Source of the DNA: Tubulanus polymorphus
Taxonomy: Eukaryota > Animalia > Nemertea
Direction: 5' to 3'
Length of the DNA stretch: 64,000 nt
Assembly (NCBI RefSeq): GCF_964204645.1
Contig: NC_134035.1
Span: 6,448,001 to 6,512,000 of the forward strand
A program made the position numbers and the translations under genes. Shown piece by piece: positions 1 to 64,000 of this stretch (the first letter of the stretch is position 1; the number at the start of each line of letters is the position of its first letter). The notes beneath the pieces were generated by a model, which was not told where the DNA came from, did no database searches, and saw only the letters and a program-made list of their open reading frames with translations.

Positions 1-1734
1 CACTTTCTACATAAACTCTCGAAGGGGAAATACGTTAGTCACGCAATTAACCGCGCACTTTAAACTGTGAAATACACGCCGGATACAGGCAATTATCAGT
101 ATTATTTGTAAATTAGCTGTGTAGAGTACACACTATTCTCAACGGAATTTTAGGGTAGTTTATATCTTACAAGTTCGGTGGACGCTTGTGACGTTGCTGT
201 TTTTTTTCTGCGACGAGGGACACTGCGGCAACAAATTCATCATCACTTGTATCATTAACCCTTTGAGGTGAGCAGGTTTGGAGCACCATGAAGGTTGCAT
301 CCAGATAATCTTTTTTAATTTGACCATCGATACATACCATGGAACAAAGTTGCTATATTTTTATCGACTTCTCGGCAACCAGCCCCAGCCCCTGCTGCAC
401 GGACGGGGTCCATCGCTACTGCGTCGAGGCGCTCCAGGGAAGGGGTCACCGCCACTGCTTCCAGTGACGGGTCGGAATAAATTTTGTGTTGTTACTCCCC
501 TTTGTCTCTGTCGCTATGGTTTCAATTATGGCCGACGATGTATAAGAATAATTAATGACATTGCACGCTTGTAAAACGATACCTCCGTACTGCGCCGCGA
601 CTCCCAGAAAAAATATGGAAACGCCGATCTATGCGTCTTCGACTCGGCGTTAGTGGTAAATCCCTCGGATATTGTCGGTACTCGTCGGTTGTGTTTTGTA
701 TCGATATTTCCCACAAACGTCAACTACAGCAGACGACAAAAAATTCCCCGGGTTTCCTCGTTATGCATTATTAATAGTGCTTCGTCGACTCATTGTGAAG
801 CTTTCAGTTCGAAAAAATCGGTCTTCTGGCAAAATTACGAATCGACAGGACACTGAAGCGTTGGTGTAGCGTGGCTTTTGTCAAATCGTGCAGATTGCGT
901 TTTCATCACGTGAAGATGACGTGTCACATTGACGACGGTAAAGGACATAACACGTGATCAACATGACAGATATCCAGATTTCATAATTTCACCCCTTGCA
1001 CTTAAGAAAAAAAAGCTATGACGTCGCGTACACGGCCCTTTAAAACCAATGAGAATTCGTTATATTAAGTTTTCTCCTTAGAAAACATTTTCATCCAAAG
1101 GTGTGGCTTCGTAATTTTAAAAGCCTCTCGCCTTTCACGAAAACGTGCTGCTACCAGCATCGATTTAAGTTGAAATTCCGTCTGATTCGTATACATGCGT
1201 ATAATGTATTTTGAATGTATATATTGCACAAAGCGATATATTGAACAAGTTTACGAGACATAAATTGAAATCTAGCACCGTTACCAAAGGCGTTTTTTAT
1301 GAAGTTCTAAACGATATCGAATAGAAATTATCGAACATTAGTTCGGTGCGGATACGTATATATACACGGCTACATACACGTGCATGAAACCGAGGCCTTA
1401 AGTTATATCACCATCAAAGCCACATGTTCTGTACCTGAAGAGAAAAATGAACTTGTATCAGTCAGATGCCATCCGATCCGACTATGGACACACCGGCTTA
1501 GTACTAACTAACGAGAAGGAATACAAATATTACAGTCGATATTAAACAGCCCATATTACCGCCCGCATTTATCTGCGAATTTTGACTTGAATTGTGGAAA
1601 TTGTCTTCAGTAATCGATTTCTACCTTACTTATTATTAGGCCATGAGGCCAGTTGCACAGCCAAGGTTTAGCACGTAAAAATTGGACTAGTTCTATTGTC
1701 ATACAAATCGTGGCCATATATAAGATATTCTAAT

Positions 1735-2836
1735 CAGTCCATAACATATGACTGATTTCCGAGAAGCGCAACCTGGGTAAAAACATGCTGGATATGTGGA
1801 TCCAGCTACATACAAGGGCTACCACGTAAAAAGTATTGATGTACCGAAATGGCTTAACCGACGATAAAGTTCTTTCATAGTCCCCTGGTGGCAGTTGCAC
1901 GAACTAGTCTGTCGCACATGCTCTCCGTGCGACCTATAGATCAATAATTTCGTTATTACTTGGTTGATCTACCTTTATGCATCAAATTGTTCAGTTAGGA
2001 ATTTGCATTCAGAAATATACAACGATTTTTAACAAAGTTGTTTTTTCCATTTATCAGTGACAGTTTACACTTTGCACATATGTTTGAACTATAACAACTT
2101 TGAAAATGAACGTATACTCAATGAACATTAATTTACTTCAATCACCAAGAGGGAATGATAGGTAACAAAATTATTGCATTGTCGGAATTTGAATGGAACA
2201 TGATGTTGCATCATCTGCATCGACGTCTTTGGAGCGATTTAGGCAATGTTGAGTTCATCTACCAAACGGAAGATGGTACACATTGGCGGCGATAGATGAA
2301 ACCGAAACGGGAAATGACGGATCAGGACTTATATCAGTCCAATAACGTGATTTGCGAAAACAAAATGGCGGCTTTTTTAATCACTGATATATGAATCGCG
2401 AGAATTGACGTGTCCGGAATAATTTGAGTCCGAATCCGTCATTTACGGTTGAATTGACGCTCAAAGTCGTCCGGTAATTGTAGGCTTTTCGGGGTGCACT
2501 TCTATCAATGGATGACAATTCTTTGCCACATTATTGTCGCTGTTTAGATACGAAAATTACGCGGGATTAATTCATAGTGAATTACTATCCACAAATTCGA
2601 AATGGTGGACGCTGAGTTATTTTTCTTGCAGAAATGAAAATTACGTTTATAAGCTGTTAGTGGTCGAATCTGAGAGGAGTTAGTGGTTTTATGAACATTT
2701 TTTGGCTGGAAAGTGGAAAAGATATAATAATAATGATAATAATAATCAATTACAAAAGGGTTTCTGCAAGAGCAGCAGAAACCCTAATAATCAACAGAAT
2801 TACAACAGGTTTCTGCGAGAGCAGCAGAAACCCTAA
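1735..2836 (-). mobile_element. Helentron/HINE-like non-autonomous element remnant
   Basis: Duplicated GGGTTTCTGC..GCAGAAACCC hairpin plus (AAT)n at 2725-2836; 1740-1800 is an inverted copy of 10250-10312; left boundary approximate. Confidence 0.5.
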
Positions 2837-2933
2837 ATAGATTTTCAAGTTAATCACTTTATCATTTTTCTATCATTGACAACTGATTTTTTTAAGAGTT
2901 AATTAAGTATTATTACACTAGAGCCTATGAGGT

Positions 2934-3035
2934 TCCCCTCGACTACTCCTGTGAAACGGGAATCGTCTGAGATGCCCCTCTCGATCACTCCTGTGAAACT
3001 ATACTGGGATCGTCTGAAATATCCCCTCGATCATT
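2934..3035. repeat. Short tandem repeat, about 3 units of 35-45 bp
   Basis: CCCCTCGA..CTCCTGTGAAAC..GATCGTCTGA repeated. Confidence 0.55.
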
Positions 3036-3939
3036 CAGATGTCAACTTGTTTATACGTCACGACAAGTTATTTCTGTGTTGAAATAGATCGGCAAACATG
3101 AGAATATAATTTTTCTGTTCAATGGTCAATCGTTAACAAACAACAAAGACGGCTCCGTTTTTAATTTTGTTGGTTAAAGAATGTCGCATTTCGACTGATT
3201 TTGCTGACGTTGCCATCCGAATCGAATATGAAGCCTGCCTATATAATATGAAAATATTTCGTATAATTTGTACGAAAGTGCGAACCGCGACTCCACCGCT
3301 GCCATCTGTGGGTAAAGGGAGACATTTGATCCCATATACCGTTTGACGCCACGGCATTGTGCAACAACAAAATCCGAACCAGTTTTGTAGAAAAATCTAT
3401 ACATGAATGGAAGATGTCGAGCTCAGAGAAGGAAGGGTACTCGATAAATTACCGCTGCGTAGTTCAAATCGAAAAAAGGGAGTTTATACAATTCGTTTTA
3501 CCATAGGCGCGTAAAAGTGAAAAGTCGTTTGTGCAGTGACGCCGTTACCGTACAGCAGCATAGCTCAGTAACCGCCATTGGCTCCTCACGCAACCGACTT
3601 TCTCCTCTTCGTCGACGATGGAATTGCAATTAAAATCTCTACAATGATTGGCCTAATCAATAATTAATACATCAAACACCGGGACAATTAAGCAGTTGAA
3701 GCACCTTCCATGTCAGTGCCCGGAATCATCAACGATTACTTTTTTAATTCTTTGAGGTGTTCATCATGTACCGTGTGTAGCTTAACTCATCTTGAGGTAA
3801 AAAATATCGTTGATAATACACTTTTTCATGCTTTTATGCGAAGAACAAATACTATACGTCATCGTATACAATTACTCTAATACGTTTGGTTTTTTCGCAT
3901 TATAGGTGAATACCCATCCACCATCCCTGTCAGTCTTTC

Positions 3940-4021
3940 CTGTCTTCTCTCCCTCCTCCCCCTTCCTCCCTCCCTCTCCATCTCTCTCCCTCTCCATTTC
4001 TCGCTCTCTTCCTCCCTCCCT
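3940..4021. repeat. Polypyrimidine CT-rich tract
   Basis: Visible directly. Confidence 0.7.
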
Positions 4022-5038
4022 AGCTCCTCAATATATCGTGCCCTTTAATCGTAGGCGCAACTTATTGAAGTGTCGCAGGGAATTGATACCAGTTTCGTAT
4101 GATACAAAGTCTTTCATTTTCGTGAGCGCTTCGAAGCTGAGCTTAGTCTTTGTGTGCGGCGTCACCCGGGTAATTGATACTTTCTGACAGCGAAGGTAGT
4201 AGCTTCATATACTAAAAGTCACGTACGTTTAAACATCGTCGAATAGAGATAAACACAATGTATTTTACCGGTTTCGAAGCAGTAATCAGTGAGGTGTCGC
4301 GCACTCGCTATACTGTCAAGTAACGTCCCGGTGAGGGTTAGAGATGGTATTAATCTATATCTGGCCGCGTCCTGTTCTCTGTTACTGAACTGATAATTTC
4401 TGGTTAGTGATCGTAAATAAACGACGCAGATTAGTGAGAATTGAATGCGGTATGAGTGTTCAACTTGTCGGAAATAAAGGCCCACCAGGTGGCGTTAGTG
4501 CGCACGTGGACATCGACATCGAGATTTATTTTCAGATTCATTTGAAGTCTCTATGAATCTTCACAAATTCAATTTTCTATAAAGTCTTTAAATCTAGATA
4601 AGTGTAATTTGAAGATAAAGATGAAAATAAAATGATCAAGCTGTCCTACAAGCACACCATCTGTTGGCTTGCTCTTCTCGTTTTTCCAATTTGCTTGCCC
4701 TTGTGGTAGAGAGAATCATTGGAGCTAAGTTTCAATCGTCTCGGTGATTTCACGATGAGAATATAATGAGGCTGCAATATCACCGTCGTTTCCACTGGGT
4801 TGCGTCTCGCTCGTCGCAAAAAATGTACGGGTTTTTTTATTGAAATTACATGGATGGTCGTTTACGCAAGGAATGTCAACGCGGCTTCGACTGGATTATC
4901 CAGCAATCATAGACAAATTACCAACAGTTACAAATGTTTGGCGTACATAGAATTAATTATTTAAGAACGGACGGTATTAATTATCTCCCGATATCCAGTA
5001 AAACTGTAACCGTTTTTCGTCTATCATATATTTTATAG

Positions 5039-5176
5039 TGTTTTGGTTGATGGTCTTCGCGACGCCGGGGAAAATGTTACGGCCCAACAACTGTCTACAA
5101 GCCAATCAGACGTGCCATCGAGATGTCCAGTGTACACGACTACTGAGACTGATGCCAAATATCTGTGGAAGTTCAG
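5039..5176 (+). CDS. Gfrl exon, first half of GFRa domain 1
   Basis: ttttatag|TG..TCAG|gtacat; NCLQANQTCHRDVQCTRLLRLMPNICGSS. Confidence 0.8.
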
Positions 5177-8100
5177 GTACATATCAACTGCCAGATGTCC
5201 CTATTCGTTCAAGTTCTTGGGTGCCACGTAGCTGCGGCCACTCTTAGTTGACTACACTGTAGTTGCTAACATTGTAATTCTTAGAACGATAACCACACTC
5301 CACCTGACGATGATCTCAAGGGTGAGATCGAAACGTCGTGTATTTTATATATTTAAGATTGTTCGAATAAATAAATTTCTTATTTTTAAATTCTTCCAAT
5401 CTGTAGATAGTGGGTATTTATCTTATCATTGTAATTCTTGTACGCAGATTATAATTATTTGATACGTAGAAAATAAATCTAAATAGATACACATTTTTAA
5501 AATGACCATTCATCGCTAATTTTACCGTCTAATTCTATTTGTATTAATTGCAGCTAAATTACGATGCAGCGCTCGTCAGATTGACCACTGCCGGTCCGTA
5601 CTGCGAGAACTACTGGAAACTGATTACCTGAAAAACTGCGACTGTCCGCACAATCTAGAAAGATTTTCAGACTGTGAAATGTTTCAAGAGCACATATTTC
5701 ATCATCCGTGTGGCGAGATATACCAGGAATGTAAGTAATGGGATGTAACTCACCCAGGCCGGAATTTACCAACCGTACTGGTGTCAGGGCCCAGTTGTAC
5801 AGTTCTCGGTTAACATCTTTTGGTTCTAGGATTGAAACGTCGGTTACGAACGAATTTCAACCGTCGAGTTAAACCTTACCAACACGTGTGGAACTGGACT
5901 CTTGTCTTATAATGGTTCTTGATGTTAAGATAATTAATGGAAATATTCAATTATGCAGCGTGGACTGTCTCGTTGGCGGTCGTTATCGCTAAAAACCCAG
6001 TTCCAATTTGTCTCCGTGCCATTTTATTATCAGTATCATTTAAACAGGATCGAAAGCTCGAATAACCAGCAATTCTAACGGTTAACTGATGTTGAACACA
6101 AACACAATTTAGCTACAACTACAAAAAAAAATTCCAAATCTGCAACATGTTTCAATTGTCTATTGTTGACACACCCGTCGACAAACATCAAAGCGACTGC
6201 GTACGTAAAACGTAATGTATATTCATAGAATGTGTTAGCATATATCCTAATTCGCACCAGGCGTCAGCAGCGGCAACAACGATGAAAGTCAATTTTAATA
6301 CCAGAACATTCGACTGTCAAAAATTGCCATAGGGGTCGACCTGTTCTAAACAGTTTGCTAGAAGAAAAAAATCCGCGCGTGGTGTGTGGTGACAATGAAT
6401 TGAAAATGTGGCACAACATTGATTTCATTGCTTGGATTGTATATGAAAACAAGAAATGAAAGTGACGCTATGAAGTTAATCTATATCGAGTAATGATAAT
6501 TCATTATCGTATAAACATTGATAAATAACGTTCGAAATCAATTAGTCCCAATATTCAACTCGATTCAAGTGTCAATAAATTCGTCTTCTAACAGTATGCT
6601 ATTACATCACTGGAAATATTACTTCGAAGATTGTTTTCACGAACTTCGGAAGAAAATAGGACAATCACGATTCAAAGGGTTTCAATGTTTTTATAATTTT
6701 TTTTTCACAAATAATATCCTGTGTCTTCAGTAGAAATCCGATGAATCTGTTTTGCTTCTATATGTTCTCTATAAAATCTTTCCCATAAACGCCATTTGAT
6801 TTGAACAGAGACAAAGAGGTGAAAAACTCGATCATGCATTATATTTGAATGGAAACAAGTTTGAAATAAGAGATTTCATATCGAAATGCTTACATACTCA
6901 AACGGAATGTAGAATAACTATAACTGCCAACTATTTGTGATCCACCCAAAATTTGTTGATCGACTCGAAAATCTCCTACGTACGAAACTTACATTCGAAT
7001 TGAACGTCTGCTGTAAAACGAAACGTTATGAAACCGGTAAATTTTGCGTTGTGTGCAGACATAATGGATTCAGTTGATTTCGAACCGAAAAACCATACAA
7101 TCGAAACAGATCATATATTAGTCAGTTTGATCATCTAAATTGATTACAGTGAATACTTTACACTATTATGATTTGAGGGTTCCCTAATCCTTAATTCCAT
7201 CCCTTCGGAGAAAACTAATATATAGTTAAAAACCGTTTTTTCTGACGACATAGATGATATTATGTAACTATCTCGATTGAACTCGATTAACATCTGCTCG
7301 ATGTTCAGGATATTCACATTGATACAAACACTGTCCATGTGATGACTCGGAAACTCTTAATCTCACCTGAACAAAATGGTTCCCCCTGACAACTATAGTA
7401 TTGTCTGGATTTCCATTACGTAGAAATGAAAATACTTCGATTCATTGCGATTATCAGGGTTTCTCCTGCTTTCGCAGAAACCCTCTCGTAATTCTGTTGA
7501 TTATTATTATCATTATTATAATAAATTTTCCACTTTCCAGCCTAAATTTTTTCATAAAATGTAACTCCTCTCAGATTCGACCACTAACAGCTTACAAACG
7601 TAATTTTCATTTCTGTCAGAAATATAACTCAGTGCCTGACCATTTCGAATTTGCGTATAGTAATTTATTATGAATTAATCCCGTGTAATTACCGGGTCTA
7701 AACAGCGACAAGAATAACGCAAAGCATTGTCATCCATTGATAAAAGTACATCCCGAAAAGCCTACAAATTACCGTACGATCTCGAGCGTCTAAATCGCGA
7801 ATTCAGACTTACAATTAGTCCGGATCCGTCATTTACTGCGGACAATATGCAGCCAACATGGCGGACGGTTGAAATCATTTTCAGCTTAAATTTATCGCAA
7901 ATTTATGGCGAGTTTTATGACTGTAATGACCTATGATCCCTAAAATGAGTCAATTGATTAATTCTATTTGTAAATCAATTTACGTTGGCTACATTTCCTG
8001 AAGATTTCTGGCTCAAATCAACGTAATATGGACAGGAATGGTACGGATTTTCGTATGGAATTTTACTTCCGCGTTCACTTGATGACTCGGATCGATGACA

Positions 8101-11100
8101 ACGACAGCAGAGTTACGCAATTTAAGGTGAGAATCCACTAACCAGGGAATGTGAGACATGATTTTTTTGTCTAACTGCAGTATTAAGGTTACCTTGCCAC
8201 TGGGTGGTGCTATGATATGAATACATATGATAGCAAATGAGTACTCGGCAAAGCAATGATCATTGTTGGCTACCTACTTGCCTAATGCCTAGCTTTTTGG
8301 GGGATACGCCTAGAATAGATTTAGGCCCTTAATGTAGTGTGTAGAGCCATTGGAAAGCCTTAGTAGTTAGTAAGGGACTGGTTTACACTTGGACTATTTA
8401 TTTCGATTACTTTCTTTCCAGCTATTAATCGTGGAATGAACTGGTCACTACGGTCTTCAATTCCTTTGCCGATTCTTGCAGCTGGTGGGAATATATTTAA
8501 ACCACAGTTTGCAAGTGTACGTTTCAAATTAAGCGTCTCAGATGCTGTAAGTACTTGACGTTTTGTGTAATTATTTTTTTCTAATGTCATATGTTTAAAA
8601 TATTTGGATCAGTAATCAGTCGTGCTAGTGTACATGCAGAATTGGATTCATTGTTATTACGGGATGATAATTCACGGGCATCAAGAGTCCTACGATATAC
8701 CCTTGATTAGTCTAGTACCTAGCCGTTGTTCCTGAAACAACGTCTAGGGCGAAAGTGCTCACATAAGGTTAATTTTCGTCCCTCATTTTGAAGGACGAGG
8801 CTTTGAGCGTCTATTTCACCCCTTAAAACACTATCAACTTGCCTCAAACTGACTGTTCTGTAATCAGATGGAAGTTAACTATTGTTTGGCATAAATTTGT
8901 AATCCTAAGTAGCTTTTGCCGATCGTAGTAGCTCAAAACTTTTGACTAGTTGCCTCAAAAAAAAGTTGAAGTGAAGCAACATAACAAATATGGCGGCTTT
9001 TCGTGGTGCATGATAAGAGTGTAAATTACGGATTCGAACTTAAACTTGGTGCCAATGCAGATATTATTCTTGTTTCAAATTATTAAGGTTAAAATTGACC
9101 AACATCTATGCGTTTTATCAACAAAAAATAACATTTAGAGTAATTTTAGAGAGACATATTGAATTTTCACATTTTATTAATTTAGTCCGTTTTGGAAATC
9201 CCGATAGTGGCAATCAATTCAATTCAAATCAAAGCAATAAATTCTCCGGTTCGCAAATAAATCATCAAAAAATTTATTATAAAACACGTTTTCAAAGTCA
9301 ACATGGTAACTAATTGATTTATTTTAGTACAAAGGTTTGATTTGACACTAAAATCAGTTGTTGCATTGCAAACAAAAGGAGTTAACCTCTATATGATACT
9401 TAAGCGTCAGACGTTGTAGGGAACCGTAACAACGACTGGTATTCAGACTAACCCTTGATATGAAGCTTTTAAAAGTTTATCAGAGACTTGTTTTAGAGTA
9501 GACCGATTGGTGTCTATGCTCTGCGAGACAGTAGTAATAGATGTTTCACGACAAACGCACGATTTAAATATTTATTATACTTTCTATCACTCCTCTATTA
9601 TATTACATAACTAATAATTCTTACATTAGATTGCTTAATTACAGGTGGAAAGAGGTCAGATGGCATGACAATCTACTGTGGCTGACTAATTGACGCGGGC
9701 AGATAAAGCGTTGAGGTTTCAAAAGATGTCGCCAAAATACTTGTATCATCAGGGGTAGACAAATTATCCGAAGATAAATGAAAAATCAACCTTGTTGATC
9801 GTCAGTGGATTAAGCTGTAATTATTTCGTCTGGATCAATCGACACATAATTCATTTCAAAATCTGTGTTTAGTAGAGTTTCTTTCAATAAAATAAGAATC
9901 TATTTGACTATTTGTTTACTAATGTATTCAGGAGTGAATTTTAATTGATCTCAAAACCAGAGAAAGCATTCTTCAAAAATATAGAAAATCCTAGACTCAT
10001 AATCAAATTCTGTGAAGTCATTTAAGGTCTTGTGCTTGAATCAAGCCAAGGGCTCAGGTGGCTAAAATTCAATTCATCAGTGTCCTATAATGCCGAGTAC
10101 GACGGAGTTTACACACTGAAAACGTTGCGCTGTGTAAGTGTAATTTGGATAAGTCAGCAATATAATGACGGCCCTGCCCCGCGCGCTCCATCTGAGACAT
10201 AAACAAGTTGGACTGTATTGCCTCGATGCTTTGACAAATGGACTCCTAATATCCACATATCCAGCATAATGTTGACCCAGGTTGCGCTTCTTGGCAATAG
10301 TCATATGTTATGGGTTGGAATTATTTCGATGAAATCATCGTACGCTTCCCAGTTCGACATATGAACCAATTAGGCAGAAACCCGTTATCGCTGCTATGCA
10401 GCTATATTTATTATTGTTATTCTTTATTTACGAATTAAATTACATTAGAAAATTACAGATGATACTATGGAAATGTAATATAAGTCGATGGATACCAGGA
10501 GAAGTTAAAAACTTGTAACCATAAAACATGACCCTGGCACCTATGGAAATCACACACGCACACGCACACACTCACGTGCATGCACACGACCTTTTACTTT
10601 GATTTGGATTTAGTTGCCAATATAATGACCATAACAACTGCGGCGACCCCAACAGTTATACTGAAATTTTACATCTAATGTACGATGCAGTGCGTTTTAA
10701 TTTATAATCTAAGACTGTGTCGTTTTCAGCGAAGGGCCAGTTTAACGTACGCGAGAAGGGTGGAGGAGGTCACAACGACGAAGATGACGATAATAGCATG
10801 GATGAAGAGAATGATGCGATACCGGGTAAACGATCCCATAACGCCGGGCCAAGTTGTGTAGCTCTACGTAAAGAATGTATGTCAGATGACGAATGTTTCC
10901 GAGATTTGAAATCGTTCACCACTTATTGTAAAGTTCGAAAAAGTCGATGTTACGCTGAAAGTAGGTAAGCTTAGATTGTATGAAATACAGCATTGTACAG
11001 TGTCTTGGACATGTGGCGAATTGTGGATATCATGAATTAAGTCTATTAAGATCAGATATCAATATGGCAAATGTGCGGTTAGGTCGGTATTCCTGTCACA

Positions 11101-14100
11101 AGAGGGGGTAGTGATTCCAAATTGATATATTTTGACTAAGCGAGAATTTAGCCATACCGGATTCACGGATAACTGTGTTCCTTGAAATCATACATTGACA
11201 CAATGGACTAGTCTCACCATCATGCATGAAATAGATATGCTGAAAATGTTTTCTCCAGTCGAGTAGGAATATCATGCTAGCCCGGTGGTTTATCACAAAT
11301 TCAGCTCATCGCTTGCCAGGTGTTCTATGGCCACCTAGCATCTGAGGACCAGGAACAAAAAAACTCGAAATGTAACCATCTCCTACACCCAAAATATACG
11401 ACGGATAAGCGGTTTATTAGTAAAAGCATTTAAGTCATTAAGGATTATCCAATTAGAATATATTAGGCTTGATGTAAATTTAAGTCCCTCGAAAAATACC
11501 TACTCTAATATTTTTATATATGAATATTTTATATATGAAAATCATATAACTGAAAAACGTATAAATGAAAATCATATAAATGAATGATATATAAATGATA
11601 TCAATTTTGATAAAAAACATGTATAATAAATGGAGAGTAAACAAATACACAGTGAATTCTTAAATAGAATTAAAGATACTACAGATGTCAAATCTGTAGA
11701 TTTTAAATTCAAAAAGTTAACAGAATTAACATTACATAAGAAACATTTAATTACAAATATTGAAACAATTACCAATAGATATGGTAATAAATTAGTTATT
11801 CACTTAGAATATGAAGCATTAAAAGGAAATAAATATAATTTTAGAACATATTTACCAGATAGATTTCATAGATTATCTAGTGAAGATATTGAAGAATTAT
11901 ATTCAGGTGATTTCTATTTCATATATAAGGGTAAGAATGAAAAAGGGCACCATGATATAGATTTCGAATAGTATAAAAATCAATTTTAAACATAAAAAGT
12001 GTGAGTAAAGTGTGAGTGAAATAATTCATATTTAAAACGTTGAATATTTATATGCGTTAGATTCTTGATTTTTTAAACATAAAAAGTGTGAGTAAAGTGT
12101 GATTAAAATAATTAATATTTCAAACATATTTTTATATTCATATTTGTATGAGTTAGATTTTTTAACATAAAAAGTGTAAACAGTTTAAAAGTGTAAAAGT
12201 TTAAAAAAGTGTAAAAGTTTAAAACATTGAATATTTATATTTTGTCTAAGTTAGATGTATTTTAATAAAAATTTTGTTATAAAATGAAGAAAGAAGAAGA
12301 ACCCAAATTCAAAATCGAAATGAAAGAAACTGATAACTTATTTTCATTATTTAACATTAAAAATTATATCTCAGCAACAAATTTAGTGTATGGAAGCGAT
12401 ATAAAATCGATAATATTACAATGATTATTCAAATATTACCAAAATAAAAAATATATAATTACTGAAGTTATAGATACTTTAGATAATGGCGTCAAAAATC
12501 CTTAAGTATTTAATACAGTTTTAAATTATAAAGGTAATTTAGATGAGAACATAATAAATATTCTTAAAACTTCTTTTAATGAAGGAAATGATGATTTAAT
12601 ACTTTCTAAAGATTACAATGATATAATAAACTTAAGAATTGAAAAACGACAATTATATTATTTTAATTTTGATAATAAACAAATTATCTATAATGAAAAT
12701 TCATCAAATATTGGTATTCAATGTGAATTAGATAATAATAAATCTTTTAAAGATATTGGAATTCAATGAAATTTAAATGATGAATTTAGAAAATTTAATC
12801 TTAATGAAAAAGTGTATTGTTATTACGGAGGTAAATATATAAGATCACATAAATCATAGCATTATCAGACTATTAAACATATCAATTATGGAGAGAATAA
12901 TGATTATATATTGAAATAAGATTAAGCTGTATGAGTATTTGGAAAATTTCAAATATATAATATTCAAAACATTGTGAAATTAGTTAATGAATAACTGTTA
13001 GACTGTTAGTTTAATTGTTATTTGATTAAATCTTTTAAAAGTTTAATATTTTAAAAATAATAATTCAACTGTAAATATTCGAAATAAGATATTTCAAATT
13101 ACCTTAATTTTTTGTTCTTAAATAAATGAATGAGCATGATTTCAGCATTCCAACTGGGAAAAGTGATTTAAAACATTATTTAATAACTGGAGGTTAAATA
13201 TTGGCTGCGCTTTACTTTTATTATGGGAATGAAAAGACTCATTATCCTCATTAACGAAAGTATTAACGATTCATATCAAAATTTGCGAAAAAGTAAACAG
13301 TTAACTTATTCCAATCTACATGTATAACAACAGTGGACAATTATTCCGTTTTGACTGTCCATTAAGCAACTGTGACTAATTGTGTTTATTCAAGCGAAAT
13401 TGTTACTAACTTCTTTGCAGTAATCCAGCAACGGAGTGTTATTGCTTATAAAACTAATGTAATTCCTTAAAACTGCGAATCATCTCACTTAGCTGATTAT
13501 GAACGTTAGTCCAAGTTCAGAAGCTGCCTTTTCCAGAAAAACACGAATCATATCCGACATAATTTGCAGTGATACACAAGTGAATCTAAATAGTTTCCCA
13601 ACTATAGTCTACTCAAACATCTGATTATCTATACTAGAATGATTATCTATATATACTAGAATATACCTAAATGAAATATACACCACGAATCAAATCAGTC
13701 ACATGTGCTCAGGTTTACAATTATCAGCGAGAATTTTTACCATTATGTAACCTTAACAATGATAACCATTCAGCGTCATTTTGCAAACGACAACCGTATA
13801 TCGATGTGCAAAACGTCGCAGGTCTATGTGTACTCATACAAGCTATTTGGCAAAATATTATTGACAAAGATGTAGAATGGCTCCCTGTGATTATTTAATG
13901 AGCTCTATTTGAACGTCGAAAGTGTGATATAAAAGCAAGACCCTGACATGGGGATGATGGTGGAATGACGCAGCTATCTACGATCTGTGTAGGGCCGGCG
14001 TGAATTTCATCGGCGGCTACAAGCGGTCAATATAAAAATGTGTAAACATATAATTTTAATATTCAAATGTTTTAGAAAATATGTTCGATATAAGGGGTTT

Positions 14101-17100
14101 TTCAGGTTTCATGAGGTTAGCAATTTAAAATAGCATAGCTGTCATATACGGCTCCTCGTCCTCTGATGGCATGTGTATTAGGTGACAATTCAATTCAATT
14201 CTTTAGTGATCCTCATTACATATAAAATTCCGGGATAAAATTCCCAAATTCAATAAAGTTACAAATTTCAAAATAAGAAAAATACAACATACAATTCACA
14301 CAGAATAAAATAAACAAAATATTTTAAAATTACAATGTCTACTTCAACCAACTCAAGAGGATATCGAATGACAGCGAAACCGAGCAGGGACCCCGGGCCG
14401 GCTAGTCTGAATACCAGTCGTTGTTACCGGTTCCCTACAACCTGGTTGTTTGTGGAACGACGGCTAGGTACTAGACTACAGGCCGGCGGGCTAGGCCACA
14501 CACGATATGCTCCAAAGTAATGACGAAGCAGACATCCGAAGAGCTCTTTCCTCGACTATTGAGGCAATGAAGTCGAAGCAAAGTGAAGTGGAGGCAAAAG
14601 TGAATGAAGTCACCAAGTTATCAATTATTGCCAATTTTCAATAAAAAAGTTAAATGAAACCACTACTACAGTCGAAGACCTGTATCATCTACACAATCGC
14701 CAAATCTCATAATTCCCCAAATTTCTTAAAAATTCGATTTCAAATTTGCAATTCCACATTAGCTTATCCCAAAAATTCTACATTTTTTGCAGGTGTCGAA
14801 TGATTTATTTAAACTAAATTTCTTGTTCTGATTAAGTTTTGTACTGTTTTTGTTACAGGGAAGCGTGTATACAAGCTTACGAAAATCTACGTCCGTATGG
14901 TTTATTCAAATGTTCATGTCAATCTCACTCGGGAAACAACATGCGTCGCTGTTCCGGTTTACTGAAACGTTACGTGAAAAATGCCTGCCTACGTAAGTCA
15001 GCAACTGCATCATCGAGACATCGCAATGTCAGCTTTATATATGTTGTAACTTGTAATCGATTTATATAAATATTTCACTAACGCTCCGTGGAGATCTCTC
15101 CACCCGCCCGTCCCTCCTACCGTCCTTCCGTTATTTCGTCATTCCGAATCTCTGCCCCTCTAGTAGATGGTTTGCTGTGTGTGACGTGTTATCACCCGTC
15201 GATCACATTGTTGATTAATGATTTCAAGGAATACGGAGGCGCTGTGTAATTTTCACAAACTCGACAACGGAACACATTACTAATGCAATTGATAATATAT
15301 TATCCCTTTCACGGTGCAGATATCGGATTTTAATCCGGTAAAATTGCGCCAATCGTGATGAAGAATTCTGCATTTGTTGAACTGTCGTTATTGAGAGGGC
15401 AGTGTTTCATTTCGCGTCTATAATTGTTTTGAGGTTCTGCGCAGACCTGGAATTCGGCAGCAATTAAATGGTTGACAGTCGCACTCCGATTTATAATGTG
15501 TTCCATCCATGTGATATCTGCAGCTCTTTCCACTGCCGCATTGCTTAGTTCTGCAGCGAGGCGTTATTAATGACTTGTTATAAGAGCTTTCCTATCAGAA
15601 GTTAGTTAAAACAGCGTCTTATTACTTGTGTTCTATTAAGTCATCAAGATCACCACTACCTGAGAACTGTTCATAAGCGTAGAAATCATGTTTTTCGGTA
15701 TATCCCTGTTTTCTCGAATGGAGAGAAATGTGAAATAATGTCGTTGAAGCTGGTATGGCGATACTGCCGCGCCATTGTGATTTGTTCTTAAAGATGTTTT
15801 GGTGTTAAGTCATTTTTTATGTGTCATCATTCCGCGGAGAAATATCTTGATTCAACTGAAAAACGTCCACGTGGCTGCAGCTGGTATATCAGCAATGTTC
15901 CTCCGGAATCTGATATCACATTCGCAGCGATGTGTGTGGAATCTGTAAATCCGTAGAATTTTTGAAAACCCAAATTCCACGACAGGTGATATGAATAACT
16001 ACACAGTGTCGATGAAATTGGAAATAGAATATCCTTTAGTGTTTGTCTTTGATTGTTCAATGTGTTCAAAGTGCCAATTTGCCCAGCGAAATGTTGAACC
16101 CAAAGAGGTTTGATTTTTGTTTTTCCACTATTAAGTGATACCAATTACATATCAGGCAAGGCATGTATCATTCTTAAAAATGACGATAAATTTTCTATTA
16201 TTCATATCATTATTTGGGACGATTTCGACATTCAAATTATGGGTTATAATCTAATTCTTATAGTGTTTTGGTGGCAGTGTTGTCGGTATGAATTTCTTAT
16301 GGTTTTTGATCCTAAAAGTTTACCAGTTCTGAATTGATACTTCGTACATCTTATACTCTAAATTGATCCTAGACCATAACCACGAATTTGAATTATATCT
16401 GTGCCGAGATGGAGGGGAATTTTAAAATCGTTAGAAATGTTTTTTAAAAGCTCTCGGTGTTCGAGTGTGCTGCTCAGTGTGGTGTGTGGTGAATTTTGAG
16501 TCATAGCAATCACCATTCACCGACTCGCGCTAACTCAATTTACCCGTTCATCTGATAACATCTCTCCCTGCCACCTCTCCCTCTCTCATCTCCTCACTTT
16601 CCCTATACGTCTTCTTCGGAGTTCTGCATTGTATGATGTTTAAAACTTTCCATTTGAAAATTCATACATGCTACCGTTATTAATATCAATTTGTCTATAC
16701 GTAGTGAATGAACGTAAACGTAAACGAGGTGTGTTTTGATGGAATGCTATTCTTTAATTAAAACCCGCTATGTCACAGTGGAATACGCACACGCGCGGTG
16801 ATTCCAAATTAAAATTCTACCTCAGATTTCCCCTGATAAAAACGCGGTTTTAATTGTATAAGTGTTACATGTTCACACACGCTCCGCAACCGGAAACGTG
16901 ACGTGCAGATTGACACGCAACAATCTAAAACCGCATACAACCAAATCTTTATATAAAGATATTGATACAGTATTGATGAAAACCTTCGTCAACCAAATAA
17001 AAATATGTCGTTTTATGTGTAAAAAACTACTGGATTGTCGAGTCGTTTTACATCGAAGATCTCATTCCAATTTACGCGCGAAGTCTCTCGCAATTATTCG

Positions 17101-20100
17101 ACGATTAAAGCCTTAGTGACTCTGCCTATCTGAGTTCTACATATCCGGTGCCTGTGATCCGTAAAAATGAAACTAGTTCGAGAAAATGACTGCCAATAAA
17201 TAACGGTTTACACAAGTTCCATGTTGTTTGATTAATTTGATTCTGGAATTAGTTTCGAAATGCATAATTGAAACCGAGAACATTGTAACTGGCATTGTAA
17301 CTTTCCCAGAATAAAAAAAAAAATCAAACAAGCAAACAAAAAACAAACAAAAAATCACAATTGTACTCAAAATACCAATACGTACGGCGAACATGATGGA
17401 TTTTGGTAAAATAATTGCCAACCTTTGTTGATACACGTCGCCAAGTGTAGAAAGTGTGATCTGTATAAATTGAAATGATATTTGAGTAGACCTCCGCGTG
17501 GGGAATGCCCGAAATAGGGATGAATGGAGTTCTTAAATTTTGCGAAAATCGATACACTTAAAGAACAATGAAATTCGTCACTAACCAATACCGTATTAAA
17601 CTTATACTATATTCTCTGATTCCGGTCAATATGGCGATATCTAAAAGTATGGTCTAAACCTAAGAAGGCTGGGCGTTATTCAGTTGATGTGAATCTTGCT
17701 CTTATCGAACTTCATTCTCAAAATCGTTTCTAGCCCGAGAAAAACGCATAGGAAAAGTGACAGTTCGCACTATTCCTTGTAATCTTTGTTTTGCTGGTTG
17801 TTGGAGCAACAACCGGCACGTACTGTCGTTTTTGCTACACTAGTGACCGACAATTGAATTTAGCCGGCGTTTGTCTTTCTTTAGAAGGAAAAGATCAGTC
17901 TGCGACTTCGTTGGCTTCTTTGCGTCGGAGTATCACGCTGACAATGCTGAGTGGACTTGTAGCTGACGTTCAGACTCGAGCACGATTGTCCCGGGGCAAT
18001 TCAACGACATAAATTGATTTGGACACATTGATTGAATTTGTAATGCCTCCGTTGTTGCGCCTGAAGCGATGAGTCACTCGATTTTTTATATATACCCGCT
18101 TCTCTCCCATCTCTCCCCCGTCACCTCGAATTTATTAGTTTTGTGTAAGAGACGCCCTAATTTAATACAAAACAGCCATGAACAACATTAATTTTCGATC
18201 TTGATTTTAATTTCGTTTTTTAAATGGCTACCAAAAGTGCAATAGTGATTTCTTTTTCTATTTTATTGATGAAATTCATTTTCCTGCGCAAAAGGATCAA
18301 ACTTTCAGGGATAAACCACCCCTGTTCTGTATACGTCATATCTTCTGCATTTTTCAGATTAATTTAGCAATCTCACAATTTATAGATATAAATAACAACT
18401 ACAATGATAAAACAAGGATGAGATTGCCAGGTACCTACGAAATCCTAAGATTATCGATATCCCATTGACAGTTCACGTTTTGTCCTCACCGCTGGTACAC
18501 TCCCAGGACCCGGTTTAATAGACTGGTATTAACTTAACTGTGCTACTGTATGTGCTGGATATTCTGGCTGAATGATTTGATGTGGTATCATATATGCCCT
18601 ATACTAGTCTGAGTAACAGAACAAAACGACTGTTTCGTTCGTCTGGTTTAATGAGTGAACAGGTCACCGACAAACAATCGCCGTATGAGTTAGCGATTTG
18701 TGCTATCATTTATTATCTGGTTAATCAATCACGGGATGGACCTGCTGTCAACAATTACATGAAGGGAAATTCGTGTAAGCGTGAACTAATCAAGTAAATG
18801 CTACTGGACTGACCACAGCAGCAGCGGTGACTTAATCCAATAACTGTTAACACTGAGTCTTAACTACCATATGCCATCCATGACGGAGACCGAATGTCGA
18901 ATATTGCCTGAAAGAAAATTATTCAATGTTTATTTGAAATATCTTTTGTGAACTTTATGGTTATATGTTATGCTAGTGACAATTTAATGTGAAATATAAA
19001 AGTGCATTGTGTTGTAACTGGTAGGCAGTTCCATGGTTTAAACGCCAATGATGCCAACGTTGGTAGTTAACTTAATCAATAAATGAAACGAATAATTGAT
19101 GTCAAACTAACATCGGAACTCAGTCTTGCCTGCTCAAAAATGCAAATAACTTATCTTAACTGTAAAGAGTCAACCATGGAATCGAATTCAGTAACGACCA
19201 CGATGTCTTTATTACCCTCGACCGTATGGCGCAAAGGGAATTTTCGTTGTCTGCGTCCATGCGTGCGCCTGTCCGCCTGTTTGTCCGGAATATTAGTTCC
19301 CAAGAAATGCAGGAATCTTAATGATTTTAGTGAAATTCGCGTTGAAGATGGCTGATTGGCTGCCATATTGGATCTAAAAAATACACTGTTCCCAATCTAC
19401 AGCGTATAATTTTCAAAGCAGAGTGTGTATTCGCTTTCATATGGTGGCTCATGAAGGCCAAATGCAATAATTTTTACACGACTACGATTATAGAAAAACG
19501 CAAAACGAAACTTATATGACTGATTCGGGCCATAACATAAAATTCCTGGTATGCAAATGAGGGCGCCAGAACGAGAGAACGCCAAAACGGAATAAAACGT
19601 CAAATTTTCCTTGAAAATCCATTTTGGTGCGCTAAAACAAAGAATAATCCGTTTTGGCGCCCCCACCAAAAGGAAGCCAAAACAACGAAAAACGTCGAAA
19701 TTTCTCTGAAAGTTCGTTTTAGCGCCCCCGCAAAAACAACGAAAAACGTCTAGATTTCTCTAAAAATCCGTTTTGGCGCGCCAAAACAAAGAATATTTCA
19801 ACCACGAACTTTCAACCACGTAAGATAATTCTATATATGCAAGTTTATGCAAATTAAACACAGGATCAACGCGCCAAATTGAAAAATAACTTTACTGTGG
19901 TCTAATGTTTGTCTTGGCGAGGGCGCCAAAACGGAAAAAACCGCGACAAATTGGAATTTTCTTTCGTTCTTTCGTTTTGGCGCACCAAAACGGATTTTTT
20001 TTGAAAAATTTAGACGTTTTTCGTTGTTTTTGTGGGGGCGCCAAAACGAACGTTTGTTTTGGTAGGGGTGCCAAAACGGATTTTCTGAGAAAATTGAACG

Positions 20101-23100
20101 TTTTTCGTAGTTTTGGTTAGAATGCCAAAACGAAAGTTCGTTTTTACGTGGCGCCAAAACGGAATTTTCTTTGTTTCGGCGCGCCAAAACGGATTTTCAG
20201 AGAAAATTGGACGTTTTTTTTTCGTTTTCGTTTTGGCGTTCTGGCGTTCCCTGATTTACATACCAGAAATATTTCACTATGGCCCTTATCAGCCCCTATC
20301 TTATAGAGCAAAAACGATATTTTGTTTTTGCTACCCTGCAAAACATTTTACTGCGAAAAACGACAAAGATATTCGTTTTTGCTCTGAAATTTTTCGTTTG
20401 TGCTTCATAACATTCGTTTTGGCACCCTGGCATAAACGAACTTTTGTTTTTGCCTTATCGAGTTTTGTTTAGCATTTTTCTATAATCGAGGTCAAATGAA
20501 AATAATGCATTAGAGCAAAAACGAAATTTCGTTTTTGTTAGGGTGCAAAAACGAATTTTATGGCGCAAAAACGAAAATTATGGAGCAAAAATGGAAAATC
20601 ACATAGAAAAAACGAGTATTTTCGTTTTTGCGCTCTGACATTTCGTTTTTGCGCTGTAAAAGCTAAGCTGACAATATGGTAACTTTGGATTCAGTAAAAA
20701 CTTGTTCCTGTACTGCAGGGTGAAAATCCTTTTGAGTATGAACATGTAATTCTTCACCATTTTCCTTAAAAGTTAATGATCTGTGTCTAGTTTGGTAAAT
20801 ATTCATCGGTCGAGGTACTAGCGTAGCTCAAGTTTTTATTTGTCTCTCTTGGTCACAGTGGTGGCGAACGAAGTTGCCAAGATCGGTAAAGAAGACAATC
20901 AACTTCCACAGAAACCGGATGCAGTTAAGCCGGAGGAAGGAGCCATCGATGAACAACGTGACCCGGAATCGACGACATTTCCAATGATAACGACTCGAGC
21001 CGAGGAACCAAAGTTTTACAGTAAATATGCATTTTATAAATTTCATTACGATTGTTTCATATATATCGGGCGTCCCAAAGGAGATAACTGATTTCTGAAA
21101 AAAACGATTTCCCAGCTCTACCGAATTCATTGTAAATTGTCACGTCACGACAACCTTATATCAAATCACGTGCGTGCGTGTGCGTGTGTATATGCCTAGC
21201 ATCCGAACCGACAGCTTCAATTCAGATGAGCAGGACGGAATAATAATTTGTCTATTTCAGCCGTGGAATGCTACGACGCTTATGGTGATTGCAACAAAGA
21301 ATATTTGTGCCGTAGAAAAATGGAGAAATTTATCGCGTCCTGTCAATGGAACGCGCAGAAGAAAGGCTGCGATAAGAAAAAATGTCTGCCGGACATGGCC
21401 GACTATTACCAAAATGTGGCTGTTAAACACGCGCATGCAGCTGCGTTTTGCGTTTGCGAGAAAAGTGGGATAAAATGCGAGTCATTACGAGCGGTGCTAC
21501 AACCGCAGTGTGCGGTAAAAGAATCACCAACACCGTCGTGTCTGACCCTTGTCAGAAAATGTCAATCATCTTCGGATTGTAGGTATGTATAATCGCAGGT
21601 ATTACAGATCACTATAAGGACATTCGAAGTGGAACTGCATAGAACGATCTCGAAGGGTCTGGGGACAGACTGTTACCACCATCTCATTTGTTTTAGAAAC
21701 CACGATAGATGGAACTAAAACCCACAATAAGAAGGAATAACTATGAGGGTATTAAATGTTTCGGCTCAATTTTATGTGCCCTTTCGAAGCAGTTTTGGGA
21801 ATTGCTTAAATGATTGAATTGAAGCAACAATACTCTCATACTTTTTCCATCATATTGAGGGCTTTTTATCCAATTGAATCGGTCGGTCACTTGGCGGTGG
21901 AAACTTTTTATGGTACATGTCTTCGAGTATTGAGAATATTTCAAAGAAATTCAATTATCTCTTGTCAGAAAATCCTGACTGCAACATCCCTACCAGATAC
22001 AACTTAAATTTCATTTAACCAATATTTGTTGATTTAAACCTAAAATGTATTAGGTCTTTAAACAATGATGTGACCTTGGGGCGGCAATAATAACCTGTAG
22101 GTTTCAGCACTAAGTCGGTTTTGCGGAATGCTTTATTGCTCGACTACCTTGTGGGCTATAAGCCACATTCTGTAGCCGCTTCCGCATTATCTAGCGATGC
22201 CATCAAACGATGTATTTGCAACATTCTATTCGTCAACTGTTCATGATGCCAAATGGCCTAATGAACACTATCTTTAAAACTGTAAACATTACCCGAATTG
22301 TCAATTGGGGATTGGTGTTTCCAGTGCTCCGACTATTTTGTGTGCAGATCTGGTGGATGTTGCAGCGGAATACATAAATAGTTGGTATCCTACTGCGCAC
22401 TAATCCACCTTGTGGATCGTAAATTGATACAAGAAGAATCGTAGATTCCCATAATATGGTATCCTACTGCACACTAAATTGATTTGCAATCTGATTAATG
22501 TCAAGAAATCTTAATTCACTATAGACGCCGATGGGAATACTACAATAACTATTGTCACACTGATAGTAAAACAGGTGAATGTATGCACGGGAATCACTTG
22601 TGTCGTGACGCTGTAGTCGGACTTATGGGTACATTATTGATGACGAACTGTAGCTGTCAGGGGGTGCAGGACGAGGTGACATCGAGGTGTCGTGGCATCG
22701 AGGAACGACTCGTTAAAAATAGATGTAGAGGTAAAACAATAAATGAACAGTTATGTTAAATAGGTATTACTGTTTAAATAGGTATTACTCGTTGCGATTC
22801 TTAGGGCTACGGCTCCGACAGTGACGTCATATGATTGATAGATCACTTATAGAACCATGAGTATTGTGTAATTCGCCAGAAGGCCAATCGGGAAGTAAAA
22901 CATATTATTTTAACACGTTCGACAAACCATATTGAATTTAACGATGCCGATGAGTCTACTATAATAGTCGACAATGAGTTATGACTGTATCTATATTTTA
23001 TCCCTAGCCAAAGCGATTACACCGGAACCTTTTATCTACGAAGCAACTCCAGCCAACAACCTTCTCAAGGATGACAAAGAATTGATTAAATTCGAAGTGG

Positions 23101-23537
23101 AAATGCCACCGACCCCATCGAAACAAAGTAAGTTTGCACACCAGTATTGGCGCTACCATAACATTTACGCCGGTTTTATTGAAATCAAATTAGAATTATT
23201 TCCATGTTCTAATCTTACCTGATAATCAACGAAGCTTTGTATGTAAGACGGGAATACGTGTACCATGCTGCAGAACCGCATTTTCGCTGCTTTGCCATCT
23301 TTCCAAAATGGACCAAGATAATGTTGGTGATTTTTTTATTCAAACTCTGTTTTTGTAGGAATCTGTGCCAATATGTTGAAAAACGAAAAATCACCAGTCA
23401 TAAGAGTAAGTATCAAAACATTTCAATGACTGATGGAACCTTCGATGATTTATCTAAAATCTATCATAGGGGTTAAAGGTTTTCTGCTTATCGCAGAAAA
23501 GCCTATTGTTATTCCTATCGCTATCTACTGCTACGAG

Positions 23538-23579
<42 letters not shown>

Positions 23580-26500
23580 CACTACCACTACTATTTACTT
23601 ACTATAACTACAACTACTATTTTTACTATCACTAAAACTATCACCATTCATTATTTACTATTATTATCACTTATTACCGTCAGTAAAACTATTATTGCAA
23701 TTATTATGATAATAGAAATTATTATTACTGTTTATTATCGTTAATATTTTTTGCCTCCGTTTAAGCCTCCTAGTATAAATATTTTCACACCTGTTCATAG
23801 CCGTTGCATTAGTTTAAGCAATGATAAATTACCACACCAAATTTCAATTCTTCTGTTTAATTTGATAGATTTCGACAGCGTAACATCATACTTGCACGAG
23901 TGATTCATTTGAATATTTTTTTCGCACTGATTTCACGACCGCGCAAAATCAAAATCATAATAGGCAAAAACTGGAAATAGTGTGCAGCAACGAAATAATT
24001 TCTTTTGTCCGCTAAGATTTTTCTTGTCTTTAGTTTTTGCACAGGGGCAAAACAAATGTTGGATTTTGGCGTTCCCAAAAGCAGACATTCGTTCACACGT
24101 AGCTGCAAAAACAGTAATAAACAGCGCGCAAAAGTGCAATAATTGTTTTTGCGCACTAAAGATTTGTTTTTGTGTTGTGGCGCTCCAAAAAATTGCCTTG
24201 TTTTTTGAACTGATAAGATACCACAACCAACTCATAGTAAACACAAATAATTTAGAAACGCAGCAAACCTGCAATCGCTGCTTTGCAGCTACATTTTCTT
24301 TTCGTTTTTTCCAGGTTTATCCGAACAACACTCATTGTTCTGATCTATGCAAATGTATCCGCAATGGCACAATGATGTGTCAACACCTTCCCTGTCTTCC
24401 TGTGAAATCCTGCACTGAATCACTCAGTATATACGGTCAGTATGGTTGTCTACCTTCCCTGGCCCACTCCTCTCAATTCCTAGCCCATTCAGCTAATCAT
24501 AACATCGAACTACAATCAAACCTACGTGTGTATGCTTTTCTACCAGCCTTGCACATGTACATGGCATAGACAATGTTCAAGATGTCACAGTTGACAATAT
24601 AATCTGGTGTCTGCACCAGACACTGTCTCCAATACCTGAGTCCAAGTCATTCGGTTCCACATTTGAACAGGTCCATCATACACGATACATGTAGTGTTTA
24701 TTTGTTTGTTTGATAGGACACGGTTCCGTGATTCCAAGGAATAACCGAGGTACATGCCGGTGCCACGTCGGTGAAATCATCTGCGCCAAAGGACGGAATC
24801 CAGTTATAACTGGAAACGGTCAGTAATCCATTGTGGTGACATCATTTCTTCATAGCATAAATATGCAAGTAGTTTGGCGAAAATGTGGTGGTAAGACGTG
24901 ACTTCCCCTTAAAAATCCTGGCAATCTCTTTATACACAACGTATTTTTCATACAACATTGGTTTTTTTGGGGGGAGGGGATAGGCATACTATTATAACTT
25001 CGTCGTCCGTCGTCCGCCGTCCGCCTGTGTGTCCGTCCGTCTGTCCGCCTCAACCCTAAAAGATTTTCCTGAAATTCAAGAATTGTGTTGTACCTCGTGA
25101 GGATAGTTACTGATTAGATTTTGGGTCCTATAGGTCCTAGGTCAAGGTCACTGGAAGTAATTGTTTTATTATCTTATCTGGCTTAACTCATAAATGGTTA
25201 ATCAACTCCTCCAGTGAAATCTAGTAGATGAGCTGTACTAGAGACAACCGATAACTGATTTGATTTCGGGTCCTGTGCGTCGAAGGTCAAGGAAACTGAA
25301 AACCATTTCGTCATTATCATACCCTGGCCCTTACTCATTGAGAGTTGAAGATAGGTGGAATTTGATGGATAACTTGTTCTAAAGAAAATATGTTAATTAA
25401 TAGATTTTGAATCCTGTCGGTCAGGGTCAAGATTACCTAAGATAACCTATCTTGTATTTTCGATTTGTGTGCTATTACGCATAAACGGTTTGAAATAATT
25501 GCAATTGGATGGATGCCTTGTCCTGTTGGTTACTGATTAGATTTTTGGTCCTGTGGGTACAAAATTCAAGGTCACATGCAACCAGCTTATTTTTTCGGGT
25601 CGACGAACTCTCAGGGCGCTGTTTTTACAAAGGCGTTTATCGTATCATATCATTACTTACCATCAAAGGTCAACCTCTTAATTTTTGTATTTCATATCCT
25701 TTGTGGAGAAGGTACTTAACGCACCTCACTTAAATCGTTCTTTATCAGGGTGCTGCCATGAAAATATATATGGTTTTGTCTGAAAGTATCTATGAAAAGT
25801 ATCTATTCTCTAAAAATGATAATGCTTTCAATAACCGTATTTTCGTACTTTTAGATTCTCCTGGTTGTACTCTTTAACCTTATTAGGGGCATTATTCGTC
25901 CCTAGCGACATTCTAGTTTTATCCCCGAAACATCTCGACTTGTATCTATTTCCGCCGTTGAACACATTTGAAAACAATGCTGTTTCCCATGATAGTCTTC
26001 TATGGAACTGCTATTAATAATACTGCTTTAAATCACACTGCTAAAATTGTTTTTAGGCATATTTTTACAAGTCGGTTATAGTCAAATAGACAGAGAAAAT
26101 CTGCGCAAATTCAGCATCAATTTCAATTATGAGGTTCTCTGTATGAGATTGACGAATCTGCTGCAACCTCAGCCGTACGGGGTAAGTCTCAAGGCCCTTA
26201 CACCCACTCACCCTGAACTTTATGGGGTAGTTTTTAAATCATGTGACACCGTGTAAGATCCTTTAAATCCTATTAGGTTTTTGGTTAGCCAGACTACAGT
26301 AGCTCTTCTTTTATGAATTTTAGGTTCCTTGCGAATTGAAGATTATGGCGAAGACTCCTGGAAATATTGTTTTTGGGGTCATACCAACACGTAATAAACA
26401 GGTATTAACGGCTCATCATCTCCGAGAGGAAGAGAGAGGGATGAAGGGCAGGGAAGGAGGGGAAGGGGAAAGTGAGGGAGCTCGTTTTACTTACTCTGAT

Positions 26501-27078
26501 CACACATTTTTAAGAGGAAACAATCTATCATCTAAAAATTTCTACGATCTATAAAACTAGTTATTTCATCAATATAATGACCTCCTCCAATTGTTTATAT
26601 GAACGAATGGGACGAAATAAATGTCGTGCAATTCGTGGCCATAAAATACAGATTGAAATTGCTCGAAAATAAACTGATTCTACAAAGCTTGAAACCGAGT
26701 GCTTGCCATGCAATCTGTTGGGGTATGCCGGTACCCCGATACTCTTTTACACGTTATCATTTATTCTTTCAGCACTGTATAGACGCAATGAGGTTGTTAA
26801 CATATATGATAGAGATTCATCACGCGATTGTGATGACAGACCCGCTGTTATCTACGATTCGGGTCGCTAATGTTGACGTTATTGAACATTTCCAGGCAGG
26901 TTCTAACTCATACCACAGCACCAACATCGGTCCTAATAATCATAATGATAACAATAAAAATGGCGCAGCCGCCGCCAGTGGGTTCCGATTATGGATGTTC
27001 CGAACTTCCGTTTTGTATACGATTGTATTACTAGTGACTTGTGGATATTTCACAGACGTTTTTGCGTTGATAACGTGA
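5039..27078 (+). CDS. Gfrl: GDNF family receptor alpha-like (Gfrl-type) GPI-anchored protein, multi-exon, first coding exon not resolved
   Basis: AG/GT-bounded, phase-compatible exons: 5039-5176, 5554-5730, 10730-10964, 14859-14992, 18386(or 18368)-18430, 20859-21020, 21261-21582, 22525-22730, 23008-23127, 23359-23405, 24315-24435, 24717-24818, 26057-26181, 26324-26401, 26773-27078 (the 18.4 kb exon is tentative). Four GDNF/GAS1-type Cys repeats (e.g. CLQANQTCHRDVQC..CDC..HPC; CYDAYGDCNKEYLCRRK..FCVC..QPQC; CLTLVRKCQSSSDCRRRW..MGT..NCSC..NRC). Hydrophobic C-terminal tail after small residues (NGAAAAS). Confidence 0.85.
5283..5426 (+). mobile_element. Short Penelope-like insertion carrying a hammerhead ribozyme
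   Basis: 13-bp direct repeats CATTGTAATTCTT at 5270-5282 and 5427-5439; contains a minimal type I hammerhead. Confidence 0.7.
5301..5340 (+). ncRNA. Minimal type I hammerhead ribozyme (Penelope-type)
   Basis: CAC-CTGACGA-T-GATCTC-aagggt-GAGATC-GAAAC-GTC-GTG: core motifs, perfect 6-bp stem II, palindromic ACGT stem III, 3-bp stem I. Confidence 0.75.
5554..5730 (+). CDS. Gfrl exon, second half of GFRa domain 1
   Basis: ttgcag|CT..GAAT|gtaagt; KLRCSARQIDHCRSVLRELLETDYLKNCDCPHNLERFSDCEMFQEHIFHHPC (not in ORF track). Confidence 0.85.
5788..5901. mobile_element. Small degenerate MITE
   Basis: Imperfect inverted termini GGCCCAGTTGTACA / TGTGGAACTGGACT. Confidence 0.4.
7456..10410 (+). mobile_element. 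Helentron/HINE-like element (5' and 3' ends; the interior may be composite)
   Basis: 5' AGGGTTTCT..GCAGAAACCCT plus (ATT)n at 7456; 3' GCAGAAACCCG-TTATC-GCTGCtatGCAGC-TATATTT at 10374-10410. Confidence 0.45.
8708..9450. mobile_element. Non-autonomous TIR DNA transposon with 9-bp TSD (MuDR-like by TSD length)
   Basis: TAGTCTAGTACC..GGTATTCAGACTA termini; exact TSD ACCCTTGAT at 8699-8707 and 9451-9459. Confidence 0.8.
10730..10964 (+). CDS. Gfrl exon, acidic linker and start of GFRa domain 2
   Basis: ttttcag|CG..AG|gtaagc; PSCVALRKECMSDDECFRDLKSFTTYC. Confidence 0.85.
11460..13135 (+). mobile_element. Polinton-like AT-rich island inside a Gfrl intron
   Basis: Abrupt AT enrichment; ORF 11630-11971 is homologous to the decayed ORF at 29903-30227; shared ATAAATG starts; boundaries approximate. 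Confidence 0.6.
11630..11971 (+). CDS. Intact 113-aa Polinton-associated hypothetical protein
   Basis: KKL..T[NK][RY]YG..[FY]LPDR..IY.GKNE.GH motifs shared with 29903-30227. Confidence 0.6.
   Translation: MESKQIHSEFLNRIKDTTDVKSVDFKFKKLTELTLHKKHLITNIETITNRYGNKLVIHLEYEALKGNKYNFRTYLPDRFHRLSSEDIEELYSGDFYFIYKGKNEKGHHDIDFE
14403..14478. mobile_element. 76-bp minimal derivative of the 8708-9450 element, opposite orientation
   Basis: Same termini; 9-bp TSD CGGGCCGGC / CAGGCCGGC. Confidence 0.75.
14859..14992 (+). CDS. Gfrl exon, end of GFRa domain 2
   Basis: ttacag|G..C|gtaagt; EACIQAYENLRPYGLFKCSC..RRC..KNAC. Confidence 0.85.
18386..18430 (+). CDS. Candidate small symmetric Gfrl linker exon
   Basis: tttatag|AT..CCAG|gtacct, phase 1-1, open frame (HINNNYNDKTRMRLP); an in-frame alternative acceptor lies at 18368. 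Confidence 0.45.
19440..20660. repeat. Foldback-like element built from palindromic TTTTGGCGCGCCAAAA subrepeats
   Basis: Many CGTTTTGGCG/CGCCAAAACG copies; inverted homology 19486-19590 versus 20230-20290 and 20472-20488. Confidence 0.6.
20859..21020 (+). CDS. Gfrl exon, low-complexity linker
   Basis: cacag|TG..ACA|gtaaat; open frame, phase 1-1. Confidence 0.75.
21261..21582 (+). CDS. Gfrl exon, GFRa domain 3 and start of domain 4
   Basis: tttcag|CC..AG|gtatgt; ECYDAYGDC..FCVCEK..QPQCA..PSCLTLVRKCQSSSDCR. Confidence 0.9.
22525..22730 (+). CDS. Gfrl exon, GFRa domain 4
   Basis: ctatag|A..G|gtaaaa; RRWEYYNNYC..CRDAVVGLMGTLLMTNCSC..RC..KNRC (not in ORF track). Confidence 0.9.
23008..23127 (+). 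CDS. Gfrl exon, Pro/Thr linker
   Basis: ccctag|CC..AAA|gtaagt. Confidence 0.75.
23359..23405 (+). CDS. Gfrl small exon
   Basis: ttgtag|GA..AGA|gtaagt; RICANMLKNEKSPVIR, converts phase 1 to phase 0 as the next exon requires. Confidence 0.75.
23474..24297 (+). mobile_element. Helentron/HINE-like element with (TAC)n/(ATT)n microsatellite
   Basis: 5' AGGTTTTCTGC..GCAGAAAAGCCT; 3' ATCGCTGCTTTGCAGCTACATTT hairpin. Confidence 0.65.
24315..24435 (+). CDS. Gfrl exon, RECK-like/FnI-like Cys-rich module part 1
   Basis: ttccag|GTT..ACG|gtcagt; VYPNNTHCSDLCKCIRNGTMMCQHLPCLPVKSC. Confidence 0.85.
24717..24818 (+). CDS. Gfrl exon, Cys-rich module part 2
   Basis: tgatag|GA..ACG|gtcagt; GHGSVIPRNNRGTCRCHVGEIIC. 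Confidence 0.8.
24962..25655 (+). mobile_element. DINE/HINE-like element with GTCC microsatellite and ~145-bp internal repeats
   Basis: (GTCC)-type run at 25000-25048; repeated CTGATTAGATTTTGGGTC..GGTCAAGG units. Confidence 0.5.
26057..26181 (+). CDS. Gfrl exon, C-terminal domain
   Basis: ttttag|GC..GGG|gtaagt; GIFLQVGYSQIDRENLRK. Confidence 0.8.
26324..26401 (+). CDS. Gfrl exon, C-terminal domain
   Basis: ttttag|GTT..CAG|gtatta; VPCELKIMAKTPGNIVFGVIPTRNKQ. Confidence 0.8.
26773..27078 (+). CDS. Gfrl last coding exon with GPI-signal-like tail
   Basis: tttcag|CAC; HCIDAMRLL..DPLLSTIRVA..hydrophobic tail, TGA; AATAAA candidates near 28648 and 28713. Confidence 0.85.
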   Translation, partial: HCIDAMRLLTYMIEIHHAIVMTDPLLSTIRVANVDVIEHFQAGSNSYHSTNIGPNNHNDNNKNGAAAASGFRLWMFRTSVLYTIVLLVTCGYFTDVFALIT

Positions 27079-29902
27079 GATGTTTGAATTCGCAATTAGC
27101 AACGGACTTATCAAAACCACGCGTGCTGTGTACACGAGGGGCGATTCCTGACAGTTTCCGAGGATTTAGTGATAACCGATAATTGTTAATAAACTAAATG
27201 CGTCTTCGTTGTTGTCAGAGCCATAGCGTTTGAAGTCAATAGCATCCAGGCGCAGTTACCATCACAGCCAGTGTATTTTATAGATGATTGGTTCATCTAA
27301 ATAGTAAACCATTGAGATATTCTGCCGATTGAAAGTAAAACTTTTACTTTCAAGTTACTCATATGGGGGAGCACCCACCTCGTGCTGTCAACAGTTAATC
27401 TGTGGTTTATGGTGCCGTTCGAGTTCGAGAAATTTATCATAATTTCAGGAGCCACGAAAGCTTTAAACACACGGTAACAATTTTTCCTACGTAAAATATT
27501 GCAGAGAGAATAGCTTTAAGCAACGAATACGCGACATCTATAGAACTATACGACGATTGTGGATTTTATATTTATCTGATTCATCATCGGTGTTGATAGC
27601 GCCACGTATGATTATATCATAGATCCTACGAATCTATGACATTGCAAATGGTTGTAATTTTTTACTTAAGTTAATGTCAGTGTGTGCTGTATAAAAAGGC
27701 ACCACCGCGGGTTCGGTATAAACTACCTACCGTCATGTGCAGAAATCACATATCGTACACCGTGTGATATCATCTTATTCCGACGTTCTGTTTTTGAGAT
27801 TCTAAAACGAATGTTTATCATAATCATTATCTTTTATTTAAATCAATTATTACTCTTTAAAAAAGAAAATCCTCGAAAATGTTGTAAATATGTGTTTTTA
27901 TAAAAATAAAAGAACGTATCACGGTGCGCGTAGGGGTCCGATCCCAACTTTTCGGCTATTTTGATCATTAGGTACAATGATAAAAATACAGCGAACAATT
28001 TAACTACATCGAATAGAAAACCGGTGCATCGAAAATAAAGCACGTGCTTAAACTATCCGCCATATAAGGAAAAGAGTGATGACGTGCAAATTCTAGCCTC
28101 GATTTGCTGCCGCTACTGCTGTGTAACGACCACAACGGTACGTTGCTACAGTCGTTTCTTAAAAAACTGCAACTTTTATCTCGTATTCGTGATGATGAAA
28201 CAATGGACAATTTGTATAGAATCTTAGGCATATATTTCAATGAGAAATTATAAAACTTTACAAGAGTTTTAGACCTGATTTCCACAAGTAACTGAAAATT
28301 GTTAACAAATATTAAATCGTTTCACGTAAGGTACGTTTATCGCAGTAAGCCCGCTCTTTTATACCTAGTGCAAGCTGTATTGGGGTTTAAATGAAGTGCT
28401 GATAGCCCTATATTTTTATGCTAGAGTTGTACTTGTTGTTTTAAACATGTGTTCTGCGTCCTGCGAAATATGACCGATTTAGCTGAGTCATTTTTCTTTG
28501 CTTTGGTTGAAATTGTGATTTTAGAGAATTCCGTGATCAATCCGAGTGTGTGCGGTTGTGCAAATTGTATATATGATGAATATTCCATATGAAATTAGTT
28601 TTCGAATCACTTGCGTGTTCGTATCGTGCGTGTGCGTGCAACGAGCAAATAAACACGCATAAAACTTATATACATATTATGAAATTATATATTTATTCGT
28701 GTAAAAATTGTAAATAAATATTGAAACTGAACAATTAAACTTCATTGTTCTATCTGTTAAACTTCATTACCTAGTTCGGGGAATTACGAACACTCGATCT
28801 CTGGATAGGATATCCTCGGATCGGTCGTTAAGTTAGAAACTCGAGTGCACGGACTGAAAACTGGTAAGCACGGTTGTAGGAGACCACGTTCTCCTATCCC
28901 CTAATTAGGCTCTGTCTCGCATGCCCAACACCAGATGGAATATGAGATCTATATTCGGAGAATAATTTCCCCAGCATTGTCGACCTTTCGGCTATGTTCC
29001 CGGTCTTCTGTGCGGCACAGAAGGAATCCTCATCCAAGCCAAAAAGTTGATCAAGTTGATCCTTCAAAGGAAGATAATTCTAACTTACTAGCCATGCGCA
29101 AATGTCGCTCATAAACGAAGAGCTACAAGCACTTGAACCAGATCGCACAGTCTCACTCCGTCCGTCGGAGTTAGATCTGGATCAAAATAATGACTTCGAC
29201 TCGGAAGCTTCAACGGACGCCATCCCTCATGCCCCAATCAATGCAGCCGTCCCATCTTTAGGAGCTACGGGAGTTCAATGAGCTCATCAGTGACGTCTTC
29301 ACGATCAAGTTTAAAGAAAACGTCATTTCTTGCGTTGAAAAGCGTTTTCGGACAACTTTTTTTCTTGGTGATCTGAGTGCCTTTGACGATAAACTATAAT
29401 TTGAGAAGCATATATCTTTTATAAGGCAAATATCTTTTAGAAAACCCCATTCCTCACGTGAATAGAGAATTCGGGGAGATGTTTTTTTCCATGTGATTTG
29501 GTTTTTGATAATAAAGTTTTTAAAGTAAAGCATGATTTTCGAGTCATCGGAAGCTAAAATAAGGCGATTTTCAATTCACCTCTTATTGAATCATCAAAAC
29601 TCCGCGCTCACTGAACTGACCTGGTCAACTGAGGTATAGGGGACTTTAGTCTCTAGTTCCTCGGATTATGCCATTCGATGAGTGATTCGGGCAATTGACA
29701 TTCAAAGTAGAATGATCATTCGACGGTTCTACAGTTAGACAATTCGACAGTTCGTTATTTCTACAATTAGACATAACGACTTACAGACATTCAACTCCCA
29801 CGATCCAGGCATCTCTACATACAGGAGTAATTGGAGAATGTGGGTTTCAGATCAGAGGGCGAGAGGTCGACATATCACCACAAGTAATTTTTTTTCTAAT
29901 AA

Positions 29903-30227
29903 ATGGGAGATAGAAAGGTATTCTTAGCAACGATAAATAGCAGAATAAAACCAGCAAAAAAACAATTTGAAATAAAAAAGTTAGTTGATGTTACAAAAGA
30001 AATTGAACATAAAATATTAAAATTAGAAAAGATAAAAACTAAATATGGAGGTAAATTTCAGCAAATTTAAGTTACTGTTATGTTAGTATAACGCGAGAAT
30101 TTAAAGTATTTTTACCTGATAGATGGGTTTCATTGAGTACAGAGGAATTAAAATATTTAGAAGGATTTAAAATAATTTACCATGGGAAAAATGAAGACGG
30201 GCATGATGTTTTAGAAGATGTTGATTA
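29903..30227 (+). pseudogene. Frameshifted paralog of ORF 11630-11971
   Basis: MGDRKVFLATINSRIK..KKLVDV..KTKYGGK / EFKVFLPDRWVSLSTEELKYLEGFKIIYHGKNEDGHD. Confidence 0.7.
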
Positions 30228-31409
30228 AAAAAATAAATTGATAATAAAATTAATTAAATATTAAGATTCCGAAATGACTTATCTGGACAATTTAATTGCT
30301 CCGCATAGATAGACAAAAGTAGTGAGATATTCAATTAATTAAAAATAAAATTATTTTTTTCTAAAATATTAATCCATTTTTGTCATTGTTAATTTTGGAA
30401 TTTCAGAAGTATTTTCATTTTTAATAGCAGTAGTTTCAGCATTATTAATATCATAAATCTTATTTGATTTCTTATACCATTTATTATGCTATAATAGTTA
30501 TAATTGCAGATGCCATTTATTTAGTAAAAAAATTATGCATTCATATAGGAGGAATATATTTTTGTTTTTCCAAATAATCAATTGTTAAATTAGATAAAGT
30601 AACTGCTAATGTTAATTTTAAAATATCATTGATATCAAATCTATCAACATTAATACTTCCCATTCTAAATACTTTTTTAAATACCATTGTATAACCAACA
30701 GTTCCAACTTATAGTAATGATCCATTATATAAACCAGTTATTATGCACTTATTATCACTCATTTATTAATCAAAAAAATTACCACCTTCAAAATATTTAG
30801 TTATCTTATTTATGATTATTTCCACATTTATTTCATTACTAGTTTCATTTGTATATATTTCAATTATTATTTTTTTAATATCACCGATGATAAAATCTTC
30901 ATCTAATTCATAAAATCTTAAAATCTTAAGACTTTCTAATTTAATCGGTTATCTTTTCTACATTAAAAGTTTCTTTGTCAATTGTTTTTTTCAATATCAA
31001 ATGTTGTTTCATTAGAAAATGCAATATTTTTAATATGTGTAATTACATAATTAATATCAAATTCCATTTCTTTCTCACGTTTAAAATCAAATCCAAAACA
31101 TATGCTCGGTCCAACAGTTATATTCATTTATATAGTGAAAAAATTACTCTCTTCATCTTATAAATAATTCATAAATTACGGGAAAATTATTTAAATCAAT
31201 TAAGTATCCATTATGATTTCTAATTTTTAATCTAAAATTATTAAACTTTGGAATACAAGGTTTAAAATCACACTCAATTATGTGATTTATAAATTGTAAG
31301 TTTTCTAGAATCAACTAATATTCTATATTCTTTTAATTCAACCATTATTTATAACACAAAAAAATTCGAACCATTAAAAATTAATCTTAATAAAATTTTT
31401 CCTTAATAA

Positions 31410-31678
31410 ATGGATGAGAAGATAGGATGTGAAATTTGTGGTGAACTTCAAAGAAAAAGTAACATGGCTCGACATGAAAAAACATGATGAAAATTATAAA
31501 CCCCCTAAAATAAACTGCCCAAATTGTAATAAATTATTCTCGAGAAATTATGTTAAAAAACATTCAGAAAAGTGTAAAATTAATGATTCAACGGTTAATG
31601 TTGATATTAATGAAAGTAATAGTAATTCTGTTGAAGTTGAATCTGAAATTATTTGGAAAAGACCTTTCTTATTCTATG

Positions 31679-31723
<45 letters not shown>

Positions 31724-32272
31724 CATGTTTTAGTGCCCTATGATAAGAATAATATGAAAGATAATTTCTGTGAGCATTGTCGAATAAAATATATCCCCGA
31801 AAATATAGAAGATTGGGAAAATCATCAATTTCGTAAAGCACATATAGATAGAATTTCTAATAAATTTGAAACAGAATTTAATGAAAGAAAAAATAAAATA
31901 TTAGAAAAAATAGAATATGAGAAAACGTTACCAGATAATAAATAAACACTTGAAAAGCTTGAAAAACAATATAATGAATTAGTAAGAAAAACATATTATT
32001 GCAAATATTGTAAATTGATTATTACAACAAGTAATTCAAATCTACATAATAGAACAATAAAACATAAAGAAAACGTAAGAAAATACCAAGAACTTAATGA
32101 AGATCTATTGCCAAGATATGAAAGAAAAAAATGCCCACAATGTATTTATGTCTACTTAAGACAAGAAGATTCTGTGATATTTTGTAATGAATGTGGATGG
32201 CAAAAAAATTTATGGGGTGATGAAAAAACTAGAGATATTCTAAATAGAACCAAAATTAAAATATCTAGATAA
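31410..32272 (+). pseudogene. Broken multi-zinc-finger ORF(s) of the Polinton-like element
   Basis: CEICGE..MARHEK, CPNCNK..KKHSEKC, CEHC..H..KAH, CKYC..H..KH, CPQC..CNEC; interrupted by (TAT)n at 31677-31722 and by frameshifts. Confidence 0.6.
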
Positions 32273-32309
32273 AATTTTAAAGACATTTTCTATGGAAGAT
32301 CATACACCA

Positions 32310-32607
32310 TGTTACGGCCTCCTTCAGCAATGGTCGAAATCCACCAAACTCAACGACAAACGACACAAAACGACGAATGTAGACTTGGCTTCAATATAAC
32401 TTTAATGTGGCAACGGCGTGAACTAACTGGTACTGGTCAGGGAATGCACACATTTATACCAAACCTGACAGATAAGAATTATGGAGGCGTAAACCCTGAC
32501 AAATACCAGATCATTCAATAGACTACATAATAGAGATACAAAAATCTATAAAAAATATTCATACTTATATACTTATATTCGTACTTATAAACCCAACAGA
32601 GGTAACA
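32310..32607 (-). repeat. 3' LTR of the Gmr1-like element
   Basis: TGTTAC..GTAACA termini; adjacent minus-strand polypurine tract (CCCCCGCC on +). Confidence 0.8.
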
Positions 32608-35600
32608 CCCCCGCCGTTAAGAACGTACACATATTGTACGAAAAAATACACTCAAATCTAAACATCGACATAGTCAAGTTTTTTCGCTTATCATAATTCC
32701 AAATGTTCAACGTTGAAGTAACACATAACCAATCCTCAGAATCCACGGAACGGCTTTTACTCTACACGCGCGAAAGTGCATCAGCAACTACGTTTGCTCG
32801 ACCTCTCAGGTGATGTATTTCCAAGTTATACTCCTGCAGCAGAATGCTCCAACTCATTAGTCGACGGTTTTTGTTTTTCATACGGTCTAAAAAGACTAAC
32901 GGATTATGATCAGTATACACACTAACTGGAAATAATGGCATACTGGGATACACATCAAAATGTTCAATTGACAAAATTAATGACAAACATTCCTTTTCAA
33001 CGGTAGAATAGTTTTTCTGTGCAGTACTGAACTTTTTTGAATAATAAGCTTATGAAAATTTGGAGCAGTTATTACAGTATCACAAGTTAACAAAGACTTT
33101 AGACTCTCAAAAGCATCATTACAGGAAGCACTCCAAACTCCTTTCTTAAGTAAGTCCGTGAGAGGACAAGCAATAGCGGCGAAATTTTGACAAAATCTCC
33201 GGTTATATCCGGCCATACCAAAAAAAACGCATGGGTGAGCGTCGATCCGAAGGAACAGGAAAATCAAGGATAGCCCTAACTTTGGCGTCAACAGGTCTTA
33301 CTTGCCCTTGTCCAACGATATGCCCCAGATACGTTACTGTTGCTTTGACAAAATCACTTTTAGTTAAATTGACGGTCAGGTTCGCCTCGGACAGACGCTC
33401 AAACAGCTTTCGTAGTGATTGTATGTGATCATCCAATGTGTCTGAAAATACAATAATATCATCTATGTACACTATTATACAAGTAAAACCCTTGACAACT
33501 TTATTCATTAGGCGCTGAAAAGTTGCAGCAGAATTTTTCATACCGAAAGGCATTTTACGGTACTGAAACAAACCATCTGGAGTCACGAAAGCAGAAATCC
33601 TACGAGCACGGTCGGACAACGGCACTTGCCAGTATCCCTTAGTAAGATCTAATTTGGAAACAAACTTAGCACTGCCAATCTTACCAATCAGATCCTCCAC
33701 CCTGGGAATTGGATAAGAATCATTTAACATGGCTTGAACTTCTCTTTTCATAATATCAGCTTTCATGGGATTCAAACGGTAAGGAGGCTGTTTGACAGGA
33801 GAAGCGGGGCCAACATCCACGTCGTGACAAGCAAAAGTGGTTTCACCAGGGATATCAGAAAACAAATGTCTTTACTCATTCTATCTCTTTTTAATTCGGA
33901 TTTCTGACCCGGCTCCAGATGGCTGAGTTTTTCATCCAACTCATTCAGCACACTTGAATTTTTCAACAACGGTGATGCATATGAACCATCAATAGTTACA
34001 TCATCTTCAACACATATATCTGTACGTCCAGGCGACACAGATAAAACTACTGAAACGGGAGAAATACTAGCAGACGGATTTCTATCCACATATTGTTTTA
34101 ACATATTTACATGACAAACACGAAATTTCTTTTTACGATCCGGTGATTCAATTAAATAATTTACGTCCGATAATTTTCGTTCTATAAAATACGGACCAGA
34201 AAACTTTGTTCTCAAACAGTGACCATCCAAAGGAAACAACACTAAAACTTTTTCACCAGGTGAAAATGACCGAAATCTGGCTTTCTGATCAAACCAACTT
34301 TTCATGTTTTCCTGGGTTTTCTGTAGATGATCACGCGCCAAGTATTGCCAAGTATTGCCAAGTTTCATACATTCGTGTCTTAAAATCAGTGACATATGTT
34401 AACAATGAAACCTCCGTAGTTTCACGCAACCAAAGATCTTTGATCAGTTTCAGTGGTCCTTTAACATGCTGGCCAAAAACTAATTCATTGGGGCTGAAAC
34501 CCAATGATTCCTGTACAGTATCTCGCACAGCAAATAACAAAACCTGCACTCCCTCATCCCAATCTCGCGAATTTTCCTCACAATAGCCTCTGGGCACATT
34601 TTTAAAAGTGCGATGAAATCGTTCCAAAGCGCCTTGACTTTCAGGGTGATAAGGACTCGACGTGTTTTGTTTAATGTCGAGTTGATGCATTATTTGCTGA
34701 AACATATTAGATACAAAATTCGACCCATTATCACTCTGAATAGTCACTGGAAGACCGAAATTAGTAAAGAACCTGGTAAAAGCCTTTATAACGGAAGGCG
34801 CGTTGATACGCCTGAGAGGTACAGCCTCTGGAAAACATGTAGATTTACAAATAATTGTAAGCAGGAATTCATTTCCTGTGCGAGTTTTTGGAAGGGGACC
34901 TACACAATCACAGAGAATATCAGCAAACGGCTCTGAAAAGGCAGGTATAGGTTGTAACGGTGCTGCAGGAAATACTGTACTCTTTCCTATCACTTGACAA
35001 CAGTGACAGCTCCTACAAAACTGAACAACATCAGATTTCAAACCTGGCCAAAAGAAATACCTTAATATCTTTTTATACTTTTTATTGACGCCTAAATGGC
35101 CATCTATAGGTGTATCATGAGCAAAATGTAAGATCTCTTTTCTATACACCAAAGGAACTACAATCTGATGTTGCACTGCCCATTCATCACTAGGCAAAAT
35201 ATCAGGGTGTCTATACTTTCTCATCAATACACCAGAATAAAAATAATAACCGCCGGGACAATCTAAATCATCTAGAGTAGATGCAGCGTTAACGCTAAGC
35301 TTTCTAACATCTGAATCCTGCACTTGTGACTCGATTAAATCTGCTCTAGATAAGAAACGTAATTTCTCAAAATCACAATCTGCCCCATCAAAAATCTTAC
35401 TAAGAAACGTCTCACTAAGGCCCTCAATATGGTTTGAACCAACATCTAAATTATAATTTTGACCTATAGAATCAGACGAAAAAGATTTATCATCACTACT
35501 AGCTCCAACATTATTTCTTTTCGCTAACGAACGAGTCACCACGCAAGCAGGATGTAATCCCAGATCACTAGATTCCGAAGATTCCACATCCGAATCTAAA

Positions 35601-37215
35601 CTATGGTTTTTAGTCACTAATGGATTGACAATAACCCTCCCCCAACAAGATCGTTACCTAACAACAAAGACACGCCCGGAACGGGTAAAGTAGGCCTAAT
35701 CCCCACTATAACGAACCCAGAAATTCATGACGTCTCAAGGTAAACTCTATGAAGTGGAACTTCTATCGTGATCGGACCAATGCCACGCAACAAAATATAC
35801 TGGCCAGTAAATGTGCTTTCTGACAAAGGTAAGCTCCCTTCTAACAACAACGTTTGAGAGGCCAGTATCTCTTAAGGCTTTTAATTTCACCTTTTCTGAA
35901 GTTTCACCTTCAATAATAAATGGTTCGTAAGATCTTGACTGCTTTCAAAATGAACAGGTTTATCTTTGCACTCGATTTTTGTTGCAAGACCATTCCCTAA
36001 CGTATGTAGAGAATTGCTACCCTTTTGTTGTTTTCCCTGTAACTTGTAACAGTTTGAAATTAAATGACCGGGCTTTTTGCAATAATTACATCTCACAAGT
36101 CTATCTCGATCTCTATGATCAGAAACAAGGGAATATGTTGATTTATTGAACACGGAAGATGGTTGGGTGATATTCGGCTTTTTACTTTTCTGGTGAGTTA
36201 AAGCATAATCATCAGAAAACGTAGCTGCATTCAATAAATTATCAACCTTTTGCTCTTCTAAATAGGTTTTTATATCATTACCTATACAAGTTTTGAAATC
36301 TTCAACCAGCATTAATTGACGTAATTTTTCAAAATCACTATCTACCCCTCTCGAGTCGCACCATCTATCAAATAGACTCTCTTTATCTTTAGCGAATTCT
36401 ACAAAGTTTCTGAATCAGTTTTTCTCCGATCGCGAAACCTTTGTCTATAGGCTTCAGGTACTAACTCATACACCTTCAAAATAGCAATTTTAACTGTTTC
36501 ATATTGAGCACTTTGTTCAGAATTCAAAGCCGAATAAGCTACCTGGGCTTTGCCCACTAGAACACTTTGCAGGAGCAGTGTCCAGCTTTCTCGGGGCCAC
36601 TTAAGATTGTTCGCTACCTTCTCAAAGTGACGAAAATACTTATCTACTTCCGACTCCTGGAATCTGGGTACCATTCTGATGTGACGGGTGACGTCAAAGT
36701 CGACTTCATTATCTCGATATCTACTGGTAGACGCACTGATTTCCAATTCACGCATCCGCACTCTGTGTTCACCCTCCATCCGCTGTAACGATAGTTGAAA
36801 GTGCCTTTCTCGCTATTTTTCTCTCTCTTGAAACTCCAGTTCGATACGTCGAATGATAACACTCTCCGGAACATCGGACATTTTAGCTGGAACTGACTCA
36901 AACTGATCATTATTAACTACACCAGATTCAATCAAATGTCGCACAATTACGTCCTTTAGATCCGCTTTTGTTTGGGACGTTTTAACAGATACGTTATAAT
37001 GAGCTGCCAAATCAAGCAACTCGGACTTTTTTAGAACATTTATACTTTCTCGGCTAGGTATATCGATAAACGTCTGAAATGACGAAGTGGCCATTTTAAT
37101 CACGAAGAAATGAGAACTTAAACAAGAACAGGTACAGTACCTTGAAAATATAAGCAGTAGACCTATCAACACTGACGCCGCGAAAAACAACAAATCTCGC
37201 TTCATGAGTTAGCTC
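32310..37215 (-). mobile_element. Gmr1-clade Ty3/Gypsy LTR retrotransposon, degenerate, 5' LTR missing
   Basis: Minus-strand order gag (FRHFEKVA..W..GKA..YRQRFR; CNYCKKPGHLISNC), PR (LRDTG ~35863-35877), integrase (34331-35617: HHCC, D..SDNG..ERFH), RT (33203-33865: LDLTKGYWQ, YIDD), RNase H (TDHNPL, ADALSR). Confidence 0.9.
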
Positions 37216-37285
37216 AGAAAAGAAAATTTAATTATATTTATTATTTAACGATTATTATAAAAAACCCAAATTAACAAAAGAAGAT

Positions 37286-37516
37286 ATGGAAAATATAAAA
37301 GAAACATTGACAAACATATTAAAATATTATGTGGATAATAAAATAACAGATTCAATTAATTATGAATTCTGTTTAAATAAGATTGTAAATTTTTTAGACA
37401 TCGATATTATAATTCCATTTGATGAATTAACGAACAAAAAGAAACAAAGAGAGCTAGATGAAATGTGGAACAATATAGAACTGAGAAAAATGAAATGGAA
37501 GAACCTAAACAATTAA
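37286..37516 (+). CDS. Small hypothetical ORF, probably part of the Polinton
   Basis: 76-aa AT-rich ORF convergent with polB; no recognised motif. Confidence 0.35.
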   Translation: MENIKETLTNILKYYVDNKITDSINYEFCLNKIVNFLDIDIIIPFDELTNKKKQRELDEMWNNIELRKMKWKNLNN

Positions 37517-37579
37517 ATAAAAATGAAGAAACCAGTAGTGATTTCGAGTATGATGATATTGATTTTATGATTTTATGCA

Positions 37580-40500
37580 TTGTTATAACTTTTTAGCTTC
37601 ACGATCTTTTGTTCTATAACTATATATTTTACTTCTTATCCCAACAAATTCAATCATTTCATCACCCCCTAATTCATCTTCGAACTTACCAGGCTGCTTT
37701 TTATTATCATTGCTAAATAATTCATGATATTTTGGATAATTGCTAAAGTCAAAATGATGTTTTAATGTTTTTCAGTCTTTTGTTATGTCATTTGTCTTGA
37801 TTTTTAGTATGTAACTGTCAGTATTGACCGCTATTAATGGAAATCCACAGTTAAATGTTCCATCTTCAGTTGATAAATCATAGATATAATCTGATGGGTT
37901 AAATATTTCAAATAAATCTCTTACTTCTTCTGTTATTTCTTTTTCAGTGTGACTTAAATTATATTCTTTTGGATTATTCTTTCTTATACCAACATTCATA
38001 TTGAATCCCAATGATGAGCACAATATATTTAATCCACTTATTGCACATTTTCCATTTTGAACAAATCGAATTGTTTTATGTTTTGTGTATCTTTTTGTTC
38101 CATCTGGGCAAAAAATCCTATAAAATACCATTTTCTTAAATTGTACGGTGCATTTAATACATAATCTGGAATTATCTTTTCTCTTTTTTTATCTACAATT
38201 CCATCAATATAAAATTCATTACTGTACTTAATAGTAAAATCTTTAGGTTTTAAACATTTTAAGAAAAAACATTTTGAAGTTTGCATCTGATTATACATTT
38301 TAGATATTTTATGCGGATAAACTTCTTCACAATATTTTTTGATTCTTTCAAAAGGTTTTAAATCTTGATTACATAAACACCAACAATAAAGAATAGAACT
38401 AACATATTTATATACACCTGCTGAACCATCTCCCATAAAAAATCCTTTGATAAAATATTCTTTTTCTTCTAATGTTTCGGGTACTATATTATATATATTA
38501 TCAATTATTTCATCAAATGACATATGATTCATTCTTTGGAAAAATCTTTTATGTAATAATTCATCTCCAATTTTTATATCAGTTGGTTTTATTCCATCAC
38601 CATTTCGTTTAATTAAACTATGATCTTCTGTAACATCTACAAACCCTAATTTAGTTCTAACTCTATAGATTTTCTTATTTGTTTTATGCCTAATAATATT
38701 CTTTAATTAATTCCATCCAATTCTTGTCCAAACATCCATTAATCCAATTATTTGTATTAATTCTTTTTCACCATATGAAATATAAAGTTCATTTTGTTTT
38801 GGAATTTTTCTGAAATTCTTCTAATTAATATTTTGTTATTGTATTTTAATAATATTGGGGTATCAGCCGTTACAGAATCAAAATAAGATATTTCAATATG
38901 TTTTTACCAAAAAAGTGGTTGAAAACATTAATAACAAAAATCATACATTAATAATTTTGATATTTCTAAAACAGTCGAACCAATGAATATAGGTTTATTA
39001 AATTTCATTGACGTTCTTTTTAATTTTACCGCGGTTAAATAATCTTCAAATCTTTTATTTCCTAAATGTCTAGGACTTGATTGTAAATGTCTCAATCGTT
39101 CAGAATTATTTAATAATTCAATATCATTTCTATTTCTAATATTTTCGCATGTTTTTTCCATAAAAACTATTATTCATTAATTTGAAGAAATCTTTTTCAA
39201 AATCTGTTTTAGATATGGTTCTCTGTTGAGTATTAAAATCTATATATTTTTCTAACCACTTCGATAGATTAAATTCAATATATCTATGTACTTTCTTTAA
39301 TTTCATTCCTTGTTTTAGATAAAATTTTAACATTCTATAATGGACAATATAATTGTATTTATTATTTTGAGTAAGTATTACTTTTTCTGTAAAAACATGA
39401 TCTTTCGGTTTAATTTTTTTCTGGTATTCACTTAAATAACTATCATCTACGGCTAAATGTTCTGGGCAATATGGTAAGCTTCTTGTTTTAAACTTAATGC
39501 TATCAGGATATTCTTAATAAACTACAAAGAAATAACCAATTGGTGCTTCATCTTTTAAACCCATAATTGCACTTTCCCAATCAGTTTTATCATCATTTTC
39601 AACTTCTGTTAATATAAAATTTTTGTATGGTTGAGGTTGCATCATTGCCCAACCATATAGATTATTTGCATCAATATACAATAATTTATAATCATCATTT
39701 GCTTTAAAATGTCTATCTCCCATAACATCACTAATTGATTTTTCAAATAATAAAACCATGTCTGGTTCTTTTAATAAATCTAAATCTACATTTGTATATT
39801 TTAAACCACATTGCCAGGTTAAACCAGAACTTGAATAACAATAACAAGGATCAACATTAAAATGATTTGAATTAACTTCTCTAAATTTTTCAAATATGTC
39901 AGCCAATATCATAACATCTGATTTTAAGTATAAATCTACTAATTAACCATGATTTTTTATCTTAAAATGATTCCAAATATTTAATGTTCTTTTAAACACT
40001 TCATCTTTCACATACTCCTCTTTTTATTGATCATAAAATTGTTCTTTTGATAATTCTGTTACATAAAAATCATCATGTGTTTTATAAAATGAATAAGGAA
40101 TTGCACCTTTAAATCTCAAAAATTTGAAATCTTGTTCATTTGGATAATAATGTCGAGTTATTATAAAATCATTATCAACTAAACTCTTTGCTAAATTATC
40201 TAATGAAATTGCTAAAAATCTATAAGAATCTAAAAATCTAATGCAACCAAATGAAATGAAATACAATTTTCAGATGTCTTAGCTAATAGTTTAAATCATA
40301 TTTTCTTACATTTGCACCATTCATAGCATTATATTCTTCTATGTCTTGATTATTTGCACCCAATTTTCCTGATAATTGTTTTATAAATAAGTTGGTATCA
40401 TACCCTGATAAATTATGAAATAATATTGGTAGGAAATTTACTTTTTTACAATCTTCATGAGCAGCTCCACGATATTTTGAATCTAAATGATCATGATCAC

Positions 40501-41557
40501 TAACTTTTTTATCAAATGAATAAAAACGTTTTTCACAGTAACAACAATGAGTTGCATAATTAAAATCAATTTCATCTTCTTTTGTCATAACTATTCCTTC
40601 ATTTTTGTTTAATAATTGTGCAAAATCACTTTCTAATTCAATTATTTTATTACCAAATTCATTTAATACATCTTCACCTCTAAAAGAAATATATTGACTT
40701 TGATATAATTCAGGGTAATTTTATTTTATATAAATTCCATAAGCAGCAGCTCGTTGATGTCCTTGTTTAATTGTATTTATAATTGGTGGGTCTTGAATTA
40801 TATCTTCATTTAGTTCATTTCCTTTATCCATTCAACGATTCAAAATCCCCATAAATTACAAATGGCACTATATTCTTGAATTTATGATTAGTAAATTTCA
40901 ATTTTCAATCTTTTTCTGTTGGCATTATTAATTTGCAAAAATCTTTATTATCACATAATTCTTTATGTTTTAATAATGTATTTTCAGTCATAAATTTCGA
41001 TAAACATTTTCTACATAGATAAATTTACGATGATGATCGCTTTCTGTTCTAAAGAATAAATCAATTTGTTTTAACAACATATAATGTTCATTTTCATAAT
41101 TCATTTTCATCATAATATTCTGTTAAATATAAAGCTTCCAATGTATAATCTTTAATATTTTCACCTTTTGTCTCTGGTAATTGCATTAATTCGAATACAT
41201 TTATTTTTACATTATTAAATTTTTCTATTTTAGGAATCATTTTTATAGTTACTGGATATTGATCAATTTTATATAATGTTTCATATTTCCGGTAATCTGT
41301 TATTCTACAAACATTTTCCTGAGTTGGATGTAAACAACTAATAATTGACCATAGAAAACATTTATTATCTTCATTTTGAACATTTATTACTGCTTTTGTT
41401 GTAAATGGTAATTTAATATAAGATGATGCTTTAATATCCTTTTCTGTTGTAAACTTTGAATCATTTTAAAGATTGTATTACTTTTTGATGCTTTATTCCT
41501 TTTTGTATTATAAATATTCAAATCTAAAAATATAATTTCATTCAATGTTAAACCAGA
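37580..41557 (-). pseudogene. polB: Polinton/adintovirus protein-primed family B DNA polymerase, frameshifted, intein-containing
   Basis: INVQNEDNKCFLWS, DHDHLDSKYRGAAH, FHNLSGYD, RFLDSYRF, LYIDANNLYGWAM, FFKLMNNSFYGK, KPIFIGSTVLEISKLLMYDF, YFD^TDS, NKKQPGKFEDE, EFVGIRSKIYS. Confidence 0.92.
37823..38876 (-). mobile_element. Intein with LAGLIDADG homing endonuclease in the pPolB YFD^TDS motif (degenerate)
   Basis: Block A SVTADTPILL directly after YFD; block B VDVTEDHSL; LAGLIDADG motifs YFIKGFFMGDGS and YFIGFFA(fs)DG; blocks F/G YIYDLSTEDGTFNCG..AVN followed by +1 Thr (TDS). Confidence 0.9.
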
Positions 41558-42060
41558 TGTCAATACCTTTTCTCCAGAAAGAAGTGACTAGCAGTACGAC
41601 TCGGTGTTGACATTAAAGTAGTTTATTCTCAAAAGTGACTCCCTCTACCCTTTACATATCGATATATATAGTGAAATATCACATGATGTGTACTGAGCAT
41701 GACGTACAGATGTAATGCAGTTTAGGCTAAAAAAAATTGATACCTTGTTTCTCCGCTCTGCTGAGCTTAAATGTTGACCCGGCCGGCCGCCTATCTACCC
41801 TATACATTACTTTTTTTTAAATCGTGATCAATTTTACCATAACAGACCCGGCCGCTATAGAAATGAACTGTTTACAAATTCTATCATATTTTACAAAAAT
41901 GACCCGGCCGCTGCGGAGAAACAAGGTATCATTTTTGTTTAGCCTTAATACAGTTTAATACAGTTGAACACAGTTGAGTACACGTTACTGCAGAACAAGT
42001 TACTGCTCAAGTGAGCAGTATTCTATAGTTGATATAAATGTATGTATAACCATTCCAATA
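41558..42060 (-). repeat. BEL 3' LTR containing a MITE
   Basis: Near-identical to 47683-47964 apart from a 220-bp insert. Confidence 0.9.
41725..41944. mobile_element. PIF/Harbinger-type MITE
   Basis: ~32-bp TIRs GGCTAAA..GATACCTTGTTTCTCCGC; TTA TSD confirmed by the empty site in the other LTR. Confidence 0.85.
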
Positions 42061-43828
42061 TACTCCCGCCAGGCGTAAGCGTGATTAAAGTACACATAAA
42101 TTTGAAAGAGTTATCAATATATACACGATTTTAAACTACTATCGCATATTCATTAATACAAAATTTGAAAGTACACATTGTTCATTAATACAAAATTTGA
42201 AAGTACACATTATTCATTAATACAAATTGTCGGATTGCTCCGCCGCCGCGATGGCCGTGATCTTCTCTGCTGCAACGGCAGCAGCTCTTTTCGGTCGCAC
42301 ATTCGCTTCTCCCGCTGTTTTTGTAGCCGAATAGTTCGATACGGATGCAAAATCGGTTGACGCATAAACTTCGAGAGGGTACAGTTTCGGCAACGCTCTA
42401 TTCGTGTGACCTCTCGGCGGTTTTTAACGAAACATTGCGTACTTTTCCGTCCTTTCCACGATGTAACTCCGTAATTACGCCAAGTCGCCATTTCAATCGT
42501 GGCCCATCATCGTGAATTTGACCGACCGAACCTTTTTTCACTAATTCCGTATCAACTCCCTTACATTTCTGATATTCGCGCAAATTTAACAAGTATTCAC
42601 CTTTCCAGCGTCTCTTATATTCACTGAGGAGCAAGGAAATATATTTCATCCTACGTGTTAACAATTCGCGAGTGACACAAAAATTTGGATCATTCAACTC
42701 ATGATCTCGCACACTAGGTTGAGGTAACCCGGTTATCCGGTGACCGAACATTAACATGGATGACGTCAAAGCTTCTAAATCTGAAACATCTGACGTTAGA
42801 TAGGTCAACGGTCTATCATTTAAATGAGATTCAACTTCAATTAAAAAAGTATTTAACTCATCATAGGTAAGTAGAGCTCTACCGAGTACTTTTTTGGTTA
42901 TATTTTTCACCAACCCAATCAATCGTTCGTAAAACCCCCCTTGCCAGGGGGCCCTCTTAGCTATGAATTGCCATTTCACCCTGTTCACGGATAGATAGTC
43001 CGTTACTTCAACCGATGAAATAATTTCATCTAGAATTTTATTCGCTGATGTAAACGTTGTTGCGTTATCAGAAACACAAGTCCTCGGCAAACCTCTACGA
43101 CCTGCTAACCTACGTAACGCTAACAAAAAACAATCAGGAGTTAAATCCCGAACTAGCTCTAAATGCACCGCTCTGCTGACCGCACATGTAAATAAACAAA
43201 CGTGGCATTTAGAGGTTTCACCACCAGATCCCTTAAATCACAAGTGGACCTAAATAATCAATACCAGTATGGTGAAAGACTGGAACCTCTGAAACTCTGA
43301 TACCAGGTAGTGAAGGAGGTAACGGTAAGAAAAAGGGTCTACCTTGCACACGTTTGCACACTTACAGCATGATTTCAGTAGGTCCTTTACTCTTTGACGG
43401 ATACTCGGTATCCAATATTTACATCGAATATCGGCAACAGTAGCATTAACGCCTTGATGCATTATTCTGAAATGTGATCGACGAATCACCAAATTGACAT
43501 ACTGGTGATATTTTGGAAGCAGTATTGGTCGTTTAGCCAAATCGTCCAAATCTGCATTCTCTAACCGACCATTCGAATGAATCAAGCCATCATTACCAAT
43601 AAACAACTGTAAATCTTTTATCAACCTGTCAACAACCGGAGCTCTAAATGACTTGTCACCCGACAATCGCGCAAACACCAGAGGATATTCTGATCTTTGA
43701 ATACACAATAACCACACTTTCTCAGAATTGTTTAGATCATCAGCCGAAATACTGTCAAAGTTTCTATCAGAAACTTTTACCTTACAATTATTTATGAAAC
43801 GAAGTACTAAGGTAGTCAAACTGAACAA

Positions 43829-46800
43829 CTAAGTTAATGACGAGAAACCATCTGCATCTACTACTTTCGAAGTGCCGACAGGTTCACTTTTTTCAATTGA
43901 AACATATTGTACACATGTAGATGTATTTATGTGTATAATCGGAATTTGATTTATTCGATCTGCGATGTCAATTGGACCGCACAACCACTGCCCGTTAGAA
44001 AATAGTGCAGATACGCCTCTAGTCAATAAATCAGCTGGATTTCTATCACCATTACAAAATTGCCACTTATCAAAGTCACAAATAGATTTAATAGCACGAA
44101 TTCTATTGGCAACAAATTCTGGTAATTTTTTATCACTTCTCAGCCAACTCAACACAATCTGACTATCCGAATAATATTGCGTTTCGATTACAGGATACGA
44201 TTGTGTTAATTCATCACAAATATATTGCCCTAATTTAGCGCCTAACATCGCGGCCATGAGTTCTAAGCGTGGAATTGTGACCTGCTTCAACGGGGCTACC
44301 CGGCCACGACTCAATATGAATTGAATCTTACCCCCTTGATCAAGATAAGCCACAGCGCCATAAGCCGGCTGACCGGCATCGACAAAAACATGTCGACAAA
44401 ATTTTACCGGTAAATTGGTATCGAATCCATACCATCTGGGTACGTGCATATTTCTAATCGCATAATTCAGATCTGAAACTATTCTTTGCCACTGTAGACC
44501 AAATTTCTCTGGTACTGGTGTATCCCAATCATATGATTCTCTCCACAATGTTTGAGTTAATATTTTCCCCCTAATAGAAATTGGTAATATAAGACCAAAC
44601 GGATCATAAATCTTGGCTAAATTTTGAACAATAGTCCGTTTCGTAGTACCAGAGAATTCGTCTAATATAACCTTTTCTTTGAAGGTGATAATATCTTGCT
44701 CAATACTCCAATAAAATCCTAAGACATTCACATGATTTGAATATTCCAATACTTTCTCGGATTCTGCCAATGAACGTACCTCTTCACTGTTTGAAGACCA
44801 GGACCTTAAATTCATTCCTGCTAGAGAAAAGATCTCTCTCGAAGACTTAAGATAATCTAAGCTATTCTCCTCGGAATTGCATGATGTCAATATGTTATCT
44901 ACGTAAATGTTTCGTAGAATATCGGAACTCGTTCGACAATTTTCAGTTACTACCTGATTCCGTAAATGATGTAGAATTGTGCAATTCAAAATAAATGGAG
45001 AACAGGTAGCACCAAATAATACTCGTTTGAAACGATAAGTTACTAGTTCAGAATCTGGATTTCCTGGCTCTCTAAACCAAACGAATCTAGTTACATCCCT
45101 ATCTTCAGGGTCGATGCCTATTTGGAGAAAGGCTTTTTCGATGTCCGCACAAAGACCAATCTCGTTCAATCTAAATCTCAATAAGATACCTGTGAGATCG
45201 TTCTGTAGAGCTGGACCAGGTTCTAAACTATCGTTCAAACTAGGTGATCCAAAACTACAATCAAAAACAATTCGAATTGGAGTTGTATTCGATTGTCTGT
45301 ACACAGGATGATGTGCCAAATAATGTACTCGTCTCGATGATGGATGTAAATCATCCACCGGAACAATCTCAATATAATCTCGTTTCAATTGCTCATCGAT
45401 AATCTCCGAATAGATTTTAAGAATTTCCGGAGTTTTTGAAAGTTTCTTCAAAGTTGATTTAGTCCTATTTACAACTGCACAATAATTAGTTGTTAACGTA
45501 TCATGTTCAGTTTTCCAAGGTAATTTCACATTGTATCGACCGTCATTGTCTTTCCATATGAAATCACAAATGTACTTATCAACAAAACTCTCATCCGATA
45601 ATTTTTCAATCCCCATTTCGTCACAATTCAAAGAAAATTCAGGGTATGACAAAACACTCATTATCGAAATTTTATCACTGGAAGTACCAGTCGGACCCGA
45701 CACCAAATAACCAACACATGATTTTATAGCTACAGGACCTTGTTTTGATCTGATTATCTCAGAACTAACAAAATCGTAATAATGATCGCTTCCAATCAAA
45801 AATTGAACTTCAAATTTGCACTCTGAGTGAATTGGATTAGCCAAATTTAAATCTTTGAATTCAGGAATCTCAAGAAAACCACCCATGTCTAATGGACGTA
45901 TAATCATCGGAACCACCAAAACAGATACTTCGATTAAATACGAATTCTCACACTCGATGCATATTTTTACGACATCCAAAGTTCTAACTTTCGAATTCTG
46001 TGATCCAAATGCACCTAAATCTAGTGTTTCAGTCCTACTGGATTTCAAACCTAACTGACTCGCCATTTTGGCCGTCATAAATGATCGCTGCGAGCCATCA
46101 TCGAACAATGTATTACAGGACACAATAGAACCACTATACGGTTTCTCGATATTAACAACTGCAGTCTTCAACAGAACATTTCCGAAAGAATTACACAAAC
46201 TAATATTCTGAGATGCCGTTTGTGTCTCAATGTGATCATCACTTCGTATTAAAGACTCTGTTTCAAAAATTGGAACCGATGAAGACTGCGTTGTCACAGA
46301 ATTTGTCATATTGCTTTTGATTCTATTTTGCTCATTACCTATACCACGGTTTTGACCTTCCTCAACGGAAAAATTGACACCTCTAGAATTCGGAACAGAA
46401 TAAGGTCGTGTTTTCCGCGTTTGAAAACAAATACTGGTGTGATGTCGCTTTTTACACATACGACACGAATATTTAGACTTGCAGTTTCCGGCATGATGCT
46501 TATCTCCTAAACAATTAAAACACAAAGATTTGTTTCTCAGAATTTCCATCCTCTTTTTAACATCATTAACTACAGTGCACTCATTGGATGCATGCAAACC
46601 TTCGCAAAAAACACACTTCTTTTTAGAATTCTGAGCTCCGGTCGATAAGAATAATTGACTTACGGTGCTTGTAGGTTCAGTAATAGTACAATTACTCACA
46701 TCTTTGACATCAAGAGATACAGTGGACTCAATAATTTCTAATTCGAATCTAAAACAATCAAGAAGAGATGTTATTGACCATTCACAATTTTTGTATGTGC

Positions 46801-47428
46801 GACACATATTTCGATAGATTTCATACGGAAGCTTTCTTATAATTATTGGTACCAACATTGCGCCGTAATTATCATGAGACGTCCCAAGTGCATTCAACTG
46901 ACGCATGTGACAATTACATTCGTCGTAAAATTTACGCAGGGATGATCGTTCGTTGTTCGGTGGACTTAAATCAACAAGCGCGGAAAGGTAAGCCCGTGAT
47001 ATCTTGTGATTCTGTCCAAATCGCGTTTTCAACAAACTAACAGCCGCTGAATAATTGTCATTCGTCAATGGCAAACCGTCAATGCACGATCTTGCATCGC
47101 CGATTAGCAAACACTTCAAATAGCTACATTTTTCGATATCCGAAAACTGTGAGTTGAGATGAACTGACGTTTCGAATAAACCCCAGAACGTTGGCCACTC
47201 TTTCAAATTTCCGTTATATTTCGGAATTTGTAACTTTGGTAGTAAAGCTGTTTTAATTTCAGTTGATCTCACTGGTGACTGTTTCTCTAGCGAAGACATT
47301 TTCCCGATTTCACGGTCAAATTTGAAAATACTGCCATTCAAATTGTTCAAATAATCTTCAGCTTCCAAAATAAATTGTTCTATTTCATTATCAGACTGGA
47401 TCTCGTCTAATAAATGGGCATCAATCAT
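43829..47428 (-). CDS. BEL/Pao gag-pol polyprotein, main open segment
   Basis: 1199-aa ORF; continues in frame past TAG into 43250-43828 and, after a frameshift, into integrase 42398-43168. Confidence 0.9.
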   Translation of the reverse strand: MIDAHLLDEIQSDNEIEQFILEAEDYLNNLNGSIFKFDREIGKMSSLEKQSPVRSTEIKTALLPKLQIPKYNGNLKEWPTFWGLFETSVHLNSQFSDIEKCSYLKCLLIGDARSCIDGLPLTNDNYSAAVSLLKTRFGQNHKISRAYLSALVDLSPPNNERSSLRKFYDECNCHMRQLNALGTSHDNYGAMLVPIIIRKLPYEIYRNMCRTYKNCEWSITSLLDCFRFELEIIESTVSLDVKDVSNCTITEPTSTVSQLFLSTGAQNSKKKCVFCEGLHASNECTVVNDVKKRMEILRNKSLCFNCLGDKHHAGNCKSKYSCRMCKKRHHTSICFQTRKTRPYSVPNSRGVNFSVEEGQNRGIGNEQNRIKSNMTNSVTTQSSSVPIFETESLIRSDDHIETQTASQNISLCNSFGNVLLKTAVVNIEKPYSGSIVSCNTLFDDGSQRSFMTAKMASQLGLKSSRTETLDLGAFGSQNSKVRTLDVVKICIECENSYLIEVSVLVVPMIIRPLDMGGFLEIPEFKDLNLANPIHSECKFEVQFLIGSDHYYDFVSSEIIRSKQGPVAIKSCVGYLVSGPTGTSSDKISIMSVLSYPEFSLNCDEMGIEKLSDESFVDKYICDFIWKDNDGRYNVKLPWKTEHDTLTTNYCAVVNRTKSTLKKLSKTPEILKIYSEIIDEQLKRDYIEIVPVDDLHPSSRRVHYLAHHPVYRQSNTTPIRIVFDCSFGSPSLNDSLEPGPALQNDLTGILLRFRLNEIGLCADIEKAFLQIGIDPEDRDVTRFVWFREPGNPDSELVTYRFKRVLFGATCSPFILNCTILHHLRNQVVTENCRTSSDILRNIYVDNILTSCNSEENSLDYLKSSREIFSLAGMNLRSWSSNSEEVRSLAESEKVLEYSNHVNVLGFYWSIEQDIITFKEKVILDEFSGTTKRTIVQNLAKIYDPFGLILPISIRGKILTQTLWRESYDWDTPVPEKFGLQWQRIVSDLNYAIRNMHVPRWYGFDTNLPVKFCRHVFVDAGQPAYGAVAYLDQGGKIQFILSRGRVAPLKQVTIPRLELMAAMLGAKLGQYICDELTQSYPVIETQYYSDSQIVLSWLRSDKKLPEFVANRIRAIKSICDFDKWQFCNGDRNPADLLTRGVSALFSNGQWLCGPIDIADRINQIPIIHINTSTCVQYVSIEKSEPVGTSKVVDADGFSSLT

Positions 47429-47682
47429 CTCTCACCGGCTGTATTTGCGTTTGAGATTGTTCAAATTAATACTAGCCTTTAGTAAGTCGTGTTCTCTGAT
47501 AGCTGTATCACATGCAGAGGTAAGAGCGTTCGCGACTCTTCTGTTTGCTGAACGTCCTGCTCTCGAAAGTTTTACACCAACTCCTGATTTTTCGGTAGCT
47601 GAATTCTCCGCCATTGTTCTCTGATCCTCTGGCTTCTTCTAAGAAGTTTGGTTCATCTCTTTCTCGGCTCGAGGGACCATTA

Positions 47683-47964
47683 TGTCAATACCTTTTCTCC
47701 AGAAAGAAGTGACTAGCAGTACGACTCGGTGTTGACATTTTAAAGTAGCTTATTCTCAAAAGTAACCCCCTCTACCCTTTACATATCAATATATATAGTG
47801 AAATATCACATGATGTGTACTGAGCATGACATACAGATGTAATGCAGTTTAATACAGTTTAATACAGTTGAACACAGTTGAATACACGTTACTGCAGAAC
47901 AAGTTACTGCTCTAGTGAGCAGTATTCTATAGTTGATATAAATGTATGTATAACCATTCCAATA
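47683..47964 (-). repeat. BEL 5' LTR
   Basis: TGTCAATACC..CCATTCCAATA; PBS immediately internal. Confidence 0.9.
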
Positions 47965-49624
47965 GCATTTCCATTGATAGCTACTAAGCGGATAAGGGGA
48001 TCTCTATGAAAATTAATATAAATGTACCTGGATATAAGATACAACGAATCCCTAACATAATTAGTTCCTATTCTCTAGGGACTAGGGGCGCTAATGTTGA
48101 AAACTCAATCTAGCATCAGTTTTTTCGATTGTAAAATTCAGTAGTATGCTAACCGGCTAATTACCGGCCACTTGGGCATGGTAAAAGTACCGTATCTTCG
48201 TTATTCTCGGTGTCATATCCCCTAACCTTGGTACATAAAACTTTTCGCGTAGTATCCCATGTGAATCAACATAGCCATGTTATCAGCTGACCCCTAGGTT
48301 GCGCTCCTTATCCAGCGAGGCAGAAACCCGTTATCGCTGCTTTGCAGCTATATTTATTATTATTATTTTTTTCCACACATTTTTTGTCAAAAGTACATAG
48401 GCTTTTTTACATTACCGCTGTTGCCGATACAATCCGTCTGATATCATTCAGCTCAGTTCGATCTACAAATACTCCGTGCGAATTTTGAAGAATCAATGTT
48501 ACAAAAGGACTGTCGGGCCGTAAACATCGAAAATTGAGCCCCATTCAAAGAGCCGACATGTTTTTCTAAGTCGTCTTTCCGAAATCTACCGCACGTTTCT
48601 TGTCACATCGATTATCAATTCAAGCATAAATTAACAAATTTAATACCGAAAGATTGCACATTCTGTCGCGGTTTTTAAAAACTAATTTTAAAAGTAACCC
48701 GTTTTCCTCATCAAATTATATTACTGATACACAGGAAATTTACTACTTTAGATTTTAAAAGCCTTGTCGAGCCGTAAACATCGATAAATCGACGTGTGTC
48801 ACTACATCGTCGTTCCGGGGCTGAGAATCAAATCGAGTACAAATTAATTTATTACTACCAGTGATTTGGCTGCGGGCGTTAAGCAGTTAATTTAGCAATA
48901 CCTATTTTTCTTTACCAAATTAACCGTGTATTTACTAAGATAAATCATGAGTGTACCGGGGAGTCGTAGGCCTAAAGTAAACACGCCGCGGGCTTCAACC
49001 TCTATATCAATACCATCAATACTCTATATTTCCTACAGTACATACCGATCATTGTCAAATGCACAAGGTATTTACTAAATACAAGTATATAACACACTCC
49101 TTTCCGTATGCTGGAGTCACACTTCAAATTTGAGTAAGCGTTCGCTGTGGGGGAAAGGAGATCGTTCGCTTTGTCGCTTGAAGTGTTTATCGAGTTTTAC
49201 GTGGCTTTAGGCCTACCGGTATTGAGATTCACTGTCTCAAACAAACACAGTATAATTGTTGCGTTTATTAACGGACTCATAAGATTGAACTTCAAAACAA
49301 AATTTTCGACATTTAGGAGGGTTGTTATTCAATAGGCCCACGACCAATCTGTCCGGATGTTAGGCCTACGCATATACATAGGCCTACATAGGCTAGTGGC
49401 CTCTACTAGGTTAAAGCTAAGTTCACTGTAAAGGAGGAATCAGATTTATTAAAGTACATGTTAATTAGTGATTTACTGGTTCTGACTTGTAACGATCAAT
49501 CACAATTATCAATTTTATTGACAAAAATGAAGATTTTTTTTGAAAATTTCGTCTGAGCAGACAGCTTTATAAGCCAGACTTTTCATCATAAATGAAACTG
49601 GTATTTCTTAAATTCCTATGACTT

Positions 49625-49953
49625 AAGCCGGGGGTGGGTCGGCCTTGCGATGGCTTGTGACTCACTGCGAGGCCATACACTGCGACCGCCAGCGACGATT
49701 GTGTCGCAACGACTCATCGACCTACGCTCCCTTGCGACAGGTTGTGACTGTCAGCAACGCCAGTGACAAGGAGTCGCACGTGTTCTACTTTCTGCAACGC
49801 GACACGACTGTCACAACCGACCTACGTGCTCGTGCGACTGGCAGAAACTAGTCGCACACAGTCGCTGACAATCATATTGCAACCGATTTGCACCGAAACA
49901 TGCGATGCAACGCGAGGATCGCATCGCATCACAAGGTCAACCTACGTCCGGCT
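49625..49953. mobile_element. Palindromic MITE (Harbinger-like) nested in an array unit; second copy at 56311-56638
   Basis: AGCCGGACGT..ACGTCCAGCT termini with TTA flanks in the 56.3 kb copy. Confidence 0.55.
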
Positions 49954-51979
49954 TTGAGTTACTGCGGAACCCCAGAAATATCTTTTTTCTCGTTCAAAAG
50001 ACCTTTCGCTTGTAAATTCTTTCTACGGAACAAAATTTATTTCGTTCGAACCAATAATATTCTGTTCGATTGAACCAATTTGAAAAAATCGTTAGAACAA
50101 AGTTGAACAAACTTTTTTGTTGAAACAAAAGGTTTTTTCGTTCGAACAATCGTCCGATCTAACAGAATCGTTTAAATTTGAACAGAATTTTCTTGTCAGA
50201 ACATTAAGTTTTTCGTTCGAACAAGTATAGTGTAAAAAGTTTTTTCTCCGAACCAAAAGTATTAAGTATTTTGTTCAATCGAACAGAATTGTTTTCATTC
50301 AAAGATTCGTTCGAAAAAATTGTTTTCGCTCAACCAAATTTTTTGCCGGGACAAAGAGTTTTTCATTTCAACAATAACATATCTTTCAGAATGAAGAAAA
50401 GTTTTGGTTCAAACAAAAAGTGTACAAGTTTTCTTGTCGGATCATTAAGTTTTTTGGTCGAACAGCGTGTTAAGGTCGTTTTGGAAATTTACTCGGTCTG
50501 GTATATTTTGGATTACTGTGTATGTCATTTGTCAGGACATTAGAAGACGACTTAGGATACTACCTTGCGTGACTCCACTAGTTAGACCGACTTATTCCAA
50601 GATGAGGCGTTCCGTTGATTTCGGCTACAAGTTTTCGTTCAGATATAATGCTGAGCCATTTCGGCAACCTATCATTGATACTGTTTCCTAATAGCCTTGT
50701 TTAGTAATGGCTGATGTTGTACCTTATCAAATGCTTTGTCGAAATCATAAAGAGTAATTATCGCCTAACAGTCGATTTTCCAGAGTCAAATAGGACATCA
50801 AATCCAGTTGTCCATGGTTTCAAGAAGGTCTAATTGACTGTTTGTGGAGCTTCCTCTTATAAAACTGTGTTAACCATTGAACAGGATTCAAAGACTGTGC
50901 AGAAAACCCGTTATCGCTGCTTTGCAGCTATATTTATTATTTTTTTTTTTCCAAACTTTTTTTTGTCAAAAGTACAAAGGCTTTTTTACATAACCACTGT
51001 TGCCGATACAATCCGTCTGATATCATTCAGCTCACTTCAATCTACAAATACTATGTGCGAATTTTGAAGAATCAACGTTACAAAAGCACTGTCGGGCCGT
51101 AAACATCGAAAATTGAGCCCCAGTCAAAGAGCCGACATGTTTTTCTAAGTCGTCTTTCCGAAATCTACCGCACGTTTCTTGTCACGTCGATTATGAATTC
51201 AAGCATAAATTAACAAATTTATTACCCAAAGATTGCACATTCTGTCGCGGTTTTTAAAAACTAATTTTAACAATAGCCCAATTTCCTCATCAAATCATAT
51301 TACCGATACACAGGAAATTTACTACTTTAGATTTTAAAAGCACTGTCGAGCCGTAAACATCGACAAATCGACGTGTGTCACTACATCGTCGTTCCGGGGA
51401 TCAGCTGCGAGTTTCTCCTCATCATGAGAATCAAATCGAGTGCAAATTAATTTATAACTTCCAGTGATTTGGCTGCGGGCGTCAAGCAGTTAGTTTAGCA
51501 ATACCTATTTTTCTTTACCAAATTAACCGTGTATTTACTAAGATAAATCATAAGTGTACCGGGGAGTCGTAGGCCTAAACTAAACACGCCGAAGAGATAT
51601 AGCGGAGAAAAGCTGTTATGTCGACGAGGTATCAAAAAAAAAATATATTACTTTATTCGGCCGCGGGCTTCAACCTCTATATCAATACCATCAATACTCT
51701 ATATTTACTACAGTACATACCGATCATTGTCAAATGCACAAGGTATTTACTAAATACAAGTATATAACACACTCCTATCCGTATGCTGGACTCACACTTG
51801 ACATTCGGAGTAAGCGTTCGCTGTGGGGGAAAGGAGACCGTTCGCTGTGTCGCTTGAAGTGTTTATCGAGTTTTACGCGACCTTAAGGCTTTAGTATGGT
51901 GGCTGATAAGATAAAAAAACACGAATATGCAAATGAGGGCGACATTACGACAAAACTAAAATAACGCGAGAAAACAATG

Positions 51980-52535
51980 AATTTTGATTTTGTCGCCCGC
52001 GACAATTCATTAATTTTTGGTTTTGTCACACGCGACAATTCATTATTTTGGTTTTATCGCTTGCGAAAATTCATTATTTTGGATTTGTCGCTCGTGACAA
52101 TTCATTATTACGGTTTTGTCGCCCGCGACAATTCATTATTTTGGTTTTGTCGCCCGCGACAATTCAATATTTTGGTTTTGTCGCCCGCGACAATTCACCA
52201 TATTGGTTTTGTCGCCCGAGACAATTCATTATTTTGGTTTTATCGCCCGCGACAATTCATTATTTTGGTTTTGTCGCCCGACAATTCTTTTTTTGGTTTT
52301 GTCGCCCGCGACTATTCGTTAGTTTGGTTTTGTCGCCCGCGACAATTCAATGTTTTGGTTTTGTCGCCCGCGACAATTCACCATTTTGGTTTTGTCGCCC
52401 GCGACAATTCATTATTTTGGTTTTATCGCCCGCGACAATTCATTAGTTTGGTTTTGTCGCCCGCGACAATTCAATATTTTGGTTTTATCACCCGCGACAA
52501 TTCATTTGTTTGGTTTTGTCGCCCGCGACAATTCT
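51980..52535. repeat. 30-bp tandem satellite, resumes at 54284-54560
   Basis: Unit TTTTGGTTTTGTCGCCCGCGACAATTCATTA, about 18 plus 9 copies. Confidence 0.95.
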
Positions 52536-53059
52536 TTTTCAGTCCACTTGGGACTTTAGTCCCAGCGGGCTATTACGTTCACTTTTCGTCCGTCCGTCGG
52601 TCCATAGACGGAATCCAGTTATTTTGGGAAGTTTTGAAGACGCTTCAATGTAATGTCTTGATATTTGGTTTATACATGTATCTACCCTAGACACATCGTC
52701 AGCCTAAAAACTGGCCCTATCAGATTCAAGATGGCTGACTGGCAGCCATTGTTGTTTGCCAAAATCAGCAATTTTTAAACATTTTCGAAGTTTTCGTGGG
52801 AAATTTTGAAGACGCTTTGATCAATTACCTTGATCTTTCGTTTATATTTGAATCTACCAAAGGCCCATCAGCATAAGAAAATTGGGTCGATCTGACTCAA
52901 GATGGCCGTCCGATGACCTTTTTAGTGCCCAAAAATGTCAATTTTGGCCAGAATTCTAGGTCCTGTAGCTTCCTACTGGTTCCATTAAACATTCTTTACT
53001 AACCAGGAATATCCAAATTAGGAACAGTTTAACACTGGATAAACTTTGATACTCACAAG

Positions 53060-53098
53060 AGCAAGCTTTCACCTACATTCTGTAGGCATCGTCAGGCT
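53060..53098 (-). ncRNA. Minimal hammerhead ribozyme candidate
   Basis: AGC-CTGACGA-T-GCCTACA-gaa-TGTAGGT-GAAA-GCTT-GCT. Confidence 0.55.
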
Positions 53099-53368
53099 TA
53101 ATGTGACGTCATCGGATGTTGTTGATGTGACGTCACAGCCGGATCTCATATTGACGGTGGAACCCCGGTGGTTCGAACGAGGTGTTCAGGGGTCATTTTA
53201 CATATACCTGAGACACCCCACGCTGAATAAAGACTTTGGGAGATTTGCTCTACCCCCTGTATAGAATAACATCCTTAAGGCAGCAGACGGCGCGCGGGGG
53301 CCTTCACAGACCAGCTGACGAGATCCGGCTGTGACGTCACATCAACAACATCTGATGACGTCACATTA

Positions 53369-53407
53369 AGCCTGACGATGCCTACAGAATGTAGCTGAAA
53401 GCTTGCT
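53369..53407 (+). ncRNA. Minimal hammerhead ribozyme candidate (mirror copy, one stem II mismatch)
   Basis: AGC-CTGACGA-T-GCCTACA-gaa-TGTAGCT-GAAA-GCTT-GCT. Confidence 0.5.
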
Positions 53408-56400
53408 CTTGTGAGTATCAAAGTTTATCCAGTGTATGAGTGTTAAACTGTTCCAAATTCCTACTGGTTTGCCATTTCTCATTGCAATTGCTGATGGATA
53501 TTCTTTAGAGAGGGATGTTTTATACCTGGGACAGGTATTTTTGATCAGCCAATTATGACGCAATTGGCGGCCATCTTGATGTCATCAGTACTCATTCGTA
53601 GGTGGGAAAAATTTTTTCCACATTAAATTGATACCTAAGCATATTGTGTTACTATATTCAATTGGAAAGTTGTAGCCCATAACGTGTTCTATGATTTTTG
53701 TGAGTTTCAAGGTCATTGGCTTTTGTATGTGGCCATCAGGGGGCGTTGAATAATACAATAACTTAGTATCGCTATATTATATTTGTACCAAGGCATATTT
53801 TGCTACCATGATCAATTGCAAAGTTGTAGTTCATGACATCGTCTATGATTGTGGTGAGTTTTTAAGGACATTAGTTATTCCATATAGTCACCAGGGGGCG
53901 TTGAATAGTAGAAAAGCTTAGTTTTTCCTTATTAGATTGGTACCTAGGCATATTTTGTTATCATGATCAATTGCAAGTTGTATTTCATGACATGTACTAC
54001 GATTGTGGTGAGTTTTAAGGTCATTGGGTTTTGCATATGGTCACCAGGGGGCGTTGAATAGTAGAATAACTTAGTATTTCCATATTGAATTGGTAACGAG
54101 GCATATTTTGTTATCACAATCTATTACAAAATCACAGCTGCTCACATGTTCTATGATTGTGGTAGGTTTCAAGGTCATTGGTTTTTGTATATGGTCACTA
54201 GAGGGCGTTATGTATTGAAATTGTTAGATTGTTGAGCATTTGAAACCACTTCCCAAGTGAGCATGGTGTCCCTGGACCCCTAGTTTGGTTTTGTCGCCGC
54301 GACAATTCATTATTTTGGTTTTGTCGCACGCAACAATTCAATATTTTGTTTTTGTCGTCCGCGACAATACATTATTTTGGTTTTATCGCCCGCGACAATT
54401 CAATGTTTTGGTTTTAACGCCCGCGACAATTCATTATTGTGGTTTTATCGCCCGCGACAATCCATTATTTTTGTTTTGTCGCCCGTGACAATTCAATATT
54501 TTGGTTTTGTCAACCGCGACAATTCATAATTTTGGTTTTGTCGCCCGTGGTTTTGTCGGAACATTAAGTTTTTTGGTCGAACAGTGTGTTAAGGTCGTTT
54601 TGGAAATTTACTCGGTCTGGTATATTTTGGATTACTGTGTATGTCATTTGTCAGGACATTAAACAGAAGACGACTTAGGATACTACCTTGCGTGACTCCA
54701 CTAGCTAGACCGTCTCATTCCAAGATGAGGCGTTCTGTTGACCTCGGTTACAAGTTTCCGTTCAGAGATAACTGCAGAGCCATTTGGGCGACCTATCATT
54801 GATACTGTTTCCTAATAGCCTGTTTAGTAATGGCTGATGTTGAGCCTTATCAAATGCTTCGTTGAAATCCACTGTTGAACGGGATTCTAAGACTGTGCAG
54901 AAAACCCGTTATCGCTGCTTTGCAGCTATATTTATTATTGTTATTTTCTTCCACACTATTTTTACCAAAAGAACATAGGCTTTGTTACCTTACCGCTGTT
55001 TCATATACAATCCATATAATATCGTTCAGCTCACTGAGATCTACAAATATCCCGCGTGTTTTTCACAAATCATCGTTACAAAAGCACTGTCGGGCCGTAA
55101 ACATCGAAAATTTCGCCCCATTCAATGTGGCGACATCTTTTTCGAGTCGTCATCCCGAAATCAACCCGCAGGCTGATTGTCACTTCGATTATCAATTCAA
55201 GTATAAATGAACTAATTTATTGCCGCAGACTTCACATTCAGCCGCGGTCTTCATACAGTGATTTTAACAATAGCCCATTTTCCTCATCAAATCATATTAC
55301 CGATACACTGTAAATTTACTACTTTAGATTTTAAAAGCACTGTCGAGCCGTAAACATCGACGAATCGACGTGTGTTACTACATCGTCGTTCCGGGGATAA
55401 GCTGCGAGTTTCTCCTCATCATGAAAATCAAATCGAGTACAAATTAATTTATTGCTACTGCGGGTTTCAAGGAGTTAGTTTAACAATATCTATTTTTCTT
55501 TACCGAATTAACCGTGTATTTACTAAGATAAATCTTTAGTGTACAGGGGAATCGTAGGCCTAAACTAAACACGCCGAAGAGATATAGCGGAGAAAAGCTG
55601 TTATGTCGACGAGTTATCAAAATAAAAGAATATATTACTTTATTCGGCCGCGGGCTTCAACCTCTATATCAATACCATCAATACTCTATATTTCCTACAG
55701 TACATACCGATCATTGTCAAATGCACAAGGTATTTACTAAATACAAGTATATAACACACTCCTATCCGTATGCTGGACTCACACTTGACATTCGGAGTAA
55801 GCGTTCGCTGTGGAGGAAAGGAGATCGTTCGCTGTGTCGCTTGAAGATTTTATCGAGTTTTACGCGATATTAAGGCTTAGGCCTACCGGAACTGACCTTT
55901 ACTGTCTCAAACAAACACAGTATAATTGTTGCGTTTATTAACGGACTCATTGGATTGAACTTCATAACAAAATTTACGATATTTAGGAGGGTTGTTATTC
56001 AATAGGCCTACGACCAATCTGTACGGATGTTAGGCCAACGCATATACATAGGCCTACATATGCTAGTAGCCTCTACTCGGTTAAAGCTAAGTTCACTGTA
56101 AAGGAGAAATCAGATTTATTTAAATGCATGTTAATTTGTGATTATCTGGTTCTGACTTGCAACGATCAATCACAATTATCAATTTTATTGGCAAAAATGA
56201 AGAGTTTTTTTGAAAATTTCGTCTGAGCAGACAGCTTTATAAGCTACACTTTTCATTTGAGTTTTTTCATCATAAATGAAACAGGTATTTCATTAATTGC
56301 TAATGACTTAAGCCGGACGTAGATCGGCTTTGCGACGGCTTGTGACTCACTGCGACGCCATTCACTGCGACCGCCAGCGACGATTGTGTCGCAACGACTC

Positions 56401-57562
56401 ATCGACCTATGCTCCCTTGCGACGGGTTGCGACTGTCAGCAACGCTAGTCACAAGGAGTCGCACGTGTTCTACTTTCTGCGACGCGACACGGCTGTCACA
56501 ACCAACCTACGCGCTCTTGCGACTGGCAGAAACTAGTTGCACACAGTCGACGACAATCGTATCGCAACCGACTTGCAGCGAAACTTGCGATGCAACGCGA
56601 GGATCGCATCGCGTTGCAAGGCCGACTTACGTCCAGCTTTAAGTTACTGCGGAGCCCCAAAAATATCTGTTTTTCGTTCATAAGACCTTCCGCTTGAAAA
56701 TCCTTTCGTCGGAAGAAATTTATTTCGTTCGAATCAATAATATTCTGTTCGATTGAACCAATTTGAAAAAATCGTTAGAACAAAGTTGAACAAACTTTTT
56801 TTGTCCAAACGAAAGGTTTTTCGTTCGAACAATCATTCGATCGTACAGAATCGTTTTAATTTGAACGGAATGTTCTTGTCAAAAAGATTTAGTTTTTCGT
56901 TCGAACAAGTATATTATAAAAAGTTTTTTCTTCGAACCAAAAGTATTAAGTAATTCGTTCAATCGAACAGAATTGTTTTCATTCAAACATTCGTTCCAAA
57001 CAAGTTGTTTTCGCTAAACCAAATTTCTTTGCCGGGACAAAAAGTTCTTCATTTCAACAATAACATAGCTTTTTATTCGAACACATTTTTGTCGGAATGA
57101 AGAAAAGTTTTGGTTCAAGCAAAAAGCGTATTGTTCGATCAAACAGAATTGTTTTCATTCGAACAAGATTTTCTTGTCGGAACATTTATTATTTTGGTCG
57201 AACGGCGTGTAAAGGTCGTTTTGGAAATTTACTCGGTCTGGTATATTTTGGATTACTGTGTATGTCAGGACATTAAACAGGAGACGACTTAGGATACTAC
57301 ATGTACTTTGCGTGACTCCACTAGTTAGACCGACTTATTCCAAGATTCCGTTGATTTCGGCTACAAGTTTTCGTTCAGAGATAGGCTAACTGCTGAGCCA
57401 TTTGAGCGACCTATCATTGATACCGTTTTCTAATAGCCTGTTTAGTAATGGCTGATGTTAAACCATATCAAATGCTTTGTCGAAATCCACCGTTGAACAG
57501 GATTCAAAACTGTGCAGAAAACCCGTTATCGCTGCTATGCAGCTATATTTATTATTATTATT

Positions 57563-57814
57563 ATGGTTTCTGCTGCCTTCGCAGAAACCCTATTGTATTC
57601 CTGCTGATTATTATTATTATCATTATTAGGGTTTCTGCTGCCTTCGCAGAAACCCTATTGTATTCCTGCTGATTATTATTATTTATCATTATTAGGGTTT
57701 CTGCTGCCTTCGCAGAAACCCTATTGTATTCCTGCTGATTATTATTATTAGGGTTTCTGCTGCCTTCGCAGAAACCCTATTGTATTCCTGCTGATTATCA
57801 TTATCATTATTATT

Positions 57815-57845
<31 letters not shown>
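57563..57845 (+). repeat. Four tandem copies of the HINE 5' hairpin unit plus (ATT)n
   Basis: GGTTTCTGCTGCCTTCGCAGAAACCCTATTGTATTCCTGCTG(ATT)n x4. Confidence 0.9.
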
Positions 57846-58268
57846 TCTTTTTCACACTGGATCTTACTGAAAGCATATAAACTACTGCAACTTACTTTCA
57901 ATCAATTCTGTATCACAAGTACTACGCTGCATTGACATATGCTGCGTATGATATTAATCAGAATGCCACTGTTTACTCTCTGTGAGCCTCTAAACATCGA
58001 AATTTAAGCCCGATTCAAACAGTATCCATCTACGTATGTGTATTGCCTGTGTGTCATTCCCACAGCGCATCAGTATGTGTGTTTGTGTCAGTGTCCCTAT
58101 AAGCATTGATAGAGCTGGTGTACTAGATCAGTAGTTTTTTAGTATTTTTATCTCTTCTACTATTGTGGCGCACTGAATGAGGTCAGTCTCGAGTGAACGC
58201 AACTGAGGAATTTATCCTCGTTTGCGCCGCCTATACAAGCAATAGCAATCCTGGCAGTATCTTCCCTA

Positions 58269-60652
58269 TGTAGCGGTTGTAGTGTAAACATATAAAATAG
58301 TAATTCAGGTAGTGACTGCTGTTGTCCATAGGTAGCGTAGTCGTAGTCACTCTGCTGTGCCGGGGCGCTCGCTACACGGGTCCGCCTGGGTCGACCGCAC
58401 TCGGGTAGTGAATACGGCAAGGAGACTCTTGTCTTCCCCAGGAAAGTAAATGGTATAAAATATGTAGAATCTGTTCCTCTATTGAAAAATGTCGCTAAAA
58501 AGGGCGCTTATAAGCAGTACGCTCTCCTCCAAACAGTCGCCTCCCTACTCCACGTAGCCTTAATCTGTGTGGCCAATACAGACCCCCCAACCCGCTCTCC
58601 TCAGAGTAATCCGCTTTAGGGGCTTTCCTCGGACGAAACTCGCAGTGTTGATTACTCGGCGGATATGGCTACCCCCATTCCAAGTGCCCTCTCGCACATA
58701 GCTGTCCCCCGTCATCTCAGGAGCTAATCGCGACTCATGCCAGATCTGTCAAACTAGTCGTATGCATAAGTGTTGTCCGTAGCGACAGTCAATAGGGGAA
58801 CGATCCTCACGTAAAACTAAATGGGTTCGATGCAGCAGGAAAACCACAGAAATCCTCGTCCTTCCTTCCAGTGCCGGCGAATCAAATAAACGCAAGATTC
58901 GAAGTTGGATTGGAATGTAGTACGAATTATTAAATATATATATTTTCTTATAATACAAAGTTCATCGTTCTTGATGCCAAGGGGACATCATGTCCACACG
59001 CAAAACACCTTGATTATTTACATTTCGATATATAAAAAGAATGTGCCCTCATGGCTTGCAAAGCCTTGGTACAATCAATGTACGGTAGCATCCAAAGGAG
59101 ACGACCGAACGTCAAATAGAAGCGGTGGCGCGGCGGACTCCGGCGTGTATCTAATATAACTTAGGTCTCTGTAAACGAGCGTTGAAGCTAATCAACGATT
59201 AAGATGTTAACGACGGAGCGACAAATAGTTAACGACGAGCGTGGTCGTTAATCAACGATAAGAATTATACGACGGAGCGTCAAATAGTTAACGACGAGCG
59301 TTGTCGTTAATCAACGACAGCGCGCCAAATTCAAAATGTCGTTGACGCGAACTGAAGAGTCGAAATTCAGAGGCGACGTCAAGAAGATGAAACGACCGCG
59401 TGTTCGTTCGAAAAAGGAGTTACTGAATACAGGCGATTTTCATGGTCAGCAGAAACGACATCTCGGAGTAAAATTACGGAAATAGCACAGAAGATATACT
59501 ATACTATTATTATTACTATTACTATTACTAATTACAGCGACGAGCGTTAAGTTGGCATCGTCAAAGGATTGAATTTAAACAGACGATGAATTGACGGAGA
59601 ATTTACAATATTTACAGGATTGTAAGTGACGAGTTTATCGGCAGCCCATGGCCGACGACTACGCGGCCCCCGGGTGCGTCGGCACCCGGGACTCACTGGG
59701 GGCGGGATGTCAAACAGCGATCCCGGGGTCAGACGACCCGGAGGCCCGTGTCTTAAATAGAGAAAGTAAAATTGTCTTCTTACATGATCTGTAGGCCTAC
59801 GATTTACAGCGTCGAGTCCGATTCGTAAAACGGTGAAGAGGCAGCAAGAAAGAGTTTCTAATGTGGCTCTGCCAGAGCCAAGTTGCCAATGAGCGCGATT
59901 GCGCCAAATTTATAGTTTTCATGCGGTCAACGCACGCGGTGATTGGTCAAGCGTGACGAGCAGTGATACGCTCCGCGGACAAAGTAGAGCACGCGAAATC
60001 ATTCAACCGTGACGAATGATAAAACCCTAAATAAAGACTTCATACGCAAGAAATAGAATTAAGTTCTATAATATTTTAAGATTAACGCGAAAAATGACGA
60101 CTATAAGACCGATACGGGGATATTTATTACAAAATAAACCGGAGTAAACCGCACCACCGCGAAAACGCTCACACGGAAGTGAGGCGGCGCCAGCGAACGG
60201 CGTCGTAAAAACGAGCGTAAACACGAGCAGGGCTGGAGAATTCTCCGGCGACGAGACGGAACCAAAACGGCCCAAAATCAAAAAAGTTGGGTCTCAAATA
60301 TAAAAAGGTGAACACACACTAATAGGTAGGTGGAGAATAAAAGAATGGCCTGGACAGGCGCCGAAAAATCGCTAATATCACCGCGATGTGGCGTGGCCAA
60401 CACCGCGGGGCCTGCCCAGGTCGTAAAATTGAATCTGACAGAACTGCCAAAAATCTATCAGATTGAAATTGAGCCGAAAAGATCCCGAAACATCGCCGCA
60501 GAACACTCAGCCCCGTCCCGGAATACGTACATCTAAAAAGAAACAATGAGAAAAGAACGGCTTAAGGCCATTCCGAAATACATAATATAATTTCACCAAA
60601 GACCGACATTTTGTGGTCAAACCCACCCCAGATATAGACAATTTTCGCCACA
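58269..60652. mobile_element. Probable 2.4-kb solo LTR or other TG..CA insertion
   Basis: Absent from the paralogous unit near 62535; termini TGTAGCG..CGCCACA; flanks CCTA/CCTG. Confidence 0.5.
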
Positions 60653-62088
60653 CCTGTATAGAGCTAATTAATGCAGCTATACGCGAGAGCCTGGGTGATT
60701 ATATTCTGCTAGCATTACAATATTCCTTGACGGATTTACTTGAAACTTTCGTGAGATGTACGGATCACAGGTACCTTGAGGTAAGTTGAAGGGATCTTTG
60801 ATTGGGGACCGCGTTCACCCACCAGGGGGCGTTTTACTTTTGAAAATTCTGACATCGAAAAGTTACTGTGTGAAAAAAATTTTTGTCTTTCAGTTTTCAG
60901 CTTCAGTCGAGCACGAAAGTTGTTCATAACAGCCTGGAGGCTAAAAAAATCAATGGCACGCCCTATCTGCGATTAACCGTTTGGGCTCTACGGGCTCGAA
61001 AATGGGCCCCCAAATTTTTTGATCAGATTTTTGCTCCTAGCTCCTTAACCGTTGGAGATAGAATCGTGGTTGCAGGAGTGATCAGTAGCCCTTGTGAAGA
61101 CACTTTTATTGATGTATGGTATAACTCAAATGGTTCTCCAGTAGCGCCACCTATAAGACGCTGGAATACGCATTTTCATCTATATCGACTAAGGGTATCA
61201 ATGGACTTCTATAGAAATTAATACACATGTACCTGGTTACAAAACGAAACGAACCCCTTATATGATTAGTTCCTATTTTAACCACTAGGGGGCGTAAATT
61301 TTGAAAAATCGATTTCAGCATCCATTTTTCGCATTTAATGCGGTCTGTTTATTATGAATATCACAAAACTTGGTATAAGAACGAAGACATGTGTGTAATA
61401 TGCCATCCTGCATGATTAGTTCATACAACTGCCACCAGGGGACTGTGAAAACAACGATTTTTGCTCCTTGGTCCTTAACCGTTGGCGATAGAATCGAGGT
61501 TGCAATGTGTGGTTAGTAGCCCTTTTCAAGATACTTGGATTTTATGTATGGTTTAAGTAGGTAACTTATATGGTTCTCCTGGAGCGCCACCTACATTTTG
61601 CTGGAAATGCATTTTCATTGATAGCTACTAAGCGGATAAAGGGATCTCTATGAAAATTGATAGCCATGTACCTGTATATAAGATACAACGAATGCCTAAC
61701 ATAATTAGTTCCTATTCTAACCACTAGGGGGCGTTAATGTTGAAAACTCATTCTAGCATAAGTTTTTTCGATTGTAATTCAGTAGTATGCTAACCGACAA
61801 AGTACCGTATCTTCGTTATTCTCGGTGTCATATCCCCTAACCTTGGTACATTAGAACTTTTCGCGTAGTATCCCATGTGAATCAACATAGCCATGTTATC
61901 AGCTGACCCCTAGGTGGCGCTCCTCATCCAGCAAGGCAGAAACCCGTTATCGCTGCTTTGCAGCTATATTTAGGGTTTTCTGTTTCTTCACAGAAAACCC
62001 TATTGAAATTCGCGTGATTATTAGGATTTCTGCTGCCTTCGCAGAAACCCTATTGTATTCCTGCTGATTATTATTATTATTATTATCA

Positions 62089-62119
<31 letters not shown>

Positions 62120-64000
62120 ATTCTTTTTCACACTGGATCTTACTGAAAGGATATAAATAACTGCAACCTACTTTCACTGTCGTTGAAACCATTCGGTATC
62201 ACAAGTACTAAGCTGCATTGACAAATACTGTATATGATATTAATCAGAATTGCACTGTTTACTCACTGTGAGCCTCTAAACATCGAAATTTAAGCCCGAT
62301 TCAAACAGTATCCATCTACGTATGTGTATTGCCTACGTGTCATTCCCACAGCGCGTCAGTGCGTCTGTTTGTGTCAGTGTCCATATAAGCAGTGATAGAG
62401 CTGGTGTACTAGATCTGTAGTTTTTTAGTATCTTTATATATATATGTGGCGCACTGAATGAGGTCAGTCTCGAGTGAACGCAACTGAGGAATTTTTGTGC
62501 CGCATATACAAGCAATAGCCCTTGCAGTAACTTCCCTGGATAGAGCTAATGAATGCAGCTACGGTATCTATACGCGAGAGCCTGGATGGCTATATTCTGT
62601 TAGCATTACAATATTCCTTGACGGATTTACTTGAAACTTTCGTGAGATGTACGGAACACAGGTACCTCCAGGTAAGTCGAGGGGATCTTAGATCGTTCAC
62701 CCACAAGGGGGTGTTTTACATTTGAAAGTTCTGACATCAAAAAGTAACTGTGTGAGAAAATTTTTTGTCTTTGACTTTTCAGCTTCGGGTGAGCACGAAA
62801 GTTGTTCATAACAGGCCGGAGGTTAAAAAAGTGAATGGCACGCCCTATCTGCGATTAATCGTTTGGGCTCTACGGGCTAGAAAATGGGCCCCCAAAATTT
62901 TCAATGAGATTTTTGCTCCTAGCTCCTTAACCGTTGGAGATAGAATCGTGGTTGCAATGAGTGATCAGTACCCCTAGCGAAGACGCTTTTATTGATGTAT
63001 GGTATAACTATGTAACTCATATGGTTCTCCAGTAGCGCCACCTATAAGACGCTGGAATACGCATTTTCATCTATATCGACTAAGGGTATCAATGGATTTC
63101 TATAAAAATTGATACACATGTACCTGGTTACAAAACGAAGCGAACCCCTCATATGATTAGTTCCCATTTTAACCACTAGGGGGCGTAAATTTTGAAAAAT
63201 CGATTTCAGCATCCATTTTTTCGCATTTAATGCGGTCTGTTTATTATGAAAATAACTACCGACCACTTGGGCATGGTCAAAGTACCGTATCTTCGTTATT
63301 CTCGTTGTCATTTCCCCTTACCTTGGTACATTAGAACTTTTCGCGTAGTATCCCATGTGAATCAACATAGCCATGTTATCAGCTGACCCCTAGGTTGCGC
63401 TCCTCGTCCAGCAAGGCAGAAACCCGTTATCGCTGCTTTGCAGCTATATTTATTATTTTTTTTCCCTTTTCCACACAGTTTTTGTTAAAAGTGTAAAGGC
63501 TTCCTTACCTTACCGCTGTCGCCGATACAATCCGCATGATATCCTTCAGCTCACTTCAATCTCCAGATACTGCATGGGAATGTTGATAGATCCACGTTAT
63601 AAAGGCACTGTCGAGCCGTAAACATCGTAAATTTGGCTCCGTTCAATTAGTAGCCATCTTGTGTTTTCGCTCCGAAATTTCTCTCTTCTTCATAAGGAAG
63701 AGCTATCGAATTATTCCCTCTCTTCTCCACAATCAATTTCAAAGTCAATTTTATGAATTTATTGCTCAGCGGGTCCGAGTCCAAGAGTTTACGAGTCCGG
63801 CGCTGGTGTAAATGCTAGTTCCCCAGCCAGCCTGCCGATACAACAACCAGCCGGTTACAGATGGCGGAGAACCGGATTTACCTTCACAGATCGACGGTTA
63901 CAGATGGTGGAGAACCCAAATGTAAGTCCTCGTGACTTACACAAGTACAGATGAAGCTGTTAAACTATTGGTTGTGACTGGAACGTTGACCTCACGAGAA

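Follow-up and report, generated by a model that had tools for sequence, protein, structure and literature searches.

A decayed LAGLIDADG intein interrupting motif C in the relic of a protein-primed DNA polymerase, likely from a Polinton, in the DNA of a nemertean

Is the insert in the polymerase relic of this locus an intein, and how could an intein of giant-virus type come to lie in animal DNA? We analyzed these questions in the window, which is the whole stretch of 64,000 nucleotides from Tubulanus polymorphus. Our main reading, to which we assign a probability of about 0.78, is that a canonical LAGLIDADG intein, now dead, interrupts the family-B DNA polymerase (PolB) of a likely animal Polinton, and that it belongs to a single clade which likely goes back to one giant-virus entry and was likely kept by homing.

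On the minus strand, the polymerase reads IEISYFD up to 38877 and resumes with TDSYILKIKT after an insert of 1,054 bp, which opens with Ser at 38876 and closes with Asn at 37823. The insertion point is polymerase motif C, YFD-TDS (the hyphen marks the insertion point here and below). The initial annotation had placed the insert at 37823..38876 and proposed that removing 1054 bp rejoins YFD and TDS; the coordinates proved exact, and the rejoined motif was confirmed on the sequence. The Ser start, the TxxH block B, the terminal Asn without a penultimate His, and the Thr +1 which it had named are all present in the window. The insert has the following features.

37823..38876, minus strand: intein with a Hint splicing domain and a two-motif LAGLIDADG endonuclease, decayed (from the sequence and relatives)
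38841..38876, minus strand: block A with the Ser1 nucleophile (aligned with relatives and Mimivirus; TIGR01445 E=0.057)
38620..38631, minus strand: block B, TEDH (TxxH) (sequence and alignment)
38422..38445, minus strand: LAGLIDADG motif 1, GFFMGDGS, with the acidic residue retained (sequence and alignment)
38099..38118, minus strand: LAGLIDADG motif 2, broken by a frameshift (sequence, tblastn, and alignment)
37823..37888, minus strand: blocks F and G, with the conserved Asp, a penultimate Val (not His), and the terminal Asn (sequence and alignment)

The intein carries frameshifts near 38806 and near 38105 and a stop at 38709-38707. Its decay had been described as one stop and about three frameshifts; the stop stands, whereas two frameshifts were found, matching the two frame changes within the insert in a tblastn of the intact relative P0001, whose intein is 57-60% identical to that of the window. 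The window copy is dead and incapable of the predicted splicing or homing. Pieces of it stayed under the cut-offs of the Pfam profile Intein_splicing (PF14890, E=4e-4) and of TIGR01445 (E=0.013 and 0.057), so that its identity as an intein rests on its relatives, which pass PF14890 or TIGR01445. At the level of Hint and intein profiles, the earlier assignment thus holds for the relatives and not for the window pieces. A stop-free 200-aa piece of the insert matched 283 proteins among 662 candidates with a best E=1.7e-65, and this homology excludes a chance resemblance. Judged from its sequence, the window insert is a genuine LAGLIDADG intein in motif C of a protein-primed PolB relic.

The exteins and their surroundings are as follows.

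38877..41557, minus strand: N-extein of a protein-primed PolB relic, with an endonuclease-VII-like insert and many stops and frameshifts (PF03175 E=3e-11; tblastn)
37586..37822, minus strand: C-extein, opening with Thr+1, truncated (74-77% identical to P0160 and P0172)
37232..37513, plus strand: VLTF3-like gene fragment beside the polymerase (PF04947, 26.9 bits with a cut-off of 25)
41557..47964, minus strand: BEL/Pao LTR retrotransposon abutting the relic (Pfam; two LTRs)
32765..37220, minus strand: Gypsy-type element with the integrase upstream of the reverse transcriptase and a SCAN-like gag (Pfam)
21230..21589, plus strand: host exon with a GDNF/GAS1 domain (PF02351 E=1.2e-8)

The polymerase relic spans 41557-37586, in 4.3 kb between two retrotransposons, and its 5' end is severed by the BEL/Pao LTR. 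By tblastn, the N-extein is 49-69% identical to P0160 and P0172, and its endonuclease-VII-like insert weakly matches PF02945 (E=0.029). The intein-free P0160 aligns on both sides of the insert, with 67% and 74% identity, and reads IEIMYFD-TDSYIL there. Together with the PF03175 match, this alignment bears out the earlier view that the flanks belong to one protein-primed PolB. The flanks match PF03175 only, with no PF00136 or PF03104 of a giant-virus (RNA-primed) PolB, and tblastn of P0004 and P0058 on the window matched the intein region and nothing else; a giant-virus polymerase as the host gene is ruled out on these grounds. From the weak PF03175 match, the relic is likely a member of the divergent 'Beta' PolB class.

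The host element of the window intein is likely a Polinton. No Polinton capsid, ATPase, integrase, or protease was identified in the window, and no terminal inverted repeats or target-site duplication were seen around the relic, whose two ends are replaced by other elements. The name Polinton therefore rests on the polymerase and its VLTF3-like neighbor. The neighbor has a GC content of 0.22, compared with 0.24-0.28 for the polymerase, and likely belongs to the same Polinton. The BEL/Pao element has LTRs about 96-98% identical and no obvious target-site duplication, which suggests that a rearrangement removed the 5' part of the Polinton. A 223-bp inverted-repeat (MITE-like) element lies inside the BEL LTR at 41722-41945; in runs X1-X3 its depth is very high and a joint of the empty site occurs. 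For the Gypsy-type element, whose integrase-before-RT order we take to be Gmr1-like, no LTR pair was found in the window. We assume that the GDNF/GAS1 family is restricted to animals and that BEL/Pao elements are typical of them; the exon, with the BEL/Pao and Gypsy elements, marks the window as animal DNA. Of the 'animal Polinton' in the initial annotation, the animal host and the protein-primed PolB stand, whereas a capsid, an integrase, and terminal repeats were not found in the window.

Intein-bearing relatives were sought with the stop-free 200-aa piece, and the best 120 of the 283 matches were examined by family. Among these 120, ranks 1, 2, 3, and 5 are intein-bearing protein-primed PolBs, and 115 carry PF00136, the Mimivirus PolB included. 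The 376 proteins pooled from the searches contain 20 protein-primed PolBs with the intein and 110 without an intein match, many of which are fragments. The 20 occupied PolBs form nine lineages (P0001, P0002/P0124, P0238, P0003, P0135, P0153, P0136, P0137, and P0005), and with the window there are ten protein-primed PolB lineages that hold a same-site intein with exact in-frame junctions. The reading frame is unbroken across the intein in six of them (P0001, P0005, P0124, P0135, P0136, and P0137), all of which keep Ser1, TEDH, both LAGLIDADG acidic residues, the block F Asp, the Asn, and the Thr+1 at 42-59% identity in most pairs. A penultimate His occurs in P0135, P0136, and P0137 only; most members are without it, like Mimivirus. 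This PolB group also bears an endonuclease-VII-like insert. Among 47 fragments found later, 40 are closest to this intein clade, with P0399 closest to the window (60%) and P0412 closest to P0005 (66%).

Several relatives pass the profile cut-offs: P0135 that of the Pfam intein profile (37.7 against 35.8), P0124, P0135, and P0136 that of TIGR01445, and P0001, P0005, P0135, P0136, and P0137 that of PF14528. An AlphaFold model of the P0002 intein, built on 38 rows that come mostly from viral inteins, has high confidence in the intein part only: the blocks have a pLDDT of 78-98 apart from one at 56, and the exteins are below 50. Solved inteins with an endonuclease lead its PDB matches (7qsu, E=4.8e-16), and it also matches giant-virus polymerase inteins. 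A single-sequence fold reached a pLDDT of 33, and a PDB profile search with alignment A4 gave matches dominated by polymerase columns. With cut-offs passed and a predicted model that matches solved inteins, the relatives have a Hint domain; a Hedgehog-type Hint domain is ruled out by the downstream extein and the endonuclease.

The ESM Atlas matches listed (clusters of 50 or more members) included no cluster that combines PF03175 with an intein, no relative was found in IMG/VR scans with P0001 and P0160, and no protein-primed PolB was among the 80 loci listed from an IMG/VR scan with alignment A2. The DNA pattern of the junction occurred in no IMG/VR record and in three metagenome stretches, one of them real (L040), and the phage records gave one weak match. 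Six contigs in prokaryotic MAGs (L041-L046) carry giant-virus-type PolB inteins at 28-48% identity and are likely viral contigs binned into those MAGs. Among the 120 matches listed, a type II topoisomerase (P0115) has a PolB motif-C-type intein in residues 512-858 at the look-alike site VDSD-TDG, a possible jump between unrelated genes.

Other copies in the organism of the window were surveyed as short contigs in the four runs X1-X4, taken from two samples of a single organism. Diverged intein-bearing copies are many and occur in both samples. Contigs of diverged copies bridge the N-terminal intein/polymerase junction in 4/4 runs and the C-terminal junction in 1/4, among the 32 of 933 pieces listed. 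The summed depth, which is not a copy count, is about 55 for the window's own copy and 14,600-39,500 over 38408-38887 in X1. The relic's element type is endogenous and multicopy in a eukaryotic genome. No exact skip of the 1,054-bp intein was among the 10 joints listed for this organism; a joint from 37824 to 38936 (side 22) was considered as an empty allele and was too weak to call.

We consider it unlikely that the intein clade resides mainly in Polinton-like viruses of protists or symbionts, with the animal copies as occasional captures; in that case, intact active inteins would have no true residence in animal genomes. The intact relatives were all drawn from assemblies of ENA, JGI, or Logan, the polymerase tree described below has a 52-row clade without the intein, and the VLTF3-like neighbor is a giant-virus-type gene, which would all suit such an origin. 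However, the window is animal DNA and its organism holds many diverged intein-bearing copies in two samples. The P0135 cluster has 136 members (15 listed) on contigs up to 1.0 Mb and the P0002 cluster 121 members (15 listed) on contigs up to 55 kb, which is the picture that multicopy families of a large genome should give. The ESM Atlas neighbors of P0135 are mostly arthropod and mollusc clusters, with scores <0.9 that make them a lead only, and VLTF3 is reported from coral polintoviruses in the part of that source available (PMC11131425).

The origin of the clade was addressed with intein trees. In a broad tree of 151 rows, dereplicated at 85%, 10/10 protein-primed inteins fell in one clade. 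A focused IQ-TREE analysis included 51 rows, with the 10 protein-primed inteins, 35 of 141 others spanning the broad tree, and 6 archaeal same-site inteins as the root. The protein-primed clade was recovered there at 100/100 and fell, together with Mimivirus, in a group supported at 98/98; without the Polinton clade, the viral inteins were monophyletic in 0% of 200 bootstrap trees. A sister relationship between the Polinton inteins and the viral inteins as a whole was not rejected by the AU test, with p=0.16, and p=0.45 under a simpler model with time-cut searches. The nearest viral sister was unstable, being P0090 at 81/42 in the 51-row tree and other rows in the 151-row tree. The sequences suggest that the likely direction was from giant virus to Polinton.

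A transfer from an NCLDV PolB into a Polinton had been proposed in the initial annotation; sequences labeled 'NCLDV' in our analysis are those whose best match is to two giant-virus-type polymerases, and other large DNA viruses may be among them. The kinship is supported by the PF00136 proteins among the listed matches and by the group with Mimivirus, whereas the direction is not forced by the two AU values.

The polymerase tree had 82 rows, 8 occupied and 74 empty, and was built without 20 near-duplicate or partial rows and without the tract around the site. The occupied lineages branch alike in the polymerase and intein trees, and the polymerase tree forces at least 6 intein gains or losses. 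Intein and polymerase pairwise identities were correlated with r=0.89 (Mantel 6/40,320, 8 lineages). This co-divergence points to one old invasion, followed by homing and loss. A recent one-off transfer into the window element is ruled out, since the intein diverged along with a group of Polinton polymerases.

The P0005 polymerase had no significant match to P0160 (best E=0.40), and by its motif we take its insert to be VSR-like. The P0005 intein is 42-49% identical to the other clade inteins and nests with that of the window at 98/87 in the 51-row tree; a position as sister to the other nine was not rejected in the AU test, with p=0.25 (0.33 with time-cut searches). The evidence for P0005 is one protein, encoded on a contig of 5.3 kb. 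From these sequence comparisons, the intein likely crossed once into a second, unalignable protein-primed PolB class.

Three families hold both occupied and empty alleles. The occupied P0124 and the empty P0127 are identical at 740/746 extein residues, and the occupied P0238 and the empty P0240 have a common C-extein as judged by eye. Among the listed P0135-cluster proteins >1,100 aa, 7/12 are occupied and 5/12 empty. In this cluster, 10/10 fixed substitutions between the two states fall at -6 to +44 of the site, and two further fixed columns are an indel in one row. Compared with one occupied allele, the empty alleles have 10-15 differences in the 46 positions near the site and 7-55 in about 1,100 elsewhere. 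The empty alleles have three motif-C haplotypes, and the occupied flank reappears in more distant occupied relatives. This pattern fits homing co-conversion, target-site escape, or both, which are inseparable because the evidence is protein sequence. Intein-free homologues of the kind that the initial annotation had suggested seeking thus exist, with contiguous empty sites in P0127, P0160, P0240, and the P0135 cluster.

In the empty alleles P0222 and P0220, motif C reads HYTD-CDS, with Cys for the usual Thr, and it reads TDA in P0223, P0224, P0226, and P0227. Such variation is unusual for a catalytic motif, and these variants are candidate homing-resistant sites. The P0250 cluster, sister of the occupied P0136/P0137, has 39 members on contigs up to 3.7 Mb; its site is visible in 7/15 listed members and empty in 7/7.

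An acyl shift at Ser1, transfer to the +1 residue, Asn cyclization, and ligation are the established chemistry of inteins. In an intact member of this clade, the Ser1 acyl shift would be aided by TxxH, followed by transfer to Thr+1 and cyclization of the terminal Asn, and ligation of the exteins would rebuild the YxD-TDS active site. Since splicing would restore the active site, the polymerase would depend on it. The targets of the endonuclease would be vacant motif-C sites in other Polinton copies, whether these share its nucleus or belong to a co-infecting genome. The cut copy would be repaired on the occupied one as template and thereby gain the intein along with part of its flanks; empty alleles would persist through loss or diverged target sites. 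The history would then be one old entry from a giant-virus-type polymerase, a long residence with loss and re-invasion, and one jump between polymerase classes, to that of P0005. Splicing, DNA cutting, homing, and co-infection are inferred here, and the 'drive' would target other Polinton copies rather than host genes.

A quite improbable alternative to an entry maintained by homing is that the intein is ancestral in this PolB group, perhaps as sister to the viral PolB inteins, and has been lost precisely and repeatedly, with homing no longer of importance. The agreement of the intein and polymerase trees is compatible with loss only, as is the sister position, which the AU test did not reject. 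However, both endonuclease motifs are retained in 6/6 intact lineages at their level of divergence, and such retention is hard to explain without selection for homing. The occurrence of occupied and empty alleles at 99% identity, the clustering of fixed differences at the site in the P0135 family, and the presence of the intein in the unalignable P0005 class also argue against it. The joining of a giant-virus PolB fragment to a Polinton gene by assembly or chance insertion has a negligible probability: most listed matches of the insert are giant-virus-type polymerases, but ten lineages have exact, in-frame junctions and inteins that form a 100/100 clade of their own, and in two samples contigs from other copies run across the junctions. 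With the P0124/P0127 allele pair and the similar GC content of the insert (0.25) and flanks (0.24 and 0.28), this leads us to reject such a joining.

Returning to the reading of an old entry kept by homing, the chances are about even that this is a living animal intein family, in which an old giant-virus intein still splices and homes among nuclear Polinton copies, drives escape of the motif, and has jumped between two deep PolB classes. The conserved intein would imply that these polymerases are expressed and under selection. Here an intein lies in animal DNA, brought there through a likely endogenous virus. The transfer between unalignable polymerases would require Polinton and giant-virus-type DNA to meet in one cell, and such a meeting bears on the question of an infectious phase of Polintons in the company of giant viruses. 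With occupied and empty members at 99% identity, these families would make homing, co-conversion, and target-site escape measurable within one genome.

The publications compared here were available in part, and our statements on them refer to those parts. The PolB inteins of Mimivirus (351 aa; Ogata et al., 2005, PMC549080) and other giant viruses occupy the same motif-C site, theirs being YGD-TDS; the initial annotation had named this shared site, and P0058 confirms it. They have in common with this clade a length of 337-354 aa, Ser1, TEDH, Asn, and Thr+1, two LAGLIDADG motifs, and 42-49% identity. The Mimivirus intein (P0058) has the same splicing residues, likewise without a penultimate His, as described in PMC549080. 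In contrast, the inteins reported here have a protein-primed PolB host with no alignable similarity beyond noise (scores 49-77), form their own clade, and belong to an element that is endogenous to an animal genome and multicopy there. Archaeal PolB inteins also have the same site (YGD or YAD before and TDS or TDG after it, in 11 archaeal loci) and the same splicing residues, but are set apart from the viral and Polinton inteins by a branch of 2.8 substitutions per site.

Nuclease domains within Polinton polymerases are known as HNH/VSR endonuclease inserts (Jeong et al., 2023, PMC10748475; Krupovic et al., 2024, PMC11071308), which were suggested to 'result from intein invasions' (Krupovic et al., 2024). 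Those inserts sit at other positions, whereas a full Hint and LAGLIDADG intein lies in the active site here; the words intein, Hint, and LAGLIDADG are absent from the available text and supplement of Jeong et al. (2023). Inteins in viral-like DNA polymerases occur on Klebsormidium, Tetrabaena, and labyrinthulomycete nuclear scaffolds (Gallot-Lavallee et al., 2023, PMC10710043), and an intein of Chilo iridescent virus is cited in PMC549080. These inteins are likewise virus-borne and reach eukaryotic nuclei or infect an animal, but they concern non-animal genomes or a free virus, and animal, metazoa, and polinton do not occur in the available part of PMC10710043. Polintons/Mavericks (adintoviruses; Starrett et al., 2021, PMC8502044) resemble the relic in their protein-primed PolB and as endogenous multicopy elements of animal hosts, and differ in the capsid, ATPase, integrase, and terminal repeats that were not found in the relic; no intein is mentioned in the available text and supplement of that study.

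The accessible part of a survey of eukaryotic inteins speaks of their 'absence from metazoan genomes' (PMC5784728). The available parts of PMC12220804, PMC13768754, PMC5718144, PMC11131425, 10.64898/2026.06.19.733378, and 10.64898/2026.10.13.758929 contain no case of an intein in a Polinton or protein-primed PolB. The literature covered, with InBase, Repbase, and subscription journals outside its scope, describes no Hint/LAGLIDADG intein for Polintons or for protein-primed PolBs. An intein in such a polymerase, in animal DNA, is apparently undescribed; it would represent a familiar type of intein in a host class new to it, with signs of homing.

Some further observations concern the rest of the window. 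An AT-rich patch past the Gypsy element, at 29900-32270 (GC 0.19-0.26), contains decayed ORFs and zinc fingers (zf-U1 at 31946-32269). Its fragment 31156-31314 may resemble a minor-capsid end. No diagnostic Pfam match was found in this patch, which may be more of the same Polinton. A second AT-rich patch lies at 11500-13200 (GC 0.17-0.24); ORF 11801-11968 is similar by eye to ORF 30055-30225, and tblastx at 1e-3 made no link between them. In the regions 51890-54652 and 57500-62140 there are tandem arrays of 31 bp, along with dispersed repeats that have (ATT)n tails.
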